Part shown: positions 1 through 64,000 of the stretch, piece after piece
Position numbering within the stretch: the stretch's first letter is position 1
Layout of the letters: every line of letters begins with the position of its first letter
Virus record (IMG/VR): IMGVR_UViG_3300020477_000990
Span: 248,001-312,000 of that record
Length of the DNA: 64,000 bases
Strand: one strand, 5' to 3'
Position numbers and translations under genes: made by a program
The notes under the pieces: generated by a model
Told to the model about the DNA's origin: nothing
What the model saw: the letters and a program-made list of their open reading frames with translations, nothing else
Database searches by the model: none

Positions 1-1926
1 CTTTTTAATGGTAAAAAAGGTGCGGTGCAGGCACTTGGTTTTTTAACAGGATTATCTAATATTGTAAAAGGGAATTCATCAAAAAAATTTAATATTACTA
101 CAAAATGGGATGGGTCTCCAGCAATTGTTTGTGGAACAGATCCTAAAGATGGTAAATTTTTTATTGGCACAAAAGGTGTTTTTAACAAAAACCCAAAATT
201 AAATAAGTCAATGAAAGATGTATCAGTAAATCATGCTGATACAGTTGCTAAAGGTGAAACTACAGATAAAAGTGAGTTAAGAGGCAAATTAAGACAAGCA
301 TTAAAATATTTAGAAAAATTAAATATTAAAGGTGTATTACAAGGTGATTTAATGTTTACACAAGGTGACCTTCAAGAAAAGAATTGCCAAGGTGAAGCTT
401 GTATAACGTTTCAACCAAATGAAATAGTTTATGCTGTCCCATCAAATAGTGAATTAGCACAAAGAATTAAAAGAGCTAAAGTTGGAATAGTATTTCATAC
501 ATCATATGAAGGTGATAGTTTAGATAATATGACAGCGTCATTTAGAGTTGATTTATCTAATTTAACACCTACACCAGATGTTTGGTTTGATGATGCATAT
601 ATTAAAGACTATTCTGGTATGGCAACAATGACAGCACAAGAGTCAGCGGCAGTAGATTCTGGAATAGCTCAAATAAAAAGTAGTTTGCAATCAGTAGGAA
701 ATGCATTTGAATTTTTAGATGGTTCTGAAGCTGGTAATGATTTAAAGATTAATATTGCGGCTAATATTAATTCTAATATTAAGCAAAATGTAATACAACA
801 AAATCCTGAAACATTTTTTAATCAATTTGTTGAGGATTATAAGAAAAGAGCAGAAGCTAAAATAGAGCAATTAAAGACGGGTAGAGAGGGTGTTGCAGGA
901 CAACGTCGCTTAAATGCCCTACAAATTGGCTTAAATTACTTAAATACTAATAAGAATAATATGTTGAGTTTTTACTCTATATGGCTTAAATTAGGTGCTA
1001 TGAAGAACATATTATATAAAAAATTATCAAGTATTAAAGCAATTGATAGTTTTGAACAAAATGGAGATGAATTAAAAGTAAGAGATCCAGAAGGTTTTGT
1101 TGCTGTTGACCATATAGGAAATGCAATAAAAGTTGTGGATAGATTAGATTTTAGTAGGAAAAATTTTATGAAAAAAGAAGGTATAGAATTAGATTTAGTT
1201 ACACAATTGCTTACTGAAGCAAGAATGTTTAAATCAAGACAAGGTGTATCAAAGTTTTCAGCACGTGAAATAGCTGATATGGCTTTTGCACATTGTATCG
1301 CTTTGCAAGTAATGAATCGTGAATTCAAGTACACATCAGTTGCAAAAAGTTATGCATCAAGAACTTCAAGTTATGGTAACTATGATTATTTTAGATCAAA
1401 TGGTACTGATTTATATGTAATGTTACACGCCTTATTTGGTAAAGGTTCTATTATTAAATTTGATGATGAAAAAAATAGTAAAATTTTATTAAGCAGAATG
1501 AAAAGTGATATAATGCCGTTTAGAGAATTTTTAAGTCATATTGGATCTTCAGGATCAAATACTGATACTGAACAACGTATGTTAATGAGATTGCAAGGAG
1601 CATTGTATATTTCAAACAGTAAGTTACGTTCTATGAAACGTTTAGCAGGTGATTGGGAAAATTTAAAAACACGAGAAAAAAGAACATTAGTATCTAGCTT
1701 ATTAACTTATTTTAGATCAAATTCACCTATGTCATCGCTTACAACTTATATTCAAAGATTAGCACGTGAACGTGATTTTGGTGATGATAAGCAAAAAGTT
1801 AAAACATCAAAAGCAATGGCAGTTGGTGCGGCATTGGCAGGTGCATATTTAGGTTATAAACTTGGTCGTGGTAAAACACCAAGCTATGCAGATAAAAAAT
1901 TTAATTTTAAAAAGGATAAAAAATAA
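1..1926 (+). CDS. DUF6267-like T4-type phage protein fused to a second conserved phage domain (5' partial; frame open from base 1)
   Basis: Frame 1 open from position 1. KWDGSPAIVCG, LQGDLMFT, FQPNEIVY, PEGFVA and DRLDFSRKNF motifs are recalled from DUF6267-type proteins; about 250 further residues follow. Confidence 0.55.
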   Translation, partial: LFNGKKGAVQALGFLTGLSNIVKGNSSKKFNITTKWDGSPAIVCGTDPKDGKFFIGTKGVFNKNPKLNKSMKDVSVNHADTVAKGETTDKSELRGKLRQALKYLEKLNIKGVLQGDLMFTQGDLQEKNCQGEACITFQPNEIVYAVPSNSELAQRIKRAKVGIVFHTSYEGDSLDNMTASFRVDLSNLTPTPDVWFDDAYIKDYSGMATMTAQESAAVDSGIAQIKSSLQSVGNAFEFLDGSEAGNDLKINIAANINSNIKQNVIQQNPETFFNQFVEDYKKRAEAKIEQLKTGREGVAGQRRLNALQIGLNYLNTNKNNMLSFYSIWLKLGAMKNILYKKLSSIKAIDSFEQNGDELKVRDPEGFVAVDHIGNAIKVVDRLDFSRKNFMKKEGIELDLVTQLLTEARMFKSRQGVSKFSAREIADMAFAHCIALQVMNREFKYTSVAKSYASRTSSYGNYDYFRSNGTDLYVMLHALFGKGSIIKFDDEKNSKILLSRMKSDIMPFREFLSHIGSSGSNTDTEQRMLMRLQGALYISNSKLRSMKRLAGDWENLKTREKRTLVSSLLTYFRSNSPMSSLTTYIQRLARERDFGDDKQKVKTSKAMAVGAALAGAYLGYKLGRGKTPSYADKKFNFKKDKK

Positions 1927-2333
1927 TGGCAGTAAGAATTAATGGTGCGGCAAGAGGCGGCGAGTTTATTAGTAATAACTTACAGTTTTATACAATGTAT
2001 ACTTCTATTGATATAACTGTTACTGGAAGTTATTCTGATGCAACGCAAAAAGATTTTGATGCTGTCGTGCAATTAATTGCAGGGTATTCTCAGGTTATTA
2101 TTTCAAATGATCCAGTTGGTGTAGCAGATTTAAATGCTAATGGAGCCCCAAGTATTACAGGTGCCGGTTGGATATTTAAATTTGCGGTAGAACACCCAGA
2201 CGTATTTAAATTAAATGGAAATAGTGTACAGGCATTAATTAATGAATTTGATGGAATAGTACTAAATGGTGGCACATTTGCAACAACAGGTGGCTCAAAA
2301 AATATAGAGTTTGTACAATCGGAGACATTATAA
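1926..2333 (+). CDS. hypothetical protein, probably virion structural
   Basis: 135 aa, Gly/Ala/Thr-rich, start overlaps upstream stop. Confidence 0.5.
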   Translation: MAVRINGAARGGEFISNNLQFYTMYTSIDITVTGSYSDATQKDFDAVVQLIAGYSQVIISNDPVGVADLNANGAPSITGAGWIFKFAVEHPDVFKLNGNSVQALINEFDGIVLNGGTFATTGGSKNIEFVQSETL

Positions 2334-2334
2334 G

Positions 2335-2601
2335 ATGGAAAAGAATCAACCAAAAGTAATTAGTGAAGGTACTAAACATTTAGAAGCAAGTAATTTAGAA
2401 ACTCATGTTGTTGTATCACATGAACGTCATACAGAAATTCAAAAACGTTTTGATAAAGTAGATGTACGTATGGATAGAATGGAAGAAAAAACAGATCAAC
2501 AATTTAGTAAAATTGAAAAAATTATTATTTGGTCTATGGGTACATTGTTTATTACTTTACTTACAACATTGTTTACAATTGTATATGGGAGCTTTAAATA
2601 A
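2335..2601 (+). CDS. coiled-coil protein with C-terminal TM helix (XhlA/holin-like architecture)
   Basis: ATG at 2335 preferred over the track start 2311; heptad region followed by IIIWSMGTLFITLLTTLFTIVYG. Confidence 0.5.
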   Translation: MEKNQPKVISEGTKHLEASNLETHVVVSHERHTEIQKRFDKVDVRMDRMEEKTDQQFSKIEKIIIWSMGTLFITLLTTLFTIVYGSFK

Positions 2602-2891
2602 TGCAAATAGCAGAAGTATACAGTCAAGATTTAGATGAAGCACGTTTGATATTTGGACGTAAAGGTACAAAGGTAGTTAAAAAATACAGATGTACTTTTG
2701 GTAGAAAAAAAGGACGTATTGTTTCTAATCCTAGTGTATGCGGAGCCCCTTTAGATATTAAAAAAAGATTTACCCTTAAAAAAACAAGAGCACGAATGGG
2801 ACAAAGAATTATTAGAAAAGCATTAAGAACTAAAAGGTTTAATCCAGCGTCTAGACGTGTTGCAAAAATGAATAGAGCACTTAGACGTTAA
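2601..2891 (+). CDS. small highly basic hypothetical protein
   Basis: 96 aa, K/R-rich, translationally coupled. Confidence 0.6.
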   Translation: MQIAEVYSQDLDEARLIFGRKGTKVVKKYRCTFGRKKGRIVSNPSVCGAPLDIKKRFTLKKTRARMGQRIIRKALRTKRFNPASRRVAKMNRALRR

Positions 2892-2894
2892 ATA
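2889..2894 (+). promoter_or_regulatory. T4-type late promoter core TAAATA
   Basis: TAAATA 8 nt before the ATG at 2903; no SD. Confidence 0.45.
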
Positions 2895-2902
2895 CATACG
2901 TC

Positions 2903-3988
2903 ATGAACTATTATAATACTTACAATAGAATCGAAATAGAAATCACTTCAAAATGTAATGCGAGGTGTCCTGGTTGTTCTAGAAATGTAAATGGAATAAC
3001 AAATCCTCAATTACAAGTACAAGATTTATCATCTGAAAATTTTATAAAGTACGTCCCTAAAGAAGCATTAAAAGGAAAAAAGATTGAGTTTTGTGGGGTG
3101 TTTGGTGATCCAGTAATGCACAAAGATTTTATTACTATTGTAGAACATTGCCGATTATCAGAACCTTATTCTATTTCTATAGATACAAATGGTGGATCAC
3201 AGCCAACTAGTTGGTGGGAAAAACTTGCAACACTAGGAGTTGAAGTACAATGGAGTGTTGATGGTCATAGAAAAACAAATCATTTGTATAGAGTAAATGT
3301 AAAGTTTGATAAAATTTTAGAAAATATGAAAGCATTTTCTAAAGCAGGTGGTAAAGGTACATGGGAGTATATTGTATTTGATCATAATGAAAGTGAAATT
3401 AGTATAGCTAAAAAAGAAGCTCATGCTTTAGGTTTTGATTTTAATATTAGAAGAAATAGCAGAAATAATGAAGAAGGTTATATATCATACATTAAAGAAA
3501 AAGTAGCTGGAAAAGTTGTAACTACAAAATTTAAGGTAACACAATCAAATCCAGTACATAAGCATAGTGAAACAGAAACAGCTAAAAAAGAAGTCCAAAA
3601 AGATAATTTGCAAATTAGTTGTTTACTATATAATGATAAAAAAATGTTTTTAGGATTTGATGGACGTATTTGGCCTTGTTGTTGGTTCCATGATATCTAT
3701 AATGGTGCAGGTAATCCACAAGTAGAAGAAACATCACATGAATTAGCAACGCATCATAAACTTAAAAAATTAGATAGTAGGTATGGAGCCGGCTGGAATA
3801 GTATTATACACAATAGTTGGAATGATATATTAGGGCATGAATATTACCAAAAAATATTGCCAAATACATTTGATAGTACTAGCCCTAATTTTTTAAAAGA
3901 AGAAGCATTACCAAAATGTGCAAAAAAATGTAGGAAATCTGGAGCACTACGAGATGTAGAGCGAGTTAAATATATTGGTGATAAATAA
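2903..3988 (+). CDS. radical SAM enzyme with C-terminal SPASM/twitch domain (subfamily A)
   Basis: EITSKCNARCPGC (CxxxCxxC), FCGVFGDP, SVDG..TNHLYR; C-terminal SC...WPCC...C..KC. Confidence 0.85.
   Translation: MNYYNTYNRIEIEITSKCNARCPGCSRNVNGITNPQLQVQDLSSENFIKYVPKEALKGKKIEFCGVFGDPVMHKDFITIVEHCRLSEPYSISIDTNGGSQPTSWWEKLATLGVEVQWSVDGHRKTNHLYRVNVKFDKILENMKAFSKAGGKGTWEYIVFDHNESEISIAKKEAHALGFDFNIRRNSRNNEEGYISYIKEKVAGKVVTTKFKVTQSNPVHKHSETETAKKEVQKDNLQISCLLYNDKKMFLGFDGRIWPCCWFHDIYNGAGNPQVEETSHELATHHKLKKLDSRYGAGWNSIIHNSWNDILGHEYYQKILPNTFDSTSPNFLKEEALPKCAKKCRKSGALRDVERVKYIGDK
3980..3987 (+). promoter_or_regulatory. late promoter GATAAATA, leaderless geometry
   Basis: 5 nt before the ATG at 3993. Confidence 0.5.
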
Positions 3989-3992
3989 TTAT

Positions 3993-4433
3993 ATGAGCTT
4001 AAAAGACGATATTATTAATGGATTAGATAAATCAACAGAGTTTACTGACAGACTCAGTAAATTGGTTCATTTACCAAGATCAGTAGTTAAATCATTAACT
4101 GAACCATTGGGGCTTAAAGATTATATGAGTTTATCTAAAGCAGTTGATGAAGAAGATCCAGAAAGTGCTAAAAAAATATTATTAGATGTTGGATTTAGCA
4201 AATTAGATAATACAACCCAAAAGTTGTTATCTGAATATTCTAGTAAAGGTTCAACTAAAGCAGGAGCTTCGCAATCAGCTGGTAATAGAGATGGAAGAAA
4301 CGATACTGATCCAGAAGAAAAACCAGAACCAGCAGTTGATGATGATACAAAAGATGCAATTAATAAAATAGCTGATAAATCAGCTGAAATTGTACAATTT
4401 GCAGATATAGTTGCAAAAAATAATAAAAAGTAG
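3993..4433 (+). CDS. hypothetical protein
   Basis: ATG at 3993, in frame with the track ORF. Confidence 0.6.
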   Translation: MSLKDDIINGLDKSTEFTDRLSKLVHLPRSVVKSLTEPLGLKDYMSLSKAVDEEDPESAKKILLDVGFSKLDNTTQKLLSEYSSKGSTKAGASQSAGNRDGRNDTDPEEKPEPAVDDDTKDAINKIADKSAEIVQFADIVAKNNKK

Positions 4434-4439
4434 TATAAT
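4411..4439 (+). promoter_or_regulatory. sigma70-type promoter TTGCAA-N17-TATAAT
   Basis: direct motif match. Confidence 0.6.
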
Positions 4440-4447
4440 AAACTATA

Positions 4448-5173
4448 ATGTTTAGACAAAGAAGAAAGCAAAGACATGAAGAGCTAGAACGTGTACGTGG
4501 ACAAGCTCAAAATATGACTATTATAGAAATGATAGAACATCAACGTTTTTATAAAATTCTTAATGGTTGGAGTACTCCTAAAATTAGTAATGATTTTTTT
4601 AATGCGTGGGATAAAGTAATAGCTGAAGCTAGGCAAAAATTGCCAAGATATAAAAAACCAAATGTTGATAATGTTAAAAAATTATTGAATAAGTTAAATA
4701 AATTGGATAAATCAGTATTAAAAGAAGTAGTTGAATTAGGTATTGATACTAGATTAAATTTTAAAACAGCATTGCAAACATCAAAAACAGCTAAAGGTAT
4801 TAAAATAGGTGGTTATTTAATTAAACTTAATTACACGGGAAAGCGACAAAGCTATGATGTTATTAGAACATCAGATGAAAAAGATATAGCATTAGATATA
4901 AAATTATATGAAATGGCGTTTTGTATGGTTAACTATTTAAATGAAGGAGTATTAAGTACAGATCCAAGAATGGTTGAATTGCATGAAATATATTCAGACT
5001 ATTTAACGTATTCTGAACGAGCAACTCAATATAAAAGACGTTATTACGATGCTATAAAAGAGAGTAATAGTGCTAAACAGGAGAAAAATCTGGATGATTT
5101 TGAAAAAAATCGTGATATAGCCCTAGATTATAAGGCTAATATTATTGATTTATTCAAAAAAAATACAGCATAA
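4448..5173 (+). CDS. hypothetical protein
   Basis: 241 aa ORF with typical codon bias. Confidence 0.65.
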   Translation: MFRQRRKQRHEELERVRGQAQNMTIIEMIEHQRFYKILNGWSTPKISNDFFNAWDKVIAEARQKLPRYKKPNVDNVKKLLNKLNKLDKSVLKEVVELGIDTRLNFKTALQTSKTAKGIKIGGYLIKLNYTGKRQSYDVIRTSDEKDIALDIKLYEMAFCMVNYLNEGVLSTDPRMVELHEIYSDYLTYSERATQYKRRYYDAIKESNSAKQEKNLDDFEKNRDIALDYKANIIDLFKKNTA

Positions 5174-5187
5174 AAAATAAAGAAAAG

Positions 5188-5195
5188 TATAAATA
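5188..5195 (+). promoter_or_regulatory. late promoter TATAAATA
   Basis: exact T4 gp55 consensus. Confidence 0.6.
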
Positions 5196-5218
5196 TAGTT
5201 ATATAAGGTAGAGTACAT

Positions 5219-6088
5219 ATGAATATTTCAGAATTTAACAAACCAGCGAAAGACAAAGTAGCTAAAATTAGTGAAGCTTTAGAAACCATGTATGGTTTTA
5301 AAGTTTATGATACGCAAGACATCAAAAAATTGTATGATGTTAAAAAGTCTCTTAAACAAAAAATTAAAGAATTAGAAGCTACGTTGCCGTTTAATACGTA
5401 CTCAGCTAATCCAAAATATATGCAGGCTTTATTATTAAAAGAAGCTGTTGATAATATGATTCAAACACATGAAGCAAAAGCTAAACCAGATTTTTTAGAC
5501 ATGGATAAAGATGGTGATAAAAAAGAGCCAATGAAGAAAGCAGTTAAAGATAAAAAAGTTAAAGAAGAAGTAGCTGAAACAGAAGAATCAAAAGATGAAG
5601 AAGCTAAAGAAGAGAAAGCAACAAATATAGTGGAAGAGAAAATGATAGAAATTAAAAAACTTTTAGAACAAGAAGTTGAAAAAGCTGAAATAGTTATTGC
5701 GGCAAAAAGTATAGTTGATGAATTGCAAAATATGATCGAAGACTTAGGCAAGTTACAAAATGATGAACTTGGTGCTATTGTTGATCAAATGTCATACCAA
5801 TATGGTGGTGATGCGGCGGCAAACTTTAATACAGCAGTTGCTTCACAATTAGAAACTTTGTTAGGATCAATTAAATCGGCTAAAGAAGCTGTTAATAACG
5901 AAGTACTTGTATTGACAGGCGAAGCTCCAGCACAATCAGATATGTCAGCAACAGATTCAGATTTAGGTGATATGGGATCAGACATTGAAGATCCTGTAGA
6001 TGATTTGCCAGCAGATGATTTAACTGGTGGTGATGATGCGGCAAGCGGTCCTGTAGATGAGCCACTAGGTAGAGCCAAAAAGGCTTAA
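5219..6088 (+). CDS. acidic, probably head-internal or scaffold-like virion protein
   Basis: late promoter; charged linker with PDFLDMDKDGDKKEPMKK; acidic tail. Confidence 0.5.
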   Translation: MNISEFNKPAKDKVAKISEALETMYGFKVYDTQDIKKLYDVKKSLKQKIKELEATLPFNTYSANPKYMQALLLKEAVDNMIQTHEAKAKPDFLDMDKDGDKKEPMKKAVKDKKVKEEVAETEESKDEEAKEEKATNIVEEKMIEIKKLLEQEVEKAEIVIAAKSIVDELQNMIEDLGKLQNDELGAIVDQMSYQYGGDAAANFNTAVASQLETLLGSIKSAKEAVNNEVLVLTGEAPAQSDMSATDSDLGDMGSDIEDPVDDLPADDLTGGDDAASGPVDEPLGRAKKA

Positions 6089-6093
6089 CCAAA

Positions 6094-6420
6094 ATGAAAA
6101 TCACAGAAGTCATAGGTAAGGCAAAATATGTCAGTAAATTAGATTCTGACATTAATGAACTTATTGTTACTATGATGGCTAATGATATTGATACAATTGA
6201 TACAAAAGGCTTTGCAAGTGAATTAAAAACTTTAGGCCACGGTGTTAGTATTGATGCATTATTAAAACACTTAATGAGTAATGGAAAAATAAAATCAGTT
6301 AATTCATCAGAAATTAAATTAGATGTTCCATCAAATGATGCAACATTTAGTAAACAAGATAATACTGCCAATAAAGTTTCTAAAATGGCATCTAAAGCGG
6401 CCAAATCCGGCATTAAATAA
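6094..6420 (+). CDS. hypothetical protein
   Basis: 108 aa ORF. Confidence 0.6.
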   Translation: MKITEVIGKAKYVSKLDSDINELIVTMMANDIDTIDTKGFASELKTLGHGVSIDALLKHLMSNGKIKSVNSSEIKLDVPSNDATFSKQDNTANKVSKMASKAAKSGIK

Positions 6421-6449
6421 TTGACATATTTTATATTAACTGCTATAAT
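6421..6449 (+). promoter_or_regulatory. consensus sigma70 promoter TTGACA-N17-TATAAT with TGn extension
   Basis: exact match, followed by AGGAG. Confidence 0.85.
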
Positions 6450-6469
6450 GTTTTAAATAGGAGAACATT

Positions 6470-6625
6470 ATGCCAGGAATGTGGATACCGAAGTTTTTTG
6501 AAAAGTTATTTGAGCTTACAACACCTATTAAAAAGAAAAAAAGAATTTATAAGGTAAGAGGAAAGAAATACGTTATTAAGGATTATGTTGGACGAAAGCC
6601 TAAAAACAGAAAACTCTACAACTAA
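6470..6625 (+). CDS. 51-aa Lys-rich small protein, absent from the ORF track
   Basis: hand translation MPGMWIPKFFEKLFELTTPIKKKKRIYKVRGKKYVIKDYVGRKPKNRKLYN; AGGAG SD and perfect promoter directly upstream. Confidence 0.55.
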   Translation: MPGMWIPKFFEKLFELTTPIKKKKRIYKVRGKKYVIKDYVGRKPKNRKLYN

Positions 6626-7301
6626 CACATTATTAGTTAATAAATTTGATTACATACAATATAAAAGAAAAAGTATTGATGGAACAAGATATTATGTTAA
6701 TGATAATGGAGATCCTGTCCCATCGGTAACTACAATATTATCTAAAACTAAAGATATGACAGCAATTAATGCCTGGAAAAAACGGGTAGGAAAAGTTGAA
6801 GCACAGAGAATAGTTACAGAGTCAGCGAATCTAGGAACAGTTATGCATAAACATCTTGAATGTTTTATTGAAGGTGTAGAACGTCCTAAAGGTACAAATC
6901 AAGTCCATGTACAAGCAAAGCAATTAAGTGATACAGTTATTGAGCAAGGTTTATGTAATGTAAATGAAGTATGGGGTATAGAAACAGCACTTGCTTTTCC
7001 AGGATTATATGCAGGTACGGCTGATATGATATGTGTACACGAAGATGAACCAGCAATTGGAGACTTTAAAACAGCTCGCAAATTTAAGAAAAAAGAATGG
7101 ATTAGTGATTATTTTATGCAGGCATCAGCTTATGCACTAGCTCATAACGAAGTATATGGCACAAATATTAAAAAAGGAGTTATTTTTATGGTAACTCATG
7201 ACAATACTTACCAGCAATTTGTAGTTGAAGGAGCTGAATTTCAAACATTTACAGATAAGTGGCTTGATAAGGTTGAAACTTATTATAAAATGAATAAATA
7301 G
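6585..7301 (+). CDS. PD-(D/E)XK exonuclease (Cas4/YqaJ-like fold)
   Basis: PSVTTIL, GTVMH, AGTAD, GDFKT, QASAY motifs. Confidence 0.85.
   Translation: MLDESLKTENSTTNTLLVNKFDYIQYKRKSIDGTRYYVNDNGDPVPSVTTILSKTKDMTAINAWKKRVGKVEAQRIVTESANLGTVMHKHLECFIEGVERPKGTNQVHVQAKQLSDTVIEQGLCNVNEVWGIETALAFPGLYAGTADMICVHEDEPAIGDFKTARKFKKKEWISDYFMQASAYALAHNEVYGTNIKKGVIFMVTHDNTYQQFVVEGAEFQTFTDKWLDKVETYYKMNK
7293..7300 (+). promoter_or_regulatory. late promoter AATAAATA
   Basis: precedes GGAG and the GTG start of a structural gene. Confidence 0.5.
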
Positions 7302-7321
7302 TATTATATTGGAGTACTAAC

Positions 7322-8590
7322 GTGGCAACTACATATACTAGAATTAAAAACAGACGTGGTTTAAGAGCAGATTTACCTCAGCCTTTAGCTGATGGTGAAA
7401 TTGGTTTAGCAACAGATACGAGAGAAGTTTACATAGGTGCTGGTACACAGGACTTATTAAACAGCGATGTACAAGTTACACCATTTTTAGATGCACAGAC
7501 AGTTGTATCAGGGGACCTAACAAATATAGATTCAGCTACTACAAATAATGGTTTATTGTTTTTTAATGTAACTGGAACTCAAACATTTACAGGTGACGGA
7601 ACTAATAAAAATTCATATACTATTAGTTCTGCTAATGTATCTATTCCATCTGGTAAATCACCAATTGGTTCAAGTTATGAATCACAAGACTTTGTTGTAA
7701 CAAAATATATAAATGGTAATCCTACGTTATTAGAAACATCAAAATATTCTATTGTTAATAGTGGTGGTAATTATCAAATTAACTTTATTACGGCTCCTGA
7801 AGCAGGTTCTAAAGTTTGTGTAGTTAAATGGACAGAAGCACAAACACGTGAACACGCAAGAGCAAGAGCAAGTTGGGAAGCAAGTAATTCAGCAGTATCA
7901 AGCTATAATAAATGGCAGGCAAATGATTTAGCAAACAACCAAGTATGGGTTGATATTACAACAGGAACTGGTATGGTACAGTTTGTAACAGCAGGTGAAA
8001 AGACAGCATTGGAAACTGCTAATGCAAATGATTCGATTAGTACAATTAACGAACCAGCAACTTATAGTTTCTTAGGAGAAAATACAACATTAGGTCATGT
8101 AGCAAGAAATGTTGCAATTGATTCTGATTTAAAAATTGATTTAGATACACCACAACAAGCATATAACGTTTCAAGATTTATTAATAAAAAACGTGGCCAA
8201 GTATCAAGAGTTGCAAACAATATTCAAATTTATACTGAAGCAAGTTATCCACAGTTTCAAACAAATCAATATGTATCTTTCATGAGAAAAGCAACATTGG
8301 CCGCTAATAGTAATGGAACAGTTTTAAGTTATGTAACAACAGAGGCTAACATATACAAAGTTGATTATAGTGTAAAATATAATAATGAATTTAGAGCAGG
8401 TACAATTTTAATTGCTACAGATGGAACTAATGCTACAATTAATGATAATTTCGTAGAAACCGGCGACACTTCTGCGGTGTCCTTTGCGGCGGCAATTAGT
8501 AGCGGAAAATTGCAATGGAACTGGGCAAACAGTCATGCAACAAACGTCGCGAACTTATCATACAAGATAGAACGTTGGTTACAGTCGTAA
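7322..8590 (+). CDS. virion fibre/baseplate protein with Mtd_N-like N-terminus
   Basis: RIKNRRGLRADLPQPLADGEIGLATDTREVYIG; beta-rich body; GTG start. Confidence 0.7.
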   Translation: MATTYTRIKNRRGLRADLPQPLADGEIGLATDTREVYIGAGTQDLLNSDVQVTPFLDAQTVVSGDLTNIDSATTNNGLLFFNVTGTQTFTGDGTNKNSYTISSANVSIPSGKSPIGSSYESQDFVVTKYINGNPTLLETSKYSIVNSGGNYQINFITAPEAGSKVCVVKWTEAQTREHARARASWEASNSAVSSYNKWQANDLANNQVWVDITTGTGMVQFVTAGEKTALETANANDSISTINEPATYSFLGENTTLGHVARNVAIDSDLKIDLDTPQQAYNVSRFINKKRGQVSRVANNIQIYTEASYPQFQTNQYVSFMRKATLAANSNGTVLSYVTTEANIYKVDYSVKYNNEFRAGTILIATDGTNATINDNFVETGDTSAVSFAAAISSGKLQWNWANSHATNVANLSYKIERWLQS

Positions 8591-8706
8591 CTAGTAGTTG
8601 TATTTTTTTAACAGATTTTTTCTGTTAAATCCAATTTAACTATTGCTTTTATGAATAAAGTGATAGTATAATTATTATTGTTATAAATGATAGGTTAAAA
8701 AGAATA

Positions 8707-11031
8707 ATGAACGCACAGGGCAAAAAAGAAATCTATATAGTAAAACGAAACGGTCAACGTGAACCGTTAGATATTAACAAAGTACATAAAATGACAGAAG
8801 CCGCTTGTGGGGATCTCCCAGGAGTGTCAAGTTCACTAGTTGAAATGAATTCAGGATTACAGTTTTCAGATGGTATGACAACTGCTCAAATTCAAGAGAT
8901 TTTAATTCGTTCTGCTAATGATCTTATATCATTAGAATCACCAAATTATCAATATGTAGCGGCAAGATTATTATTGTTTACTATTAGAAAAGAAGTATTT
9001 GGAAAACATATTGATGGTAACTATCAAGTTCCATTACAGTTTTTAGTTGGAAGAAATATTGAAAAAGGATTATATGATTCTAATATAATGAAATGGTATA
9101 CTGATGAAGATTTTAAAAGATTAGATTCATATATTAAACATGATAGAGATTACAATTTTACATACGCAGGATTAAGGCAAGTTTCTGACAAATATCTAGT
9201 ACAAGATAGAAGTTCCGGAAATGTATTTGAAACACCTCAGTATATGTATATGTTAATTGCGGCAACATTGTTTTGCAACTATCCAAAAGAAACACGTCTA
9301 TCATATGTAAAAAGATATTATGATGCTGTTTCTACTTTTAAAATTAATATTCCTACGCCAGTGATGGCAGGAGTACGTACACCATTAAGACAATATGCTT
9401 CTTGTGTATTAGTTGATGTAGACGATACATTAAATTCAATTTTTTCTAGTGATATGGCAATTGGTAGATACATTGCACAAAGAGCCGGCATTGGAATTAA
9501 TGCAGGTAGAATACGTGGAATTAATTCACGTATTAGGGGTGGAGAAGTAGCACACACAGGTGTTATCCCATTTCTTAAAAAGTTTGAATCAACGGTAAGA
9601 TGCTGTACGCAAAACGGAGTACGTGGTGGTAGTGCTACGGTCCATTTCCCTATCTGGCACCAAGAAATAGAAGACATACTTGTATTAAAAAATAATAAAG
9701 GTACAGAAGATAATAGAGTACGAAAACTTGATTATTCAATACAATTGTCAAAAATATTTTATGAAAGATTTATTAAAGGAGGAAATATTACTTTGTTTTC
9801 TCCACATCAAGTACCAGGTTTATATGAAGCATTTGGTACACCAAAATTTGATAAGTTATATAAAAAATATGAACAAGATGAAACAATACCTAAAAAAATT
9901 GTACAAGCAAGAACATTAATTAGTGATGTTTTAAAAGAACGTGCTGAAACAGGAAGAATTTATATTATGAATATAGATCATGCAAACGAACATAGTTCAT
10001 TTGTAGATAAAGTTAATATGAGTAATTTATGCCAAGAAATAACTTTACCTACTGATCCTTTACAGCATATTGATGGAAAAGGTGAAATTGCTTTATGTAT
10101 TCTTTCAGCAATTAATGTTGGATTAATAAAAGATTTAACTGAACTTGCTCATTTATGTGATTTGGCAGTAAGAGCTTTAGATGAAATTATTGAGCACCAA
10201 GGTTATCCTGTTAAGGCGGCAGAACATTCTACAAAAGCAAGACGTTCACTTGGTATTGGATATATTGGTTTAGCACACTATTTGGCTAAAAATAAAGTTA
10301 AGTTTAATGATAAAAGAGCTTGGAAAATTGTAAATGAATTAACAGAAGCATTTCAATATTCTTTGATTAAAGCAAGTGTAGAGTTAGCAAAAGAAAAAGG
10401 CCCTTGTGATTATTTTAAAAAAACAAAATATTCAAAAGGAATTATGCCAGTTGATACTTATAAAAAAGATGTAGATGAAGTTGTTGGAGATAAGTTAAAA
10501 CAAAATTGGGAAAAATTACGTACTGAAGTTAAGCAATATGGAATGAGGCATTCAACATTATCAGCACAAATGCCTAGCGAAAGTTCTTCTGTAGTAGGCA
10601 ATGCTACTAATGGAATTGAACCACCTAGAGATTATTTGTCAGTTAAGAAAAGTAAAAAAGGTCCACTAAAGCAAATAGTTCCACAGTATAAAACATTAAA
10701 AGATTATTATACGTTGTTATGGGATATGCCAAGCAATGAAGGATATATTAATATTGTTGCTGTTATGCAAAAATATTTTGATCAAGCAATATCAGGAAAC
10801 TGGAGTTATAATCCAACGCATTTTGATAATAATGAAGTTCCAATGAGTGTATTAACAAAAGATTTTTTAACAACATATAAGTTAGGTTGGAAAACGTCAT
10901 ATTATCAAAATACATATGATTTTAAAGGTGAAGAACCAAATATTACAGATCAAGAAAATACATTAACAGTTGATGAAGCTTTAAGTACTGCTGAAGATAA
11001 TGATGAGGAATGCGATTCATGTACAATATAA
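8707..11031 (+). CDS. nrdA: ribonucleotide reductase class Ia alpha subunit with ATP cone
   Basis: VKRNG ATP cone, PTPVMAG, ASCVL, SNLCQEI, ALCILS, C-terminal CDSC. Confidence 0.97.
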   Translation: MNAQGKKEIYIVKRNGQREPLDINKVHKMTEAACGDLPGVSSSLVEMNSGLQFSDGMTTAQIQEILIRSANDLISLESPNYQYVAARLLLFTIRKEVFGKHIDGNYQVPLQFLVGRNIEKGLYDSNIMKWYTDEDFKRLDSYIKHDRDYNFTYAGLRQVSDKYLVQDRSSGNVFETPQYMYMLIAATLFCNYPKETRLSYVKRYYDAVSTFKINIPTPVMAGVRTPLRQYASCVLVDVDDTLNSIFSSDMAIGRYIAQRAGIGINAGRIRGINSRIRGGEVAHTGVIPFLKKFESTVRCCTQNGVRGGSATVHFPIWHQEIEDILVLKNNKGTEDNRVRKLDYSIQLSKIFYERFIKGGNITLFSPHQVPGLYEAFGTPKFDKLYKKYEQDETIPKKIVQARTLISDVLKERAETGRIYIMNIDHANEHSSFVDKVNMSNLCQEITLPTDPLQHIDGKGEIALCILSAINVGLIKDLTELAHLCDLAVRALDEIIEHQGYPVKAAEHSTKARRSLGIGYIGLAHYLAKNKVKFNDKRAWKIVNELTEAFQYSLIKASVELAKEKGPCDYFKKTKYSKGIMPVDTYKKDVDEVVGDKLKQNWEKLRTEVKQYGMRHSTLSAQMPSESSSVVGNATNGIEPPRDYLSVKKSKKGPLKQIVPQYKTLKDYYTLLWDMPSNEGYINIVAVMQKYFDQAISGNWSYNPTHFDNNEVPMSVLTKDFLTTYKLGWKTSYYQNTYDFKGEEPNITDQENTLTVDEALSTAEDNDEECDSCTI

Positions 11032-11033
11032 AC

Positions 11034-11061
11034 TTGACAATACAACGAGAGAGTGTATAAT
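11034..11061 (+). promoter_or_regulatory. sigma70-type promoter TTGACA-N16-TATAAT, leaderless geometry
   Basis: -10 ends 6 nt before the ATG at 11068. Confidence 0.7.
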
Positions 11062-11067
11062 AGAATT

Positions 11068-12168
11068 ATGAAAACAGTATTCAATAAAAACAGTAATATA
11101 GATTTTACAAAGCAACCAATGTTTTTTGGAGAAGATCAGAATGTGCAAAGGTATGATGTTTTTAAATATCCACAGTTTGATAAATTAAATCAAACTATGC
11201 TAGGATACTTTTGGAGACCTGAAGAAGTAAGTTTACAAAAAGATAGAGCAGATTATCAAACATTTAGACCAGAACAAAAACATATTTTTACAGCAAACTT
11301 AAAATACCAAACGTTATTAGATTCAGTACAAGGTAGAGGACCAAGTTTAATGTTTTTACCTTATGTTTCTAATCCTGAGTTAGAAGGCTGTATTGTTACT
11401 TGGGATTTCTTTGAAGCATTACACTCTAGAAGTTATACTCATATTATGAAAAATGTATATTCTGATCCAAGTGAAGTATTTGATACAATATTAGATGATA
11501 AAGAAATTTTAAAACGTGCTGTTAGTGTTACAAAAAATTATGATTCATTTGGAGAAGCGGCACAAAATTATGTAGTTAAAGGTAAAGGAGATATTCTTGA
11601 TGTTAAGAAAAAACTTTACCTAGCAATGGTAAATGTAAATATTTTAGAAGGATTAAGATTTTATGTTTCTTTTGCTTGTACATTTGCTTTTGGCGAATTG
11701 AAACTTATGGAAGGGTCAGCAAAAATTATTTCATTAATTGCAAGAGATGAAGCAACACATTTAAATTTAACTACTCATGTAATTAAAGCATGGCAAAAAG
11801 GTGATGATTCTCAAATGTTAAAAATTATTAAAGATACTAAAAAAGATGTTGAAGAAATGTTTAGAAATGCTGTTGATGAAGAAAAAGCATGGGCAAATTA
11901 TTTAATGAAAGATGGTTCAATTATAGGACTTAATTCAAAATTATTAGGTGATTACGTTGAATGGATTGCAAATAAAAGATTGCGAGCTATTGGCTTTGAT
12001 CCAATATATGATATTCCTGCTACACAGAACCCGTTACCATGGACGCAACATTGGCTATCAAGTGCAGGAATGCAAGTTGCCCCACAAGAAACAGAAGTTG
12101 AAAGTTATATTATCGGTGGGTTAAAACAAGACGTAGATGATAAAACTTTCGAGGACTTTAAACTATAA
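11068..12168 (+). CDS. nrdB: ribonucleotide reductase class Ia beta subunit
   Basis: FWRPEEV, LLDSVQGR, EALHSRSY, EGLRFY, RDEATH, VAPQETE. Confidence 0.97.
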   Translation: MKTVFNKNSNIDFTKQPMFFGEDQNVQRYDVFKYPQFDKLNQTMLGYFWRPEEVSLQKDRADYQTFRPEQKHIFTANLKYQTLLDSVQGRGPSLMFLPYVSNPELEGCIVTWDFFEALHSRSYTHIMKNVYSDPSEVFDTILDDKEILKRAVSVTKNYDSFGEAAQNYVVKGKGDILDVKKKLYLAMVNVNILEGLRFYVSFACTFAFGELKLMEGSAKIISLIARDEATHLNLTTHVIKAWQKGDDSQMLKIIKDTKKDVEEMFRNAVDEEKAWANYLMKDGSIIGLNSKLLGDYVEWIANKRLRAIGFDPIYDIPATQNPLPWTQHWLSSAGMQVAPQETEVESYIIGGLKQDVDDKTFEDFKL

Positions 12169-12182
12169 TAAGAAAGAAAACA

Positions 12183-12491
12183 ATGTTAAAACAAAAACTA
12201 AACAAAGATGATGTTGTAGTATTTAGAACAGTAGGTAGTGATGAAGTTATTGCTACTTTAATTGAAGAAACTGATACTGCTTATCGTGTTAGCAAACCTC
12301 TAGCTTTAGCAATGACGGCAAAAGGTGTTGGCATGACACAATATATGATAATGGCTGATAAAGAAAGCGAATTTGAATTTCTAAAAACCACACTAATTAC
12401 GGTAGGAAAAGCAAATTCACAAGCCAAAGAAGCATACGCACAAAGCATATCTAATATCGTACAACCACCAAAACAATCGATAATCACCTAA
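12183..12491 (+). CDS. hypothetical protein (small beta-barrel, possibly Sm-like)
   Basis: 102 aa, alternating beta pattern. Confidence 0.55.
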   Translation: MLKQKLNKDDVVVFRTVGSDEVIATLIEETDTAYRVSKPLALAMTAKGVGMTQYMIMADKESEFEFLKTTLITVGKANSQAKEAYAQSISNIVQPPKQSIIT

Positions 12492-12500
12492 TCTAAAAGA

Positions 12501-12508
12501 AATAAATA
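12501..12508 (+). promoter_or_regulatory. late promoter AATAAATA
   Basis: upstream of the PAAR gene. Confidence 0.55.
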
Positions 12509-12529
12509 CTACTATAAAGGATTGTAAAA

Positions 12530-12814
12530 ATGCCATTAGTAGCTAGATTAGGAGATACTTGTACAGGTCATGGATGCTGGCCATCTAGACCCAATGTGAG
12601 TGCTTCTCCAAATGTATTTGCTGATGGAATACCAGTTCATAGAGTTGGTGATGCTTGGGGAACGCATTGCTGTTTAGCACTTTGTCACTCAAGTGTATTA
12701 GCAACCGGATCACCAAATGTATTTGCAAATAATATACAAGTTGGCAGAATAGGTGATGCTGTAGCTTGTGGTAGTACAGTAGCTACTGGGTCAGCAACAG
12801 TATGGGCAAATTAA
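12530..12814 (+). CDS. PAAR-domain spike-tip protein (T4 gp5.4-like)
   Basis: ARLGD..TGH, SPNVFADGIPVHRVGD, GRIGDAVACG repeats. Confidence 0.92.
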   Translation: MPLVARLGDTCTGHGCWPSRPNVSASPNVFADGIPVHRVGDAWGTHCCLALCHSSVLATGSPNVFANNIQVGRIGDAVACGSTVATGSATVWAN

Positions 12815-12825
12815 GGAGTTAAATT

Positions 12826-13713
12826 ATGGCAACAATTTTACCAGGTGACGGGAGTAGTTTGTGGAATAACTTTGATGGAACAGCGATTTCTCAATCAATG
12901 GGAAGTATTGCAAAAGAAAGTTTGCAAAATGGATATTTTGATATTAAAGATACTACAGACTTATACGGAAATTCAATAAAAACACAAACGGCTTGGAAAA
13001 ATCCAAATTACGAAAAAGAATCACAAATTAAAAATATATTATATAATGGAAATGGTAATTGGATTGGTATGTCTAATTTGCCAGAAGGATGGAACAATCC
13101 AAATATTAGTAATAGAGCAACTATTGTTGAACTTGGAAGACCATTAAACGATACAGAATTAGATCAGATGACACAAATAGATGGATTGTTAAATGACTTT
13201 CATAGGCACGGAAATATACAAAGTGGTGTTGAACAAAATGATTGGGGTGGCAACAATTTATTTAAAATGATTGGTAAACATAAATCATTTCATTTACCAG
13301 GTGGACAATTACCTAAACCAATTGGACAGATGCTATCAATAGGACAAGGTATTAATTCCTTAAATACAGCATTAGGTAATGCGGCATCAGTAAATTCAGG
13401 TCCTTGTAAATTTATAGAAGACTTATTTGGAGCAATATCTAAAGGTGGTGCTATATTAAGTAAAATTTTAGGATTTATTAGTAGTGCATTGGGAATTTTA
13501 AATATGATAAATGGTATCATTGGATTCGTTCAACAGTTAGCCGCACAGATATTAGCAGACTTGGCGGCGTTAGCAGGTGCAATTACAAGAATAACAAATG
13601 CCGCAATTGCTGGATTGTTAGATGGATTAATGAGTGATCCTTGTTTAAAGCATTTAATTTATGCAGGTATCGCCGGAGTAGGGTTAATTAAGACAATTAA
13701 AAAGTTCACCTAA
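12826..13713 (+). CDS. hypothetical virion protein with amphipathic C-terminal helices
   Basis: follows PAAR; hydrophobic Ala/Gly/Ile/Leu C-terminal third. Confidence 0.55.
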   Translation: MATILPGDGSSLWNNFDGTAISQSMGSIAKESLQNGYFDIKDTTDLYGNSIKTQTAWKNPNYEKESQIKNILYNGNGNWIGMSNLPEGWNNPNISNRATIVELGRPLNDTELDQMTQIDGLLNDFHRHGNIQSGVEQNDWGGNNLFKMIGKHKSFHLPGGQLPKPIGQMLSIGQGINSLNTALGNAASVNSGPCKFIEDLFGAISKGGAILSKILGFISSALGILNMINGIIGFVQQLAAQILADLAALAGAITRITNAAIAGLLDGLMSDPCLKHLIYAGIAGVGLIKTIKKFT

Positions 13714-13720
13714 TTAATAT

Positions 13721-13810
13721 GGAAGGGTGGCTGAGTGGTTGAAAGCACCGGTCTTGAAAACCGGCAAAGGCGCAAGTCTTTCCAGAGTTCGAATCTCTGC
13801 CCTTCCGCCA
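13721..13810 (+). tRNA. tRNA-Ser(TGA)
   Basis: GGAAGGG/CCCTTCC acceptor, CCGGT-cttgaaa-ACCGG anticodon arm, long variable arm, GTTCGAATC, CCA. Confidence 0.96.
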
Positions 13811-13830
13811 GTAATAAATATATGTAAGTT

Positions 13831-14454
13831 ATGGATCATTTAGAACAATTATTAAGCACACGTCATACTTACAAGACGTTTCTCCCCAAAGCATTGGAAG
13901 ATGAAAAAATTGAAAGAATACTTAAATCCATAACTGACGTCCCGTCATGTAATAATAGATACAATTACAAAGTTAAAGTGTTAAAAAATAGTTTAGAAGA
14001 AAGAAAACAAAAAATAGGTTTATTTGATTACGTTTGTACAATGTCAAAAAATCCAGTAAAATATGATGATACTTCTGAAAATTTAGTAACAAGATCTCCT
14101 AAATCATATGATGAAGCAATGAGATGGTTGGAATTAAAAAATTTAGATCAGCATATAAATGGTCAAGTTTTAGCACCTTTAGTATTAGTGTATTATGTTG
14201 CTGACGATGATCCAGTTCAACTTGATATACTTGATATGGGGTTATCATGTTGGAATAATATTATTACAGCACAAATGCTTGGAATACAAAGTGGATTTTG
14301 TGGTTGTTTTGATAAAGCATTTATGAAAGATTTTTTAGAATTAGAAGGTTCTCCAGTTGTAGCAATAGGATTTGGATATGCTAATGATATTATTGATAAC
14401 GATCAAAAACATCCTGATAATCCTAGACCAAAATATACAGATTTAATAGTTTAA
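13831..14454 (+). CDS. nitroreductase-family flavoprotein
   Basis: STRHTYKTF, DVPSCNNRY, DMGL...AQMLGIQSGFCGC, VAIGFGY. Confidence 0.75.
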   Translation: MDHLEQLLSTRHTYKTFLPKALEDEKIERILKSITDVPSCNNRYNYKVKVLKNSLEERKQKIGLFDYVCTMSKNPVKYDDTSENLVTRSPKSYDEAMRWLELKNLDQHINGQVLAPLVLVYYVADDDPVQLDILDMGLSCWNNIITAQMLGIQSGFCGCFDKAFMKDFLELEGSPVVAIGFGYANDIIDNDQKHPDNPRPKYTDLIV

Positions 14455-15242
14455 TATTTTTTAATTTTAGTGTGTATACTTGGACCAAGACTTTTTTCTC
14501 GTTTGTATTTGACTCTTTTTAAGATCAAATCATTATCATCTTTATAATATGAATATCCATGACACGTCATTAATCCAAGTACATGGTCGTTTGATATTCC
14601 TAGCAATCTATTCAATTCATCAGATGCTGTATGATCACTAGCATGATTTATACATCCACAAAACGTATTGTGTAACCCCATAGTCATACCACACCAAATT
14701 GCGGAAGTAGCCATTACTCCTATATTAACACCTTTAGAACAGTCTGGTCCATCATTCCATTGGACTTTACCTTCTTTCCAGCCAGGAGCCTTGTGAAAAT
14801 ATAACACAACCAATGGAGCAAACAATTGAGTGTTTGGTCGTAATCGAATGTCCTTCCTATGATTAAAAATCCATTTGTATTTTTCATCAACAAAGTTTTT
14901 ATATCTAGCAATGTCATTAATTGAATAAGTCGTTACTGTGTTATCAGGAACTGCCGAAATATTTGCCCAGATGTATTGTTTGATTAATTTTCCTTGTTCA
15001 GAATTGGTTAGTGCTATTTTTAAATAATCACTATGATTAATTGGATATTTAATTTTGGCATCTGGTTGGTCATAAAAAGGATAAGGCTTAAATGGTGCCT
15101 TTTCAATACTTCGTAAAATGCAATCGGTTTGTTCTTCAGAAACATCACGGTCTAAATCAAACCATTTCCAGTTTCCTCGATCATCAATCATGTTTTCAAT
15201 GTCTTGTATGTTTGACAGAGATTTTTCGTTAATTATGCCCAT
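14451..15242 (-). CDS. nitroreductase-family flavoprotein (divergent paralog)
   Basis: RGNWKWF, APLVVLYF, NIGVMA...MGLHNTFCGC, MTCHGY; AAGGA SD. Confidence 0.65.
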   Translation of the reverse strand: MGIINEKSLSNIQDIENMIDDRGNWKWFDLDRDVSEEQTDCILRSIEKAPFKPYPFYDQPDAKIKYPINHSDYLKIALTNSEQGKLIKQYIWANISAVPDNTVTTYSINDIARYKNFVDEKYKWIFNHRKDIRLRPNTQLFAPLVVLYFHKAPGWKEGKVQWNDGPDCSKGVNIGVMATSAIWCGMTMGLHNTFCGCINHASDHTASDELNRLLGISNDHVLGLMTCHGYSYYKDDNDLILKRVKYKREKSLGPSIHTKIKKY

Positions 15243-15285
15243 GTTTATCCTTGACTAAATACCATAAAATATAGTATTATTTAGT

Positions 15286-15648
15286 ATGACGTATTATGTA
15301 AATGAAAATTGTATAAAATGTAAGCACACAGATTGCGTAGAAGTTTGTCCAGTTGATTGTTTTTATGAAGGTGAAAACTTTCTTGCTATTAAACCTGATG
15401 AATGTATTGATTGTGGAGTCTGTGAACCAGAGTGTCCAGTTGATGCAATAAAAGCCGATACTGATCCAGAGCAACCTAAAGCTGAAATAGATAAATGGGT
15501 TGAGCTAAATACAATGTATGCTAACCAATGGCCCAATATAACAAAAAAGAAAGATGCATTACCTGAAGCAAAAGAATATGATCCAGAAACTTATAAAGAA
15601 GATAAAACATCTTTACTATCTGAAAAGCCAGGTACAGGAGATGAATAA
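15286..15648 (+). CDS. fdxA: 7Fe/8Fe ferredoxin, FdxA type
   Basis: [18 protein letters not shown] and [12 protein letters not shown]. Confidence 0.93.
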
Positions 15649-16583
15649 TGACAGATAAAAAACAAACACCACAAGAAAAGGCTTTTGAAAAAAAGAAAGC
15701 TGAAAAATTAGCTGAATTAGAAAAAAATAATACTAAACAAACTAAACTTACAGGCACACCATTACGTCCTGAAATGCAACAAGAAATAAAAGTTGATCTA
15801 GAAGGTTTAAGAAAAAATCATATTTTTATAGCAACACCATGTTATGGTGGTATGGTTGGTGAACCATATTTAAAAGCGATGACACAATTATCAATTTTGT
15901 TTAAGCATCATGATTTAAATTTTACATTGGCGACAATAGCAAATGAAAGTTTAGTAACACGAGGAAGAAATACTTTGGTAGCAATGTTTTTAGAAAATCC
16001 AATGTACACTCATTTAATGTTTATTGATGCTGACATAGGATTTAATCCAAACGATTTAGTTAAAATGATGCATCGTGATAAAGAAGTTGTTACTGGAGCA
16101 TATCCTAAGAAGTCAATTAATTGGCCAGCTGTTCATCAAGTAGCAAGAACAACTGAAGATGATAAGGCATGGGATTTAGCAAAGCATCAAGCCCAATATG
16201 TTATTAATGTTAAGAGAGAACATAAAGAGCAAGAAGAGATTCCAATAGTTCAAGGGCTAATTCCAGTTTTAGATTCAGGAACAGGGTTTATGATGATTAA
16301 AAGGTCATGTATAGATAAAATGATAGAAAAATTTCCTGAAACAAAATATAATAATGATCTTAATACTAATCCTAAATACAATCCTTACTTTTATGCGTTA
16401 TTCGATACAATGATAGAAGATGGAACAAAGAGATATTTGTCAGAAGATTACACATTTTGTAGACGTTGGCAGTCAATTGGTGGGGAAATTTGGATGGATC
16501 CTTCTATTGATTTAGATCATTATGGAAATTATTCATTTCAGGGTAATATCAGCGAACAATTTACATTAATCAGAAAAGACTAG
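15648..16583 (+). CDS. GT-A/GT2-like glycosyltransferase
   Basis: IFIATPCY, ESLVTRGRN, FIDADIGF (DxD), LSEDYTFC...GGEIW. Confidence 0.7.
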   Translation: MTDKKQTPQEKAFEKKKAEKLAELEKNNTKQTKLTGTPLRPEMQQEIKVDLEGLRKNHIFIATPCYGGMVGEPYLKAMTQLSILFKHHDLNFTLATIANESLVTRGRNTLVAMFLENPMYTHLMFIDADIGFNPNDLVKMMHRDKEVVTGAYPKKSINWPAVHQVARTTEDDKAWDLAKHQAQYVINVKREHKEQEEIPIVQGLIPVLDSGTGFMMIKRSCIDKMIEKFPETKYNNDLNTNPKYNPYFYALFDTMIEDGTKRYLSEDYTFCRRWQSIGGEIWMDPSIDLDHYGNYSFQGNISEQFTLIRKD

Positions 16584-16586
16584 TAA

Positions 16587-16615
16587 TTGACTTTTGATAC
16601 AAAATATAGTATTAT
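16587..16615 (+). promoter_or_regulatory. sigma70-type promoter TTGACT-N17-TATTAT, leaderless geometry
   Basis: -10 ends 6 nt before the ATG at 16622. Confidence 0.65.
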
Positions 16616-16621
16616 TAAGTA

Positions 16622-17113
16622 ATGAGTCTACTTGAAAAAATAAAACAATTATTTCCAACAGCTTCAAAGCCTAATGATGTAAAAACAATTGGAGATGACC
16701 TTCTTCATAATAGTTTTTTACAACTTACGGAATATGTTGAGCTTGTAGTTGCACAAATATATAAATTAACTAAAGATACTACATATAGAAGTCGTGAAGA
16801 TGGGCTTAAAGGTATAGAATGGCTAAAGAAACAAAAAGAAAAAGATATCAAATACCAGTCAGCATTGGATGAAATTAGAATTCTATATACATGGTGGAAT
16901 GATTTAAGACCAAAAAGAAATGATCCGTGGAAAGGAATTGATCGATCATTTGGTGATTTTAGAGACGAATGGCTAAATACAACGGAAGATAAAAATCCAG
17001 AGTATAAAAGTTTTATGGATCAATGTCGTCATGCAGAGAAAATTCAAAAAGTATATGGCATTGAGGATACCAAGATGCTAATAAGGTTGGTTAACATTAG
17101 AGAATATTTGTAA
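16622..17113 (+). CDS. hypothetical protein
   Basis: 163 aa ORF. Confidence 0.6.
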   Translation: MSLLEKIKQLFPTASKPNDVKTIGDDLLHNSFLQLTEYVELVVAQIYKLTKDTTYRSREDGLKGIEWLKKQKEKDIKYQSALDEIRILYTWWNDLRPKRNDPWKGIDRSFGDFRDEWLNTTEDKNPEYKSFMDQCRHAEKIQKVYGIEDTKMLIRLVNIREYL

Positions 17114-17114
17114 T

Positions 17115-17366
17115 ATGTCAGATAATAATAAAAAAGATGGTTCTAAAACTTTTCATTTAACATATCAAGAAATAGTAGATGCATTTGCACAATATCTTTA
17201 CGATAGACAGTTGCTTGATAATGAAGAATCTGAAGGTTCTTTAGTATTTGAGCTCAGTGAAGATAACGGTGCTAAAGTAATTGTTACTCCTAAAGTAACA
17301 GAAGATGATGAAAGTTCATCAGATTATACAGTTGAGCATATAGATTTAGAAAAGGAAGAAGAATAA
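17115..17366 (+). CDS. small acidic hypothetical protein
   Basis: 83 aa, D/E-rich. Confidence 0.6.
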   Translation: MSDNNKKDGSKTFHLTYQEIVDAFAQYLYDRQLLDNEESEGSLVFELSEDNGAKVIVTPKVTEDDESSSDYTVEHIDLEKEEE

Positions 17367-17367
17367 T

Positions 17368-17553
17368 ATGGCATACGATGTAGAATTAGAACAATTAAAA
17401 GATGAACACGCGAGATTACACATAGCATTAGAAAAATTAGTAGCAGAAGGTGATGATGACGTTAGAATCGCTGTTATGAAAAAAAGAAAGCTATGGATTA
17501 AAGATAAAATTTCACATATTGAAACTAAAAATCAATTAGCACAAGCAAATTAA
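17368..17553 (+). CDS. DUF465/YdcH-like small coiled-coil protein
   Basis: LKDEHARLH...MKKRKLWIKDKI. Confidence 0.7.
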   Translation: MAYDVELEQLKDEHARLHIALEKLVAEGDDDVRIAVMKKRKLWIKDKISHIETKNQLAQAN

Positions 17554-17569
17554 TATAATAAAAATAATC

Positions 17570-17980
17570 ATGTACGAATATAGATGTAAAATACTAAGAA
17601 TAGTGGACGGTGATACAGTAGACGTTGACGTAGATTTAGGATTTGGTACATGGATGCACAAAGAACGTGTTAGATTATTAGGAATAGACACTCCAGAATC
17701 AAGAACACGTGATAAAGAAGAAAAGAAATTTGGAATATTATCAAAGAATTATTTAAAAACCCACTATCCTGTGGGATCATCAGCAGTATTAAGAACCCAT
17801 AAAGACAAAACAGGAAAGTTTGGTCGTATATTGGGAGAGTTTATATATGATAAAACAACAATTAACCAGAAAATGGTTGACGAAGGCTATGCAGTAGTGT
17901 ACAATGGACAAAGTAAAGATGATATACAAAAAATGCATTTAAATAACCGTATACGGCTAATTAACGAAGGTAAACTATAA
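17570..17980 (+). CDS. thermonuclease (SNase family)
   Basis: [30 protein letters not shown]. Confidence 0.9.
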
Positions 17981-17983
17981 ATA
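17976..17983 (+). promoter_or_regulatory. late promoter TATAAATA upstream of EF-G
   Basis: exact consensus. Confidence 0.5.
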
Positions 17984-18006
17984 TAGGAAACTATAGACTT
18001 AATACA

Positions 18007-20076
18007 ATGAATACTAAAGACTTAACGCGATACAGAAATATAGGTATTATTGCCCACGTTGATGCTGGTAAAACAACTACAACAGAAAGAATATTATACT
18101 ATACCGGAAAATCCCATAAAATTGGTGAAGTTCACGATGGAGCCGCGACAACGGACTACATGGAACAAGAACAAGAACGTGGTATAACAATTACATCAGC
18201 GGCAACTACAGTTTTTTGGAACGATCACAGAATTAACATTATTGATACACCAGGACACATTGACTTTAACATTGAAGTAAACAGATCATTAAGAGTACTT
18301 GATGGTGCTGTAGTAGTATTTGATGGAGTTGCAGGTGTAGAACCACAATCAGAAACAAACTGGCGTTTAGCAGATCAATACAGAGTTCCAAGACTTTGTT
18401 TTGTAAACAAATTAGATAGAACAGGTGCAGATTTTTTAAGATGTGTTGAAATGATTAAAGAAAGACTAGGTGCAAAACCAGTTATAATGACAATACCAAT
18501 TGGTGCAGAATCTAATTTGCAAGGTATTGTAGATTTAGTTACAATGAAAGCAATAGTTTGGGATGGAGAGCAATTAGGTGCTTCATTTAATGAGCAAGAA
18601 ATTCCAGAAGATATGAAAGCTGATGCTGAAAAATATAGAACAGAATTAATTGATACTGTAGTTGAACAAGATGAAGCTGTAATGGAATCATATTTAGAAG
18701 GTGAAGAACCAACAGTAGAACAAATTAAGTCTTGTGTTAGAAAAGGTACAGTTGCATTTGATTTTGTTCCTGTATTATGTGGTAGTGCATTTAAAAATAA
18801 AGGTGTACAACCTTTACTAGATGCAGTAGTTGATTACTTACCTGCACCAACAGAAGTTGATGCAATATATTCTATAGATGAAAATGGTGAACAAAAAGAT
18901 CCTATTAAATCTGACCCGTCATTACCATTTAGTGCGTTAGCATTTAAAATTATTAATGACAAGTATGGTGCATTAACATTTGCTAGAGTATATAGTGGTA
19001 AGGCAAGTTCAGGACATACACTTTACAATTCAACAAGAGATGAAAAAGAACGTATTGGTAGAATATATGAAATGCACGCCAATTCAAAAGAAGAAGTAAA
19101 AAATATACAAGCTGGTGATATTATTGCATTTGTAGGATTAAAAAATGTTACTACAGGTGATACTTTAGTTGCAGAAGATAGTGAAGTAGTATTAGAAAGA
19201 ATGGTGTTTCCAGAACCAGTTATTGATATTGCAGTAGAACCAAAAACAAAAGATGACCAAGAAAAAATGGGAGAAGCACTTGGTAAGTTTGTACAAGAAG
19301 ATCCAAGTTTACGAGTTAAAACAGATCAAGAAACAGGTCAAACAATTTTAAGTGGAATGGGTGAATTGCATTTAGAAATTATTGTTGATAGAATGAAAAG
19401 AGAATTTAAAGTTGGCGCCAATATTGGTAAGCCACAAGTTGCTTATAGAGAAACAATAACAAAACCATATGAAGTAACATATACACATAAAAAACAATCA
19501 GGTGGTTCAGGACAATTTGCACATATTGTTTGTAATATTGAACCAGGACAACGTGGTGATGGGTATACATTTGAAGATGAAATTAAAGGTGGTAATGTTC
19601 CTAAAGAATTTATACCATCAGTTGAAGATGGGTTTAAAACACAAGGCTATTCAGGAGTATTAGCAGGATGGCCAACAGTAGATTATAAAGTTACATTGTT
19701 AGATGGAAAATATCACGAAGTAGATTCATCAGCAATAGCATTTGAAATTGCGGCAAAGGCCGCTTTTAGAGAAGGTATGAAACAAGCAGGACCAGTATTA
19801 TTAGAACCTATGATGAAAGTTGAAGTTATTACACCTGAAGAATATTTAGGAGATGTAATAGGTGATTTAAGTTCACGTAGAGGACAAATTAGAGGGCAAG
19901 AACCAAGAGGTAATGGATTAGTGTTAGATGCATTAGTTCCTTTAGCCCAAATGTTTGGATATGTTGGTAATTTACGTTCTTTAACAAGCGGTAGAGCGTC
20001 ATACAGCATGGAATTTAATAGTTATGAAATTGTACCAAGCAATGTACAAGAAGAAATAGTAGCAGGAAACCAATAA
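18007..20076 (+). CDS. fusA: elongation factor G
   Basis: [57 protein letters not shown]; 689 aa. Confidence 0.98.
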
Positions 20077-20079
20077 TGT

Positions 20080-20319
20080 ATGGGGATACTAGATTTACAT
20101 GGATATTATATACATGAAGCTTGGGAAGAGTTTAAAAAGTTTATTGATGATAGTCAAGATATGAAATATGTAACAGTTATTACAGGCAAAGGTAAAATGC
20201 AAGAAGAATTCCAACATTGGGTTGATACAAATCCAAAGTTGAAATCCTGTGAGTTACTACCAACTGGTGGTGCTTACAAGGTATATTACAAGAAAGATAA
20301 GAGGAGTCAAAGTGAATAA
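20080..20319 (+). CDS. stand-alone Smr-domain endonuclease
   Basis: LDLHG and VITGKG motifs in 79 aa. Confidence 0.8.
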
Positions 20320-20515
20320 AGGTAAAATTAAATGGTTTAATCCGACTAAAGGTTACGGATTTATTGAAGACAGCGAAGGTGGTAAAGATGTATTTTTACA
20401 TATTTCTGCACTACACGAAGCTGGAATTGAGTCTATTACAGAAGGCGAAGAAGTTACTTTTGAAATAGGTGAAAATAGAGGCAAGCCTACCGCTATAAAT
20501 ATTAAAAAGGCATAA
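20312..20515 (+). CDS. cold-shock protein (CSD)
   Basis: GTG at 20312 after GAGGAG; KWFN..KGYGFI (RNP1), DVFLHIS (RNP2). Confidence 0.93.
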
Positions 20516-20525
20516 AGGAGACCAA

Positions 20526-20825
20526 ATGAGTACAGGTAAACTAAAATGGTATAATGGAGCAAAAGGATTTGGCTTTATAGTACCCTCAGATGGTAGCAAA
20601 GATGTTTTTGTTCATGTTACTGCATTTAAAGAAGCAGGCATAACAAAAATTGACCAAGGTCAAGCTCTTGAATTTGAGATTAAAGAGCATAACGGGAAAC
20701 CGGTTGCTACTGCTTTGAAATTATTAGAATCACCTGGTGATGAGTCTGCAGAAGTTAGTACTGAAGCAAAAGTTGAAGATAAAGCTGAAGAAACACCTGC
20801 AGAATCTGAAACACCAGCACAGTAA
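20526..20825 (+). CDS. cold-shock protein with acidic C-terminal tail
   Basis: KWYN..KGFGFI, DVFVHVT, then about 30 aa rich in E/A/S/T/P. Confidence 0.92.
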   Translation: MSTGKLKWYNGAKGFGFIVPSDGSKDVFVHVTAFKEAGITKIDQGQALEFEIKEHNGKPVATALKLLESPGDESAEVSTEAKVEDKAEETPAESETPAQ

Positions 20826-20838
20826 TAAGGAGTAGCAA

Positions 20839-21261
20839 ATGGCTAAAGAAGTAGTCGGGCTGATTAAATTACAAATTCCAGCCGGACAAGCCAAACCAGC
20901 CCCGCCAGTAGGGCCAGCTCTTGGACAGAGAGGTGTGAATATCATGGACTTCTGTAAGAAGTTTAATGATAAAACTAAAGCCATGGAAGGTCCAATACCT
21001 GTTACTATAACGGTCTATAAAGATAAGAGTTTCATTTTTGAGCTAAAACAACCACCAGTATCGTTTTTTATATTAAAAGCGGTTGGTTTAAAAAAAGGTG
21101 GCAGAACGCCTGGTCGTTCAGTTATTAAAAGAATAACTAAAGCACAGGTAAGAGAGATAGCTGAGAAAAAAATGGTTGATATGAATGCCTTCACAGTTGA
21201 GCAGGCGATGAAGCAAGTTGAAGGCTCATGTCGTTCGATGAGTATCGAAGTTGTCAAATAA
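20839..21261 (+). CDS. rplK: 50S ribosomal protein uL11
   Basis: [35 protein letters not shown]...GSCRSM. Confidence 0.97.
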
Positions 21262-21309
21262 TTTTTGATTCATTTTTGATATATTATAGGTTTCTTTTAA
21301 ATCATTTTT

Positions 21310-21317
21310 TATAAATA
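21310..21317 (+). promoter_or_regulatory. late promoter TATAAATA
   Basis: exact consensus, followed by a GC-richer structured leader. Confidence 0.55.
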
Positions 21318-21390
21318 TTTTTTGGTAGTAAGCCCAACGCCGGTAACGACGGTAAGCTGATCCCCACAATAATTTAATCGGAGACAGTCT

Positions 21391-21579
21391 ATGGAAAAAA
21401 TATTCAGATCCATGGGCGACGGACTCTTAATGGTTGGTGCCCTATTTTCTAAGAAGCATAGATCATTGGATGTTCCTGCCGACCAGTCGGATCAGGTTAA
21501 AAGGTTCAAAAGATGGTTATCCTACGAGCCATCTAAGCATTATTTAGGTGCTGGCCAAAAAAAGGACACGCATAAGTAA
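21391..21579 (+). CDS. small hypothetical protein (or part of an ncRNA)
   Basis: 62 aa; GGAG 7 nt upstream; atypical composition. Confidence 0.4.
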   Translation: MEKIFRSMGDGLLMVGALFSKKHRSLDVPADQSDQVKRFKRWLSYEPSKHYLGAGQKKDTHK

Positions 21580-21584
21580 TCTTC

Positions 21585-21613
21585 TTGACAAGATGCGTTG
21601 TTTCGTGTATTAT
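21585..21613 (+). promoter_or_regulatory. sigma70-type promoter TTGACA-N17-TATTAT overlapped by an 11-bp inverted repeat
   Basis: arms ATGCGTTGTTT 21593-21603 and AAACAACGCAT 21627-21637. Confidence 0.7.
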
Positions 21614-21646
21614 TATTAATATGCTAAAACAACGCATTTTGCATAT

Positions 21647-21696
21647 TGAGGTCTTAACGTCATCCCTCTTTAAAAATTCTGCCGTTTTATAGGAGG
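21647..21696 (+). ncRNA. candidate preQ1-I-like pseudoknot riboswitch in the queD leader
   Basis: GAGG/CCTC stem, loop running U...C, A-rich tail, AACG/CGTT second pairing next to AGGAGG. Confidence 0.4.
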
Positions 21697-21700
21697 AAAT

Positions 21701-22153
21701 ATGGGTAAACATTTAAGTACAAAAACATACGGACATAACATTGGTTTAAGTTCAGTATTTAGACAGCCTAATGCAGACCATTCACATTGTCATTTATTAC
21801 ATGGTTATAGTTTAGCATTTAAGTTCACATTTGGTTGTAATGAGCTAGATAATAAAAATTGGGCAGTAGATTTTGGTGGGCTAAAACCATTAAAAGCATG
21901 GTTAGAAGATAATTTTGATCATAAAGTTGCATTAGATAAAAACGATCCACATCTAGAAAAATTTAAAGAACTTGAGCAATTAGATTTAGCAGAGTTAAGA
22001 ATATTTGATGGAGTTGGTGCTGAAAAATTTGCGGAACACGCCTTTAACTTTGCAGATAAATTAATTAGAGAAAAAACAAATAATAGATGCTATTGTATAG
22101 AAGTTGAATGTGCGGAGCATGGAGCCAATTCAGCAATATATCGTAATGAATGA
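21701..22153 (+). CDS. queD: 6-carboxy-tetrahydropterin synthase / PTPS family
   Basis: HCHLLHGYS, VDFGGLK, FDHK, GAEKFA, VECAE. Confidence 0.85.
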   Translation: MGKHLSTKTYGHNIGLSSVFRQPNADHSHCHLLHGYSLAFKFTFGCNELDNKNWAVDFGGLKPLKAWLEDNFDHKVALDKNDPHLEKFKELEQLDLAELRIFDGVGAEKFAEHAFNFADKLIREKTNNRCYCIEVECAEHGANSAIYRNE

Positions 22154-22799
22154 TGATTATCAAAATTCAGGGTATCCTAATTGGGGTATGCTTGGAGAAT
22201 TAATTAAAGAAACAAAACCTAAAATAGTTGTAGAAATAGGAACATACTACGGAGGGTGGACAAAGTTTCTTTCTGAGAATACTAGTCCAGATACAAGAAT
22301 TTTTACATTTCAAACACCTGAACGTAGAAGATTAAATCATTTAGCAGATACTACACAAGGAGAAAATAATATTCTTCCTGATTTTGTGGTAGAAGCTTTA
22401 ACTCAAGATTATCCAGAAACTTGGGGAAATTTTACTGCACAAAATTGGAAGGATTTAGCAAAGCAAAGTCTAGACAAAAAATATCATGGAATGTATGATT
22501 TTAATTTACTTGCTGATGCAATTAGTAATGATAAAAAAATTACTTGTATTTTAGCAACTTCTCCACTATCATATCCATGGCCAGTTAAGTATGATTTATG
22601 CACAATAAATCTTTCATATCATTTAGATGACAATTTAAAGCAAATAGATTATTGGATAAAATATGCCAAAAAGAATGGAATTTTATGTATTAGTTCATAT
22701 GGGTCTATAGATAAAATTCAAGAAATTTACGGAAAAGATCATAAAGTAAAACGATGGAGTAATGGTTACTTATGGATTTACGGCAAGTCAAAAATATAA
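22146..22799 (+). CDS. class I SAM-dependent methyltransferase (Methyltransf_24-like)
   Basis: ATG at 22146; PKIVVEIGTYYGGWT motif I. Confidence 0.7.
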   Translation: MNDDYQNSGYPNWGMLGELIKETKPKIVVEIGTYYGGWTKFLSENTSPDTRIFTFQTPERRRLNHLADTTQGENNILPDFVVEALTQDYPETWGNFTAQNWKDLAKQSLDKKYHGMYDFNLLADAISNDKKITCILATSPLSYPWPVKYDLCTINLSYHLDDNLKQIDYWIKYAKKNGILCISSYGSIDKIQEIYGKDHKVKRWSNGYLWIYGKSKI

Positions 22800-22817
22800 A
22801 ATTTGTTCATGATTTTA

Positions 22818-22825
22818 TATAAATA
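22818..22825 (+). promoter_or_regulatory. late promoter TATAAATA, leaderless geometry
   Basis: 5 nt before the ATG at 22831. Confidence 0.6.
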
Positions 22826-22830
22826 ATATT

Positions 22831-24213
22831 ATGTTTATGGCAATACTTACATTGCTGACTGCATTAAGCATTTCAGCGGTAGCGATTTACTATTCAATTG
22901 CAGGTTTGGCGGCTATATTTGCCGCGGCGGCAATCCCTATTATGATTATGGGTACTGTTCTTGAGGTTGGTAAGTTAGTAGCGGCCTCTTGGTTGTATCA
23001 AAACTGGAAGGCGGCTCCAGGGGCAATTAAAACATATCTATCAATTGCAGTTGTTGTATTAATGCTAATTACGTCAATGGGTATATTTGGATTTTTATCT
23101 AAAGCACACGTAGAGCAAACGTCATTAGGATCTACACAACAAGTTAAATTAAACAACATAGAAGAAAAAATTATTAGATCAGAAAATAAAATTGAACGTT
23201 GGTCAGATGAAATTGCAAGACTTAATAGTGGGCAAAATGTTCGTGTTGATATTTTAATTGATAAGCAAAATGAAGAACTAGCAGTATTGTATGAAAGAAT
23301 TAAAGAAGAAAAGAACGAATTAAGAGCCCAAGCAGATAAAGATATTGAATTACAAAATAATAGATTATTACAAGCAAAAGAACGTAAAGAATCAGATATT
23401 GCCGCGGCACAAGAAAGATTTAAAGGTTCTTTTAGTAAAAGAAAATTAGATGAAGCTATAGCAGAAGCTAAAGCAAATGAACTTGCAGTTGCTTCGGCGG
23501 CACAAAGAATTATTGTAGAAATACAAAATAAGTTACAAGAAAATCTTGCTAAAATTGATGAAAAATATGCTCCACAAATAGAAAATATTAATGCAACAAT
23601 TAACGGTTTAAGATCAGAAGCAAACGTTAAGACAGATAATATTGATACAAGAATTGATGAGTTAGAAATATTCATTGAAGAAGAACAAGATTCGTTAAAC
23701 CAAGTAAATGAAGATAAAATTATTATTGTAATGGAACAGCAAAAACTTGAAGTAGAAGTTGGTCCATTAAAATATATTGCAGAATTTATATATGGGCAAG
23801 AAGCAGATAGAAATTTATTAGAACAAGCAGTACGTTGGGTTATTATTACAATTATATTTGTATTTGATCCACTAGCAGTATGTTTATTAGTAGCGGCTAA
23901 TATGTCACTTATTAGAAGATTTGGAAGAGGATTTGAAAAACAATATGAGTACGATCCTAATTTAATAAAAGAATATACTGGTAAGAAGCCAACAAGTGTA
24001 ACACCAGAGCAAAAAAAAGACGAAAAAGAATTAGCACAGATAAAAGATAGTAATGCTGAATTAGAAAAAAAATTAAGTGAAGCTGAATCAAAATTAGCTG
24101 AACAATTAGATTATCAAAAATCTTTAGAAGATAAACCAGAAAAGTTGGTCATCAATATTGATGAAACAGCTACAATTGATGCAGAAGATGACACCGAGAA
24201 AAAAAAAGGATAA
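22831..24213 (+). CDS. multi-TM membrane protein with a long coiled coil
   Basis: three to four N-terminal hydrophobic helices, heptad core, TM IIFVFDPLAVCLLVAA. Confidence 0.7.
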   Translation: MFMAILTLLTALSISAVAIYYSIAGLAAIFAAAAIPIMIMGTVLEVGKLVAASWLYQNWKAAPGAIKTYLSIAVVVLMLITSMGIFGFLSKAHVEQTSLGSTQQVKLNNIEEKIIRSENKIERWSDEIARLNSGQNVRVDILIDKQNEELAVLYERIKEEKNELRAQADKDIELQNNRLLQAKERKESDIAAAQERFKGSFSKRKLDEAIAEAKANELAVASAAQRIIVEIQNKLQENLAKIDEKYAPQIENINATINGLRSEANVKTDNIDTRIDELEIFIEEEQDSLNQVNEDKIIIVMEQQKLEVEVGPLKYIAEFIYGQEADRNLLEQAVRWVIITIIFVFDPLAVCLLVAANMSLIRRFGRGFEKQYEYDPNLIKEYTGKKPTSVTPEQKKDEKELAQIKDSNAELEKKLSEAESKLAEQLDYQKSLEDKPEKLVINIDETATIDAEDDTEKKKG

Positions 24214-24569
24214 CCAAGTCCGAGGTAGTTAATCTTGTTATTGATGATATTAATGAAATTAAAACACAAGAAATACTAAATGAACAGGCCAATGTTTCAA
24301 CGGTCGAAGAGTATAAGGTTGAAAAGCCAGATGAAATTTTGGTTGAAAATATTAAAATTGAACCAAAACCAGAAGTTGAAATGAAATTTAAAGAAGAAGT
24401 AAATGTTAGGATGAAGGAAATAGAAAAAAAGATTGACACAGAGCAAAATCGTGTTATTATTAATAAAACTATGAAAAATGAAAGTTTAAAGAAAACAACA
24501 AATACTTCACAAGAAATTGGATGGCTAAAAGGCTATGTTGGCAAGATTGCTGGAGATAAAGAAGAATAA
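24192..24569 (+). CDS. frame-3 continuation of the preceding gene, reached via the A9 run
   Basis: frame open from 24192 to TAA at 24569; no ATG in the first ~60 codons. Confidence 0.55.
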   Translation, partial: HREKKRITKSEVVNLVIDDINEIKTQEILNEQANVSTVEEYKVEKPDEILVENIKIEPKPEVEMKFKEEVNVRMKEIEKKIDTEQNRVIINKTMKNESLKKTTNTSQEIGWLKGYVGKIAGDKEE

Positions 24570-25258
24570 TGGATTGGACAAATTTAGACAAAGTTGAGTT
24601 TGCTATTACAACACATTGTCAAGCTAAATGTCCGTTGTGTGCTAGAACCAATAAAGAAACTTTAGAAAAAGTAAATTGGTTGCCATTGCATCATTTATCT
24701 TTAGATGAATACAAAAATGCTGTTGATCAATTGTTACCTAATAGAGATATAGATTTTTGTGGTGATTACGGTGATCCAATAATGCATCCACAAATTGAAG
24801 ATTTTATTGATTATGCTATACAAAAAAATCACAATGTAAGTGTACACACAAATGGTGGCTTACGTACAAAAGATTGGTATATTAAAGTTGCAAAGAAATA
24901 TAATAAACTTTTAATGGTGTTTGCTATTGATGGAATAGACGAAGAAACAAATTCAAAATATAGAGTAGGAGTTAACTTTAATCGTGCTTGGGAAAATATG
25001 ATAGCTCATGCAGAAAATAGTAATGGGCATACAGTTTGGAACTTTTTAGTATTTGATTTTAATTATGATCAATTAGATAGAGCAAAAGAATTGTGTCAGA
25101 AACATAATATTATATTTGTTCCACATATGAATACTAGAGTAACAGAATACTATGATCATTTAATTAAAGATTTAACTTTAAAAGTGCAATTAGAACAAAA
25201 GTGTGATAATATGTATGATCCAAAATTAACAGAAAGAGTAGCTTTATATGTCGATTAA
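24569..25258 (+). CDS. radical SAM core (subfamily A) without its SPASM domain
   Basis: CQAKCPLC, FCGDYGDP, HTNGG, AIDG..TNSKYR, WNFLVF. Confidence 0.85.
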   Translation: MDWTNLDKVEFAITTHCQAKCPLCARTNKETLEKVNWLPLHHLSLDEYKNAVDQLLPNRDIDFCGDYGDPIMHPQIEDFIDYAIQKNHNVSVHTNGGLRTKDWYIKVAKKYNKLLMVFAIDGIDEETNSKYRVGVNFNRAWENMIAHAENSNGHTVWNFLVFDFNYDQLDRAKELCQKHNIIFVPHMNTRVTEYYDHLIKDLTLKVQLEQKCDNMYDPKLTERVALYVD

Positions 25259-25532
25259 TTGCAAATCAAAAGGTATCATTGTTGATTATAATAATAAAGT
25301 TTACCCTTGTTGCTATGTATTAACTAGAGAAATGTTTCCTGAAGAAAAAAGTAAATATTTAAGTAAGTTAGATAATGATTGGAATGATTTATCAAAGTAT
25401 ACATTAGAAAAAATATTAAGTAATAAAGCATTTACTGAACATTTCAATGAAAAACATTGGAATGATAAAAACAACTGCGATGAGATATGTACGTCTCAAT
25501 GCTCAATAAAGAAAGAAAAAAATAATGCCTAA
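25248..25532 (+). CDS. stand-alone SPASM/twitch domain
   Basis: INC...VYPCC...CDEICTSQC. Confidence 0.75.
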
Positions 25533-26796
25533 GAAAAAAGACGAACAATTTAGTTGTTCATTTTGTGGAAAAAATAGAGAGAAAGTAAAAAAACTTATTG
25601 CAGGACCAAAGGTTTATATTTGTAATGAGTGTATTGAACTTTGTCATTCAATTTTAGAAGAAAGTGATTTACGTCAAGTAGAAGAACGTAAGCAAGAATT
25701 AAAACAAATTATACCAGATGAATTAAAAGCACATTTAGATGAACACGTAATTGGTCAAGAACAAGCTAAAAAAGTTTTAAGTGTAGCAGTATATAACCAT
25801 TATAAAAGATTAGCTAATCCTATAGTAGATGGTGTTGAACTTGAAAAATCAAATGTTTTATTAGTAGGACCAAGTGGCTGTGGTAAAACATTATTAGCAA
25901 AACGTATAGCAGATTATTTAGATGTTCCATTTGCTCAAGCAGATGCAACTACATTAACTGAAAGTGGATATGTTGGCGATGATGTAGAAAATATTATATT
26001 AAGATTATTACAAAATTGTGATTTTGATGTAGCAAAAGCAGAAAAAGGTATTGTTTATATTGATGAAATAGATAAAAAATCACGTAAGTCTGAGTCAACT
26101 TCTATTACTAGAGATGTATCAGGAGAAGGTGTGCAACAAGCATTATTAAAATTGCTTGAAGGTACTATAGTGAGAGTTCCACCAGCTGGTGGAAGAAAAC
26201 ACCCACAGCAAGAAATGATTACTGTTGACACTACAAATATTTTATTTGTTGTAGGTGGAGCATTTGTTGGGTTAGAGGAAATTATTCGTAAAAGACTTAA
26301 TTTGAATACAACAATAGGATTTAATTCTTCATCACCATCAAAAGAAGAAATTGAAAGAGTATTAGAAAGAGCTGAACCAGATGATATAGTTAAATTTGGA
26401 TTAATTCCTGAAATGGTAGGTAGGTTGCCAGTTGTTGTTGCTTGTCATAAACTTGATAAACAACATTTAAATGATATTCTTGTTAAACCTAAAAGTGCCA
26501 TATTAAAGCAATTCCAAAAAATGTTTAAGTTAGATGGAATTGAATTAGAGTTTAGTGATGAAGCAATTGAAGTTGTATGCACTTTAGCATTAAAAAAAGA
26601 TATAGGTGCTAGAGGACTAAGATCTGTTTTAGAAAAGCATTTATTACAATTACAATACGAGTTACCAATGCTTAAAGAACAAGGTGTTGAACGTATTGCA
26701 ATTAATGAAACTTTTATAACAGAAGGAAAGCCACCAATGTTAATATATAAAGAAGTAAATAAAGATAAAGACGGAACGGATAACGGAGCGAAGTGA
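25525..26796 (+). CDS. clpX: ClpX ATPase
   Basis: CSFCG/CNEC zinc domain, [36 protein letters not shown] loop, GARGLR. Confidence 0.97.
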
Positions 26797-27350
26797 AAAA
26801 GCATTTCATTAGAAGAAACAACAAACCAACGGTATTATTAAACTCTGCAATTACCTTTCCAGAAATTAGGTTAATTGATCCAGATGGACAATTTATTGGA
26901 ATAGTTCGAAATCAAGAAGCACATCAAAAAGCCAGAGATGCAGGATTAGATTTAATTTGTATTGCCGATAAGGCAAGTCCTCCTGTTTGCCGTATTATGG
27001 ACTTTGGTAAATGGAATTATGAAAAACAAAAAGCCGATAAGGAAAAGAAAAAGAAAGAACGAGCTAATCGAATTGAATTGCATGAAGTACAATTAAGACC
27101 AGGAACAGATGTTCATGATCTTAAAGTTAAATTAAAAAAAGTACAAGAATTTATAGATGATGGAGATAAAGTAAAAATGGTAATGAAGTTACGAGGTAGA
27201 GAAATTGGGCAAGGAACTATGTTTGTAGATCAATTAAAAGTTATGGTTGCTGGCCAATTAGAATTAGGTAAATTTGATTCTCCACCAAAGCAGTTTGGTA
27301 ATAAAATTATTGCAACAGTTTCTAAACAAAATGAGAAAAAAAATGCTTGA
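26793..27350 (+). CDS. infC: translation initiation factor IF-3
   Basis: [39 protein letters not shown]; GTG start after GGAG. Confidence 0.93.
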
Positions 27351-27374
27351 CAATAATCTAAATTATGTTATTAT
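27347..27374 (+). promoter_or_regulatory. sigma70-type promoter TTGACA-N16-TATTAT (TGn), leaderless geometry
   Basis: -10 ends 6 nt before the ATG at 27381. Confidence 0.7.
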
Positions 27375-27380
27375 ATTATT

Positions 27381-27713
27381 ATGAAACACAGTTCTAAACC
27401 AAGAAAGACATTCGAAATAGGAAAGTTTCAAGGTGATCGTCCTAATTGGAAAGATCGTAAAGATAGAAAACCAAGATATGAAAAACTTCCTGGAATGGCA
27501 GTTGCAGTTCAAGATAATAATGTTGAAAAAGCAATAAGACGACTTAAAAAAATGTTACAAAAAGAAGGTATGTTTCAAGAATTACGTGATAGACGATATT
27601 ATGTTAAACCTTCTGAAAAGAAAAGAGTTGCAAAAAAAGCCGCAATAAGAAGAGCCAAAAGAGATAGAAAATTAGAAGAACTTGGTTTACCCCCAAAAAG
27701 ATCAAGATACTAG
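27381..27713 (+). CDS. rpsU: 30S ribosomal protein bS21 with a basic N-terminal extension
   Basis: VQDNNVEKAIRRLKK...EG...ELRDRRYYVKPSEKKR. Confidence 0.92.
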   Translation: MKHSSKPRKTFEIGKFQGDRPNWKDRKDRKPRYEKLPGMAVAVQDNNVEKAIRRLKKMLQKEGMFQELRDRRYYVKPSEKKRVAKKAAIRRAKRDRKLEELGLPPKRSRY

Positions 27714-27717
27714 CATT

Positions 27718-28476
27718 ATGAAAGATAAGATTTCAAAATGGATCAAGGATTATGCCTTGGACCATAATCGCAAAGCATTGGTTGTAGGAATATCAGGTGG
27801 AATAGATTCATCTGTAGTTAGTACTTTGTGTGCTATGACCGGACTACAAACTTATGCAGTATCAATTCCAATTAATCAAATTGAATCACAACATGATTTA
27901 AGTATGGATCATGGATCATGGTTAGAAGAAAATTTTAAAAATGTTACACATCATAATATTGATTTAGATAGATTATATGAAAGATTTTATTTAGATATGA
28001 TGTTTGATTTTAATAATGATATGGCTTTTGCAAATTCAAAATCAAGATTACGAATGGTTACATTACATCAAATATCAGGAGCAACACAAGGTATAGTTGT
28101 AGGCACAGGTAATAAAGTTGAAGATTTTGGTGTAGGATTTTTTACAAAATATGGTGATGGTGGAGTAGATATATCACCAATAGCAGATTTTTATAAAACT
28201 GAAATTTGGCAAATGGGCAAAGAATTAGGCATACTACAAGAAATTATTGATGCTGAACCTACAGATGGATTATGGGAAGATGGAAGAACTGATGCAGATC
28301 AGTTACATGGATTATCATATGAGCAAATGGAACACGCGATGAAAAATGGATCTGATAGTGAGTATTACGATAAATATTTAGAGATACGAAAACCAAACTT
28401 ACATAAAATGAAAGAGATACCGGTATTTAAAAATGATAGAGCACAAACATCTGATAGTAAGGGCAGAAGTAAATAA
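27718..28476 (+). CDS. nadE: NH3-dependent NAD synthetase
   Basis: SGGIDSS, NSKSRLRM, GTGNKVE, FFTKYGDG, PTDGLW. Confidence 0.93.
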   Translation: MKDKISKWIKDYALDHNRKALVVGISGGIDSSVVSTLCAMTGLQTYAVSIPINQIESQHDLSMDHGSWLEENFKNVTHHNIDLDRLYERFYLDMMFDFNNDMAFANSKSRLRMVTLHQISGATQGIVVGTGNKVEDFGVGFFTKYGDGGVDISPIADFYKTEIWQMGKELGILQEIIDAEPTDGLWEDGRTDADQLHGLSYEQMEHAMKNGSDSEYYDKYLEIRKPNLHKMKEIPVFKNDRAQTSDSKGRSK

Positions 28477-28801
28477 CCCACCAACAGATCAAAAATGGGC
28501 CCATACTTGGCTAACAGAGTTAGTGTCTAAAATTGGCATGGAAATATGCCAAGGTCCTATTACAACGTATGTAAATGTACCAGGTAATAGAGGCTTAACC
28601 GGTCTAGTAATTATAGAAACATCACATATAGCATTGCATTGTTGGGATGAAACTGATCCTGGCTTATTACAATTAGATGTTTATACCTGTGGAAGTTTGC
28701 CAACTGATGTTATATTTGAAGAAATTAAACAATTTGATCCTGTTAAAGTTGAATACAAATACTTAAATAGAGAACGAGGTTTAACAGAGATTAATATATA
28801 G
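28433..28801 (+). CDS. speD: S-adenosylmethionine decarboxylase (pyruvoyl type)
   Basis: HKHLI, GLTGLVIIETSHIALHCW, LDVYTC. Confidence 0.85.
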   Translation: MIEHKHLIVRAEVNNPPTDQKWAHTWLTELVSKIGMEICQGPITTYVNVPGNRGLTGLVIIETSHIALHCWDETDPGLLQLDVYTCGSLPTDVIFEEIKQFDPVKVEYKYLNRERGLTEINI

Positions 28802-28876
28802 GCGATTAGCTCAGTTGGTTAGAGCATTCCCTTGATAAGGGAAAGGTCGTAAGTTCGAGTCTTACATCGCCTACCA
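28800..28876 (+). tRNA. tRNA-Ile(GAT)
   Basis: AGGCGAT/ATCGCCT acceptor, TTCCC-ttgataa-GGGAA, CCA. Confidence 0.95.
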
Positions 28877-28877
28877 C

Positions 28878-28953
28878 GGGTGATTAGCTCAGTTGGTAGA
28901 GCACCTCGTTTACACCGAGGGGGTCGTTGGTTCGAGTCCAGCATTACCCACCA
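28878..28953 (+). tRNA. tRNA-Val(TAC)
   Basis: CCTCG-tttacac-CGAGG anticodon arm, TTCGA, CCA. Confidence 0.95.
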
Positions 28954-28954
28954 T

Positions 28955-29031
28955 GGAGTGTTAGCTCAACTGGTTAGAGCACCCGCCTGTCACGCGGGAG
29001 GTTGAGGGTTCGAGTCCCTTACACTCCGCCA
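28955..29031 (+). tRNA. tRNA-Asp(GTC)
   Basis: GGAGTGT/ACACTCC acceptor, CCCGC-ctgtcac-GCGGG, CCA. Confidence 0.96.
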
Positions 29032-29049
29032 TATAAATATTATAAAGCT

Positions 29050-29295
29050 ATGAAAAAAAATATTAATAATATAGAAGATTTAGATTTACGAACTTTACAA
29101 AAAGAAGCCGCAAGAGCTTTAGCATCACATATTGATGGTACTAATAATGGATTAGCAGAAATTAATAAAAAATGCCATCATAATTCTACTATATTTTATA
29201 AAGAAGTTATTAAACTGTATATTGATAAATTTGGCGATTTACCAAGCAAAACAGGACCAGGAAAAGAAGTATCATTAGTGTCCGATAAATACTGA
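29050..29295 (+). CDS. hypothetical protein
   Basis: ATG at 29050 (the track start lies inside tRNA-Asp); TATAAATA at 29032. Confidence 0.55.
   Translation: MKKNINNIEDLDLRTLQKEAARALASHIDGTNNGLAEINKKCHHNSTIFYKEVIKLYIDKFGDLPSKTGPGKEVSLVSDKY
29284..29291 (+). promoter_or_regulatory. late promoter GATAAATA
   Basis: 8 nt before the radical SAM ATG; no SD. Confidence 0.5.
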
Positions 29296-29299
29296 TACT

Positions 29300-30352
29300 A
29301 TGCCATTAAGTCTTAATAATATAAAAAAGTTTGATATTGAAATTACAAATAAATGTAATGCTAGATGTCCAGGATGTATTCGTACGGTAAATGGAGATAC
29401 ACACCCTTTGCTAAAACAAAATATTACTGAATGGTCAATGGAAGATTTTTCTAATTTAATTCCTAAAGATATTATTAATGGTAAAGAGTTTATATTTGGT
29501 GGCACAGTTGATGATCCTTTTATGAATAAAAATATCATACCAATTACAAAATATATTTTAGATAATGGTGGATCAATTGAAATACATACTAATACAGGAG
29601 CAAATACTGAAAAAACATTTAAAGAAATGGGAAGATTAAGTAAAGAGTCTGGAAGGCTATTAGTAATATTTTCTGTAGATGGATTTGAAAAAACAAATCA
29701 TTTATATAGAGTAAATGTTAATTGGAATAAAGTTGTTGAAAATATGAAGGCATATACAATAGCAGAAGGCAACTGTGAATGGGAATATTTAGTTTTTGAT
29801 CATAATTATGATGATATAGAGAAAGCAAGACGATTTGCAAATGATTTAGGAATAAAATTTATATTAAGACAAAATGTAAGAAACAATCATAGTTGGGTTA
29901 GTAAAAGCAAAGTAAAAGAAAAAGGTGAAATAGTAACTAAAGAGTTTGAAGTAAAAACAACCGATAAATTTAAACACCCTGAAACAGAAGAAGTAGTCAA
30001 ATATAATGATAAATTAAAGGTTTCTAAAGAAGAAGGCCAAAGTATATATTGTAAAATGTATCATGATAAAAGTGTATTTGTTGATTGGAACTATAAAGTA
30101 TGGCCATGTTGTTGGTTTGCAACAGAAAATTTTGAACAGCATGAATATTTTCATATGTTGATTGATCAATTTGGAGAAACTTGGAATAGTTTAAGGTATC
30201 ATACTTGGAATGAAATACTAGGCCATGATTATTATTCTAAATTATTATATCAAAGTTGGAATGGTCAACAATCAGATTATTATAATCCTACTTGTTTTAA
30301 GCAATGTGGTGATAATGCATCTAGACAGAGTTATAAAAAAGAACAATTATAG
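29300..30352 (+). CDS. radical SAM enzyme with C-terminal SPASM/twitch domain (subfamily A)
   Basis: EITNKCNARCPGC, SVDG..TNHLYRVNV, WEYLVFDHN, YC...WPCC, CFKQC. Confidence 0.87.
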   Translation: MPLSLNNIKKFDIEITNKCNARCPGCIRTVNGDTHPLLKQNITEWSMEDFSNLIPKDIINGKEFIFGGTVDDPFMNKNIIPITKYILDNGGSIEIHTNTGANTEKTFKEMGRLSKESGRLLVIFSVDGFEKTNHLYRVNVNWNKVVENMKAYTIAEGNCEWEYLVFDHNYDDIEKARRFANDLGIKFILRQNVRNNHSWVSKSKVKEKGEIVTKEFEVKTTDKFKHPETEEVVKYNDKLKVSKEEGQSIYCKMYHDKSVFVDWNYKVWPCCWFATENFEQHEYFHMLIDQFGETWNSLRYHTWNEILGHDYYSKLLYQSWNGQQSDYYNPTCFKQCGDNASRQSYKKEQL

Positions 30353-30354
30353 AC

Positions 30355-30382
30355 TTGACAAAAATATAATTGATGCTATTAT
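30355..30382 (+). promoter_or_regulatory. sigma70-type promoter TTGACA-N16-TATTAT (TGn), leaderless geometry
   Basis: -10 ends 6 nt before the ATG at 30389. Confidence 0.7.
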
Positions 30383-30388
30383 TATATT

Positions 30389-30634
30389 ATGAACAATTTA
30401 GAAATACAAAATAAACAATTAGCTTATGCTTGTATAGATCGTTTAGGTGGAGAAGCAGAAGGATACGAAGTACGTAAACTTTCTGGAATAGAAGAAGATC
30501 CACGAATTAACTATAATGGCCTAAATACACAAATAGCCCTAAGAGGACTAGAAAAAGAAGGCATTATACATAGAACAAAACGAAATACAAGACAAGTTAC
30601 TTGGCATATTACAAAGAAAAAAAGAATTATTTAA
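30389..30634 (+). CDS. small hypothetical protein, possible winged-helix DNA binder
   Basis: ALRGLEKEGIIHR...VTWHI pattern. Confidence 0.5.
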   Translation: MNNLEIQNKQLAYACIDRLGGEAEGYEVRKLSGIEEDPRINYNGLNTQIALRGLEKEGIIHRTKRNTRQVTWHITKKKRII

Positions 30635-30648
30635 GTAATTTTAAAAAA

Positions 30649-30666
30649 AAGAGCTTTTTGGCTCTT
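30649..30666 (+). terminator. hairpin AAGAGC-tttttg-GCTCTT flanked by A and T tracts
   Basis: 6-bp stem seen directly. Confidence 0.4.
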
Positions 30667-30720
30667 GACTTTTTAAAAATAGTGCTTATATAATAATATA
30701 CAACATTAGTTGTATAAATA
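30664..30720 (+). promoter_or_regulatory. stacked promoters for hsp20-dnaK: RpoH-like CTTG-N17-CTTATAT, sigma70-like TTGACT-N18-TATAAT and late TATAAATA
   Basis: motifs at 30664-30691, 30665-30694 and 30713-30720. Confidence 0.55.
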
Positions 30721-30721
30721 T

Positions 30722-30775
30722 ATGTGTAGATTGCTATGATAGGATCTACATATTAAAACTTGCTTAAAGGAGGAG
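30722..30775 (+). ncRNA. tandem ROSE-like RNA thermometer hairpins
   Basis: TTGCT..AGGA occurs twice; the second copy pairs with the SD. Confidence 0.5.
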
Positions 30776-30780
30776 TTAAA

Positions 30781-31224
30781 ATGACTAGAAATCTATCTAT
30801 TTTTAATCAGTTACGTCCAGTAACTGTAGGGTTCGATAATATATTTGATCACTTTGAAAGAATGTTTGACGGAGACGTTATGAACATTCCACAGGTTAAT
30901 TATCCACCATATAATATCGTAAAGACAGGTGAAAACACCTACGATATTGAATTAGCATTAGCAGGATTCAGCAAAAATGATATTGATGTTGAATACGAGA
31001 ATAATGTATTAACTGTAAAATCAATCAAAAAAGCAGAAACCGTACAAGAAGGAAACAATGGAATGTTACATCAAGGTATTTCCAAAAGAATGTTTTCTAA
31101 ATCTTTTACTGTTTCAGATGATGTTGAAGTTAAAGGTGCAGAACTTAAAGATGGTTTGCTTAAAGTTTCTTTGGAAAGAATTATTCCAGAATCTAAAAAG
31201 CCAAGAACTATCAAAATTAAGTAA
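30781..31224 (+). CDS. small heat-shock protein Hsp20 (IbpA-like)
   Basis: YPPYNI, IELALAGF, LHQGISKRMF, AELKDGLLKV; AGGAGGAG SD. Confidence 0.95.
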   Translation: MTRNLSIFNQLRPVTVGFDNIFDHFERMFDGDVMNIPQVNYPPYNIVKTGENTYDIELALAGFSKNDIDVEYENNVLTVKSIKKAETVQEGNNGMLHQGISKRMFSKSFTVSDDVEVKGAELKDGLLKVSLERIIPESKKPRTIKIK

Positions 31225-31252
31225 TTAACAGGAAAGGAGATATATTAGAACC

Positions 31253-33145
31253 ATGAGTAAAATAATTGGTATTGACTTAGGTACAACAAACTCTTGCGTA
31301 TCCATTATGGAAGGTAAGGGAGCCAAAGTTATAGAAAATGCAGAAGGTACTAGAACAACACCATCTGTAGTATCGTTTGGAGATGAACGATTAGTAGGTA
31401 CACCAGCAAAAAGACAGGCTGTTACAAATCCTACTAATACGGTTTTTGCTTCTAAACGTTTAATAGGAAGAAAATTTGATGGAGATTCTGTACAAAAAGA
31501 CATACAGACATCACCATTTAAAATTGTAAAGGCGGAAAATGGAGATGCTTGGGTAGAAGCTAACAACGAAAAATACTCACCATCACAAATTTCGGCTTTC
31601 GTTCTTCAAAAAATGAAAGAAACAGCAGAAAAGTATTTAGGACAAGAAGTAACTAAAGCGGTTATTACTGTTCCTGCGTACTTTAACGATTCACAAAGAC
31701 AAGCAACTAAAGATGCAGGTAAAATTGCAGGACTTGAAGTTGAAAGAATTGTGAATGAACCAACTGCGGCGGCACTTGCCTACGGTTTAGATAAGAAAAA
31801 AACTGGTACGGTTGCTGTATATGACTTAGGTGGAGGTACTTTTGATATTTCTATTTTAGAAATAGGTGACGGAGTATTTGAAGTTAAGTCAACAAATGGT
31901 GATACATCATTGGGTGGTGAAGATTTTGACAATGCATTAGTAGATTATATACTTGCAGAGTTCAAAAAAGACTCAGGTGTAGACTTAAGAAATGATAATC
32001 TTGCACTTCAACGTGTAAGAGAGGCGGCAGAAAAGGCAAAATGTGAATTATCATCTGCAACACAAACAGATATTAGTTTACCATTTATTACTGCTGACAA
32101 ATCTGGACCAAAACATTTAAATCTTAAATTAACAAGAGCTAAATTTGAATCATTGGTTGATGATCTAGTTGATAGAACATTGCAACCATGTAAACAAGCT
32201 CTAAAAGATTCAGGATTTAGTGCTGGAGACATTAGTGAAGTTATTCTTGTAGGTGGTATGACAAGAATGCCTAAAGTTCAAAAAGCAGTTCAAGACTTTT
32301 TTGGTAAAGAACCAAATAAAAGTGTAAATCCAGATGAAGTAGTAGCAATTGGAGCCGCAATTCAAGGTGGTGTATTACAAGGTGATGTTAAAGATGTGTT
32401 ACTTTTAGATGTAACACCATTATCACTTGGTATTGAAACACTTGGAGGTGTATGCACGAAGCTAATTGAAAAGAATACAACTATTCCTACAAAGAAAAGT
32501 CAAGTATTCTCAACTGCTGATGATGGTCAAACGGCAGTTACTATTAGAGTAATGCAAGGTGAACGTGAAATGGCCGCTGATAATAAGTTACTAGGTAACT
32601 TTGACTTGGTAGGTATTGCATCTGCACCAAGAGGTGTACCTCAAATTGAAGTAACATTTGATATTGATGCTAATGGTATCGTAAATGTTAGTGCAAAAGA
32701 CAAAGGTACTGGCAAAGAACAAAAGATACAAATACAAGCATCAGGTGGATTAAGTGAAACTGAAATCGATAAGATGGTAAAAGACGCTGAAGCCAATAAA
32801 GAAGCAGATAAAAAGAAAAGAGAAGAAGTAGATGTTAAGAATCAAGCAGATACAATGATTCATTCTACTGAAAAAACTCTTAAAGAACATGGCGATAAGT
32901 TATCAACAGAAGATAAAAAGAAAGTTGAAGACGACTTGACTGCATTAAAAGATGTAATATCTTCTGGAAATAGCGAAACAATTAAGGATAAAATTAAATC
33001 TTTAACTGAATCAGCTATGAAGTTAGGTGAAGCTGTATATAAAGATCAGCAACAACAAACATCTAATAATAATGAAAATGCTTCTAACGATGCAAAAAAC
33101 AACGATAATGTTGTTGATGCAGACTTTGAAGAAGTTAAGAAATAA
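31253..33145 (+). CDS. dnaK: Hsp70 chaperone DnaK
   Basis: [39 protein letters not shown]-type linker region, C-terminal DADFEEV. Confidence 0.98.
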
Positions 33146-33157
33146 TTAGCTATACAA

Positions 33158-33187
33158 AATCCCCGGTAATTTTTTTTGCTGGGGATT
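33158..33187 (+). terminator. GC-rich hairpin after dnaK
   Basis: AATCCCC/GGGGATT inverted repeat. Confidence 0.5.
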
Positions 33188-33252
33188 CTCTTGAATAACG
33201 ATAAATACTTTAGAATATAAGAATTAGTTTCCGAAAAGGGCTTTTAAGTAAA

Positions 33253-33816
33253 ATGGATTTTTTAAAAATAAAAAAACACGGGATATTTTTGAAATGGTGG
33301 TGGTTTTTCTGCTTATTATTTGCGGCAACCGTACTATTAATTAATTTTGAAGTACATGAATTACTATGGGATCAAGATAGAACCAAATTATCATTCTTTA
33401 TTTTATCTATTTTCTATGCAATGACAGTACATTGTGGATATGAAAGTTGGAAATTAAGTAAATTAGCAAATGGAGATATAAAAAATCTTCCAAATTTAGA
33501 TACAAGGCACGAACCAGGTTGGTTTGCATCTGACATTTTATTAACATTAGGTCTAATTGGAACAGTATCAGGATTTATTTTAATGTTAGCTGGGGCTTTT
33601 AGTGGAATTAATATTTCTGATGTATCATCAGTACAAACTGCATTAGCAAGAATGGCAGTAGGAATGTCAACAGCATTATATACAACGTTGACAGGTTTGA
33701 TAACTAGTACAATTTTAAAATTTCAATATTTTAGATTAGATCAAGACTTAGAGAGGTATAGACAGAGACAGGCATCAAGCCTAATAGAACAGGTTGTTGA
33801 AAACCAAAAGGAATAG
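33253..33816 (+). CDS. MotA/TolQ/ExbB-family proton-channel subunit
   Basis: four TM segments; LGLIGTVSGF and GMSTALYTTLTGL motifs; GATAAATA at 33200. Confidence 0.8.
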   Translation: MDFLKIKKHGIFLKWWWFFCLLFAATVLLINFEVHELLWDQDRTKLSFFILSIFYAMTVHCGYESWKLSKLANGDIKNLPNLDTRHEPGWFASDILLTLGLIGTVSGFILMLAGAFSGINISDVSSVQTALARMAVGMSTALYTTLTGLITSTILKFQYFRLDQDLERYRQRQASSLIEQVVENQKE

Positions 33817-33819
33817 TCA

Positions 33820-34527
33820 ATGTCAAATTTACGTCGCCATCGTAGTTACGGATCACAAGTTGCTTTTATAGATTTATTATTCAACACTCTTGTTGGATTT
33901 GTATTTTTATTTGTAATGGCGTTCATATTAATTAATCCAGTTGCTAAAAAATCTAATGTTGAATTAAATGCAGAATTTATTATTACAATGAAATGGCCGA
34001 AAAAAGCAGAAGATGATGTAGACCTTTGGGTAAGAGATCCTTTAGGAAATACAGCTGGATTTAAATCTAAAGATGTTGGACTTATGAGTTTAGATAGAGA
34101 TGATTTAGGTGGTGCCAATGATACAGTTATTGGTGCAGATGGTAAAGCAATTAAAGTATATAATAATGAAGAGCATATGACAATTAGAGGAATTATACCA
34201 GGAGAGTATATTGTTAACGTTCACTTGTATGCCAAAAAAGCAGAAAAACAAGTTAAAAGTAAAAGTAAATACTATCCTAGTATACCGGTAACTGTTACAG
34301 TAGAAAAATTAAATCCATACGGAATTGTAACAGTTAGAGAAATTATATTAACGAAAAAAGGACAAGAAATTACGGCAGTTAGATTTACAGTAGATGATCA
34401 AGGTAAGATTACGAACATAAATCAATTGCCATATCAAATGATTATTAATCCATATTCTGGCACAGATGATGGAATTGGAAGTAGTCATGGAGCCGCGGCA
34501 AACACAGAATATTTTGGAGCACCATAA
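33820..34527 (+). CDS. ExbD/TolR/MotB-like single-TM subunit with a YfaP/DUF2135-like periplasmic domain
   Basis: AFIDLLFNTLVGFVFLF (Asp in the TM), W...DDVDLWVRDP.G, PGEYIVNVHLY. Confidence 0.65.
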   Translation: MSNLRRHRSYGSQVAFIDLLFNTLVGFVFLFVMAFILINPVAKKSNVELNAEFIITMKWPKKAEDDVDLWVRDPLGNTAGFKSKDVGLMSLDRDDLGGANDTVIGADGKAIKVYNNEEHMTIRGIIPGEYIVNVHLYAKKAEKQVKSKSKYYPSIPVTVTVEKLNPYGIVTVREIILTKKGQEITAVRFTVDDQGKITNINQLPYQMIINPYSGTDDGIGSSHGAAANTEYFGAP

Positions 34528-34529
34528 TT

Positions 34530-35096
34530 ATGATACAAGGGCATATATTTTTAGTACTACTTTTAATGATCATAGGAGCAACAGTTCTATGGACATTTAT
34601 ATCTTCATCTGGAAGTAAATGGAGTATAAAAGCAGTAATGACATTATTGGTTATATTAGCAATTTTAAGTTCTTGGGTTGGATTAAAAACAATGTATGGA
34701 TATCCATACGATTCATATCCAAATCATGGAAAGTATTTTTTAATAGGCCAACACGTTAAAGAGCCAAATATTAAAACTGGTGATCCTGGAGCAATTTATG
34801 TATGGTTAATTATTAGAGAGGCCAATGAAGAAAATTTAACTTGGGTAGATAAGTTAAGTGATCTATTTAATGGTAGACAACCGCGTGTTTATGCTATACA
34901 ATATAATAGACAAATGCATGAAGAATTACAAAAGATTGATGAGGAAAGAAGAGGGCAACCTTTTCCGATAACTATTGCATCTGAAGAAGCAAAAGAAAGA
35001 GGCGAAGCACATCAAGGTAATGATCGTGAAGAAAGGCAAAAATTTGTACCGTATGTTTTACCAGATACGGTTCTAATTGAAAAAAATGTAAATTAA
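34530..35096 (+). CDS. two-TM membrane protein, third gene of the motor module
   Basis: two N-terminal hydrophobic helices, soluble C-terminus. Confidence 0.6.
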   Translation: MIQGHIFLVLLLMIIGATVLWTFISSSGSKWSIKAVMTLLVILAILSSWVGLKTMYGYPYDSYPNHGKYFLIGQHVKEPNIKTGDPGAIYVWLIIREANEENLTWVDKLSDLFNGRQPRVYAIQYNRQMHEELQKIDEERRGQPFPITIASEEAKERGEAHQGNDREERQKFVPYVLPDTVLIEKNVN

Positions 35097-35107
35097 AAGG
35101 ATAAAAT

Positions 35108-35431
35108 ATGACAGAATCAGGTAACGCAAACGCATCAGCAAATATACAAACAACAACTAGTGTTCAAACAGATTTAAATGAACCTAGCAAGTATAATGTT
35201 ATTTTATTAAATGATGATTATACGCCTATGGACTTTGTTACTGATATTTTAACTACAATCTTTAGAAAAACAAAAGAACAGGCTGAAGCAGTTATGTTAA
35301 AAATTCATGAGAATGGTAAAGGCGTTGCCGGCAGTTATGTATTTGAAATAGCAGAACAAAAAGCAATTGAAACTACAGCAAAAGCGAGGTCGCAAGGACA
35401 TCCGCTTAATTGTACAGTTGAAAAAGAATAA
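35108..35431 (+). CDS. clpS: N-degron adaptor ClpS
   Basis: YNVILLNDDYTPMDFV, MLKIHENGKGVAG, IAEQK, PLNCTVE. Confidence 0.95.
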   Translation: MTESGNANASANIQTTTSVQTDLNEPSKYNVILLNDDYTPMDFVTDILTTIFRKTKEQAEAVMLKIHENGKGVAGSYVFEIAEQKAIETTAKARSQGHPLNCTVEKE

Positions 35432-35446
35432 TAATAAGGAATAAAA

Positions 35447-36442
35447 ATGTTTAGATTTTTTACCACCAGAAAATGGTTACTATGGGCCTGGCTAGGTTCA
35501 GCAATTATTTTAGGATCACTTTGGGTTCAAGTAAAAATTGATGTTAAAATAAATGAATGGTTTGGTGTGTTTTATGATATGATTCAAAAAGCACTTGCAA
35601 CACCAAATGCAATTACACTACAAGAATATTTTGCAAGTTTATTATCATTTATAACACTTGCAGGTATGTATGTTGGATTATATGTTTTAATAAGTTATTT
35701 TACAGCTCACTTTTTATTTAGGTGGCGTACTGCTATGGTTGAATGGTACCATAGTGTTTATGATAAAGCACGTTCTATAGAAGGTGCATCACAAAGGGTT
35801 CAAGAAGATACAATTAAGTTTTCACGTATTATGGAAGGACTTGGTACAAGTTTAATTGAATCAGTTATGATTTTAATTCAATTTATTCCTATACTATTTG
35901 GGTTATCACTTGGTATTCCAATATTCTTTTTTGGTGATTGGCAATATGGTTTAATTACTGGTGCATTGATTTGGACATTAGGTGGTACTGTATTTTTAAT
36001 TGGGCTAGGTTGGATATTGAGACTAGTTGGTGTTGAATATGATTTACAAAAACAAGAAGCGGCTTATAGAAAAATTCTTGTAATTGCTGAAGATGATGGA
36101 AATGTAAGACCGAAAAAAATTGAAGAATTCTTTGATGATGTTCGTAAAATACATTTTAAAAGTTATCTGCGTTATCTATATTTTAATATTGGACGTATGG
36201 CGTACTTACAAGCGAATGTATTATCAGCTTATGTATTTTTAGCACCAGCCATTGTAGCAGGTGTTGTTACACTTGGTGTAATGCAACAAATTATAAGGGC
36301 ATTTGGAAGAGTTGAAGGTTCAATGCAGTATCTTTTAAAAGCATGGCCAACAATCATTGAGTTAGCAAGTGTTTATAAACGTTTAAGAGAATTTGAAGCT
36401 AAATTACCTAAAGAAAAAGATGATACACAACGAGTACATTAA
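35447..36442 (+). CDS. sbmA: SbmA/BacA-family peptide transporter
   Basis: INEWFG.FYD.IQKAL, FRWRTAM, EGASQRVQEDT, TLGVMQQIIRAFGRVEGS, WPTIIELASVYKRL. Confidence 0.9.
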   Translation: MFRFFTTRKWLLWAWLGSAIILGSLWVQVKIDVKINEWFGVFYDMIQKALATPNAITLQEYFASLLSFITLAGMYVGLYVLISYFTAHFLFRWRTAMVEWYHSVYDKARSIEGASQRVQEDTIKFSRIMEGLGTSLIESVMILIQFIPILFGLSLGIPIFFFGDWQYGLITGALIWTLGGTVFLIGLGWILRLVGVEYDLQKQEAAYRKILVIAEDDGNVRPKKIEEFFDDVRKIHFKSYLRYLYFNIGRMAYLQANVLSAYVFLAPAIVAGVVTLGVMQQIIRAFGRVEGSMQYLLKAWPTIIELASVYKRLREFEAKLPKEKDDTQRVH

Positions 36443-36971
36443 AGAAATTAGTACAAGTATTGATGATAGTTATAGATTAAAGTTAGTTAACTATGCTACC
36501 GAATTAGTATATCATGAAGGTATATCGTCGACATATACGGCAATACATTTTAGTCAAGAATTAGATATTAATAATGAATTATTAAAACCAATAGTTGAAG
36601 ATTTTAAAAAAGCAGTTCCTGATGCATATAACTTAAATATTAGGTTTTTTAAATTTCCACCTTTTGGGTCACAGTTCCCTCATTCAGATTTTAGTATTGC
36701 TACATCAGAAAATGGAAGATCATTTTTAGTACCACTATATCCTGATCCATCTTCAGATTTATATGCTCCATTATTATTTTGGGGTGATGATATTAAAAAA
36801 GTACCATATGATTGGTATAATGAAAGTAAAGCAAAATATGTAGTTCCTAAAATTAAAAATGGATATATAGTTAATATTCATAAAATTCATAGTGTAATGA
36901 ATCATATACCACTACATAGATATAATTTACAAATAAGATTTAATACTAACAATAAGGATATTTTAATATAA
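36420..36971 (+). CDS. 2OG-Fe(II) oxygenase-like protein
   Basis: ATG at 36420; PHSD (HxD)...IHSV...RYNLQIR. Confidence 0.6.
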   Translation: MIHNEYIKEISTSIDDSYRLKLVNYATELVYHEGISSTYTAIHFSQELDINNELLKPIVEDFKKAVPDAYNLNIRFFKFPPFGSQFPHSDFSIATSENGRSFLVPLYPDPSSDLYAPLLFWGDDIKKVPYDWYNESKAKYVVPKIKNGYIVNIHKIHSVMNHIPLHRYNLQIRFNTNNKDILI

Positions 36972-37300
36972 TGGAAAATGAAATAGATAAACCAAAATTA
37001 ACAATATATGCTAAAATTGTTGAAAACTTAAAACAGGTTTATGATCCTGAAATTTCAGTCAATATATATGATTTAGGATTAATATATAATATTGATTTAG
37101 AAAGTTTGCCAAAAGCGACAATAACACATACTCTTACAAGTGCATTTTGTCCAGCGGCAGACCAAATTGTGGCCGATATAAAAGGTGCGGCTGAAACTGT
37201 AGAAGGAGTAGATGCAGTTGAAGTCATTACAACATTTGATCCACCTTTTGGTCCAGATAAAATGTCAGAAGAGGTAAAATTAGCTCTTGGCATTTTCTAA
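36971..37300 (+). CDS. DUF59/SufT/PaaD-like Fe-S assembly protein
   Basis: LKQVYDPEISVNIYDLGLIY, LTSAFCP, FDPP. Confidence 0.9.
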   Translation: MENEIDKPKLTIYAKIVENLKQVYDPEISVNIYDLGLIYNIDLESLPKATITHTLTSAFCPAADQIVADIKGAAETVEGVDAVEVITTFDPPFGPDKMSEEVKLALGIF

Positions 37301-37335
37301 TAAGTATAGTATAATATAGAGAAGGATTTAAAAAA

Positions 37336-37554
37336 ATGGATATTTCAAAAGGTTTATATAAAGCATTAGAAATAAAATATATGGCTGAAATTGAAGATGC
37401 AAAAGTGCGTTTAGTAATATATTTTGAAAAATCAGTTGCTATTGGAGAACATCCACAGCATACTGAAGAAATGGATAAGTTATTATCACAAATATCTGGT
37501 GCTGAAGATAATTTAGAATCGTTAAAAAAATATTTCAATACTTATGACAATTAA
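37336..37554 (+). CDS. conserved T4-like phage hypothetical protein
   Basis: AIGEHP motif; AAGGA SD. Confidence 0.65.
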   Translation: MDISKGLYKALEIKYMAEIEDAKVRLVIYFEKSVAIGEHPQHTEEMDKLLSQISGAEDNLESLKKYFNTYDN

Positions 37555-39034
37555 AGAATTATTAGACGAAATAGGTGTAGATCAAAATTTATATACAGTA
37601 CCAAATGGAGTACCTGTAATATCTCCAATTGATGCTAAAGAAATAGCTAAAGTAAAGCATACAACTCGACAAGAGTACGAAGCAAAATTATTAAATGTTA
37701 AACAAGCACAAATTGATTGGCGAACAGTACCAGCACCACAACGTGGTGAATTAATAAGATTATTTGGCGAAGAGCTTCGCAAATATAAAAACGAACTTGG
37801 TAGATTAGTTACTATTGAAAATGGTAAAATATTTCAAGAAGGTTTAGGTGAAGTTCAAGAAATGATAGACATCTGCGATTTTGCAGTTGGGTTATCAAGA
37901 CAATTATACGGGTTGACAATGCCAAGTGAAAGACCAGGTCACCGTATGCAAGAGATGTGGAATCCTTTAGGGGTGGTAGGAGTTGTTACAGCATTTAACT
38001 TTCCTGTAGCAGTATGGAGTTGGAACTTTGCACTTGCAACAGTATGTGGTAATGCAACACTTTGGAAACCATCACCTAAAACACCTCTAGTATCTTTTGC
38101 CTGTGAAGCAATATTTAAAAAAGCAGTTGAACGTTCAGGAATACCCCAAGCAAAAAGTATTTTAGAACTTGTAATTGGGGCTAATGAATCATCTGAATGG
38201 ATTGCTAATGATAAACTTATTAATTTAGTTTCATTAACAGGATCAACAGCAATGGGACAAGCATTAGGTAAAAATGTTACAGAAAGATTTGGTAGAGTAT
38301 TAATGGAACTTGGTGGTAATAATGCAATGATAGTTACACCAAATGCAGATATGAAATTAGCAATAAGAGCCATATTGTTTAGTGCTGTAGGTACAGCAGG
38401 ACAAAGATGTACAACTTTACGTAGAGTTATTGCACATAGATCAATTTATGAACAATTAGCAAAATACTTAAAAAAATATTATGCAAAAATTACAATTGGT
38501 AATCCATTAGATGAAGGTGTACTAGTTGGTCCTTTAGTAAGTGAACAAGCATATGATAGTATGAAAGCTACAATAGATGAGTGTGAAAAATTAGGCGAAG
38601 TAACAGGTGGAACAAGATTAGATATGCCTGGAGTATATGTAAAACCAGCAATAGTAGAATTACAAAAAGCAGAAGAAATTACAAAAACAGAAACGTTTGC
38701 ACCTTTATTATATATTATACCATATGATGAATTAGCAGAAGCAATAGCAATTAATAATAATGTACCACAAGGTTTAAGTAGTTGTATCTTTACAAAAGAT
38801 TTACAAGAAGCTGAATTGTTTATTGGAGCAAATGGATCTGATTGTGGTCTTGTAAATGTTAATATTGGCCCTAGTGGGGCTGAAATTGGCGGCGCCTTTG
38901 GTGGAGAAAAACATACAGGTGGCGGAAGAGAAAGTGGTTCAGATGCATGGAAACAATATATGCGTAGAAGCACGGTAACGGTAAACTACTCAACAGACTT
39001 GCCATTGGCACAAGGAGTTGAATTTAATGTCTAA
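37544..39034 (+). CDS. aldehyde dehydrogenase, ALDH7 (aminoadipate-semialdehyde / piperideine-6-carboxylate) type
   Basis: [52 protein letters not shown]. Confidence 0.9.
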
Positions 39035-39044
39035 GGAGATGAAT

Positions 39045-39629
39045 ATGAATTTAGTACCAATGGTTGTTGAACAATCATCAAGAGGTGAAAGAAGTTATGA
39101 TATTTTTTCACGTTTATTAAAAGAGAGAATTATTTTTATAACAGGACCAATTAACGATACTGTAGCAAGTTTAGTTTGTGCCCAGTTATTATTTTTAGAA
39201 TCCGAGTCATCAGAAAAAGATATCTATATGTATATTAATTCACCAGGTGGATCAGTTACATCAGGTTTGGCTATGTATGACACTATGCAATATGTTAAAC
39301 CAGATATTTCAACAGTAAGTATTGGATTATCAGCAAGTGCTGGTTCTTTATTATTAATGGCAGGAACAAAAGGAAAAAGAATTTCGTTACCTCATAGTAA
39401 AATAATGATACACCAACCATCTGCAGGTTTTTCAGGACAAGCTACAGATATAGAAATTCATGCTAAAGATATATTAGACACTAAAAAACGTTTAAATGAA
39501 TTATACGTAAAACATTGTGGTAAAGATCTTAAAACTGTAACTGATGCTATGGAACGTGATAATTTTATGACACCAGAACAAGCATTAGAATTTGGGTTAA
39601 TAGATAAAATCACTGATAAACGTGTTTAG
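39045..39629 (+). CDS. clpP: ClpP protease
   Basis: ATG at 39045 after AAGGAG; [22 protein letters not shown] (catalytic Ser), MIHQP, ERDNF. Confidence 0.97.
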
Positions 39630-39822
39630 GCTAATTGGTTACGAAGATCCAGAAAAGCACGAAATAATATCTCAAGATGAAACATTAGACAGAACATGGC
39701 TTCCTAGTCATGCAGAAGATATTATTACAGTTACAGATAAGCAATTTGTTTTGGCCAAGTTAAAATATCCAGACGTAGAAATATTAGGTTTTTATTCATA
39801 TCCACTTGATCTTTTGAAATAA
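39622..39822 (+). CDS. small hypothetical protein
   Basis: 66 aa, overlaps the clpP stop. Confidence 0.5.
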
Positions 39823-39834
39823 AACAAGTATAAT
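39806..39834 (+). promoter_or_regulatory. sigma70-type promoter TTGATC-N17-TATAAT, near-leaderless
   Basis: -10 ends 7 nt before the ATG at 39842. Confidence 0.55.
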
Positions 39835-39841
39835 AAACATT

Positions 39842-40561
39842 ATGGCGTTAGATATATTTCATTTAAGTTACCAAGAGCCTTATGCGGATAAAACTTGGAA
39901 ATCACTTGTAAAAAGGTTTCCTTATGCTAGGCGTGTAAAAGGAATAAAAGGAATTTTTAATGCACACAAACGATGTGCAGAATTGGCTTATACAAAATCT
40001 TTTTATGTGGTTGATGCAGATGCTATATTAGAACCTGATTTTGATTTTAGCTTTAAGCCAAGTAAATGGGATGAACATTGCACTCATGTTTGGCGTTGTA
40101 AAAATCCAATAAATGATTTAGTATATGGTTATGGTGGTGTTAAATTATTTCCTACACAAACTTGTAGATCTGCAAATGAATGGCGAATAGATTTTACAAC
40201 ATCGGTATCAAATAAACCTGGAGAAAAAGGTGCATTTAAGGCAATGCCAACTATTAGTAATGTTACGGCATTTAATACAGATCCTTTTAATACATTTAAA
40301 TCAGCATTTAGAGAATGTACAAAACTAGCGGCAAAGGTAATTGACAAACAAAAAGATCATGAAACCGAGCAAAGATTAAATGTTTGGTGTAGTGTAGGTT
40401 CAGATAAAGGGTTTGGTGAATATGCAATTGCCGGTGCTATTGCCGGTAGAGAATATGGTGAAGCAAATAAAAATAATATGGAGGCATTAAGTAAAATAAA
40501 TGACTTTGGCTGGCTTGAGCAACAGTTCAACAAAATCCAAATCTCATCTAGAAGTACATGA
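39842..40561 (+). CDS. glycosyltransferase-like (GT-A) protein
   Basis: DIFHLSY.EP, NAHKRCA, YVVDADA (DxD), GYGGVKLF. Confidence 0.6.
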   Translation: MALDIFHLSYQEPYADKTWKSLVKRFPYARRVKGIKGIFNAHKRCAELAYTKSFYVVDADAILEPDFDFSFKPSKWDEHCTHVWRCKNPINDLVYGYGGVKLFPTQTCRSANEWRIDFTTSVSNKPGEKGAFKAMPTISNVTAFNTDPFNTFKSAFRECTKLAAKVIDKQKDHETEQRLNVWCSVGSDKGFGEYAIAGAIAGREYGEANKNNMEALSKINDFGWLEQQFNKIQISSRST

Positions 40562-41399
40562 GTTATTAGATAGATTTGAATTATTGTATGATGATGTAAG
40601 TGAATTAAAAGATCTTAGACGTGCTATTCTTGACAAAGATTTATCTAGCATATTTCGTTTAAGTAAGAATTATGACGGATATTTAATTGATGAACTCCGT
40701 AAATCAGTTTTAGAAGAAAATCAATATTCTATACTTAGGTTATTAAAAATTTATGTAAAGAACAAATCGTTAACAACACTAACAAAAACGATTAAAAATT
40801 TTCCTAAAAGTAATATTAAAGATGCATATTCTAGAGGGCAGTTACACAGTAAAAAATGGTTAGTATCTGAAGTTGAAAAAATAGGAATGCATTTAGGTAC
40901 AGTATTTTTGTGTGCTGGCTGGTATGGAACGTTAGCAACAATGCTTTTTGAATCTGAAAAAATACATTTAGATAAAATAAGAAGTTTTGATATTGATCCT
41001 ACGTGTTGGCAAATTGCAGAGTCAATTAATAAACCTTGGGTTATGACTGAATGGAAATTTAAAGCAACTACACAAGACATACATAGTATTAATTTTAACG
41101 AGTATACGTACAAAACATTAAGATCAGATAAAACAGAAAGAGAATTATTTGATAAGCCAAATACAGTTATTAATACAAGTTGTGAACATATTGAAAATTG
41201 GCAAGAATGGTGGAATAAAATTCCTAATGGAAAATTATGTATTTTACAATCAAATGATTATTTTGAATTACCTGAACATATTAATTGTGTTAAAGATGTT
41301 AGCAATTTTAAATCTATAGCACCAATGGCAACTTACCTTTACACTGGCGAATTAATGTTAGGCAAATATACGAGGTATATGCTTATAGGTATTAAGTAA
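40500..41399 (+). CDS. class I SAM-dependent methyltransferase-like protein
   Basis: FLCAGWYG, SFDIDP, VINTSCEH, LQSNDY. Confidence 0.7.
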   Translation: MTLAGLSNSSTKSKSHLEVHELLDRFELLYDDVSELKDLRRAILDKDLSSIFRLSKNYDGYLIDELRKSVLEENQYSILRLLKIYVKNKSLTTLTKTIKNFPKSNIKDAYSRGQLHSKKWLVSEVEKIGMHLGTVFLCAGWYGTLATMLFESEKIHLDKIRSFDIDPTCWQIAESINKPWVMTEWKFKATTQDIHSINFNEYTYKTLRSDKTERELFDKPNTVINTSCEHIENWQEWWNKIPNGKLCILQSNDYFELPEHINCVKDVSNFKSIAPMATYLYTGELMLGKYTRYMLIGIK

Positions 41400-41656
41400 T
41401 GCCAAAGTATGTATATAGATTAAAGTCTAAAGATCAACCAGTTCTTTTTCGTGAAACAGGAAAGTTCATGGAGATTCCAATGGTAGAAGACGAATTAGAA
41501 GTAGTACATCAAATTGAAGAATGGATAAAAGAAAATTGTTCTCAGTCTGCAAGTATAGAATCCTTTGATAATTATGATTATACAGGTAAGGACAAAATTA
41601 CCATTTACTTTAAAAGTAAAGAAGATTTGCTACTTTTTAAGCTCAAGTTTGAGTAG
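41399..41656 (+). CDS. small hypothetical protein
   Basis: 85 aa, coupled. Confidence 0.55.
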   Translation: MPKYVYRLKSKDQPVLFRETGKFMEIPMVEDELEVVHQIEEWIKENCSQSASIESFDNYDYTGKDKITIYFKSKEDLLLFKLKFE

Positions 41657-41662
41657 TAAATA
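41657..41662 (+). promoter_or_regulatory. late promoter core TAAATA, leaderless geometry
   Basis: 5 nt before the ATG at 41668. Confidence 0.5.
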
Positions 41663-41667
41663 CATAT

Positions 41668-42777
41668 ATGTACAGATATGAAGATATACGAACAGTACAT
41701 TTAGAAATCACAGCGAAATGTCAGGCCGCTTGTTTGCAATGTGATAGAAATGTTAATGGTGGTGAAATAAATCCAAATATTTCACTTGATGAGTTATCTC
41801 TTGAAGATTGCAAAAAAATATTTCCACCTGAATTTGTAAAACAATTAGATAGTTTGTTTATGTGTGGTAATTTAGGTGACCCAGTTATTGCACAAGATTC
41901 ACTTGAAGTAATGGAATATTTACGTAGTCAAAATTCTAATATTTGGTTAAGCATGAATACAAATGCCGGCGCCAAAAAATCAGAGTGGTGGAAAGATTTA
42001 GCAAAAATACTTGGTAAGCAAGGCCATGTAATTTTTAGTTTTGATGGATTAAAAGATACTAATCATTTATATAGGCAAAATGTTAATTGGGATATATGTA
42101 TGGATTCGGCACAGGCGTTTATTGATGCAGGTGGTAGAGCAAGATGGGATTATTTAATATTTGGACATAATCAGCATCAAGTTGAAGATGCAAAAGCATT
42201 ATCAGAACGTATGGGATTTGAAAAATTTATGAGTAAAAAAACTGGTAGATTTTTTAGTAATGTAAAAGCAAAAGGAAAAGAAGAACATCAAGGTGTAAAT
42301 CGTAAAGGTAAACAAACACAAAAACTTACAAAGCCAGATGAAAAATATGTAAACAAAGCTCTTAAGAAAGAAGATTTACTTATAGAAAAATATGGATCTA
42401 TGAATAATTATTATGATAAAGCACATATTAATTGTAAAGTATTAAAAGATATGAATGTATATGTAAGTGCATCAGGACATTTGATGCCTTGTTGTTGGGT
42501 AGCAGGACAAATGTACAAGTGGTGGGAGAAGCCAGGAGAAAATCAAATTTATAGATTTATAGAGCAAGTAGGTGGACTTGATGAGCTATCAGTTTTACAA
42601 CATGGTTTTAAAAAAGTTTTAGAAGGAGACTTTTTTAATAATATAAAAGCAAGTTGGAAAAAAACTTCTTGTAATGGCGGCGATGGAAAATTAAAAGTAT
42701 GTTCTGTTAAATGTGGTACAGAGTTTGATCCATTTGGTGCACAATTTGAAGATAACTTCGTTACAACAGCAAGGTAA
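41668..42777 (+). CDS. radical SAM enzyme with C-terminal SPASM/twitch domain (subfamily A)
   Basis: CQAACLQC, MCGNLGDP, SFDG..TNHLYR, INC...MPCC, CSVKC. Confidence 0.88.
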   Translation: MYRYEDIRTVHLEITAKCQAACLQCDRNVNGGEINPNISLDELSLEDCKKIFPPEFVKQLDSLFMCGNLGDPVIAQDSLEVMEYLRSQNSNIWLSMNTNAGAKKSEWWKDLAKILGKQGHVIFSFDGLKDTNHLYRQNVNWDICMDSAQAFIDAGGRARWDYLIFGHNQHQVEDAKALSERMGFEKFMSKKTGRFFSNVKAKGKEEHQGVNRKGKQTQKLTKPDEKYVNKALKKEDLLIEKYGSMNNYYDKAHINCKVLKDMNVYVSASGHLMPCCWVAGQMYKWWEKPGENQIYRFIEQVGGLDELSVLQHGFKKVLEGDFFNNIKASWKKTSCNGGDGKLKVCSVKCGTEFDPFGAQFEDNFVTTAR

Positions 42778-42786
42778 ATATATAAA

Positions 42787-44256
42787 ATGAGCAATAATAA
42801 ACTACCATCAAAAACGTTTTGTGCGTTACCGTGGATGCATTTATCAACTAGACCAGATGGAAATATGCGAGTATGTTGTACAGCTAACGCAAGTTCAGTA
42901 GGTGCAACTAATGATAAAAAGCATGGTGGACAAGTTGGTATTCTAAAAAAAGATAATGGTGTTCCTGCAAACTTAAATAATTCAGATTTAATGTCATCGT
43001 GGAATAATGATTATATGAAGAACGTTCGTTTACAAATGTTAAACGGAGAAAAACCACCAGCTTGTTTAAAATGTTTTAAAGAAGAAGATGCAGGTCATAA
43101 TTCAAAACGTATGTGGGAAACTGAATATTGGATGAATAGATATTCTTTAGAAGATATGATTGGTGAAACAAAAGAAGACGGTTCTATTCCACCTAAAATT
43201 AGATATATTGATTTGCGTATGGGATCTAAATGTAATTTAAAATGTATTATGTGTAGTCCACATGATTCTTCATTATGGGTCAAAGATTGGTTAGACGTAT
43301 ATCCTACAATTAAAAATCCACAGCTAAAGCAAACAATGGGTTGGGATAATAAAGGTAAAGTACATGGCGCTGGTTATAACTGGCATAAAAATAACGAAGT
43401 ATTTTGGAAGCAGTTATATGAGCAAATACCTCATATGTATCAATTATATTTTGCAGGCGGTGAGTCTACAATTATAGAAGAACATTATACATTATTAGAA
43501 GAAGTTATTAGAAGAGGATATGCTCCTAAAATAGAATTACGTTATAATTCAAATGGTGTTGAAATGCCAGATAGATTATTTGAATTATGGAGTCATTTTA
43601 AAAGAGTGCGTTTTCATTATAGTGTAGATTCAATTGAAGAAATGAATCGTTATATACGTTTTCCTGCAGATTGGGATAATACAGTTAAACAATTTCATTT
43701 GTTAGATAATACAGAAGATAAAGTAGAAGTAACAATTGCCTGTGCAGTACAGGCTTTGAATATACATTATATTCCAGATTTTATTAAATGGAAATGGAAA
43801 CAAAATTTTAAAAAAATAAATGTATGGCCATTTGGAGCAGGTATGTTAAATTATCACTTTGTATATTGGCCTGGGCAATTAAATGTAAAAGCATTGCCAC
43901 AATGGATGAAAAATAAAACAAAAGAAAAATATGAAGCATTTTATCCTTGGTTATTAGAAAATTGGAAACTATCCGGTGCACCAAGTAAAGAAGCATTTAT
44001 GGAAGCAAGTTACGGTATTAAAAGATTAAAAGGAATGATTCAATTTATGATGTCAGAAGATTGGTCAAGACGTATGCCAGAATTTAGAGAATATATTACA
44101 AAATTTGATAAGCAACGTGGCACAGATTTTGCTAAAACTTTTCCGGATATGGCTGATATGTTAGATGAGTCATTAGATTATAGTGTTAAACCAATAACCG
44201 GTGAAAGTATTGATGAAAAAACAGAGAAGGAATTAGAAGATGGCGGAACAATCTGA
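42787..44256 (+). CDS. radical SAM enzyme with N-terminal SPASM/twitch domain (subfamily B)
   Basis: FCALPW...RVCC, CLKC, CNLKCIMC, FAGGE, YNSN. Confidence 0.88.
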   Translation: MSNNKLPSKTFCALPWMHLSTRPDGNMRVCCTANASSVGATNDKKHGGQVGILKKDNGVPANLNNSDLMSSWNNDYMKNVRLQMLNGEKPPACLKCFKEEDAGHNSKRMWETEYWMNRYSLEDMIGETKEDGSIPPKIRYIDLRMGSKCNLKCIMCSPHDSSLWVKDWLDVYPTIKNPQLKQTMGWDNKGKVHGAGYNWHKNNEVFWKQLYEQIPHMYQLYFAGGESTIIEEHYTLLEEVIRRGYAPKIELRYNSNGVEMPDRLFELWSHFKRVRFHYSVDSIEEMNRYIRFPADWDNTVKQFHLLDNTEDKVEVTIACAVQALNIHYIPDFIKWKWKQNFKKINVWPFGAGMLNYHFVYWPGQLNVKALPQWMKNKTKEKYEAFYPWLLENWKLSGAPSKEAFMEASYGIKRLKGMIQFMMSEDWSRRMPEFREYITKFDKQRGTDFAKTFPDMADMLDESLDYSVKPITGESIDEKTEKELEDGGTI

Positions 44257-44806
44257 TTTACATAAAAAGTGGGAAGAAATGAAAGACCACGTTACAAAGC
44301 CACGTAAAGAGTTAGATGGTATGGCTATTTGTCCATTTGCTAAAATGGGATTCAAACGTAATGAAGTTGAAGTTAAATGGGTTAAAAAAGATATGTTTAA
44401 AATTGCCAATGAAGCAATTGAAAATTATCCTGAAGAAAAACAGTTAGTATTATGTATTGGAGATCCAAAAGATTATTCATTAGAAGAATTAGAAAAATGG
44501 GAAAATGAAAACCAAGCAAAAGCAGTTGCAAATGATTTATACATTTATACATCTTATAAGTCAGAAGAAAAACAAGGATCAGTAGGAGTTGAAAAAAATA
44601 CAGATAAACTTATTCCTGGATTAGGTTCTGGTAATAAAGGTTTAGCAATCATACAAATACAAGGGTTAAGTGATTTAAATGAAAAATCTGAATGGGTACA
44701 TAGAAATACAAAGTATTATGATAAATGGAATAAAAAATATTATGATGCTATTGTAAAAAGAAGATATAAAGATAGTAACTATGATAGTGAGGAGTTTGAA
44801 AAATAA
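44240..44806 (+). CDS. hypothetical protein with a CPFAK motif
   Basis: 188 aa inside the radical SAM cluster. Confidence 0.55.
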   Translation: MAEQSDLHKKWEEMKDHVTKPRKELDGMAICPFAKMGFKRNEVEVKWVKKDMFKIANEAIENYPEEKQLVLCIGDPKDYSLEELEKWENENQAKAVANDLYIYTSYKSEEKQGSVGVEKNTDKLIPGLGSGNKGLAIIQIQGLSDLNEKSEWVHRNTKYYDKWNKKYYDAIVKRRYKDSNYDSEEFEK

Positions 44807-45888
44807 TGGTTAATAATTACAATAAATTTTTTAGTGATACGTCTCTAGTAAAGTGCTATTCAGAATTTCAACGATTAGAAGAAGTAATTGTTGGTAGTGC
44901 ATATAAACCAGATTGCTTTGATAGTAGTGAGCAATTTAGCCAAGAAGCCAAAGACTTATTAAAAAGAGTGTTTACAGAAACAGCAGAAGATTTAGAAGTA
45001 CTTGTTAGTATATTAAAAGCTGAAGGCATAATAGTACAACGTCCTAAAGTAATGCAAGATCCACTTGCAAAATATAATATGGGAGAATTTGATATTGAAT
45101 ATGCAAACCAACCTTTGCAACCAAGAGATATATTAGGATTTTATGGTAATAAAATTATTGAAGCATACACAAAAGACAGAACAAGATATTTTGAAAATTG
45201 GTGTTCAAGAGATATATTAAAGCAATATTATTTGCGTGGTGCAGAGTGGATAGCAATGCCACCACCACAATTAAATAAAAAAACATACCAAGATTATTAT
45301 CAAAATAGTGAAGTACTTTTTCATAATGCTAACTTAATTAAATGTGGTAAAGATATATTCCATTCACAATCACATCAAAAAGATCCTGTAAAAGGTAAAG
45401 GTACAGAACAAGGTTTAGAATGGTATAAAAAGCAATTGCCAGAATTTACATTTAATGAAATACCTGTTGGAGGTCATGCTGATGGTAAAATTGCATTAAT
45501 TAAACCAGGTTTATTAGTAACTTGGAAAAAAGAATGGATACCAGAAAAGTTAAAATCATGGGATTGTATTATAACAGAATCAGGAACAAAGTTTCCAGAA
45601 GATTTTAAAAAAACACGTAAAGAACATTTTTATAAAGATTATATTGAAAAATGGTTATCGCATTGGATTGGTTATGTTGATGAAACAGTATTTGATGTTA
45701 ATATGTTGAGTATATCAGAAGATAAAGTTATTTGTACAGGAACAGATAAAGAAGTATTTGCAAAATTAGAACAACACGGAGTAACACCTATATATTGGAA
45801 ATTTAGACATCAATATTTTTGGGATGGCGGAGTACATTGTTTAACAGCAGATGTAAGACGTAAAGGAGAACAGGAAAATTATTTCTAA
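44806..45888 (+). CDS. amidinotransferase (pentein fold; Gly/inosamine-phosphate amidinotransferase-like)
   Basis: LEEVIVG, QPRD, GHADG, DVNML, GGVHCLT catalytic Cys. Confidence 0.85.
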   Translation: MVNNYNKFFSDTSLVKCYSEFQRLEEVIVGSAYKPDCFDSSEQFSQEAKDLLKRVFTETAEDLEVLVSILKAEGIIVQRPKVMQDPLAKYNMGEFDIEYANQPLQPRDILGFYGNKIIEAYTKDRTRYFENWCSRDILKQYYLRGAEWIAMPPPQLNKKTYQDYYQNSEVLFHNANLIKCGKDIFHSQSHQKDPVKGKGTEQGLEWYKKQLPEFTFNEIPVGGHADGKIALIKPGLLVTWKKEWIPEKLKSWDCIITESGTKFPEDFKKTRKEHFYKDYIEKWLSHWIGYVDETVFDVNMLSISEDKVICTGTDKEVFAKLEQHGVTPIYWKFRHQYFWDGGVHCLTADVRRKGEQENYF

Positions 45889-47171
45889 TGGACAATCAAG
45901 CATGGAAGAAACGTGATTGGGATTGGCACAAAACAATCACTAAAAAATGTGTAGCACCTTGGCATAGTTTAACTATCGAATGGGATGGTGAAGTATATGC
46001 TGATGCTGTGGCGTTTAAACCATATGGAAGTATATATGAAAATACTTTAACTGAATTATGGAATTCTCCAAAAGCAGTTAATCTTCGTAAATCATGGAGC
46101 AAAGGATTGCCAGATAATATAATATGTGCTAGTTGTATAAAGAAAGAAGAAACAGTAGGTAGTTCTAGACGACAATACTTTTATAGAAATTTGCCATCTG
46201 AATTATTAAAAACAGCAACATATGATCCAGAGCAAAAACCTAATATATGGTATTTAGAAATTAACTCATCAAATAAATGTAATTTAAAATGTAGAATGTG
46301 TAATGGGCAAGTTTCAAGTACTTGGATTAAAGAAGAAACACAATTAGCAAAAATATCTCCTAGTTGGATGCCAAAAAGAAAAAATGGAAAATACTCTAGA
46401 GTTGATTTTGATGTTATTAAAAATGTTTTAGAAAAAAGAGAATATTTTAAAGATTTGCAATTTTTAAAGTTAACAGGCGGTGAGCCATTAATGGAAGAAC
46501 AAAATTATCAATTAATGGAACAATTTATTGAATGGGATATTGCAAAAAATGTTATGCTTGATATTAACACTAACGGAACATTTATGAATGAAAGATTAAT
46601 AAACATTGCTAAACATTTTAAATTAGTTAAGTTACATATAAGTTTAGAAGGAACAGGAGAGTTATATCAATATATACGTGGTGGAGAAAACTTTACTTTA
46701 GATCAATTAGAAACAAATATAATTGAATTCAACAAGTTACCAAATACAGTAATAATTTATACTGTTACAGTACAAATATATAATATTTTTAATTTATCAG
46801 ATATATGGAATTGGTATTTAAAAATAAGAAAACCAACTAATGAAATTTATTTTAAAAATGTTGTAGTTAATCCTCCACATTTAAATTTTCAAATATTACC
46901 TAATAGTTTAAAGTTAGAAGCATATGAAATAATGAAACAAGCAGATTTACCACAAGGTGAGTATTGGGAATTAGATGATTTTAGTCAAGGTGATATAGGA
47001 TTTAGCAATATTATGAAGAATTTACAGAATCTAAATACATATAACGAGCAACGTTTAAAAGAGTTTGTCCAGTTTACACGTGATATTGATACTATAAGAA
47101 AAACGGATATTAAAAAAATTGTCCCGCAATTAGCAGGATTATTTGAGGAAGTATATGAAGCAAGAGCCTAA
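45888..47171 (+). CDS. radical SAM enzyme, subfamily B
   Basis: CVAPW, CASC, CNLKCRMC, TGGEPL, INTNGT, SLEG...YIRG. Confidence 0.87.
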   Translation: MDNQAWKKRDWDWHKTITKKCVAPWHSLTIEWDGEVYADAVAFKPYGSIYENTLTELWNSPKAVNLRKSWSKGLPDNIICASCIKKEETVGSSRRQYFYRNLPSELLKTATYDPEQKPNIWYLEINSSNKCNLKCRMCNGQVSSTWIKEETQLAKISPSWMPKRKNGKYSRVDFDVIKNVLEKREYFKDLQFLKLTGGEPLMEEQNYQLMEQFIEWDIAKNVMLDINTNGTFMNERLINIAKHFKLVKLHISLEGTGELYQYIRGGENFTLDQLETNIIEFNKLPNTVIIYTVTVQIYNIFNLSDIWNWYLKIRKPTNEIYFKNVVVNPPHLNFQILPNSLKLEAYEIMKQADLPQGEYWELDDFSQGDIGFSNIMKNLQNLNTYNEQRLKEFVQFTRDIDTIRKTDIKKIVPQLAGLFEEVYEARA

Positions 47172-48372
47172 AACATTTTGTATTTTGCCATGGATGCATT
47201 TAGCAACAAATTCTAGTGGAAATTATAGAGTATGTTGTAATTCAACTCCAGGTAAAAATTTTATTTTAGATAAAAATGGTGAGCCTTATAAAATTTATAA
47301 AGCTGATATTAAAGAAATGTGGAACTCTGAAACATATAGAAATTTACGTTTGCAACTACTTAAAGAAGAATATCCAGATATGTGTCAACGTTGCTGGAGA
47401 GAAGAAGCAAGTGATATTAAATCTGCTCGTCAAAGTTTTAACGAAGCATATTCACATTTTATTGATGGAGCATTATCAAATACAGATATAGAAGGTAAAG
47501 CACCATTAAAAGTAGGGTATGTTGATTTACGTTTAGGAAACTTATGTAATTTAAAATGTCGTATGTGTAATCCATGGGCAAGTAACCAATGGACTAAAGA
47601 ATGGAATAAAACAACATCATATGATGGTAAAGATATACCAGAAGATGAACGTACGAGATTAGAGCATATGGATTGGCCCACAAATGAAAAAACGTGGGAA
47701 AACTTAATGCCAATTATAGATTCAGTAGAAGAAATTTACTTAACAGGTGGAGAACCTACATTAGCATTAGAACAATATAAGTTATTTGATAAATGTATTG
47801 AATTAGACAAAGCAAAAGATATTGTATTAAAGTATAATACTAATTTAACTAATATACCACCTAAAATGATTGAGTATTGGAAAAACTTTAAAAAGATTAA
47901 GATTAATGCTTCAATAGATGGGTTTGATGAGCTTAATAGATATATTAGGTATCCAACAAATTGGAAGTCAGTTGATAAAAATCTTAAAATATTTCATGAA
48001 ATAGAAAAAGAAGGTAAAATGAGAGTGCAGATTCATACTACTGTACAATTATATAATATACTTGATATAACAGATTTATTTGAATATGTTGATCAGTTTG
48101 GTTATTTTCCGTATTTAAATATATTAGATCATCCAGATTACTTAAATGTAAGAGTGTTGCCATTGCACCTTAAAGAATGTGTAGCAGAAGAATTACAAAA
48201 GTATATTGATAAGCCAAAAGTAAAAGGGTTAATAACTTATATGATGGACGAAGATTGGTCACAGCATACAGATAAATTTATTGAATATACTAATTGGCTA
48301 GATAAATCACGTAAGCAAAATGTTCTTGATATTGTTCCTGGATTAGAAGACATAATAAATTTAAAAAAATAA
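47155..48372 (+). CDS. radical SAM enzyme, subfamily B
   Basis: ATG at 47155 after GAGGA; FCILPW...RVCC, CQRC, CNLKCRMC, TGGEP, YNTN, SIDG. Confidence 0.88.
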   Translation: MKQEPKTFCILPWMHLATNSSGNYRVCCNSTPGKNFILDKNGEPYKIYKADIKEMWNSETYRNLRLQLLKEEYPDMCQRCWREEASDIKSARQSFNEAYSHFIDGALSNTDIEGKAPLKVGYVDLRLGNLCNLKCRMCNPWASNQWTKEWNKTTSYDGKDIPEDERTRLEHMDWPTNEKTWENLMPIIDSVEEIYLTGGEPTLALEQYKLFDKCIELDKAKDIVLKYNTNLTNIPPKMIEYWKNFKKIKINASIDGFDELNRYIRYPTNWKSVDKNLKIFHEIEKEGKMRVQIHTTVQLYNILDITDLFEYVDQFGYFPYLNILDHPDYLNVRVLPLHLKECVAEELQKYIDKPKVKGLITYMMDEDWSQHTDKFIEYTNWLDKSRKQNVLDIVPGLEDIINLKK

Positions 48373-48373
48373 C

Positions 48374-48401
48374 TTGACAATATATAGTATCATGCTATTA
48401 T
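48374..48401 (+). promoter_or_regulatory. sigma70-type promoter TTGACA-N16-TATTAT (TGn)
   Basis: direct motif match. Confidence 0.7.
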
Positions 48402-48435
48402 AAAAACACATTAACAATTTAACAAGAGAGGTTAT

Positions 48436-48657
48436 ATGTTCAAATACTTTGTAAAACATTTTAGCCAAGCATTATTGTTTTTATTAGCAATAGTTGGCTT
48501 TGCATGGCTTGGAGTTGAAATTGGCAAATTTGTAGGTGGCCAATTACAAAACGAATCATATACACATATTGTTTCTATTGGATTTATATTTTTAGTAGGA
48601 ATAGTATATTATGCATATGGTCAAGCAAAGATTGATATAAAATATCAATCCAAATAA
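48436..48657 (+). CDS. small two-TM membrane protein
   Basis: two hydrophobic helices; GAGG SD. Confidence 0.65.
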   Translation: MFKYFVKHFSQALLFLLAIVGFAWLGVEIGKFVGGQLQNESYTHIVSIGFIFLVGIVYYAYGQAKIDIKYQSK

Positions 48658-48663
48658 GGCTTT

Positions 48664-48738
48664 GACCCCTTCGTCTATCGGTTAGGACATCAGGTTTTCA
48701 TCCTGAAAAGAGGAGTTCGATTCTCCTAGGGGTCGCCA
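48664..48738 (+). tRNA. tRNA-Glu(TTC)
   Basis: GACCCCT/AGGGGTC acceptor, TCAGG-ttttcat-CCTGA, CCA. Confidence 0.95.
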
Positions 48739-48762
48739 GATAAATAAAATAAAAGGAAAAAA

Positions 48763-51357
48763 ATGTTTGATTATTTAATTGAAAAAATTAATAATAGTAA
48801 GAAATCTAAAGAACTAGATAGTGTAGTTGACGCATTTACATTTGATAATTTTTTTACAAATCAACATTATAGTAAGTTATCAAAAGATGCTGATAGTTTT
48901 AAAGAATTTGTTCAGGAAGATTCTCCTATTGAAGGTAAAGACCCATCAGTAATATCACTAAATGATTTAACTAACTTAAACAAAGATGATACTTGGTTTT
49001 ACGATCAATTAATTAAAACAGTTAAAAGTCAAAGTTTTAAACGTGCAATTTTAACAAAAGCTGGATTTGATAATAGTGAAGCTGTAAAGTTATCACAATT
49101 AATTGAGTCTACAGCAACTTTTCATACTGATTATACACACCAATCTGATAATAGGCATACTGATCAAAAAAATAATTTTATTAGTATAACATTACAAATA
49201 TATTTGCCAGATAATAATAGTAATAAAAATTATGGAACAGAATTTTATAATAGAAATAATGAAAAAATTTATCAGACTGACTTTTCCCCAAATACTGGAT
49301 ATCTTTTGGTATCAAATAATAATTCGTGGCATAAATCAATAAATGGAGTTTATAGGAAATCAATATTATTTAGATACTATGTTCCTTTTGATTTATATTT
49401 TTCTAGAGAGCATAGTTATCTAGAAAATGAAATGCCGTTGCCAGCTATTTTTAATAGAAATAAACAAAACAATACTTGTTGTATAGTTTGGAATAAAGAT
49501 ATGGGAGTGCCTACTAAAATTACTGATTGGTTTGCAAATATGACGTTTCGTAATTGTATAGATCTTAGGCTTCAAAATTTAATAGTATTAAATAATCCGT
49601 TTAAATATGATATAGAGGCGTTGTCTATATTAAAAGAAATACATAATTTTAAGAAAGCATTTATATTTTTTGGTGGCTTTGTATGGAAAAATAAAGACAT
49701 ATATGAATATGCTGTAAATTTAGATATGAAAGATAATGTTATAGCAGGATTATTAGATGAAGATCAATTTTTGAGGCAATGTGTTATTATTAATTTAGAT
49801 AAGTTAGATGAAATAAATGAAGATGATGCACATGGTGATGGTGGATTTTTTGAAAGGTTTATTGGAAAGCATATTAGTTTAGAAGATATGTGGTTGCCGA
49901 GAACATACTATCACCCAGAAGTTGAAGAAAATCAGATAGTTATAAAATGCTTGTATAATTCAAATGAAATTTCTAATTTTCCTAAATTAGAATATATTAA
50001 AAAATATCAAACTAAAACAACAATACAAGAATATAAAAATGCATTGCAAAAGATAAGTTATGAGGGATACCCCGACGATTTTTCTTATATTGATAATCAA
50101 ATAGATAATGCTAAACCAATAAATGAGTTACAAGGAACAACTAAAGCATTCACATTAGATAATTTTTTTAATGATATTGATTATAAGAAAATATCACAAG
50201 ATGTTATTGATTATATACATTATACTAAAGAAGATGCTCCTATTGAAGGTGAAGAACCGTCAATTATTACTTTTGACAGGTTAGAAAAACAAGATTCATT
50301 TTATAAAAATCTTTGGGCATATTTTAATACACGAAAAATGAAAAGAAAAATTTTAGAAAAATTTGGTTATGGATCTGATATAGAAGAGCTTTTACAATGT
50401 ATGCACCATTCAATATGTTTTCATACAGAATATCCACATCAAATTGATAATGTGCATTCTGATCAGAAATTTACATTATCAACTTTTACATTACAAGTAT
50501 ATTTGCCACAAGATGATAGTATTAAAGAATATGGAACACAATTTGTAAACAATAATGATGATATTATTTTTCATAAACAATTTGTGCCAAATCAAGGGTA
50601 CATGATGGAGTCGAATAATAATTCTTGGCATAAACCAAAAATGGGGGCTGAACGAAAGTCTTTAATAGTTAGGTATCTTATTGAAATTGATTATGAAAAG
50701 GTAAAAAGAGTCTTTAATTATAATAAAGATAATGATACTTGTTATATTATATGGAATAAATCATATAATAAAGTTCATACTAAAATTACTGATTGGTTTA
50801 CAATAGCATCATTGCAGAATGCACAAGAACAAAATATTGAAAATATAGTAGCTACATCAAACATTACTAACACATTGAAGTATTTGCAAAAGCAAGGGTA
50901 TAAAAATGTTGTAGTATGTTATGGTGGGCATATTTTTAGTGATAATAAGATACAACAATATGCTATTTCAATAGAAAATGTTATTGTACAAGATTTAGGA
51001 AAAATTATTGGTAGTAACGTAAGTTATTATGAACCAAAAGCAAGTGCTTCTGCAGAATTGCTTGGGTATATACAACGTAATAAAAGTGTAGAGTATGTGC
51101 AGAGTGAATACCCTGAATTAGCTAAACAGCTACAATACATTAAATCTTATAGAAATAATTACAGTTCTTTTAACAAAATATCAAAATCTATTATTCCTAA
51201 AACTTTTCTTTATTGCAATGATTGTCAAAAACAAACAATTCATCTTGATACATATCCTAGTGGATTTTATTGTAATAGTTGTAAATGTTATAAACAAGAA
51301 GATCCAGGGGCATATCTTAGTCCAACTGATTATGTAGAGTCTGATTTTAAAGATTAA
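48763..51357 (+). CDS. tandemly duplicated [2OG-Fe(II) oxygenase + unknown/GT-like] protein with a C-terminal Zn ribbon
   Basis: two copies of F..DNFF...H(T/S)DQK...TLQ.YLP...SWHK...RKS and TC.I.WNK...KITDWF; CNDC/CNSC at the end. Confidence 0.7.
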   Translation: MFDYLIEKINNSKKSKELDSVVDAFTFDNFFTNQHYSKLSKDADSFKEFVQEDSPIEGKDPSVISLNDLTNLNKDDTWFYDQLIKTVKSQSFKRAILTKAGFDNSEAVKLSQLIESTATFHTDYTHQSDNRHTDQKNNFISITLQIYLPDNNSNKNYGTEFYNRNNEKIYQTDFSPNTGYLLVSNNNSWHKSINGVYRKSILFRYYVPFDLYFSREHSYLENEMPLPAIFNRNKQNNTCCIVWNKDMGVPTKITDWFANMTFRNCIDLRLQNLIVLNNPFKYDIEALSILKEIHNFKKAFIFFGGFVWKNKDIYEYAVNLDMKDNVIAGLLDEDQFLRQCVIINLDKLDEINEDDAHGDGGFFERFIGKHISLEDMWLPRTYYHPEVEENQIVIKCLYNSNEISNFPKLEYIKKYQTKTTIQEYKNALQKISYEGYPDDFSYIDNQIDNAKPINELQGTTKAFTLDNFFNDIDYKKISQDVIDYIHYTKEDAPIEGEEPSIITFDRLEKQDSFYKNLWAYFNTRKMKRKILEKFGYGSDIEELLQCMHHSICFHTEYPHQIDNVHSDQKFTLSTFTLQVYLPQDDSIKEYGTQFVNNNDDIIFHKQFVPNQGYMMESNNNSWHKPKMGAERKSLIVRYLIEIDYEKVKRVFNYNKDNDTCYIIWNKSYNKVHTKITDWFTIASLQNAQEQNIENIVATSNITNTLKYLQKQGYKNVVVCYGGHIFSDNKIQQYAISIENVIVQDLGKIIGSNVSYYEPKASASAELLGYIQRNKSVEYVQSEYPELAKQLQYIKSYRNNYSSFNKISKSIIPKTFLYCNDCQKQTIHLDTYPSGFYCNSCKCYKQEDPGAYLSPTDYVESDFKD

Positions 51358-51444
51358 TCTAGTTTTACTACTATAAAATACATACTTAATTTTTTACAAA
51401 AAAATTGTAAATAATAGTAGCAGAGAATAAGGTAGAACTAGTTC

Positions 51445-52395
51445 ATGAAATTTCTAAAAATTATTATATTAATGGTACTCTTAGGTGTGGCTCCAATAGC
51501 ACTTGCAGACACAACTAATTCAGGTTCTACTACAAACTCTCAAACAAATGCATCAGGGTCCAACACTACAATTTCAGGCGGATATTCTGCTGAAACTACC
51601 AATACATATCAGTCTGGATCGTCAAATAACACTACTACCAACAATGATACCACTAATACAACTAATAATAAAAATACAATTCCGGTTCCATCAGCTGGTG
51701 CACCGTCAATGAGTGCATATTCACAAGATGTTTGTGCTGTTGGAAAATCAGGTGGTATCCAACTACCGGGTGTTGGAGTCTCTGGTGGTGCTACATCACG
51801 TGATATGAATTGTGAACGTATGAAACTTTCTAAATTATTAAATGATTATGGTATGAAGGTTGCCGCGGTAGCAATACTATGTCAAGATCCAAGAGTATTT
51901 GAAGCAATGGAACAAGCTGGTACTCCATGTCCATTTGAAGGTAAAATTGGTAAAGAAGCAATGGATCAATGGAACAAATATGATATTGAAAGACCAGATT
52001 ATAAAAAATATGTAGATAAAATGGATGATCGTTTAGAAATTGATGAACGTATTATGAAAGAAGAAGGTATTTTAGAAGAAAACGAATCATTAAAAACTGA
52101 TATCAAACAAATTGCAAAAGATAATAAGAAGTTGCAAAAAGAAATTTTAAAGTTACAAAAAATGCAGGTTGAGTTACTTAAAGCGGCAGAAGAAGAAGCT
52201 AAAGCGGCAGAAGAAGCTCTAAAAGAACAAATGGTTAAAGAAAGAGATCCAGTAGAAGTACATACTGGTGATAATGTAACTGACCCAGCAGAACTTCCTA
52301 ATATAGAAGTAGTAGATGAAGAAGAAATAATTATTATTCCTTTACCAAAACCAGAACAAACAAATAGCGAAGAATTTAACGCCGCTGGGAAATAA
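51445..52395 (+). CDS. exported Cys-containing protein
   Basis: signal peptide, Thr/Asn linker, C...CERMKL...LCQDPRVF..M..AGTPCP core, coiled coil. Confidence 0.7.
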   Translation: MKFLKIIILMVLLGVAPIALADTTNSGSTTNSQTNASGSNTTISGGYSAETTNTYQSGSSNNTTTNNDTTNTTNNKNTIPVPSAGAPSMSAYSQDVCAVGKSGGIQLPGVGVSGGATSRDMNCERMKLSKLLNDYGMKVAAVAILCQDPRVFEAMEQAGTPCPFEGKIGKEAMDQWNKYDIERPDYKKYVDKMDDRLEIDERIMKEEGILEENESLKTDIKQIAKDNKKLQKEILKLQKMQVELLKAAEEEAKAAEEALKEQMVKERDPVEVHTGDNVTDPAELPNIEVVDEEEIIIIPLPKPEQTNSEEFNAAGK

Positions 52396-52398
52396 TAT

Positions 52399-54225
52399 AT
52401 GAGAGTGTTTATTTCAACACTCCTGCTAACATTGGCATTGGTGTTATTTTCTACAAACGTAGGTGGCGAAACTGCTACATCAGGAAACTTGCTACCAAAC
52501 AGCACAGGTTGTAATCAAGTTTATGATGATAATAGTGCAGGTGTGCCAGGAGTAGGTTGTTCAGGTACCGCCAATAGTGGTTTAGAATCAGGTGACACAA
52601 CCGGTCAAGGTTTTGATGTAAGATCAGGTACAGGTCATGATTGGGGTACAGCAGGAACTCAAGACATAGAAGCAGATGGTAATATCACAATAGGTGATTC
52701 AGGATCTCTAGAAAATATCACAGTAACAAAACAAAACGGTGGAACTACTACAACAGATACAGATATGCTAGATGGTGGTGTTACACTAAAGTCAACCACA
52801 GAAACGCAAAACTGTGAATGGACAGGATCAAGTTATCAATGTGGACAAGCACGTTCAGGCAGAGACACATTCACAGTCAGAGTACAGATCAAAGATGCTA
52901 GTGGTAACGTGTTGGCCACAGTAGAACAACAAAGGAACACAGATGCTGGTTATTATGGTAATACAGCCGTACACGAAGACACAGTAATTTATACAGGAGA
53001 AGGCTCAAGAAGTTTTGACTGGCAATGGACAGGTACAGACGGTAACAGTCCGAATGCTACTAGTAATCTTAGAGGACCAAACTTGATAGGTGCGGCATTA
53101 GAAATGACACTAGCAGATATAGATTATTCTCCACAACCACCCATATCAGAAGAAACACAAGAAGAAATTGAAGAAGCAGAAGAAACTGTAGAAGAAGTAG
53201 AGCAAATAATTGAAACGTTACCAATTGAGGAAGTAATAAATGAAGTAGAAGAAGTTAATGTGGAAGAACCAACAGTAGAAATTACAGAACCTACAATTGA
53301 AGAACCAACAGTAGAAATTACAGAAGAAGTATTTCAAGAATCGTTTGAAGAAAACTTTACGGCAGTACTTGAAGAAGAAGGTTTAACAGAAGAATTTGAA
53401 CAAGCATTAGAAGAAGAAGGTATTACTGAAGAACAGTTTTTTGAATCTGTAACAGAAATGATAACAGAAGAATTTGCAACACCTACAGAAGAAGAGCCAA
53501 CAGTAGAAGAGCCAACAGTAGAAGAAGAGCCAACAGTAGAAGAAGAAACAGTAAATACTACTGAAGAAACAGTAGAAACAGAAACTACTACAGAAACAGA
53601 AACTACTACAGAAACAGAAACTACTGAAAATGAAACTAATACTGAGACATCAACAGAATCAGAGCAAACTGAAACGGAAACAGAAAGCACAGAGAGTGAG
53701 ACCGAGTCTAGCGAAACTGAAGAAACTGAAAATACTGAACAAGAAGAGTCCACTAGTAATGAAGAAGAGTCGGTGGACGAAAGTAATGAAGAAGCATCCA
53801 CTGATGAACAAGATGGTGCAGATGCAAGTGTTGATGGAACTGACGTAGATTCTGGTGTTAGTGAATTAAGCAAAAAAGTTGCAAACATAATTAAAAAATT
53901 AGAATCAAAATTAAAAACTCTTGATCAAAAATTAAAAGTTATATCAATGGTAACAGCACAGGCAATGGTTGAAGATCAGCCAGATATGTCTGAGTATACT
54001 GAACAACAATTTTATGATACAAGAAAATTAGCTGATAATCCTGATTGGTATGCAGAAGATACAATTTTAGCGGCATATGGTAGATCAATATATCAAGATA
54101 AAACATTATCAGCTTATCAAATTAATGATCCGGTGTTTCAACACCAGGAAGAGGTAAATAGAGTAAATGAGAATATTAGTAGGCTGGAAGCCGAACTAGA
54201 GGTATTAAGAAATGAACGTAATTAA
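52399..54225 (+). CDS. exported protein with a beta-rich N-domain, long acidic Glu/Thr repeat linker and C-terminal coiled coil
   Basis: signal peptide; EPTVEE and TETETT repeats. Confidence 0.7.
   Translation: MRVFISTLLLTLALVLFSTNVGGETATSGNLLPNSTGCNQVYDDNSAGVPGVGCSGTANSGLESGDTTGQGFDVRSGTGHDWGTAGTQDIEADGNITIGDSGSLENITVTKQNGGTTTTDTDMLDGGVTLKSTTETQNCEWTGSSYQCGQARSGRDTFTVRVQIKDASGNVLATVEQQRNTDAGYYGNTAVHEDTVIYTGEGSRSFDWQWTGTDGNSPNATSNLRGPNLIGAALEMTLADIDYSPQPPISEETQEEIEEAEETVEEVEQIIETLPIEEVINEVEEVNVEEPTVEITEPTIEEPTVEITEEVFQESFEENFTAVLEEEGLTEEFEQALEEEGITEEQFFESVTEMITEEFATPTEEEPTVEEPTVEEEPTVEEETVNTTEETVETETTTETETTTETETTENETNTETSTESEQTETETESTESETESSETEETENTEQEESTSNEEESVDESNEEASTDEQDGADASVDGTDVDSGVSELSKKVANIIKKLESKLKTLDQKLKVISMVTAQAMVEDQPDMSEYTEQQFYDTRKLADNPDWYAEDTILAAYGRSIYQDKTLSAYQINDPVFQHQEEVNRVNENISRLEAELEVLRNERN
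53263..53625 (+). repeat. in-frame coding repeats
   Basis: 27-bp GAAGAACCAACAGTAGAAATTACAGAA x2 (53263, 53299); 15-bp GAAGAGCCAACAGTA x3 (53491-53538); 18-bp GAAACAGAAACTACTACA x~3 (53575-53625). Confidence 0.85.
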
Positions 54226-54592
54226 TAAACTTACACAATGGGGATCTTTAATCGGTGTTATTTGTGCTATCGGTGGTGGATTTTATGCTTGGGGTGAATT
54301 TAATACAAGATTAGCAAATATTGAAAGTAGACCAGTTGCTGACATGACATCTATAACTGAAGATGTAGCAAATTTAAAAGTAGATATGGTTGATAGAATT
54401 ACTGCTATTGAAGATAAACTTGAAGCACAATCAGATACAGAATTAGGTACAATCCAAGCCGACATTAGTGAAATAAAAGACTCACTAGTTAAAGCATTAA
54501 AAGATATCGAGATTCAAAGTAAAGTAAATGAATTGCAAGATCAAAAAATTGAACAAGTAAGATTAAAAGCAACAAATCCATTAGCAAATTAA
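54212..54592 (+). CDS. single-TM coiled-coil protein
   Basis: N-terminal TM WGSLIGVICAIGGGFYAWG, then heptads. Confidence 0.65.
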   Translation: MNVINKLTQWGSLIGVICAIGGGFYAWGEFNTRLANIESRPVADMTSITEDVANLKVDMVDRITAIEDKLEAQSDTELGTIQADISEIKDSLVKALKDIEIQSKVNELQDQKIEQVRLKATNPLAN

Positions 54593-55584
54593 ATTTCAGC
54601 GAATGTATGTTGTTTTTTTCCAAAGTGAGAACAACTCTTTTGACATCTTGACAAGAACATAGGATGGTTTTCATTCCAACTATCTTTTAGTATTTGTGAG
54701 AACCATTCATGATCTAATATATCTTGAATATCATGTTCAAGTGAATTATTCCAATTAGAACTATATTTAGAAAATTTTTCAGACATATCATCACGTTTGT
54801 ACCAATTATTATCATACAAATAACAACAAGGCCAAATTTGATAATTAGCACCAAAGTAAATTTCACCTTCATGTATTAGTTTACATTTTATATTTAAATT
54901 TTTAGTTTCGTTTTTAATTTCAGGATGTTGATATTTTTTATTTGTTAAAGATACTTTGTTTATAACTTCTTTAGTTTTTTTATTAACTACAGTATGCGTA
55001 CTTTCTTGTTTCATAGAATAACGTAGTGAAAATTTAAATCCAAGTTTAGTAGATAGTTGTTGTGCTTTTTCTATATCATCGATATTATGATCAAATGGAT
55101 TATAAACCCATTGTCCTTTGCCACCAGCATCAGAATATGCAGTCATATTTTCTACAAGTTTATTCCAATTAACACCAACTCTATAAATGTGATTTGTATT
55201 TTCAAAGCCATCTACACAAAAACGCATATCTAATTTTGGATTGTCTTTGCTAATTGCTCCTAGTTCTGCCCAATATTCTTTTGAACGCAATCCACCGTTA
55301 GTAGAAACAATTATAACCTTTGGATTCATAGATAATGTGTATTCACATATTTCTATAAATTCTTGATTTACTAATGGATCGCCTAAAACACCACAATAAA
55401 AAATTTCTTTGTTTTCTATATATTCTTTTGAGTGTAATACTTTTTTATAGTTTTCTAGAGTAATATCAGCTAATTCTACATCTGGGTTAGTTTCCCCTTT
55501 TAATGTTCTAGCACACCCAGGACATCTAGCATTACATCTAGTGGTTAATTCTACTTCTATTTTCTTAAGATTTTGTACGAGCAT
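54589..55584 (-). CDS. radical SAM enzyme with C-terminal SPASM/twitch domain (subfamily A)
   Basis: ELTTRCNARCPGC, YCGVLGDP, CVDG..TNHIYR, IKC...WPCC, CQKSC. Confidence 0.87.
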   Translation of the reverse strand: MLVQNLKKIEVELTTRCNARCPGCARTLKGETNPDVELADITLENYKKVLHSKEYIENKEIFYCGVLGDPLVNQEFIEICEYTLSMNPKVIIVSTNGGLRSKEYWAELGAISKDNPKLDMRFCVDGFENTNHIYRVGVNWNKLVENMTAYSDAGGKGQWVYNPFDHNIDDIEKAQQLSTKLGFKFSLRYSMKQESTHTVVNKKTKEVINKVSLTNKKYQHPEIKNETKNLNIKCKLIHEGEIYFGANYQIWPCCYLYDNNWYKRDDMSEKFSKYSSNWNNSLEHDIQDILDHEWFSQILKDSWNENHPMFLSRCQKSCSHFGKKQHTFAEI

Positions 55585-55589
55585 AGTAA

Positions 55590-55597
55590 TATTTATA
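55590..55597 (-). promoter_or_regulatory. late promoter TATAAATA on the minus strand, leaderless geometry
   Basis: 5 nt before the minus-strand ATG at 55584. Confidence 0.6.
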
Positions 55598-55655
55598 GTG
55601 CTTATTTTACTAGGAAATACTATATATAGTGGCCTATTTTTTTGGCATTTTTTGG

Positions 55656-55683
55656 TTGACAGATCTCTAATATATGCTATATT
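55656..55683 (+). promoter_or_regulatory. sigma70-type promoter TTGACA-N16-TATATT (TGn)
   Basis: divergent from the late promoter; AAGGAG downstream. Confidence 0.65.
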
Positions 55684-55710
55684 AAATTATAAACTATTTT
55701 AAAGGAGAAG

Positions 55711-55908
55711 ATGCAAATGTCATCAAAAGTAATATTTAAAAATGTAAGCCTATCAAAAAAACCAGAAGAGGCTTTATACAAAGTAGTAAAAACGGCTAAT
55801 GTAACAGATACAACTATTAATGGCCAACTTTACAATACACAAGAATTAAACGGCTTTTTAAAGTCATTATCAACTAGACATATTAACTGGGAGATTATAA
55901 GTGAGTAA
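55711..55908 (+). CDS. small hypothetical protein
   Basis: promoter and SD upstream. Confidence 0.65.
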   Translation: MQMSSKVIFKNVSLSKKPEEALYKVVKTANVTDTTINGQLYNTQELNGFLKSLSTRHINWEIISE

Positions 55909-56587
55909 TCAAATGAAAAAAATTGTTCCTACTTACGATACTAAAATTGCTCTAGCAGTTGCTAATAATGTTTATGTTAAGCACGGTTACGTTAGAACTA
56001 CTGAAGCAACATTTGGTGAACGTCAATCTAATAAGCAAAGAGTTACTGAAGCTCTTGCTAAAGAGAATCCAAAATATACTAAAAAAGATATGGCAATGGC
56101 TGAAGAAATTATTGATCATTATCAAGGATTGTTATTATTTAAATTAGGTGATAAGCAAAGCGATTTTCAAGAATCTGTATTATCTTGTATTGCACAAGAT
56201 ACAGTTCAATATAAAATGTTAGGTGTGTTGGCTTCTTTACCACACACTTATAAATGTACTATTGAAAGAGAAAAAAGGCAAGAACACGAAAAGAAAATGG
56301 CAAAAGAAAGTTCATTTGTAGGCGAAGCAAAGAAAAGAAATATATTTGATATTGTAGTTGAAATGGTTAAACCATTACCACATAAAGGTTTGAACATTAT
56401 TACATTTTTAGATTCTAACAAAAACATTATTAAGTATTTTACACCTAATGATCCTGCTGTAGATGGAATTGTAATAGGTGCTAATTTACAAATTAGTGGA
56501 TATGTTAAAGATCATCAAATTAACAAATATAATAATGGTAAAGAAACTATTGTTAATAGAATTAAAGTATTAAGGATTGAAAAATAA
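55901..56587 (+). CDS. hypothetical protein with a probable C-terminal OB fold
   Basis: beta-rich C-terminus ...ISGYVKDH...ETIVNRIKV. Confidence 0.55.
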   Translation: MSNQMKKIVPTYDTKIALAVANNVYVKHGYVRTTEATFGERQSNKQRVTEALAKENPKYTKKDMAMAEEIIDHYQGLLLFKLGDKQSDFQESVLSCIAQDTVQYKMLGVLASLPHTYKCTIEREKRQEHEKKMAKESSFVGEAKKRNIFDIVVEMVKPLPHKGLNIITFLDSNKNIIKYFTPNDPAVDGIVIGANLQISGYVKDHQINKYNNGKETIVNRIKVLRIEK

Positions 56588-56874
56588 TGTCAGGATGGAT
56601 ATTAGCTATATGGATTACCTTTGTTCCTTTGGAAGCAGGTAAAGAACCACAAGAATTACAATTAAGTATTCCACATGATTCATACAAATCATGTCAAGAA
56701 GAAGTTAGTAAGATAGATAAATTTATGTTTACTATGCCAGGATTAACTTTAAAAGTTGATGCAGAATGCCAACCAAATGAAAATTATTGCACAGATGATG
56801 GTTGCCCAGATTTTTATAAAGAAGATATAATAGAGGAAAATAATGTACAAAGTCATACAAGAACTAGAATCTAA
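56587..56874 (+). CDS. small exported or membrane hypothetical protein with Cys residues
   Basis: hydrophobic N-terminus, four Cys. Confidence 0.5.
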   Translation: MSGWILAIWITFVPLEAGKEPQELQLSIPHDSYKSCQEEVSKIDKFMFTMPGLTLKVDAECQPNENYCTDDGCPDFYKEDIIEENNVQSHTRTRI

Positions 56875-58153
56875 TAATTCTAGATTATTTAAAGAAGATG
56901 TTATTAAGAGAGAAGCAGAATCTAATAACATTGAATTTTTTAGTGGTGCCAAATTAGCATTAGATCCGTTGGCTACATTTGGAGTTAAACAAGTTCCAAC
57001 AACAGATACAAATGGAGCAGGATTATCATTTGACGAGTTTACTGAAGTTGTAGATAAATTAATGGCACGTGAATTAACAGGACACGCCGCAAGAGATGCC
57101 ATACAAGATTTAGCCAACCAAGCAACAAAAGAGCAATGGAATGATTGGTATAGAAGAATACTAATTAAAGATTTAAGATGTGGTGTTAGTGAAAAGACTG
57201 TAAACAATGTTGTTAAGAAAGCAAATAAAGATTATACTATACCGGTTTTTAAATGTATGTTAGCACACGATTCAGCTAATCATGAAAAGAAATTAGTAGG
57301 TGAAAAACTTTTAGATTATAAATTAGATGGTGTTAGAGTATTGGCTATCTATGATGCTAAAGCAGATTCAGTTACAATGTATTCAAGAAATGGTAAGCAG
57401 TTTATTAACTTTGGGCATATAGAAGAAGAAATACTTAATACAATTGCAAGTAAGTTTTCAGAGTCTATGGTATTAGATGGTGAAATGGTTAGTAGTTCGT
57501 TTCAAGCATTAATGAAACAAGTGCATAGAAAAGATAATGTTCAAGCCAAAGATGCTCAATATGCCTTATTTGATGTATTAACATTAAAAGAGTTTATGTC
57601 GGGTGGAACTAAAAAAGGTTGTTGGGACAGGCATTTACAATTACAAGATTTACTTAAAGATGCTAAAGAAGATAGCAATATGTTTGTAGTAGATAAAGTA
57701 GAATGTAATTTTGATACAAAAGAAGGTCAAAAAATATTTAAAGATTATAATGCAATGGCAATTGAAAAAGGTTTTGAAGGTATAATGATTAAAGATAGAG
57801 ATGCTCCATATGAGTGTAAAAGAAGTCATTATATGTTAAAAGCAAAACCATTTATTGAAGTAAGTTTAGAAGTTAAATCAACAGAAGAAGGTACAGGTAG
57901 AAACAAAGGTAAACTTGGTGCATTAATTTGTGAAGGCACAGATGATGGAAAGTTTATTAGAGTTAATGTTGGTAGCGGATTAAGTGATGCTAATAGAGAT
58001 GAATTTTGGGCTAGTAAGGATAAACTTATTGGACAAATTGTAGAAGTAAGGGCAGATGCTATAACTAAAAACCAAGAAGCTGATAATGAATGGAGTTTAA
58101 GATTTCCTAGATTCCTAAGATTTAGAGGCTTTGAAATAGGAGAAAAAATATAA
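56843..58153 (+). CDS. lig: ATP-dependent DNA ligase
   Basis: YKLDGVR (KxDG), LDGEM, FDVL, EGIMIK, AKPF, SLRFPRF. Confidence 0.95.
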   Translation: MYKVIQELESNNSRLFKEDVIKREAESNNIEFFSGAKLALDPLATFGVKQVPTTDTNGAGLSFDEFTEVVDKLMARELTGHAARDAIQDLANQATKEQWNDWYRRILIKDLRCGVSEKTVNNVVKKANKDYTIPVFKCMLAHDSANHEKKLVGEKLLDYKLDGVRVLAIYDAKADSVTMYSRNGKQFINFGHIEEEILNTIASKFSESMVLDGEMVSSSFQALMKQVHRKDNVQAKDAQYALFDVLTLKEFMSGGTKKGCWDRHLQLQDLLKDAKEDSNMFVVDKVECNFDTKEGQKIFKDYNAMAIEKGFEGIMIKDRDAPYECKRSHYMLKAKPFIEVSLEVKSTEEGTGRNKGKLGALICEGTDDGKFIRVNVGSGLSDANRDEFWASKDKLIGQIVEVRADAITKNQEADNEWSLRFPRFLRFRGFEIGEKI

Positions 58154-58398
58154 TGGACATTTGGGTTAATCCTGTACAGGAAAATAAAATAAGAAAGTTA
58201 GGATTTACTATTCCTGAAAGACCAGGAAGAGGTAAAGTTTTTTATGAAAATGAAGAAGTAGGTTTTATTGATGACTTTATTGGAATAAGAATAGAAGATA
58301 ATAAAACAGACGCAATTATAAAGTTATTGGACAATGAAGAAGCATTGAAATTATGTATATGGAATCCACCGTCAATAGAAAGAACTAACCATGGATAA
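58153..58398 (+). CDS. hypothetical protein
   Basis: 81 aa, coupled. Confidence 0.55.
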   Translation: MDIWVNPVQENKIRKLGFTIPERPGRGKVFYENEEVGFIDDFIGIRIEDNKTDAIIKLLDNEEALKLCIWNPPSIERTNHG

Positions 58399-58654
58399 TA
58401 TTATAAACATAAAAGAATTAAGAACTAAAAAGAATAAACAAGCAAGTAATAGTGCTGAAGAAATATGTCAGCATGGATTTAAAGGATTGCTATCTCATAT
58501 GTATGCAAGTGGCTTTCCTATCATGGAGCCAGAATTCCAAAAAGATTTATCAATAGCATTTAAATTTATTCATGCCGCAGTTTCTAGGCAATATGGTTTA
58601 GAAAGTCCTTTTATAGAAGCAATAGACGAGTTTAAGAAGAACCAAAAGTTCTAA
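58391..58654 (+). CDS. hypothetical protein
   Basis: 87 aa, coupled. Confidence 0.55.
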   Translation: MDNIINIKELRTKKNKQASNSAEEICQHGFKGLLSHMYASGFPIMEPEFQKDLSIAFKFIHAAVSRQYGLESPFIEAIDEFKKNQKF

Positions 58655-58908
58655 TGATAACTAAAGAGCAGTATAAAAACTTAAAGGCCTATTACGATTA
58701 TCAAAGATTAAAAGAATATAATAAAGAAAAGTTAAGAGAAAAGATATTTCATTTAGTAAAGCAATTTGACGATGAAGATGGAGATGATTTCAATATTGAT
58801 ACAATATTTGAAAGAATGTGGGCAGATATGAAAGAAGAAGATTATGATAGGCCTATTCCATGGAGTTGGGTTCCTAAAGATCCTAAATGGAGATTGTGGA
58901 ATGAATAA
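58654..58908 (+). CDS. hypothetical protein
   Basis: 84 aa, coupled. Confidence 0.55.
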   Translation: MITKEQYKNLKAYYDYQRLKEYNKEKLREKIFHLVKQFDDEDGDDFNIDTIFERMWADMKEEDYDRPIPWSWVPKDPKWRLWNE

Positions 58909-58918
58909 TAAAAAAGTA

Positions 58919-58947
58919 TTGATTTTTTAATTAAACTATTGTATTAT
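58919..58947 (+). promoter_or_regulatory. sigma70-type promoter TTGATT-N17-TATTAT, leaderless geometry
   Basis: -10 ends 6 nt before the ATG at 58954. Confidence 0.55.
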
Positions 58948-58953
58948 AAACAT

Positions 58954-59202
58954 ATGGTCGACAGCAAAATAGTAAATTTAGATAAAATCCGGAAAACAAG
59001 AAAAAGAAAAAGTCCAAGTAAAACTTCAAAAGCATTTGATCTTGGTGATTTATTAAAATGTGATCTCGAGAAAGCTAGAAAAATGCTAGAAAGTGTTTTT
59101 CCAGGACACAATATATTAGAAGTTATAGATGATGGTAAGAAGAGATTATTAATTAGAGGTCCAAAGTTAAATTGTGTGTTGACAGCGAGGGAAGATTTAT
59201 GA
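58954..59202 (+). CDS. small basic hypothetical protein
   Basis: ATG at 58954, in frame with the track ORF. Confidence 0.55.
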   Translation: MVDSKIVNLDKIRKTRKRKSPSKTSKAFDLGDLLKCDLEKARKMLESVFPGHNILEVIDDGKKRLLIRGPKLNCVLTAREDL

Positions 59203-60209
59203 AAAAAATAGTATGTTTAGGGACTAGTCATACTTATGGTGGAGCAAATGAACGAAACTATACATTTGATGAAGCATGGCCAGGACAGTTAAGTAAGTAT
59301 CTTAAAGACAATGGTGTTGATAATTATGTTTATAACGGAGGTGAAAGTTCTTTTTCATCTTTCTTCTATCCAACTAAAATTATAAATTTTTATAATGAAT
59401 ATAAACCAGATATGTTTGTTATTGAAGTACCTGATACAGATAAAGTTGATATTGAAATATCAAGTGCTATTACAGGGCATTATATTAAAAAGCATGGCGG
59501 AAGAGATAGTAAGCCGTATCATCCAATTTATGCAAGGCAAAGAGTACTAACACAAGATTGGGAACGTGGAGAACAATATAATTGGCCCAATAGAAAAAGT
59601 ATATCTAAAGGTGAAGCAGTAGATTTTTATCATGGAGCAGACACTACAGTAAAAATTAAAGAATTTTTTAAAGGTGAAACAGGAAGAGCAGTAAAAGAAT
59701 TTTATGAAAGTGCTAGTTTAGGTGATCATGAAAGAGATAATGTTAAAAGAAAATTTAATGAGTTATACACAGCCTTAGGAAGAAATGATGAAAATTTTAA
59801 AGCAATGCTGGCTTATTGTTATTTTCATTCAGTATTCATAGATATGAGTGACTTTGAAGTATCTTGTTATCTTGCAAATTTAATGAATATAATTAATACT
59901 TTAAAAATGTTGAATGTTAAATTTTCGTTGCATTCACACGTAAACAGACAGCATTGGTTAGATCATTTTATATATAAAGAAACATATGAGCCAATTATTA
60001 ATAAACCAGACTATTGGATGACAGGTGATATGGATTGGTCTGTAAAAAAATGGGCAATAGATAAATGCACGTCAAATAATCGTAGTGATAAAGAAGCACA
60101 AGAAGAATGGGAGAAAATGAAATCAGATAAAGTTCATTTTCATCCATGGGTTTATACAATGCTTATTGATGAAGTGTTTGGACCAGAAATATTAAGAAAG
60201 TTAAAATAA
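59199..60209 (+). CDS. SGNH/GDSL hydrolase-like protein
   Basis: IVCLGTSHTYG block I; DKVH (DxxH) block V. Confidence 0.6.
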   Translation: MKKIVCLGTSHTYGGANERNYTFDEAWPGQLSKYLKDNGVDNYVYNGGESSFSSFFYPTKIINFYNEYKPDMFVIEVPDTDKVDIEISSAITGHYIKKHGGRDSKPYHPIYARQRVLTQDWERGEQYNWPNRKSISKGEAVDFYHGADTTVKIKEFFKGETGRAVKEFYESASLGDHERDNVKRKFNELYTALGRNDENFKAMLAYCYFHSVFIDMSDFEVSCYLANLMNIINTLKMLNVKFSLHSHVNRQHWLDHFIYKETYEPIINKPDYWMTGDMDWSVKKWAIDKCTSNNRSDKEAQEEWEKMKSDKVHFHPWVYTMLIDEVFGPEILRKLK

Positions 60210-61261
60210 TGAGAATTAATAACGAACCAAAATTAAATTTTGAAGACGTTTTATTACAGCCAAAACGTTCTACACTACAATCACGTAAAGATGTTGATAT
60301 GATGCGTAAATTTACTTTTCGAAATTCAAAAAAAGTATTAAGTTTTTTACCTATTTTTGCAAGTAATATGGATGGTGTTGGTACATTTAGTATGGCAAAA
60401 GTATTACAAGAATATAAAATGATGACAGTAATAACAAAAACTACTACTCCAGATCAATGGAAAGAAGCAGTAGGGTCAGGATTAAGATTACAATCAGTTG
60501 CAGTATGTACTGGTACAAATAAAATGTTTGATGATGAAGCAGAAGATTATACTAGTATGCAACGAGTATTAGATAGTTTTCCTGATATTAAATTTATTTG
60601 TATTGATGTTGCCAATGCTTATCATCAAAATATGGTTGGGTTTGTAAAAAAAGTAAGAGAAGAATATCCAGATAAAGTTATTATAGCAGGTAACGTAGTT
60701 ACACCTGAAATGACAGAAGAATTAATTATTAGTGGTGCTGATGTAGTTAAAATTGGAATAGGACCAGGTAGTGTTTGTACAACAAGAACAATGGCTGGTG
60801 TAGGAGTTCCACAATTTTCAGCAATACTAGAATGTGCAGATGCGGCCAATGGTGTTGATGGACACATAATGGCAGATGGCGGATGTACAACACCTGGTGA
60901 TATTGCAAAAGCATTAGGTGGAGGTGCCCATATGGTAATGATCGGCGGTATGTTAGCAGGGCATGATGAATCAGAAATCCCATCTACTGATGGGAAACGA
61001 GAATTCTACGGTATGAGTTCAGATCGTGCAAGAGAAGTACACGGTAAAAGAAAAGATGGCTATAGAGGTAATGAAGGAAGATTAATTCATTTACCTGATA
61101 GAGGTCCAGTTAAAGATACAGTAGAAGATATACTTGGGGGTGTAAGAAGTGCTTGTACATATATTGGAGCAAGAAGATTAAAAGATATGCCTAAATGTGC
61201 TACCTTTGTTACAACTCAAAATATAATTAACAGGGTATACGAAAACTATACTCAAAAATAA
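60209..61261 (+). CDS. guaC: GMP reductase
   Basis: LNFEDVLLQPKRSTL.SR, ASNMDGVG, DVANAY, KIGIGPGSVCTTR, FYGMSS, GVRSACTY. Confidence 0.95.
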   Translation: MRINNEPKLNFEDVLLQPKRSTLQSRKDVDMMRKFTFRNSKKVLSFLPIFASNMDGVGTFSMAKVLQEYKMMTVITKTTTPDQWKEAVGSGLRLQSVAVCTGTNKMFDDEAEDYTSMQRVLDSFPDIKFICIDVANAYHQNMVGFVKKVREEYPDKVIIAGNVVTPEMTEELIISGADVVKIGIGPGSVCTTRTMAGVGVPQFSAILECADAANGVDGHIMADGGCTTPGDIAKALGGGAHMVMIGGMLAGHDESEIPSTDGKREFYGMSSDRAREVHGKRKDGYRGNEGRLIHLPDRGPVKDTVEDILGGVRSACTYIGARRLKDMPKCATFVTTQNIINRVYENYTQK

Positions 61262-61273
61262 TTAGGGGGGTGT

Positions 61274-62209
61274 ATGAAAATAATCGCCGGGCAAAGTAAT
61301 AGAAATTTAGCAGAATCTATTGCAGAGCATTGTTTTACTAGTTTAGTTCCTGCTAACATTGGAACATTTGCAGACGGCGAATGTTCAGTTGAATTATTAG
61401 AGAATGTTCGAGGAGAAGATTGTTTTATAATTCAATCAACAAGTTCACCAGTTAATGATAATTTAATGGAATTGTTAATTATGATTGACACACTTAAAAG
61501 AGCATCAGCGAAACGTATTACAGCAGTTATGCCATATTTTGGTTATGCAAGGCAAGATAGAAAGAGTGCATCACGTACTCCTATTACGGCAAGATTAGTT
61601 GCTAACTTATTAACTGAAGCAGGTGCAAATAGAATTTTAACAATGGATCTTCATGCTGGGCAGATACAAGGATTTTTTAATATACCTGTTGATGATTTAA
61701 CATCTAGATTATTGTTTGTAAAAGATATTAAAAGGAAATTGCAAGATGAAGCAACTAAAACAGTTTTTGTATCACCAGATGCAGGAGGAGTTGTAAGGGC
61801 AAGAAAATTTGCAGATGCATTTAGTGGCATGATTGCAATTGTTGATAAAAGAAGATCAAGACCAGGTGTTAGTGAAGCTATGCACGTTATTGGTAATGTA
61901 AGAGATAAACACGCAATATTAGTTGATGATATGGTAGACTCAGGCGGCACACTTTGTAATGCGGCAAAAATATTATTGGCCAAAGGTGCGTTAAGTGTAA
62001 GAGCATATATTACTCATGGAGTATTAACAAATGATTCTTGTAAAAAAATTCAGGATAGTGATTTAAAAGAATTGGTTATAACAGATTCTATAAAATATAA
62101 TTGTCCTCCAGAAATTACAAAAATTAAAATAGTATCAATTGATAAATTGTTTGGAGAAGCTCTTAGAAGAGTAACAAATGAGGAATCAGTAAGTACCTTA
62201 TTTTCTTAA
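61274..62209 (+). CDS. prs: ribose-phosphate pyrophosphokinase
   Basis: [39 protein letters not shown]. Confidence 0.96.
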
Positions 62210-62218
62210 ATTATAGAC

Positions 62219-62251
62219 TAAATAGTTGTATACTTTCAAAGGTACAACTAT
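62219..62251 (+). promoter_or_regulatory. late promoter TAAATA embedded in a hairpin that covers the RBS and ATG
   Basis: ATAGTTGTA (62222-30) / TACAACTAT (62243-51). Confidence 0.55.
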
Positions 62252-62516
62252 GTCTATTAAAAACAAAGCAAAAGAGGATCTTGAAATAATTGATATTACC
62301 TTATTGTTAAGGCAAAGGCGATGTCGAGATTCGATAGATGAAGAATTACAAAAAATGCAGATGTATGATTCCTATTATGGAGATGCGGACATTATATTAG
62401 AAGGTAAGATATATCGTTTACAGCCATTTGTAATTCATAGAAGAACAGGTAAAAGAATAGATGTATTGTATAATGAAGATACACACAAAGTCGAAGCTCA
62501 TATTATTCCGCAGTAG
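62250..62516 (+). CDS. hypothetical protein
   Basis: ATG at 62250; stop codon lies inside tRNA-Asn. Confidence 0.5.
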   Translation: MSIKNKAKEDLEIIDITLLLRQRRCRDSIDEELQKMQMYDSYYGDADIILEGKIYRLQPFVIHRRTGKRIDVLYNEDTHKVEAHIIPQ

Positions 62517-62582
62517 CTCAGTTGGTAGAGCAGTTGACTGTTAATCAATTGGTCGCAGGTTCGAGTCCTGCCTGCGGAGCCA
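62507..62582 (+). tRNA. tRNA-Asn(GTT)
   Basis: TCCGCAG/CTGCGGA acceptor, GTTGA-ctgttaa-TCAAT, CCA. Confidence 0.96.
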
Positions 62583-62599
62583 GTTAAGATATTATTAAA

Positions 62600-62866
62600 A
62601 TGTATAGAAGAAAGCAGTTTAAAAAACATAAGAAACATCCTAGTGAATTTAAAAAAACTAGTTACAATCGTACTGGCGATTTTAAGCATAATAATAATGG
62701 TTATAATAAAGTACGTAGTTTATCAAAAAATTCAAAATATCAAAGACTATCACAGATAGATAAAGAGTTAGCAGATATTGTATTTGAACCAGAATATAGA
62801 GCTGGTGACAGATATGATAAATTATTGCTAGAACGTTGGCGATTACGTTACGAATTAGGCCTCTAA
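62600..62866 (+). CDS. small basic hypothetical protein
   Basis: 88 aa, K/R-rich. Confidence 0.55.
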   Translation: MYRRKQFKKHKKHPSEFKKTSYNRTGDFKHNNNGYNKVRSLSKNSKYQRLSQIDKELADIVFEPEYRAGDRYDKLLLERWRLRYELGL

Positions 62867-62920
62867 AAACTATATATATAATAGAAAAAGCATAAATATT
62901 AAAAAGTACATATATTTCTA

Positions 62921-62980
62921 TGACTTGGGCGTAAGCCCGGACAGTCCAATTAGTTGGATACGAAGGGCTGACATGGAGAC
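62921..62980 (+). ncRNA. structured GC-rich leader of the tail-fibre gene
   Basis: GGGC-gtaa-GCCC and TCCAA-ttag-TTGGA hairpins; alternative AGCCC/GGGCT pairing. Confidence 0.4.
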
Positions 62981-62983
62981 AAA

Positions 62984-64000
62984 ATGGCAGTAGTTTATAA
63001 TTTAAAAGGGACATCAAATCCTTATTTTAAAATCGGTAAAAGTGGGTCTACCCTATTTCAGGGTACGTCAGATCCTTCAGGTTCATATACTGTAGCAAAT
63101 GGTGACGTTTGGTTTGATACATCAAATGGTACATTAAAATTTAGATCTTCAGGTTCATGGTCAGGTATTACAACAGCATCAGATTTAAATGTAACTGGTA
63201 ATTTAACAGTTAGTGGTACTACAACTACAGTAAATTCTACAACAATTGATGTACAAAATTCTATAAGATTTGAAGGTGCTTCAGCAGATGAATACGAAAC
63301 TATATTAACAGTTGAAGATCCAACAGCAGACAGAACAGTTACGATACCAAATGCTACAACAACACTAGTAGGTACGGATACTACACAAACACTTACAAAT
63401 AAAACATTTACAAATCCAACGATCAACAGCAGAAGTCTTACTGGTACTGTAGTTGGAACAACAACAGCAGACACATTAACAAATAAAACTTTATCAGCTG
63501 GAATATTAACAGGAAATACAGTTTTAAGTGGTACAAATGATTTAATTGGTCTTAGTGGATATACTGGAAACTATTTCTTGCAATTCCAATCAGGAATAAC
63601 AGTATTATCTGGAGGAGTTGGTACAAGTCAAGGTGTAGATCTTAGAGGATCAGGAGTAGTAAGATTGCTAACTGGTGGATCAGTTAGAGTTCATATTGAT
63701 GATAGTGGTAATGTTGGTATTGGTACTGTTTCTCCAGATCATCCATTAGATGTAGCTGGTAATATAGGAACAACAGGTAGTATAGTATTTGAAGGTGCTA
63801 CAGCAGATGCACATGAAACAACTTTATCAGTAACTGACCCAACACAAGATAATACAATTACATTACCAGATGAAACTGGTACAGTTGTAACTAAATCTTC
63901 TACTACAGGTGCTATTACAATGCCAGTTGGAACTACAGCACAAAGACCTGGAACTCCAGCAACAGGCATGATTAGGTTTAATACTGATATAGATTATTTT
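62984..64000 (+). CDS. tail fibre / long virion fibre protein (3' partial; absent from the ORF track)
   Basis: hand translation MAVVYNLKG...GNLTVSGTTTTVNST...FEGASAD.YET.LTVEDPTADRTVTIP...QTLTNKT...PVGTTAQRPG; GGAG SD; CATAAATA at 62891. Confidence 0.85.
   Translation, partial: MAVVYNLKGTSNPYFKIGKSGSTLFQGTSDPSGSYTVANGDVWFDTSNGTLKFRSSGSWSGITTASDLNVTGNLTVSGTTTTVNSTTIDVQNSIRFEGASADEYETILTVEDPTADRTVTIPNATTTLVGTDTTQTLTNKTFTNPTINSRSLTGTVVGTTTADTLTNKTLSAGILTGNTVLSGTNDLIGLSGYTGNYFLQFQSGITVLSGGVGTSQGVDLRGSGVVRLLTGGSVRVHIDDSGNVGIGTVSPDHPLDVAGNIGTTGSIVFEGATADAHETTLSVTDPTQDNTITLPDETGTVVTKSSTTGAITMPVGTTAQRPGTPATGMIRFNTDIDYF

What the first reader, a model, noticed from the sequence alone, without database searches (positions are those of the whole stretch)
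21647..21696. preQ1-I-like pseudoknot upstream of phage queD
Seen: stem GAGG (21648-51) / CCTC (21665-68), a 13-nt loop starting with U and ending in C, a TTTAAAAA tail, and loop AACG (21656-59) complementary to CGTT (21683-86), 4 nt before AGGAGG. Established: preQ1-I aptamers are small H-type pseudoknots with these features (B. subtilis queC: AGAGG/CCUCU, last loop C reads the ligand, A-rich L3) and they regulate que genes. Loop 3 here is longer than canonical. Inference: a phage riboswitch variant sensing preQ0/preQ1 or a related purine or pterin.
Basis: partly seen in the sequence, partly recalled or inferred. Interest (0 to 1): 0.7.

Follow-up and report, generated by a model that had tools for sequence, protein, structure and literature searches.

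The report
Phage QueD leader pseudoknot switch
A 40-nt RNA pseudoknot in front of the QueD gene of this 328-kb marine phage is conserved, with compensatory base changes, in front of QueD genes in well over a hundred uncultured phage contigs; it looks like an undescribed riboswitch-type translational switch that resembles the preQ1-I class but does not belong to it.

Summary
In 35 distinct leaders of close QueD homologs, and in 38 more found by a gene-blind DNA pattern, 94% of cells pair. Only 30-52% pair when partners are slid, and most variable pairs show compensatory changes. A covariance model finds exactly one copy in this genome and in each of five other 222-357 kb phage genomes. All 109 copies found lie just 5' of a QueD-like gene, with protein identity from 33% to 90%. 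Refined anatomy: P1 is 4-5 bp. L2 is 2 nt and ends in an invariant C (21664). L3 is A-rich and ends in an invariant A-N-U-C. Rfam 15 holds no matching family. The preQ1-I model scores 10.7 bits against a cut-off of 39 on this copy and gives no hit on three other representatives. In most leaders the 3' strand of P2 can instead pair with the start-codon region. In the window, the 3' strand of P1 can pair with the Shine-Dalgarno sequence. Folding of the pseudoknot should therefore free the ribosome site, which is ON logic and the opposite of preQ1-I. The ligand is unknown. The phages encode FolE, QueD and QueE but no full-length QueC and no TGT/DpdA.

The parts
21585..21613 (+). Sigma-70-type promoter, TTGACA-17 nt-TATTAT. 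The predicted transcript starts near 21620, about 28 nt 5' of P1.
   Evidence: 11 of 12 consensus matches, the best site in the scanned region. This is a consensus match only. 61 of 92 related leaders also have a TATAAT-like hexamer within 40 nt upstream.
21646..21690 (+). The whole conserved pseudoknot element, as matched by covariance model R1.
   Evidence: 56.4 bits, E 4e-11 to 6e-11, and the only hit in the 328-kb genome.
21648..21651 (+). P1 5' strand, GAGG.
   Evidence: Pairs with 21665-21668. Covariation: GC29/AU5/CG1 and AU18/CG14/UA3 at the two outer pairs, with the inner G-G/C-C invariant. There are 8 different 5' strand types among 83 copies.
21652..21655 (+). L1, UCUU. The first letter varies (A47/U25/C11), the next two (C, U) are invariant, and inserts of variable length follow in homologs.
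21656..21659 (+). P2a 5' strand, AACG.
   Evidence: Pairs with 21683-21686. All four pairs show 3-5 standard pair types.
21660..21660 (+). Invariant U facing invariant C21682, a conserved U.C mismatch inside P2.
   Evidence: Invariant columns in A1.
21661..21662 (+). P2b 5' strand, CA.
   Evidence: C21661-G21681 is invariant. A21662-U21680 is A-U in 77 copies and G-C in 6, with no exception.
21663..21664 (+). L2, UC. The first letter varies. C21664 is invariant and unpaired, lies next to P1, and is the candidate ligand-pairing base.
   Evidence: The P1 register is fixed by the covarying outer pairs, which leaves this C unpaired.
21665..21668 (+). P1 3' strand, CCUC. In the window it is also the anti-Shine-Dalgarno strand.
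21669..21679 (+). L3. It is A-rich (UUUAAAAA) and ends in the invariant A-N-U-C (A21676, U21678, C21679).
   Evidence: There are two length classes.
21680..21681 (+). P2b 3' strand, UG.
21682..21682 (+). Invariant C opposite U21660.
21683..21686 (+). P2a 3' strand, CGUU. In most homologs this is the switching strand.
21665..21696 (+). Predicted alternative (pseudoknot-free) fold of the window copy. 21665-21670 pairs with the Shine-Dalgarno sequence 21691-21696, and 21673-21677 pairs with 21684-21688.
   Evidence: Minimum-free-energy and centroid structures.
21691..21696 (+). Shine-Dalgarno sequence, AGGAGG.
21701..22153 (+). QueD-like gene (PTPS/T-fold family), 150 aa. This is the regulated gene.
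   Evidence: PF01242 4.5e-14. phrog_2389 3.9e-41. It belongs to the same HC-x3-HGY subfamily as the QueD of phages Iggy, Motura and BUCT-ZZ01, which sit in 7-deazaguanine gene clusters.
22146..22799 (+). Downstream gene whose start overlaps the QueD stop (ATGAATGA). Probably a class I SAM-dependent methyltransferase.
   Evidence: Sequence. The protein-atlas neighbours are Methyltransf_24 clusters at scores of 0.94-0.97, which is a lead only. No Pfam, PHROG or NCBIfam hit.

Best explanation
The element is the sensor domain of a cis-acting translational switch on the QueD mRNA. It is an H-type pseudoknot transcribed from the promoter at 21585-21613. Shown: P1 (21648-51 with 21665-68) and P2 (21656-62 with 21680-86, containing one conserved U.C mismatch) are maintained by compensatory changes. 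The unpaired letters C-U in L1, C21664 in L2 and A-N-U-C at the end of L3 are invariant. There is one copy per genome, always directly 5' of a QueD-family gene. Inferred from predicted alternative folds: when the pseudoknot is not formed, its 3' half pairs with the translation initiation region. In the window, the P1 3' strand CCUCUU pairs with AGGAGG. In most homologs, the P2 3' strand and the letters after it pair with the AUG and its flanks. In a third group, a CCUAUG/CAUAGG hairpin shares its two C's with P2 and covers the Shine-Dalgarno sequence. Formation of the pseudoknot therefore frees the ribosome site, which is an ON switch. Inferred from analogy: the fold is stabilised by a small ligand stacked between P1 and P2 and paired to the invariant C21664. 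The ligand would be a molecule with a guanine-like face from the GTP -> H2NTP -> CPH4 -> CDG/preQ0/preQ1 pathway, or a pterin. ON logic favours a substrate-side or supply signal such as H2NTP, a related pterin or GTP over the end product preQ1.
For: Covariation supports both helices in two sets. P1 is not part of the model's structure, so its covariation is independent of the model fit. The set A3 was collected by a DNA pattern without reference to any gene, yet all 43 model hits lie 15-34 nt 5' of a QueD-like ORF of 33-86% identity. 66 of 81 close-homolog sources have one copy each, at the same place. This genome and five other large phage genomes have exactly one copy each. Expression platform: 71 of 95 distinct leaders have at least 6 contiguous pairs between the P2 3' region and the AUG region, with a mean of 6.2 against 3.0 after shuffling. 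The letter after the anti-AUG triplet pairs with position -1 of the AUG in 71 of 90 leaders, using four pair types (UA22/CG24/AU17/GC7). In 70 of 90 leaders the helix shares at least 1 nt with the P2a 3' strand. Window copy: the Shine-Dalgarno sequence is fully paired to 21665-21670 in both the MFE and the centroid fold. Pathway context: FolE and a QueE-like radical SAM protein are present in this genome. QueE-like is present in all five large genomes tested.
Against: No ligand is known and none could be tested. The ON logic rests on thermodynamic predictions of helices 4-11 bp long, and the platforms are heterogeneous. The window copy lacks the anti-AUG helix that is typical of its relatives. 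Activating a biosynthetic gene with a ligand is less common than feedback repression. About one in five close QueD homologs, and all four cultured phages checked that carry deazaguanine gene clusters, lack the element, so it is dispensable. A protein effector is not excluded. Single-sequence folding energy is not unusual (z -0.11). Metatranscriptome contigs do not cover the leader.
Confidence: 0.55

Rival explanations
1. It is a divergent but true preQ1-I riboswitch. preQ1 or preQ0 would bind the C that ends L2 and switch QueD translation OFF, as in bacterial que operons.
For: RF00522 is the only Rfam family that aligns to the window copy. It covers P1, the loop ending in UC, and the UAAAAA tail. 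The pseudoknot topology matches, P1 is 4-5 bp, and the element is associated with a que gene.
Against: The score is 10.7 bits against a gathering score of 39, and ranks 7th of 11 noise-level hits in the genome. Three other representatives of the family give no RF00522 hit. The first L1 letter is variable (A47/U25/C11), whereas in preQ1-I, from established structures, it is a conserved U. The invariant A-N-U-C-Y-G-C block and the 6-9 bp P2 have no counterpart in preQ1-I. The Shine-Dalgarno sequence lies 4-30 nt beyond P2, and the P2 3' strand is complementary to the AUG region, which predicts ON rather than OFF.
Confidence: 0.12
2. The pseudoknot is a protein-binding operator on the mRNA. The partner could be QueD itself (autogenous control) or a phage or host translational regulator. 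Alternatively it is a ligand-free device, such as a thermosensor or a folding element that keeps the ribosome site open.
For: Pseudoknotted leaders used for autogenous translational control are established in T4-type phages (gene 32; from knowledge). The element travels strictly with QueD across 33-90% protein identity, which would also fit recognition by QueD.
Against: The element is small, has invariant unpaired letters clustered at the P1/P2 junction, and carries a competing helix. These are the usual signature of metabolite aptamers. QueD proteins that differ by up to 67% would have to keep recognising an almost unchanged RNA core. No RNA-binding domain is detectable in QueD, which has the PF01242 domain only. 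The complex predictor gave no usable result.
Confidence: 0.2
3. The element is a chance pair of short helices, or a DNA-level element such as an operator, or part of the upstream terminator, with no RNA function of its own.
For: Each helix in the window is only 4 bp long in an AT-rich leader. A strong terminator-like hairpin lies immediately upstream.
Against: Both crossing helices show compensatory changes in two independent sets. The chance expectation for the pattern in the window is 0.00. The model E-value is 4e-11. A double-stranded DNA site would conserve sequence, not pseudoknot pairing. The upstream hairpin (21589-21642) is not conserved with the element.
Confidence: 0.02

Closest known systems
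preQ1-I riboswitch (Rfam RF00522)
   Same: A small H-type pseudoknot with a 4-5 bp G/C-anchored P1. L2 ends in a C directly 5' of the P1 3' strand. The A-rich L3 could lie in the P1 minor groove. It is found in leaders of queuosine/7-deazaguanine pathway genes.
   Different: It fails the Rfam model (10.7 against 39 bits, or no hit at all). P2 is 6-9 bp with a conserved U.C mismatch rather than 3-4 bp. L2 is 2 nt. An invariant A-N-U-C-Y-G-C block precedes the P2 3' strand. The first L1 letter is not conserved. The Shine-Dalgarno sequence is not inside P2. The predicted logic is ON. It was found only in phage contigs and four MAG contigs.
Other pseudoknot riboswitches (SAM-II/SAM-V, preQ1-II, guanidine-III)
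   Same: Classic H-type topology, with the ligand expected at the helix junction and a loop lying in a groove. They act as translational control elements.
   Different: No Rfam hit to any of them at E up to 10 on 50-201 nt searches. The conserved letters and the gene association are different.
Riboswitches previously seen in phages (glutamine aptamers in cyanophages, c-di-GMP-I in C. difficile prophages; McCown et al. 2017, PMC5473149)
   Same: A metabolite-type cis-regulatory RNA carried on a phage genome in front of an auxiliary metabolic gene.
   Different: Those are copies of classes that are common in bacteria. This element was not found in front of any of the 76 other cellular-genome QueD homologs examined, and no bacterial class matches it.
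T4 gene 32 mRNA leader pseudoknot (autogenous translational control; from knowledge)
   Same: A 5' leader pseudoknot of a large phage that governs translation initiation.
   Different: The gene 32 element is a nucleation site for its own single-strand-binding protein. Here the regulated protein is a T-fold enzyme with no known RNA binding.

Membership tests
preQ1-I riboswitch (RF00522) | Score at or above the curated gathering score of the Rfam covariance model (39 bits) | tested here: not met
   The window copy scores 10.7 bits and matches only model positions 6-34 of 45. L018, L019 and L009 give no RF00522 hit at E up to 10. Nothing is found at gathering thresholds in the whole window.
preQ1-I riboswitch (RF00522) | H-type pseudoknot with a 5-bp P1 and a loop-to-tail P2 | tested here: met
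   Both helices are supported by covariation. P1 is 4-5 bp.
preQ1-I riboswitch (RF00522) | Short P2 (3-4 bp) directly following a 6-8 nt A-rich L3 (consensus ...AAAAAACUA; from established structures) | tested here: not met
   P2 is 4-6 variable pairs, then a U.C mismatch, then 2 more pairs. L3 ends in an invariant A-N-U-C, and U-G-C enters P2.
preQ1-I riboswitch (RF00522) | Ligand-pairing C as the last L2 letter, next to the P1 3' strand | tested here: met
   C21664 is invariant in 83 of 83 distinct copies and is left unpaired by the covariation-fixed register. It aligns to the corresponding C of RF00522. Its role in ligand binding is untested.
preQ1-I riboswitch (RF00522) | Conserved U as the first L1 letter, which contacts the ligand (from established structures) | tested here: not met
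   The first L1 letter is A in 47, U in 25 and C in 11 copies. The invariant letters are the next two, C and U.
preQ1-I riboswitch (RF00522) | Binds preQ1/preQ0 | not testable with these tools
   Needs in-line probing, ITC or a similar assay.
preQ1-I riboswitch (RF00522) | Expression platform: the P2 3' strand overlaps the Shine-Dalgarno sequence (or a terminator follows), giving an OFF switch | tested here: not met
   The Shine-Dalgarno sequence lies 4-30 nt 3' of P2. The P2 3' strand is complementary to the AUG region in most leaders. No terminator-like site lies between the aptamer and the gene.
Riboswitch (generic) | Conserved structured aptamer with covariation and invariant junction letters in a 5' UTR | tested here: met
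   Promoter-like sites lie just upstream.
Riboswitch (generic) | Mutually exclusive alternative pairing that involves the ribosome binding site or a terminator | tested here: met
   In silico only.
Riboswitch (generic) | Direct, selective binding of a small molecule without protein | not testable with these tools
   The complex predictor refuses RNA-ligand jobs and did not fold the RNA-protein job.
QueD / PTPS (T-fold) family, for the regulated gene | Pfam PF01242 domain above its cut-off | tested here: met
   52.9 bits against 22.4. phrog_2389 3.9e-41.
QueD / PTPS (T-fold) family, for the regulated gene | NCBIfam equivalog TIGR03367 (QueD) above its cut-off | tested here: not met
   33.2 bits against 89.25.
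QueD / PTPS (T-fold) family, for the regulated gene | Canonical C-x3-H-G-H catalytic and zinc motif | tested here: inconclusive
   The subfamily has an invariant H-C-x3-H-G-Y, with Tyr in place of the last His. The same variant occurs in the QueD of phages Iggy, Motura and BUCT-ZZ01, which lie inside QueE/QueC/FolE/DpdA clusters, so it is compatible with QueD function.
QueD / PTPS (T-fold) family, for the regulated gene | Partner enzymes of the 7-deazaguanine pathway in the same genome | tested here: inconclusive
   FolE (3.6e-48) and QueE-like (about 1e-53) are present. No full-length QueC was found, only C-terminal 55-aa matches. No TGT/DpdA was found.

The most novel reading that the evidence does not exclude
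This is a new riboswitch class essentially restricted to phages. It is abundant in marine, and some freshwater, large phages. It switches translation of QueD ON in response to a pterin or 7-deazapurine pathway metabolite that no known riboswitch senses, for example the FolE product H2NTP or a neopterin-type pterin. It would gate the first committed step of a phage FolE-QueD-QueE route that stops at 7-carboxy-7-deazaguanine.
Probability: 0.35. Interest if true: 0.9.

Novelty: new variant of a known kind. Interest (0 to 1): 0.8.

Why it matters
Surveys have concluded that phages rarely use riboswitches, and have suggested that they may use undiscovered classes (McCown et al. 2017, PMC5473149). 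This is a compact RNA of about 40 nt with strong covariation. It occurs in one copy per genome in front of one auxiliary metabolic gene, across QueD proteins as little as 33% identical. No family in Rfam 15 matches it, and the searchable literature held nothing on it. If it binds a metabolite, it would be a phage-borne sensor for the queuosine/7-deazaguanine or pterin pathway. It would give a handle on what the widespread FolE-QueD-QueE gene set, which lacks QueC and DpdA, does during infection. It would also show how a preQ1-I-like fold can be rebuilt into a switch of opposite polarity. Its small size makes it easy to test biochemically and structurally.

Tried and rejected
Rfam at gathering thresholds on the whole window found only six tRNAs. 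Permissive Rfam searches of the leader gave only spurious microRNA-type hits to the upstream hairpin and a faint PreQ1 hit.

A blastn search of the locus against cultured phages found no match. Cultured phages with related QueD genes (BUCT-ZZ01, Cellulophaga phi19:2, Iggy, Motura) were fetched and searched with filters off. They have no motif; the best score was 10.5 bits.

Bacterial and archaeal genomes gave 80 QueD-like loci. The motif occurs in only four MAG contigs. Whether these are mis-binned phage DNA or prophages was not checked.

The first alignment, A4, was too divergent for the locus finder.

The QueD trimer plus RNA job was counted but not folded. These give no evidence either way.

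Metatranscriptome contigs cover the neighbouring ORF and the QueD coding start but not the leader, so they neither support nor refute transcription of the element.

I looked for a second copy in front of FolE or QueE and found none. There is a single hit per genome.

I tested whether motif-less relatives carry QueC or DpdA. They do not, so presence of the motif does not track pathway completeness.

Seven literature searches found no description of this element. One further search failed on a term format, and one search on PTPS in cyanophages gave nothing relevant. McCown et al. 2014 on the preQ1 classes is not held, so the preQ1-I features used in the membership test come from established knowledge and from the RF00522 alignment.

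Full report
CONTEXT. The window is bases 248001-312000 of a 328,149-bp IMG/VR virus record with direct terminal repeats, estimated complete. Near-identical DNA occurs in many marine metagenome runs. The window has about 30% G+C and almost all genes lie on one strand. It encodes ribonucleotide reductase, DnaK, ClpX, EF-G, ribosomal protein L11, an initiation-factor-like protein, an NAD synthetase-like protein, several radical SAM proteins and six tRNAs. The gene at 21701-22153 has the PTPS/QueD domain (PF01242 4.5e-14; phrog_2389 'QueD-like' 3.9e-41). It falls below the NCBIfam QueD equivalog cut-off, at 33 against 89 bits.

THE OBSERVATION. A strong sigma-70-type promoter, TTGACA-17-TATTAT at 21585-21613, places a transcript start near 21620, so the element lies in a 5' leader of about 80 nt. 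Single-sequence folding of the leader is not unusual (MFE -15 kcal/mol, z -0.11). Taken alone, two 4-bp helices would be weak evidence.

COMPARATIVE EVIDENCE.
The best 80, at 83-90% identity, were fetched.
- Their upstream 100 nt show the same motif with obvious compensatory changes.
- In a MAFFT alignment of 35 distinct leaders (A1), the pseudoknot has 94.0% of cells paired, against 37-51% when partners are slid by 1-3 columns. The covariation score is 0.598 against 0.06-0.18, and 0 of 500 shuffles reach it.
- The two outer P1 pairs show GC/AU/CG and AU/CG/UA. The four variable P2 pairs each show 3-5 pair types.
- Covariance model R1 was built with P2 as its structure. It finds one hit in 66 of 81 sources, always immediately 5' of the QueD start. 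It finds one hit in the whole 328-kb genome (56 bits, E 4e-11) and exactly one in each of five other phage genomes of 222-357 kb.

A GENE-BLIND TEST. A DNA pattern made only of invariant letters was scanned over IMG/VR. Of the 80 loci returned, 43 are R1 hits. All 43 lie 15-34 nt 5' of a QueD-like ORF, including proteins only 33-43% identical to the window's and 157-195 aa long. This set (A3) reproduces the pairing statistics: 94.5% paired, and a covariation score of 0.557 against at most 0.117. The same pattern matches the window once, with 0.00 expected.

REFINED ANATOMY (83 distinct copies; columns).
- P1 is N-N-G-G with C-C-N-N, often with a fifth pair. Window: 21648-51 with 21665-68.
- L1 starts with a variable letter (A47/U25/C11), followed by an invariant C-U and then 1-8 further letters.
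- P2a is 4-6 fully variable pairs. Window: 21656-59 with 21683-86.
- An invariant U.C mismatch follows (21660/21682).
- P2b is an invariant C-G (21661-21681) plus a pair that is A-U in 77 copies and G-C in 6, with no exception (21662-21680).
- L2 is one variable letter plus an invariant C (21664).
- L3 is A-rich, comes in two length classes, and ends in an invariant A-N-U-C.

RELATION TO KNOWN RNA FAMILIES. Rfam 15 has no matching family at gathering thresholds. In permissive searches of 50-58 nt, the only family aligning to the window copy is PreQ1 (RF00522). It scores 10.7 bits against a gathering score of 39 and covers model positions 6-34, which are P1, the loop and the A tail, but not the P2 3' part. 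Within the genome this hit ranks 7th of 11 noise-level hits. Three other representatives (L018, L019, L009) give no RF00522 hit at all. The resemblance to preQ1-I is real at the level of fold and a few letters: G/C-anchored P1, the C ending L2, and an A-rich L3. The defining model score, the short P2, the conserved first L1 letter and the Shine-Dalgarno sequence inside P2 are not met. Seven literature searches found no description of the element. A 2017 survey states that riboswitches are rarely found in phages (PMC5473149).

EXPRESSION PLATFORM. RNAfold of the distinct leaders shows a recurring alternative. The P2 3' strand, together with the letters after it, pairs with the start codon and its flanks, leaving the Shine-Dalgarno sequence in the hairpin loop. 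Arm pairs include CAUUAUUA/UAAUAAUG, CAUUGUU/AACAAUG, CAUC/GAUG and CAUA/UAUG.
- 71 of 95 distinct leaders have at least 6 contiguous pairs of this kind, with a mean of 6.2 against 3.0 after shuffling the spacer.
- The letter after the anti-AUG triplet pairs with position -1 of the AUG in 71 of 90 leaders, using four pair types.
- In 70 of 90 leaders the helix shares at least one letter with the P2a 3' strand.
- A second group has a CCUAUG-N11-CAUAGG hairpin. Its two C's are the end of P2 and its AGG is the start of the Shine-Dalgarno sequence.
- The window copy belongs to a third type. In both the MFE and the centroid fold, 21665-21670 (the P1 3' strand plus two U's) pairs with AGGAGG at 21691-21696, and 21673-21677 pairs with 21684-21688.

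In all three types the 3' half of the pseudoknot and the ribosome site compete for the same strand. Pseudoknot formation should therefore expose the site, which is ON logic. This is an inference from predicted structures, not a measurement.

PATHWAY CONTEXT.
- The QueD subfamily has an invariant H-C-x3-H-G-Y plus F-D-H and two Glu residues. The Tyr replaces the last His of the canonical motif (alignment to PDB 7v0f).
- The same variant occurs in the QueD of Pseudomonas phage Iggy, Achromobacter phage Motura and Synechococcus phage BUCT-ZZ01, which lie in clusters with QueE, QueC, FolE and DpdA/TGT. QueD function is therefore plausible. Those cultured phages lack the RNA element.
- This genome encodes FolE (3.6e-48) and a QueE-like radical SAM protein (about 1e-53) at 13-20 kb, next to a phosphoribosyltransferase.
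- It has no full-length QueC, only 55-aa C-terminal matches in two proteins. It has no TGT/DpdA.
- The four other large motif-bearing genomes tested also have QueE-like and lack QueC. All five other large motif-bearing genomes lack TGT. Motif-less relatives also lack QueC and TGT.
- Genes directly downstream of the regulated QueD vary. In the window it is a probable methyltransferase whose start overlaps the QueD stop. Elsewhere it is QueE-like, a glycosyltransferase, an aldolase or an epimerase. The one constant partner of the RNA is QueD.

DISTRIBUTION OUTSIDE VIRAL CONTIGS. Among 80 QueD-like loci from the species-representative genome collection, the element occurs only in four MAG contigs, labelled Rickettsiales (two contigs), Crocinitomicaceae and Polynucleobacter. 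I did not check whether these are phage or prophage DNA. It does not occur in Bradyrhizobium, Microvirga, Acetobacteraceae or marine group II archaeal homologs.

INTERPRETATION. The best-supported reading is a translational switch whose sensor is this pseudoknot. The features that argue for a small-molecule ligand bound at the P1/P2 junction are the small size, the invariant unpaired letters around that junction, the invariant C next to P1, and the strict association with one enzyme gene across deep divergence. The ON logic makes a substrate-side or supply signal such as H2NTP, a pterin or GTP somewhat more attractive than the end product. Rivals are a true preQ1-sensing variant, a protein-binding operator that might include QueD itself, and a ligand-free folding device. 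Chance or a DNA-level element is excluded by the covariation.

LIMITS. No binding, transcription-start or expression data could be obtained. Metatranscriptome contigs cover the flanking ORF and the QueD 5' end but not the leader. The complex predictor gave no usable output. The covariation counts treat sequences, not independent events; the 6 G-C copies of the P2b pair may stem from one or a few events.

Noticed in passing
window 21589-21642 (+): There is a long, near-perfect hairpin (dG -26.5 kcal/mol, z -5.6) followed by UUUUG, directly after the 62-aa ORF at 21391-21579. The -10 hexamer of the QueD promoter lies in its loop. It looks like an intrinsic terminator for the upstream L11-containing unit with the next promoter embedded in it. 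All the spurious microRNA-type Rfam hits fall on it.
   Followed up: partly
G000:C1:13000-20000 (locus L297), outside the window: A loose cluster holds FolE, a cytidylyltransferase-like protein, an FkbM methyltransferase, a phosphoribosyltransferase, a HIT protein, a redoxin and a QueE-like radical SAM protein. With the QueD at 269.7 kb this gives GTP -> CDG enzymes plus a PRTase, but no full-length QueC and no DpdA/TGT. Synechococcus phage BUCT-ZZ01 has a similar QueE-PRTase-QueD-FolE arrangement. The end product of this gene set is unclear.
   Followed up: partly
window 21701-22153 and homologs (alignment A4): The phage QueD subfamily has an invariant H-C-x3-H-G-Y in place of the canonical C-x3-H-G-H, and lacks the first canonical zinc His. 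How it binds metal, and what exactly it makes, may differ from bacterial QueD.
   Followed up: partly
loci L028, L046, L080, L083, L113, L127 and others, between the aptamer and the Shine-Dalgarno sequence: The loop of the CCUAUG/CAUAGG platform hairpin reads TGCTATAAT, a perfect extended -10 element. It could be a second promoter that produces a leaderless-aptamer transcript.
   Followed up: no
window 18007-21261, 25525-27350, 31253-33145; tRNAs at 13721, 28800-29031, 48664, 62507: The phage carries EF-G, ribosomal protein L11, a cold-shock-like protein, ClpX, an initiation-factor-like protein, DnaK and six tRNAs. Two of the tRNAs are Asp(GUC) and Asn(GUU), which belong to the four tRNA families that normally receive queuosine at position 34. 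This is a possible link to the QueD/QueE genes.
   Followed up: no
window 2903-3988, 24569-25532, 42787-44256, and genome-wide: The genome has an unusually large number of radical SAM/SPASM-type genes: 16 radical-SAM-like matches in the genome. At 24569-25258 and 25248-25532 a radical SAM core and a SPASM domain lie in two overlapping ORFs, which could be a split or frameshifted gene.
   Followed up: no
window 7322-8590: This ORF has an N-terminal match to the major tropism determinant Mtd (PF18454, 1.1e-06), which hints at a diversity-generating retroelement target.
   Followed up: no
window 21391-21579: A 62-aa ORF of clearly higher G+C than its surroundings has no family hit. A metatranscriptome contig matches it exactly over 21380-21564.
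   Followed up: no
G000:C1:81289-82182 and 107904-108698 (loci L294, L295): Two proteins of 298 and 265 aa match only the last 55 or so residues of QueC (PF06508 about 23-25 bits; phrog_1550 1e-6 to 3e-8). They may be PP-loop-type enzymes with a QueC-like zinc ribbon rather than QueC itself.
   Followed up: partly

What the first reader, a model, noticed from the sequence alone, without database searches (positions are those of the whole stretch)
30664..30780. Heat-shock control region: RpoH-like promoter and two tandem ROSE-like hairpins
Seen: CTTG-N17-CTTATAT overlaps a sigma70-like promoter, followed by a late promoter. Two TTGCT...AGGA units follow (30731-44 within a longer stem; 30760-71 pairing with the SD). 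Established: alphaproteobacterial RpoH promoters approximate CTTG-N17-CYTATNT, and ROSE thermometers upstream of small HSP genes use U(U/C)GCU paired to AGGA with a bulged G. Inference: phage hsp20-dnaK is wired to host sigma32, sigma70, phage late sigma and temperature.
Basis: partly seen in the sequence, partly recalled or inferred. Interest (0 to 1): 0.6.

Follow-up and report, generated by a model that had tools for sequence, protein, structure and literature searches.

The report
Host-derived heat-shock switch on phage hsp20
A 328-kb marine phage carries, in front of its hsp20-dnaK chaperone genes, the heat-shock promoter and two-hairpin ROSE-type RNA thermometer of its likely SAR11 host, with a phage late promoter added, which would be the first ROSE-type thermometer reported in a virus.

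Summary
CTTG-N17-CTTATAT (30664-30691) overlaps TTGACT-N18-TATAAT (30665-30694). TATAAATA follows at 30713-30720, then two hairpins (30722-30753 and 30757-30777), each with UUGCU opposite AGGA and a bulged G. The second hairpin sequesters the Shine-Dalgarno sequence of hsp20 (ATG 30781).

The in-window motif count is not significant (0.7 expected). The comparative evidence is strong:
- About 57 non-redundant phage hsp20 loci and 57 of 121 Pelagibacterales genomes share the layout.
- Hairpin I shows heavy covariation, and both unpaired Gs are near-invariant.
- A promoter matrix built from the other loci scores this site 33 bits, against 14.6 for the next best site in the phage genome.
- Host dnaK, lon and hsp20 carry the same sigma32-type boxes, and the hosts encode RpoH.
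- TATAAATA occurs only in the phage copies. The phage has a gp55 homologue.
- Metatranscriptome contigs begin at 30704-30717, with no coverage upstream.

The closest known system is the Pseudomonas ibpA sigma32 promoter plus short ROSE-like thermometer (Rfam ROSE_3). The window scores only 12.9 bits against its 43-bit threshold, so it is a divergent AT-rich relative.

Temperature sensing and sigma32 dependence are inferred, not shown. It is a new member of a known kind, of moderate interest.

The parts
30649..30666 (+). Terminator-like hairpin (AAGAGC-TTTTTG-GCTCTT) with a T-run, at the end of the upstream 81-aa ORF. Its 3' arm overlaps the -35 box.
   Evidence: terminator scan (7 pairs, T-rich tail). 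RNA contigs show no coverage upstream of 30688.
30664..30691 (+). Sigma32 (RpoH)-type promoter, CTTG-N17-CTTATAT
   Evidence: the only exact match in the 328-kb genome; 33.2 bits on a matrix built from the other loci (next best 14.6); homologous boxes in phage and SAR11 hsp20 loci; the same type upstream of host dnaK and lon.
30665..30694 (+). Overlapping sigma70-type promoter, TTGACT-N18-TATAAT
   Evidence: 11/12 match; one of 17 TTGAC-N17-19-TATAAT sites in the genome, all on the + strand.
30698..30713 (+). Inverted repeat TACAAC-ATTA-GTTGTA. Predicted 5'-terminal hairpin of the transcript from the upstream promoter, or possibly a DNA operator.
   Evidence: fold; relatives have TACAG..CTGTA or TACAGC..GCTGTA (compensatory change). 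An RNA contig begins at 30704.
30713..30720 (+). T4-type late promoter, TATAAATA
   Evidence: 27/57 phage loci against 0/36 host loci, always 66-80 nt before the ATG; 20 of 25 + strand copies in the genome are intergenic; gp55 homologue present.
30722..30753 (+). Hairpin I: 11-bp lower stem, bulged G30733, 3-bp upper stem (UUGCU 30731-35 / AGGA 30741-44). A stable 5' hairpin.
   Evidence: helix 99.5% paired, 7 of 8 pairs with compensatory changes.; bulged G present in 35/35 sequences.
30757..30777 (+). Hairpin II: anti-SD UUGCU (30760-30764) with bulged G30762, paired to the Shine-Dalgarno GGAGGAG (30769-30775). The presumed thermosensor.
   Evidence: dG -7.3 kcal/mol at 15 C, -5.4 at 25 C, -3.1 at 37 C; 87-90% paired. 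G present in 34/35; aligns to hairpin II of ROSE_3.
30781..31224 (+). hsp20 (small heat-shock protein, 147 aa)
   Evidence: Pfam HSP20, 2.9e-18. (phrog_432); 72% identity to Hsp20 of Pelagibacterales MAGs.
31253..33145 (+). dnaK (Hsp70, 630 aa), 28 nt after hsp20 with no hairpin or terminator between them
   Evidence: Pfam HSP70, 1.7e-275; 74-75% identity to Pelagibacterales DnaK; spacer is unstructured. RNA contigs bridge the junction.

Best explanation
The region 30649-30780 is a complete heat-shock control cassette that shares its origin with the hsp20 (ibpA) gene of SAR11 bacteria. The phage has modified it.

Transcription (inferred):
- Transcription starts near 30700 from a promoter that host RNA polymerase carrying sigma32 (RpoH) can read. 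In this phage clade sigma70 can probably read it too.
- Late in infection, transcription also starts near 30726 from a T4-type late promoter (TATAAATA) read by the phage gp55 sigma.
- Both transcripts carry a short ROSE-type RNA thermometer and run through hsp20 into dnaK.

Translation control (inferred):
- Hairpin I is a stable 5' hairpin that sets the fold and probably protects the 5' end.
- Hairpin II is weak. It pairs the Shine-Dalgarno sequence with UUGCU around a bulged G.
- At low temperature hairpin II hides the ribosome-binding site of hsp20. On warming it melts and allows translation.

What is shown:
- The motifs, the folds, their conservation and covariation, and the same layout in host genomes.
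- RNA contigs that begin just after the upstream promoter.

What is inferred, by homology with the tested Pseudomonas ibpA system:
- Which sigma factors are used.
- The temperature response.
For: Structure:
- The two-hairpin fold appears.
- 49 non-redundant UTRs fold the same way.
- Covariation on alignment A3 gave 93% of cells paired against 70% in shuffles. Hairpin I was 99.5% paired, with 7 of 8 pairs showing compensatory changes. Alignment A4 gave the same picture.
- The unpaired G is present in 35/35 sequences for hairpin I and 34/35 for hairpin II.

Kinship with ROSE:
- Rfam ROSE_3 is the only thermometer family hit. It scores 12.9 bits for the window, 34.1 for phage Melnitz and 22-26 for SAR11 hosts.
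- The alignments match hairpin for hairpin.
- The Pseudomonas system it models is a sigma32 promoter plus a two-hairpin thermometer in which hairpin II alone suffices (PMC3669281).

Promoter:
- Matrix score of 33.2 bits against 14.6 for the next best site in the genome.
- The exact alpha-type pattern occurs in 13 of 57 phage loci, against 0.01 expected.
- SAR11 hsp20 promoters read CTTGAAA-N14-CC(C/T)ATAT.
- Host dnaK and lon carry the same boxes.
- The hosts encode RpoH. The phage has no RpoH- or RpoD-like sigma.

Late promoter.

Specificity: the RNA model hits only hsp20 in the phage genome and in host genomes.

Expression:
- Four marine metatranscriptomes give zero depth over 30300-30687.
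- Contigs start at 30704 (0 mismatches), 30712 and 30717, and run across hsp20 into dnaK.
Against: - The window scores far below the Rfam ROSE_3 gathering threshold (12.9 against 43 bits).
- The RpoH pattern is not significant by in-window count.
- The promoter is also an 11/12 sigma70 match, so sigma32 use cannot be separated from sigma70 use by sequence.
- Its -10 box (CTTATAT) lacks the C-run of host dnaK and lon promoters (CCCCAYAT).
- Nearest-neighbour energies place the melting of hairpin II near 50 C. The predicted SD accessibility rises only from 0.24 at 15 C to 0.34 at 37 C.
- The RNA evidence comes from assembled contigs, which cannot prove a transcription start, strand or level.
- No experiment on any phage or SAR11 copy was found.
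Confidence: 0.6

Rival explanations
1. This is an ordinary sigma70 early promoter. The RpoH-like match in this window is a by-product of TTGAC and TATATAAT, and host sigma32 plays no part.
For: - TTGACT-N18-TATAAT is an 11/12 consensus match.
- It belongs to a set of 17 such + strand promoters in this genome. Seven of these also have a C before TTG, and several have TATATAAT.
- The in-window chance expectation for the RpoH pattern is 0.7.
Against: - None of the other 16 sigma70-type promoters scores on the hsp20 promoter matrix (next best 14.6 bits against 33.2).
- Relatives keep the C of CTTG and the C/A-Y of the -10 box while having CTTGAAA, CTTGTAA or CTTGCAA as the -35 element.
- Many relatives have TATATA as the -10 element, which lacks the final T that sigma70 needs.
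- The homologous host hsp20, dnaK and lon promoters are of canonical sigma32 type.
Confidence: 0.2
2. The hairpins are real, but they act as mRNA stabilisers, processing signals or a constant translational brake. They are not a temperature sensor.
For: - Hairpin I sits at the predicted 5' end of every transcript type, the position of known 5' stabiliser hairpins.
- The computed SD accessibility changes little with temperature.
Against: - The anti-SD element is the ROSE signature U(U/C)GCU with an invariant unpaired G and G-U pairs. This is a deliberately weakened helix kept under selection.
- The element occurs only in front of small heat-shock genes, and in some relatives dnaK, in phages and hosts.
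- The homologous Pseudomonas element is an experimentally proven thermometer (PMC3669281).
Confidence: 0.15
3. The cassette is a passive relic that was carried along when hsp20 moved between SAR11 and the phage. It no longer functions in the phage.
For: - Phage and SAR11 Hsp20 proteins group together.
- Their upstream regions are collinear.
Against: - The cassette is kept across phage lineages whose Hsp20 proteins are only 53-88% identical.
- It shows compensatory changes in the stems, while the linkers and loops drift.
- Phages added a late promoter at a fixed distance from hairpin I.
- Transcripts that include the UTR are found in the sea.
Confidence: 0.05

Closest known systems
Short ROSE-like RNA thermometer of Pseudomonas ibpA (Rfam ROSE_3, RF02523; Krajewski et al. 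2013, PMC3669281)
   Same: - A sigma32-type promoter directly upstream.
- A UTR of about 60 nt made of two hairpins.
- Hairpin I is stable and carries U-G(bulge)-C-C opposite G-G-G.
- Hairpin II pairs the SD with U(U/C)GCU around an unpaired G.
- The AUG is free, and the downstream gene is a small heat-shock protein.
- cmscan aligns the two hairpin for hairpin.
   Different: - It is AT-rich and scores below the family threshold (12.9 bits here, 22-34 in relatives, against 43).
- The G-C pairs that flank the core in Pseudomonas are replaced by A-U and G-U pairs.
- The SD is duplicated (AGGAGGAG), which gives two pairing registers.
- It lies in a virus, with a phage late promoter inserted and dnaK co-transcribed.
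Classical ROSE elements of rhizobia and Agrobacterium (Rfam ROSE, RF00435) and E. coli ibpA (ROSE_2)
   Same: - The U(U/C)GCU anti-SD with a bulged G in the 3' hairpin.
- The location upstream of small heat-shock genes of alpha- and gamma-proteobacteria (as described in PMC11182007 and PMC3669281).
   Different: - Those elements have three or four hairpins and are about 70-120 nt long.
- Neither model matched the window even at E <= 10.
The hsp20 5' region of SAR11 (Pelagibacterales), found here
   Same: - It has the same promoter type, CTTGAAA-N14-CC(C/T)ATAT.
- It has the same two hairpins and a closely related protein.
- It is the nearest natural relative of the phage cassette and shares its origin.
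   Different: - Host copies have no TATAAATA (0 of 36) and no TTGAC/TATAAT sigma70 boxes.
- Their -10 box abuts hairpin I.
- dnaK is not downstream.
- I found no published description of it.
Known phage RNA thermometers: lambda cIII, SPbeta blyA, and the sigma70 gene of a gut Caudoviricetes (PMC11182007)
   Same: A temperature-responsive 5' UTR structure in a phage gene. In the gut Caudoviricetes case the element is also shared with the host.
   Different: - Those are a two-state switch (cIII) or fourU-type hairpins.
- None is ROSE-like and none controls a chaperone.
- None is reported there as a family spread over many phage lineages.

Membership tests
ROSE-like RNA thermometer (short type, Rfam ROSE_3) | Lies in the 5' UTR of a small heat-shock protein gene | tested here: met
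   The downstream ORF 30781-31224 is Pfam HSP20 (2.9e-18) and phrog_432. The element ends 3 nt before the ATG.
ROSE-like RNA thermometer (short type, Rfam ROSE_3) | [quoted passage not shown] | tested here: met
   Predicted folds. The same fold appears in 49 non-redundant relatives. Covariation supports both helices.
ROSE-like RNA thermometer (short type, Rfam ROSE_3) | Anti-SD motif U(U/C)GCU paired imperfectly with the SD, with a bulged G | tested here: met
   UUGCU at 30760-30764 with G30762 unpaired. G is present in 34/35 aligned sequences, and the UCGCU variant also occurs in relatives.
ROSE-like RNA thermometer (short type, Rfam ROSE_3) | Score at or above the Rfam gathering threshold (43 bits) | tested here: not met
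   The window scores 12.9 bits, E = 4.6. Phage Melnitz scores 34.1. SAR11 hosts score 22-26.4. ROSE and ROSE_2 gave no hit.
ROSE-like RNA thermometer (short type, Rfam ROSE_3) | Temperature-dependent melting of the SD hairpin and temperature-dependent translation | not testable with these tools
   Only nearest-neighbour energies were available: dG of hairpin II is -7.3, -5.4 and -3.1 kcal/mol at 15, 25 and 37 C.
Sigma32 (RpoH)-dependent promoter | Matches the consensus. The alpha-proteobacterial form CTTG-N17-CYTATNT is recalled from the literature and was not retrieved here. The E. coli form NNCTTGAA-N13-18-CNCCATAT is quoted in PMC3669281. | tested here: met
   Exact match to the alpha form at 30664-30691. 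Against the E. coli form, the -35 box matches 5 of 6 and the -10 box matches 4 of 7 specified bases.
Sigma32 (RpoH)-dependent promoter | The same box type precedes other heat-shock regulon genes of the host, and the host has RpoH | tested here: met
   Pelagibacterales dnaK and lon carry it. SAR11 hsp20 carries it. RpoH scores over the curated cut-off in 5 of 5 host genomes.
Sigma32 (RpoH)-dependent promoter | Transcription start about 6-8 nt after the -10 box, dependent on RpoH and induced by heat | tested here: inconclusive
   Metatranscriptome contigs begin at 30704, 30712 and 30717, with zero depth upstream. This fits a start near 30700, but contigs cannot prove a start. Sigma dependence cannot be tested here.
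T4-type late promoter (gp55-dependent) | A TATAAATA box, a gp55 late sigma encoded by the phage, and the motif concentrated upstream of genes | tested here: met
   TATAAATA at 30713-30720. gp55 homologue at G000:C1:192618-192932, E = 1e-13. 20 of 25 + strand copies are intergenic in a 92% coding genome, and 18 lie within 80 nt of a gene start.
T4-type late promoter (gp55-dependent) | Late timing of transcription from this site | not testable with these tools
   No infection time course is available. The RNA contigs seen start upstream of the expected late start at about 30726.
Sigma70 promoter | TTGACA-N16-18-TATAAT | tested here: met
   TTGACT-N18-TATAAT, an 11/12 match. This is a consensus match only and does not exclude sigma32 use.

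The most novel reading that the evidence does not exclude
Abundant ocean myophages of SAR11 (and the OM43 phage Melnitz) carry a regulatory module that shares its origin with the host hsp20 gene: a host sigma32 promoter fused to a ROSE-type RNA thermometer, with a phage late promoter spliced in. Phage chaperone output would then be set jointly by the host's stress state, sea temperature and the infection clock. This would be the first ROSE-type thermometer in any virus. It would also be an unrecorded ROSE_3-like family in SAR11 itself, and would link infection success in the ocean's most abundant bacterium to temperature.
Probability: 0.5. Interest if true: 0.7.

Novelty: new member of a known kind. 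Interest (0 to 1): 0.55.

Why it matters
Only three RNA thermometers were reported in phage genomes in the literature I could search (PMC11182007), and none is ROSE-like.

Here a whole family appears in front of a core auxiliary gene (hsp20) of marine T4-like phages. It spans at least 57 distinct phage loci and is matched in about half of the sampled SAR11 genomes.

It shows a phage keeping a gene's promoter and RNA sensor as well as the gene, then editing them by adding a late promoter and sigma70-like boxes.

It gives a concrete, testable handle on how temperature and host stress could shape phage-SAR11 infection. It also gives a small AT-rich thermometer that probably works at ocean temperatures.

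Finally, it shows that Rfam's ROSE models miss these AT-rich relatives.

Tried and rejected
- **Rfam at gathering thresholds.** It found only tRNAs in the window. With permissive thresholds, ROSE_3 was the only thermometer hit, at 12.9 bits. ROSE and ROSE_2 gave nothing, so strict family membership is not claimed.
- **Plain MAFFT alignment of the UTRs (A1).** It mis-registers the stems, so I did not use it for pair counts. I built a covariance model from a nine-sequence seed (A2, R1) and realigned instead. These alignments are fitted to the model, so the pair counts lean towards the structure. The slid and shuffled controls address this.
- **Weak R1 hit at window 9909-9969** (20.7 bits, E about 0.4). 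It lies inside coding sequence and has no SD/ATG context, so I rejected it.
- **Pattern search for sigma32 boxes in two host genomes.** It gave 7 hits, of which only dnaK and lon are upstream of genes. The rest look like chance, and the reversed-pattern controls gave 1-2 per strand.
- **Literature searches.** Searches for a phage hsp20 thermometer, a Pelagibacter thermometer, or an HTVC008M heat-shock promoter found nothing relevant.
- **Source for the alpha-proteobacterial RpoH consensus.** I could not retrieve one from the library. That consensus is cited from memory.
- **Careful phylogeny.** It did not finish, so only the quick tree is reported. The direction and number of hsp20 transfers remain unresolved.
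- **Other thermometer types.** FourU-type and cyanobacterial hsp17-type thermometers were considered and rejected. There is no U-run opposite the SD, and the element has two hairpins, not one.
- **Hairpin I as a terminator.** Rejected because no U-run follows it and a separate terminator lies at 30649-30666.

Full report
**Context.**
- The window is bases 248001-312000 of a complete 328,149-bp virus record. The record has direct terminal repeats, CheckV completeness of 100% and 31.8% G+C.
- The finding lies between an 81-aa ORF with no family match (30389-30634) and a two-gene chaperone unit: hsp20 (30781-31224) and dnaK (31253-33145).
- The phage Hsp20 is 72% identical, and its DnaK 74-75% identical, to proteins of Pelagibacterales (SAR11) genomes. 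SAR11 is therefore the likely host; this is an inference.

**The observation.**
- A terminator-like hairpin at 30649-30666 ends the upstream gene.
- CTTG-N17-CTTATAT spans 30664-30691.
- TTGACT-N18-TATAAT spans 30665-30694, an 11/12 match.
- TATAAATA is at 30713-30720.
- The RNA from 30722 folds into two hairpins.
  - Hairpin I (30722-30753) has UUGCU facing AGGA, with G30733 bulged.
  - Hairpin II (30757-30777) has UUGCU (30760-30764) facing the Shine-Dalgarno run GGAGGAG (30769-30775), with G30762 bulged. The AUG is free.
- Counted within the window alone, the RpoH pattern is not significant: 0.7 matches are expected.

**Relatives.**
- Pelagibacter phages Mosig and HTVC008M and Methylophilales phage Melnitz show the same order of elements upstream of hsp20.
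- A scan of IMG/VR gave 80 more loci whose Hsp20 is 53-88% identical.
- Printed side by side, nearly all have the same series of elements:
  - a CTTG-N17-(C/A)YTATAT box;
  - often a TATAAATA;
  - a hairpin with a variable stem and a constant Y-G-C-Y...R-G-G top with an unpaired G;
  - an A/U-rich linker;
  - CUUGCUU (or CUCGCUU) facing AAGGAG just before the ATG.
- A deep-branching group uses AACUGUCU facing AGGAGGUU, with a G-A mismatch in place of the bulge.

**RNA structure.**
- MAFFT mis-registers the stems. I therefore built a covariance model from a clean nine-sequence seed and realigned all loci.
- On 59 distinct sequences, 93% of cells pair, against 70% in shuffles and 40-66% when partners are slid.
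- Hairpin I is 99.5% paired, and 7 of its 8 pairs show changes on both sides. For example, one pair is G-C in 19 sequences, A-U in 16 and U-A in 16. The stricter set gives the same picture.
- The unpaired G is present in 35 of 35 sequences for hairpin I and 34 of 35 for hairpin II.
- These alignments are fitted to the model, so the counts lean towards the structure. The controls and the independent single-sequence folds argue that the structure is real.
- The model hits only hsp20 in the phage genome.

**Hosts.**
- The same cassette precedes hsp20 in bacterial genomes.
- A refined model found one copy in 57 of 121 sampled Pelagibacterales genomes at 26-69 bits. In the 30 loci checked, it lay in front of a 148-150-aa Hsp20.
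- The promoters there read CTTGAAA-N14-CC(C/T)ATAT. One of them is an exact CTTG-N17-CCTATAT, which differs from the window's boxes by two bases.
- Pelagibacterales dnaK and lon carry (G)TTG(T/A)AA-N13-14-CCCCA(C/T)AT.
- The host genomes checked encode RpoH above the curated cut-off, and the only other sigma hit is RpoD-sized.
- The phage has no such sigma of its own.
- A quick tree groups phage and SAR11 Hsp20 proteins together, apart from OM43 and other proteobacterial sequences. It does not resolve the order of transfers.

**Promoter specificity.**
- A position matrix built from the other loci, leaving the window out, scores the window's site at 33.2 bits. The next best site on either strand of the 328-kb genome scores 14.6, and none of the 16 other TTGAC-N17-19-TATAAT promoters scores high.
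- Positions I did not select for are also conserved: A-A-T-T-T after CTTG, and the A in TATAT.
- The exact alpha-type pattern occurs in 13 of 57 non-redundant phage loci (0.01 expected). The one-mismatch form occurs in 26 of 57.
- In this phage's own clade the -35 box is TTGAC and a TATAAT-like hexamer lies 18 nt away. A dual sigma32/sigma70 promoter is therefore plausible, but sequence cannot decide this.

**Late promoter.**
- TATAAATA is found in 27 of 57 phage loci and in none of 36 host loci, always 66-80 nt before the ATG.
- It either overlaps the sigma32-type -10 box (CTTATATAAATA in the HTVC008M-like phages, CCCCATATAAATA in Mosig) or lies 12-24 nt after it, as it does here.
- In this genome 20 of 25 + strand copies are intergenic although 92% of the genome is coding. 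Eighteen lie within 80 nt of a gene start.
- The motif is depleted overall, with 8 copies against 18.5 expected in the window.
- A gp55 late-sigma homologue is present.

**Expression.**
- Four marine metatranscriptome runs were laid on 30300-33200.
- All four give zero depth over 30300-30687.
- Contigs begin at 30704 (identical strain), 30712 and 30717. They continue through hsp20, and two of them continue into dnaK. Separate contigs bridge the hsp20-dnaK junction.
- This fits a start near 30700 from the upstream promoter and co-transcription of the two genes.
- The lack of upstream coverage argues against DNA carry-over.
- These are assemblies and not reads, so they cannot prove a start or a strand.

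**Comparison with what is known.**
- The only Rfam thermometer that responds is ROSE_3, the short ROSE-like element of Pseudomonas ibpA. It scores 12.9 bits for the window, 34.1 for Melnitz and 22-26 for SAR11, against a threshold of 43.
- The cmscan alignment shows that ROSE_3 has the same hairpin I top (GAUGCCG...CGGGUC with an unpaired G) and the same hairpin II (ACUcGCuG...CaGgAG).
- In Pseudomonas that element follows a proven sigma32 promoter. Hairpin II alone confers thermoregulation, and hairpin I stays closed and supports the fold (PMC3669281).
- The phage cassette therefore works like this system by every sequence feature I could test. It fails the score threshold, so I call it a divergent, AT-rich relative and not a curated member.
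- Computed energies for hairpin II are -7.3, -5.4 and -3.1 kcal/mol at 15, 25 and 37 C. This makes it a weak helix, but the calculation does not show a sharp transition.

**Novelty.**
- The searchable literature lists three phage thermometers, none of them ROSE-like (PMC11182007).
- I found no description of a thermometer or heat-shock promoter for phage hsp20 or for SAR11.
- The GenBank records of the three cultured phages annotate only coding sequences here.
- The mechanism is a known one. What is new is its presence in viruses, its spread across marine phage lineages and SAR11, and the phage-specific addition of a late promoter.

**Verdict.**
- Sigma factor use and temperature sensing are inferences by homology.
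- My confidence in the full mechanism is about 0.6. My confidence that the two-hairpin RNA is a real, selected cis-regulatory element is about 0.9.

Noticed in passing
L018:1946-2008 and L019:1952-2014 (between hsp20 and dnaK in related phages); compare window 31225-31252: In these relatives dnaK has its own GC-rich hairpin followed by CUCUUUGCUUAAUAAGGAGGAG, a ROSE-like anti-SD/SD pair. In the window dnaK follows hsp20 after an unstructured 28-nt spacer. I do not know of a ROSE-like element in front of dnaK.
   Followed up: partly
L030-L079 group (for example L046:1420-1485): A second design of hairpin II: AACUGUCU faces AGGAGGUU with a G-A mismatch in place of the bulged G. There is no U(U/C)GCU and usually no TATAAATA, and the sigma32-type -10 box abuts hairpin I as it does in bacteria.
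   Followed up: partly
window 30698-30713: The inverted repeat TACAAC-ATTA-GTTGTA lies between the -10 box and TATAAATA. Clade relatives have TACAG..CTGTA or TACAGC..GCTGTA, which is a compensatory change. It may be a 5'-terminal hairpin of the early transcript or a DNA operator overlapping the late promoter.
   Followed up: partly
G000:C1:27705, 40445, 259034 (= window 11034) and 324846: Several sigma70-type promoters have an ATG only 6 nt after TATAAT, which suggests leaderless early mRNAs. The promoter at 27705 drives a DnaJ-domain ORF.
   Followed up: no
G000 whole genome: The phage encodes Hsp20, DnaK and a DnaJ-domain protein (C1:27745-27924). It has no GrpE and no RpoH/RpoD-like sigma. 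A gp55-like late sigma lies at C1:192618-192932.
   Followed up: partly
Pelagibacterales genomes G001-G122 (loci L124-L153): One copy of the two-hairpin element per genome was found in 57 of 121 sampled SAR11 genomes. In the 30 loci checked it preceded a 148-150-aa Hsp20 with a CTTGAAA-N14-CC(C/T)ATAT promoter. These copies are below the Rfam ROSE_3 threshold (22-26 bits), and I found no published description of them.
   Followed up: yes
window 30755 (linker between the hairpins): RNA contigs from related strains carry a 5-nt insertion (AATAT) here and a T-to-A change at 30754. The linker tolerates length change while the stems are kept.
   Followed up: no
window 28800-29028, 13721-13807, 48664-48735 and 62507-62579: The window holds six tRNA genes. 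Three form a tandem cluster just upstream of the radical-SAM and hsp20 region.
   Followed up: no
window 33253-35096: Downstream of dnaK lies a MotA/ExbB-family protein (33253-33816), followed by two ORFs with no Pfam or PHROG match.
   Followed up: no

What the first reader, a model, noticed from the sequence alone, without database searches (positions are those of the whole stretch)
33200..35096. Phage-encoded ion-driven membrane motor (MotA/ExbB + ExbD-like + third subunit)
Seen: a late-promoter operon with a 4-TM MotA/TolQ/ExbB-like protein, a single-TM partner carrying Asp in its TM (FIDLLF) and a YfaP/DUF2135-like periplasmic domain rather than an OmpA-like one, and a 2-TM protein. Established: 5:2 motors (MotAB, ExbBD, TolQR, ZorAB) use this Asp for ion flux. 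Inference: an uncharacterised motor used for envelope remodelling, superinfection exclusion, nutrient import or controlled depolarisation.
Basis: partly seen in the sequence, partly recalled or inferred. Interest (0 to 1): 0.7.

Follow-up and report, generated by a model that had tools for sequence, protein, structure and literature searches.

The report
Phage-borne three-gene MotA/ExbB-type membrane motor
A 328-kb marine T4-like phage carries a tightly packed three-gene set (a minimal MotA/ExbB-type channel protein, a one-helix partner with the motor family's key aspartate and a calcium-binding-type head, and a new two-helix protein); the same trio turns up in hundreds of phages and about one in seven sampled Alphaproteobacteria, and nobody appears to have studied it.

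Summary
Genes A (33253-33816), B (33820-34527) and C (34530-35096) are real, separated by 2-3 nt, in a complete 328,149-bp T4-like phage genome.

- **A** passes Pfam MotA_ExbB (34 bits, cut-off 22.9) and keeps the pore-helix motifs.
- **B** has one N-in helix. Its Asp18 is conserved in 417 of 419 relatives. It carries a TerD/DUF2135-like beta-sandwich, not an OmpA-like or ExbD-like domain.
- **C** is a new family: a two-helix hairpin, a small periplasmic domain, a disordered linker and a conserved C-terminal tail.

The trio is a self-contained module. All three genes are present in 147 of 152 loci, and in 26 of 26 further cellular loci found by an independent search. These include rhizobiophages, IMG/VR contigs and ordinary chromosomal sites in Alphaproteobacteria (B found in 55 of 401 genomes sampled). 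No other neighbour is conserved.

The best reading is an ion-driven 5:2-type inner-membrane motor whose output is periplasmic, Ton/Tol-like, with C as the transducer arm. This is inferred, not shown. The 5:2 assembly could not be tested, and a 1:1:1 complex job gave no verdict. The biological role is unknown. The "late promoter" is only a one-mismatch match. It is a new variant of a known kind.

The parts
33253..33816 (+). Gene A: minimal MotA/TolQ/ExbB-family membrane protein (187 aa), probably 4 TM with almost no cytoplasmic domain
   Evidence: Pfam PF01618 at 34.1 bits against a cut-off of 22.9. It is the only MotA_ExbB gene in the phage genome. Profile alignment to TolQ (8odt) and MotA (6ykm) covers the two pore helices. 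Across 267 unique relatives, G100 and G103 are invariant, T104 is kept in 261/267, T145 in 265/265 and D42 in 256/258.
33820..34527 (+). Gene B: N-in single-TM protein with the conserved TM Asp (D18), a conserved INPxAKK segment after the helix, a TerD/DUF2135-like beta-sandwich (52-201) and a disordered tail
   Evidence: AF2 model with pLDDT 80. D18 is D in 417/419. W59, D66, D68 and E118 are invariant, and D94, D95, D101, N116, R123 and H135 are kept in 95% or more. Foldseek finds DUF2135 proteins in AFDB. VIA finds TerD at Z 10.1 and 8.9. hhalign places D18 on the TM Asp of ExbD/TolR (P 0.001) and of MotB (P 0.017), which is weak.
34530..35096 (+). Gene C: new family with a TM hairpin, a G-x-P motif, a small alpha/beta periplasmic domain, a disordered linker and a conserved C-terminal Y/F-x-L-P...K tail
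   Evidence: AF2 model with pLDDT 79. There is no PDB fold match beyond the helical hairpin, and AFDB matches are only uncharacterised proteins. An iterated HMM finds it next to B in 151 of 152 loci. G57, P59, W92, G142 and K185 are conserved.
33146..33252 (+). Intergenic region between dnaK and A: weak hairpin (33161-33186) and a one-mismatch T4-late-promoter-like GATAAATA (33200-33207)
   Evidence: Sequence read directly. No exact TATAAATA lies here. The scan finds no sigma-70-like site on the + strand here.

Best explanation
A, B and C together encode a stand-alone, ion-driven inner-membrane motor of the MotAB/ExbBD/TolQR (5:2) superfamily, with an unprecedented periplasmic side.

**Proposed mechanism**
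1. *Inferred by homology:* A forms the pentameric ring. Its last two helices (GLIGTVSG and STALYTTLTG) line the ion path.
2. *Inferred:* The B helix sits inside the ring. Its Asp18 is cyclically protonated, or binds Na+, which drives rotation or stepping of A around B.
3. *Shown:* A has almost no cytoplasmic domain, so any work must be delivered in the periplasm.
4. *Shown for the fold; binding is inferred:* B carries, on a very short linker, a TerD/DUF2135-type beta-sandwich with an invariant acidic cluster. This is probably a Ca2+- or ligand-binding head.
5. *Shown for co-occurrence; topology and role are inferred:* C always accompanies A and B. By the positive-inside rule its folded domain, flexible linker and conserved C-terminal tail lie in the periplasm. 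It is proposed to act as the TonB/TolA-like arm that couples the motor to a target in the wall or outer membrane.

**Evolution and role**
The module is exchanged between Alphaproteobacteria and their phages. In the phage it is probably an auxiliary host-type function that keeps some proton-motive-force-dependent envelope process running, or re-directs it, during infection. What that process is remains unknown.
For: - **A is a family member.** It passes the Pfam cut-off and keeps the pore-helix motifs across 267 relatives.
- **The B Asp is conserved.** It is D in 99.5% of 419 relatives. It lies near the cytoplasmic end of an N-in helix, and hhalign places it on the Asp of ExbD/TolR and of MotB. 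Single family members give weak MotB_plug (E 0.011) and ExbD (E 0.065) Pfam hits.
- **The trio is a module.** All three genes are present in 147 of 152 loci. Four of the five exceptions are cut by contig ends, and the fifth is phage 16-3, whose A is too divergent for the profile. Genes mostly overlap by 1-8 nt.
- **Independent confirmation.** 26 of 26 cellular loci found by whole-genome profile search also hold A, B and C.
- **No other neighbour is shared** across lineages.
- **Chromosomal housekeeping contexts.** Neighbours are TctAB and anthranilate synthase in a complete SAR116-type chromosome, SufB and aspartate dehydrogenase, and trehalose genes.
- **It is an extra system.** Carrier genomes also hold canonical MotA/ExbB/TolQ paralogues.
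- **Spread among phages.** It is found in 29 Rhizobium and Sinorhizobium phage records spanning several genome-size classes, from the 60-kb phage 16-3 to 171-kb phages, and in T4-like phages of up to 527 kb.
- **Possible transcription.** Near-identical fragments of A, B and C occur in four marine RNA libraries. This is weak evidence.
Against: - No assembly or stoichiometry was tested. The only complex job (1:1:1) gave no verdict.
- B is not a detectable member of the ExbD/TolR or MotB families. There is no Pfam hit for the window protein, and hhalign probability is at most 21%.
- C has no TonB/TolA features (two helices, no TonB_C domain), so its 'arm' role is analogy only.
- No outer-membrane or wall partner gene is conserved nearby.
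- The topology of A (4 TM) and of C rests on hydropathy and charge bias only.
- Transcription timing is unknown, and DNA carry-over in the RNA libraries cannot be excluded.
Confidence: 0.55

Rival explanations
1. Gated ion leak or sensor rather than a force-transducing motor. The TerD/DUF2135-like head of B senses periplasmic Ca2+, a metal or another ligand. It opens or closes the A/B ion path so as to tune membrane potential, either for stress signalling in cells or for controlled depolarisation and lysis timing in phages. C would be a regulator.
For: The best solved-structure matches of B's head are Ca2+-binding TerD proteins (Z 10.1 and 8.9). The head has an invariant acidic cluster (D66, D68, D94, D95, D101, E118). 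The linker between helix and head is very short, and a conserved INPxAKK segment sits where MotB has its plug. A lacks any cytoplasmic output domain.
Against: No known member of the MotA/ExbB superfamily works only as a regulated leak. The obligate third subunit with a long flexible linker and a conserved terminal motif looks like a tether or arm rather than a gate. Metal binding was not tested.
Confidence: 0.2
2. Defence or superinfection-exclusion device, a Zorya-like motor that detects envelope perturbation by an incoming phage. Phages would carry it to exclude competitors, and bacteria would carry it as immunity.
For: A gives weak PADLOC ZorA hits (best E 8e-6, 22.8 bits). The module moves horizontally between phages and cells, with at least 3-4 switches forced on the B tree. 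It is present in the temperate phage 16-3.
Against: The ZorA hits cover only the shared MotA_ExbB core. The long ZorA tail, the peptidoglycan-binding ZorB domain and effector genes (ZorC/D/E) are all absent, and B and C have no meaningful PADLOC hit (B only a chance-level HORMA match, E 0.046; C none). In the SAR116 group the trio lies at one fixed site with the same housekeeping neighbours in about 37-39 genomes. Other lineages place it beside SufB or trehalose genes rather than in defence islands.
Confidence: 0.12
3. A plain extra ExbBD/TolQR paralogue that energises the host's existing TonB-dependent transporters or Tol-Pal. C would be a divergent TonB/TolA.
For: Three-gene logic (channel, Asp helix, third membrane protein with a flexible periplasmic stretch) mirrors exbB-exbD-tonB and tolQ-tolR-tolA. 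Some C proteins end in Pro-rich stretches.
Against: NCBIfam TolQ, ExbB, MotP and PomA models score 12-20 bits against cut-offs of 200-400. The head of B is a beta-sandwich, not the ExbD/TolR fold. C has two helices and no TonB_C domain. Carrier genomes already have canonical paralogues.
Confidence: 0.08

Closest known systems
ExbB-ExbD-TonB and TolQ-TolR-TolA (Ton and Tol 5:2 motors)
   Same: A MotA/ExbB-family channel protein. An adjacent N-in single-helix partner with an essential-type Asp near the cytoplasmic end. A third co-encoded membrane protein with a flexible periplasmic part. Output expected in the periplasm.
   Different: A is much smaller (187 aa), probably has 4 TM, and has almost no cytoplasmic domain. 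The head of B is a TerD/DUF2135-like beta-sandwich on a short linker, not the ExbD/TolR alpha/beta domain. C has a two-helix hairpin, no SHLS-type helix and no TonB_C or TolA domain III. All equivalog models score far below their cut-offs.
MotA-MotB / PomA-PomB flagellar stator
   Same: Likely 4-TM topology of A. The motif A-F-x-D-L around B's Asp resembles MotB's T-F-A-D-(L/M). A conserved short segment follows the helix at the position where MotB has its plug.
   Different: No torque-generating cytoplasmic domain in A. No OmpA-like peptidoglycan-binding domain in B. No flagellar context. An obligate third subunit is present.
ZorA-ZorB (Zorya anti-phage defence)
   Same: A non-flagellar MotA/ExbB-type pair linked to phage biology, with weak PADLOC ZorA hits for A.
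   Different: No long ZorA tail, no ZorB peptidoglycan-binding domain, no effector genes, and core-genome rather than island context.
TerD family and DUF2135/YfaP-type (PPC-like) beta-sandwich domains
   Same: The fold of B residues 52-201 (VIA Z 10.1 to TerD 2qz7, Foldseek E 1.6e-9 to DUF2135 proteins). The sequence motif W...DD-x-D-L-W/Y-V-x-D-P-x-G resembles the Ca2+-binding jelly-roll of the Tk-SP protease.
   Different: Those domains are soluble or attached to secreted enzymes and vWA/TPR proteins. Here the domain is fused to an Asp-bearing motor helix. The Pfam models are not matched by the window protein.

Membership tests
MotA/TolQ/ExbB (Pfam PF01618) | Score above the curated gathering cut-off | tested here: met
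   A scores 34.1 bits against 22.9, E 2.6e-8, over residues 98-169. Relatives in cells and rhizobiophages also match, e.g. 32.8 and 26.2 bits.
MotA/TolQ/ExbB (Pfam PF01618) | Conserved pore-helix motifs with Thr (G-x-x-G-T-V-x-G and A-L-x-T-T-x-x-G) | tested here: met
   These align to TolQ 8odt and MotA 6ykm. T104 is kept in 261/267, T145 in 265/265, and G100 and G103 are invariant.
5:2 motor (MotAB, ExbBD, TolQR, ZorAB, GldLM) | Pentamer of A around a dimer of B helices | not testable with these tools
The 1:1:1 job gave no verdict.
5:2 motor (MotAB, ExbBD, TolQR, ZorAB, GldLM) | Conserved acidic residue in the single TM helix of the B subunit, with N-in topology | tested here: met
   D18 is D in 417 of 419 relatives. 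The N-terminus has 3 Arg and no acidic residue. The AF2 helix spans 12-38.
ExbD/TolR (Pfam PF02472) | Sequence match and the ExbD-type alpha/beta periplasmic domain | tested here: not met
   The window protein gives no hit at E <= 1, and 1 of 28 relatives hits at E 0.065. hhalign matches the TM only, probability 21%. The periplasmic fold is a beta-sandwich.
MotB/PomB | OmpA-like peptidoglycan-binding domain; plug helix | tested here: not met
   There is no OmpA hit and the fold is TerD-like. MotB_plug is hit in 1 of 28 relatives at E 0.011 only.
DUF2135 (Pfam PF09906) | Match to the family model | tested here: inconclusive
   The window protein gives no hit. 3 of 28 relatives hit, best E 6e-4. 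Structure matches DUF2135 proteins in AFDB at E 1.6e-9. An Atlas cluster with DUF2135 appears at score 0.82, which is a lead only.
TerD | TerD beta-sandwich fold with Ca2+ sites | tested here: inconclusive
   Fold similarity is Z 10.1 (2qz7) and 8.9 (2kxt), well above the next rows, and Foldseek gives E 2e-4. There is no sequence match, and metal binding was not tested.
Zorya (ZorAB plus effectors) | Long ZorA C-terminal tail, ZorB peptidoglycan-binding domain, ZorC/D/E genes nearby | tested here: not met
   A is 187 aa. PADLOC hits cover only the channel core, at 22.8 bits or less, against ZorA models of 420-780 positions. No conserved neighbours exist.
TonB/TolA (for C) | Single N-terminal TM and a TonB_C or TolA C-terminal domain | tested here: not met
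   C has two helices, no Pfam hit above noise and no PDB fold match.

The most novel reading that the evidence does not exclude
The A-B-C trio is a further functional class of 5:2 ion-driven motor, beside the flagellar, Ton/Tol, gliding and Zorya classes. It would be the smallest known, with no cytoplasmic face, a Ca2+-binding TerD/DUF2135-type rotor head and a new two-helix transducer. It is traded between Alphaproteobacteria and their phages. Large marine T4-like phages and rhizobiophages would use it to power a still unknown envelope process during infection.
Probability: 0.4. Interest if true: 0.8.

Novelty: new variant of a known kind. Interest (0 to 1): 0.66.

Why it matters
Ion-driven 5:2 motors are known to power flagella, outer-membrane import, envelope maintenance, gliding and one anti-phage system. 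This is a compact, self-contained version with two partner proteins of new architecture.

It is abundant. The B family has about 1,800 clusters at 50% identity, mostly from marine viral sequence. It is also present in about 14% of sampled Alphaproteobacteria, including SAR116- and SAR11-related groups.

If it is a working motor, three things follow:
- It gives a minimal system for studying how ion flow is turned into movement.
- It points to an unknown energy-requiring step in the envelope of abundant ocean bacteria.
- It shows that phages carry their own membrane motors.

The module also occurs in culturable rhizobiophages, including the classic temperate phage 16-3 (genes p038-p042). The question is therefore testable in ordinary laboratory strains.

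Tried and rejected
- **Complex prediction.** A:B:C at 1:1:1 with my own alignments scored 0.01 against a mark of 0.32, giving no verdict. This is not evidence either way. A true 5:2 job needs 7 chains, and the tool takes at most 6.
- **DNA similarity.** A blastn search of the phage collection found nothing.
- **tblastn of A** against the phage collection found nothing, although weak MotA_ExbB genes do sit upstream of B there.
- **PHROGs** gave no family for A or B, and only noise for C.
- **NCBIfam** gave only far-sub-threshold TolQ, ZorA, ExbB, MotP and PomA hits.
- **Fold of C.** PDB Foldseek and the VIA wide search matched only the generic helical hairpin.
- **Profile search of B against PDB sequences** gave only weak motif matches to a Tk-SP jelly-roll and to a virion protein.
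- **hhalign of B's N-terminus** against ExbD/TolR and MotB from carrier genomes gave the right register but low probability. I treat this as inconclusive.
- **Guilt by association.** No conserved neighbour exists beyond A, B and C in 152 plus 20 loci.
- **Names of cellular homologues.** All are 'hypothetical protein', mostly from uncultured genomes.
- **Literature.** Searches on DUF2135, MotA_ExbB with phage, phage-encoded ExbB/ExbD/TolQ, rhizobiophage with MotA/ExbB, TerD with motor names, and a 2025 survey of MotAB relatives found no description of this trio.
- **Metatranscriptome contigs.** These show presence only, at low depth. The heavy dnaK signal there comes from other organisms.
- **Prophage origin of all cellular copies: rejected.** Several sit among housekeeping genes. 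Two 'cellular' bins (Chloroflexota, Legionellales) do look like mis-binned phage contigs.

Full report
**What is in the sequence**

The window is part of a complete 328,149-bp virus record with direct terminal repeats and a T4-type gp23 capsid gene. It has 31% G+C, nearly all genes lie on the + strand, and it carries six tRNAs.

At the reported place there are three ORFs:
- A, 33253-33816, 187 aa
- B, 33820-34527, 235 aa
- C, 34530-35096, 188 aa

They are 3 and 2 nt apart, and each has its own Shine-Dalgarno-like sequence. Upstream lie hsp20 and dnaK. Downstream, with gaps of 11 and 15 nt, lie clpS and an sbmA/bacA-type transporter gene.

The 107-nt gap before A holds a weak hairpin and GATAAATA, one mismatch from the T4 late-promoter motif. 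The exact motif occurs eight times in the window, seven of them on the + strand, but not here. The 'late-promoter operon' is therefore not shown, and the transcription unit is probably longer than three genes.

**Gene A**

A passes the Pfam MotA_ExbB cut-off (34.1 against 22.9 bits) and is the only such gene in the phage.

Equivalog models for TolQ, ExbB, MotP, PomA and ZorA score only 12-20 bits, and PADLOC ZorA models at most 22.8 bits. A is therefore a separate branch of the superfamily.

A profile of A and its relatives aligns over the two pore helices of TolQ and MotA. Among 267 unique relatives, G100 and G103 are invariant, T104 is kept in 261/267 and T145 in 265/265.

Hydropathy and charge bias fit four helices with both ends in the cytoplasm, and a loop of only about 30 residues where MotA has its torque domain. 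This topology is an inference.

**Gene B**

The AF2 model (pLDDT 80) has one helix (12-38), a short linker, a beta-sandwich (52-201) and a disordered tail.

The Asp of FIDLLF (D18) is invariant in three alignments and is D in 417 of 419 unique relatives. The N-terminus is Arg-rich, which fits N-in topology.

hhalign puts D18 on the TM Asp of ExbD/TolR and of MotB taken from carrier genomes, but with low probability. The window protein has no Pfam hit.

The head matches as follows:
- DUF2135 proteins in AFDB, E 1.6e-9, including one of the same length and architecture.
- TerD structures in the PDB, Z 10.1 and 8.9, well above the background.
- DUF2135 as the most recurrent weak Pfam hit among relatives.

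An acidic cluster is invariant or nearly so: D66, D68, D94, D95, D101 and E118, together with N116, R123 and H135. Its motif resembles a Ca2+-binding protease jelly-roll. Metal binding is a hypothesis.

**Gene C**

The AF2 model (pLDDT 79) shows a helical hairpin, a small alpha/beta domain (59-150) and a disordered C-terminal third.

No solved fold matches beyond the hairpin, and AFDB matches are uncharacterised proteins only.

The alignment shows G-x-P after helix 2, a low-complexity linker of variable length, and a conserved terminal Y/F-x-L-P...K motif. The positively charged loop between the helices suggests that the C-terminal part is periplasmic. This is an inference.

**The trio is a module**

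B has 3,601 relatives in 90% clusters and 1,774 representatives at 50% identity. All are about 200-230 aa and unnamed.

tblastn finds B in 29 Rhizobium and Sinorhizobium phage records spanning several genome-size classes, from the 60-kb phage 16-3 to 171-kb phages. In each of the three records examined in detail, a weak MotA_ExbB gene lies upstream and a gene of about 150 aa lies downstream.

Pattern scans gave 69 loci in cellular genome bins and 80 in IMG/VR.

Iterated profiles find A, B and C together in 147 of 152 loci. Four exceptions are cut by contig ends, and the fifth is phage 16-3, whose A is very divergent. The genes usually overlap by 1-8 nt, and nothing else is conserved around them.

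An independent whole-genome profile search found B in 55 of 401 evenly sampled Alphaproteobacteria and in 14 of 401 Pseudomonadota. All 26 loci fetched from those hits again hold A, B and C, once with C duplicated.

Chromosomal contexts are housekeeping and differ between lineages. Carrier genomes also have canonical MotA/ExbB/TolQ genes.

On a B tree, viral and cellular rows are interleaved. The window protein lies in a purely viral clade of 15 representative rows (14 IMG/VR rows plus the window). Four of five large carrier records have T4-type capsid genes, up to 527 kb. Atlas clusters of B and C are mostly viral.

**How it most likely works**

By homology, A and B should form an ion-conducting ring-and-axle unit in which D18 carries the ion. 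A has no cytoplasmic domain, so the output must be periplasmic: the sandwich head of B and the tethered arm of C. This resembles Ton/Tol in logic but not in parts.

I put 0.55 on this reading. The rivals are:
- a ligand-gated leak or sensor, 0.2
- a defence or exclusion device, 0.12
- a plain Ton/Tol paralogue, 0.08

The biological process it serves is not known.

**Limits**

The 5:2 assembly could not be tested, and the one complex job gave no verdict. Near-identical fragments of A, B and C occur at low depth in four marine RNA libraries, which is weak evidence of transcription. Literature searches found no description of this trio.

**Verdict**

The module is a new variant within a known superfamily, and it is testable in culturable rhizobiophages.

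Noticed in passing
window 18007-20076 and 26793-27350: The phage encodes a full-length elongation factor G (all five EF-G domains) and an initiation factor IF-3 (both domains). Translation factors are unusual cargo for a phage.
   Followed up: partly
window 25525-26796, 30760-31224, 31253-33145, 35108-35431: There is a proteostasis set: ClpX (with zinc finger), Hsp20, a 630-aa DnaK and ClpS. In other viral contigs the trio sits next to ClpP instead (L020-type neighbours).
   Followed up: partly
window 35447-36442: An SbmA/BacA-family peptide importer gene (Pfam E 1.5e-135) lies two genes downstream of C. Homologues of it and of clpS accompany the trio in 9-12 related IMG/VR contigs.
   Followed up: partly
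window 29300-30352, 42787-44256, 45888-47171, 36971-37300, 37544-39034: Several radical-SAM/SPASM-type ORFs, an FeS_assembly_P protein and an aldehyde dehydrogenase form a block of cellular-type metabolic genes.
   Followed up: no
window, whole (e.g. 5188, 17976, 20494, 22818, 30713): TATAAATA is under-represented (8 found, about 18.5 expected). Seven of the eight copies are on the coding strand, and those checked lie shortly before ORF starts, as expected for T4-type late promoters.
   Followed up: partly
L171 7556-8011 and 8047-8532: In one alphaproteobacterial genome, gene C is duplicated in tandem between B and the usual C position. L172 has an extra 152-aa ORF in the same place.
   Followed up: no
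L020 and L026: Genome bins labelled Chloroflexota and Legionellales carry the trio beside ClpP and a family-B DNA polymerase shared with IMG/VR contigs, and they cluster with viral rows on the tree. They are probably phage contigs binned by mistake.
   Followed up: partly
L029, L032-L034, L036-L037, L040-L049 and others (contig starts): Many SAR116 single-cell assemblies have a contig end about 50-160 nt (mostly about 75-90 nt) upstream of gene A. This points to a recurrent assembly break or variable region just before the trio.
   Followed up: no
L001 5567-6259 and L003 1289-2188: Two unrelated rhizobiophages (RHph_N3_13 and 16-3) each have a trypsin-like, DegP-type peptidase gene within about 2 kb of the trio.
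   Followed up: no
window 48763-51357, 52399-54225, 22831-24213: Three large ORFs (864, 608 and 460 aa) have no Pfam or PHROG match.
   Followed up: no
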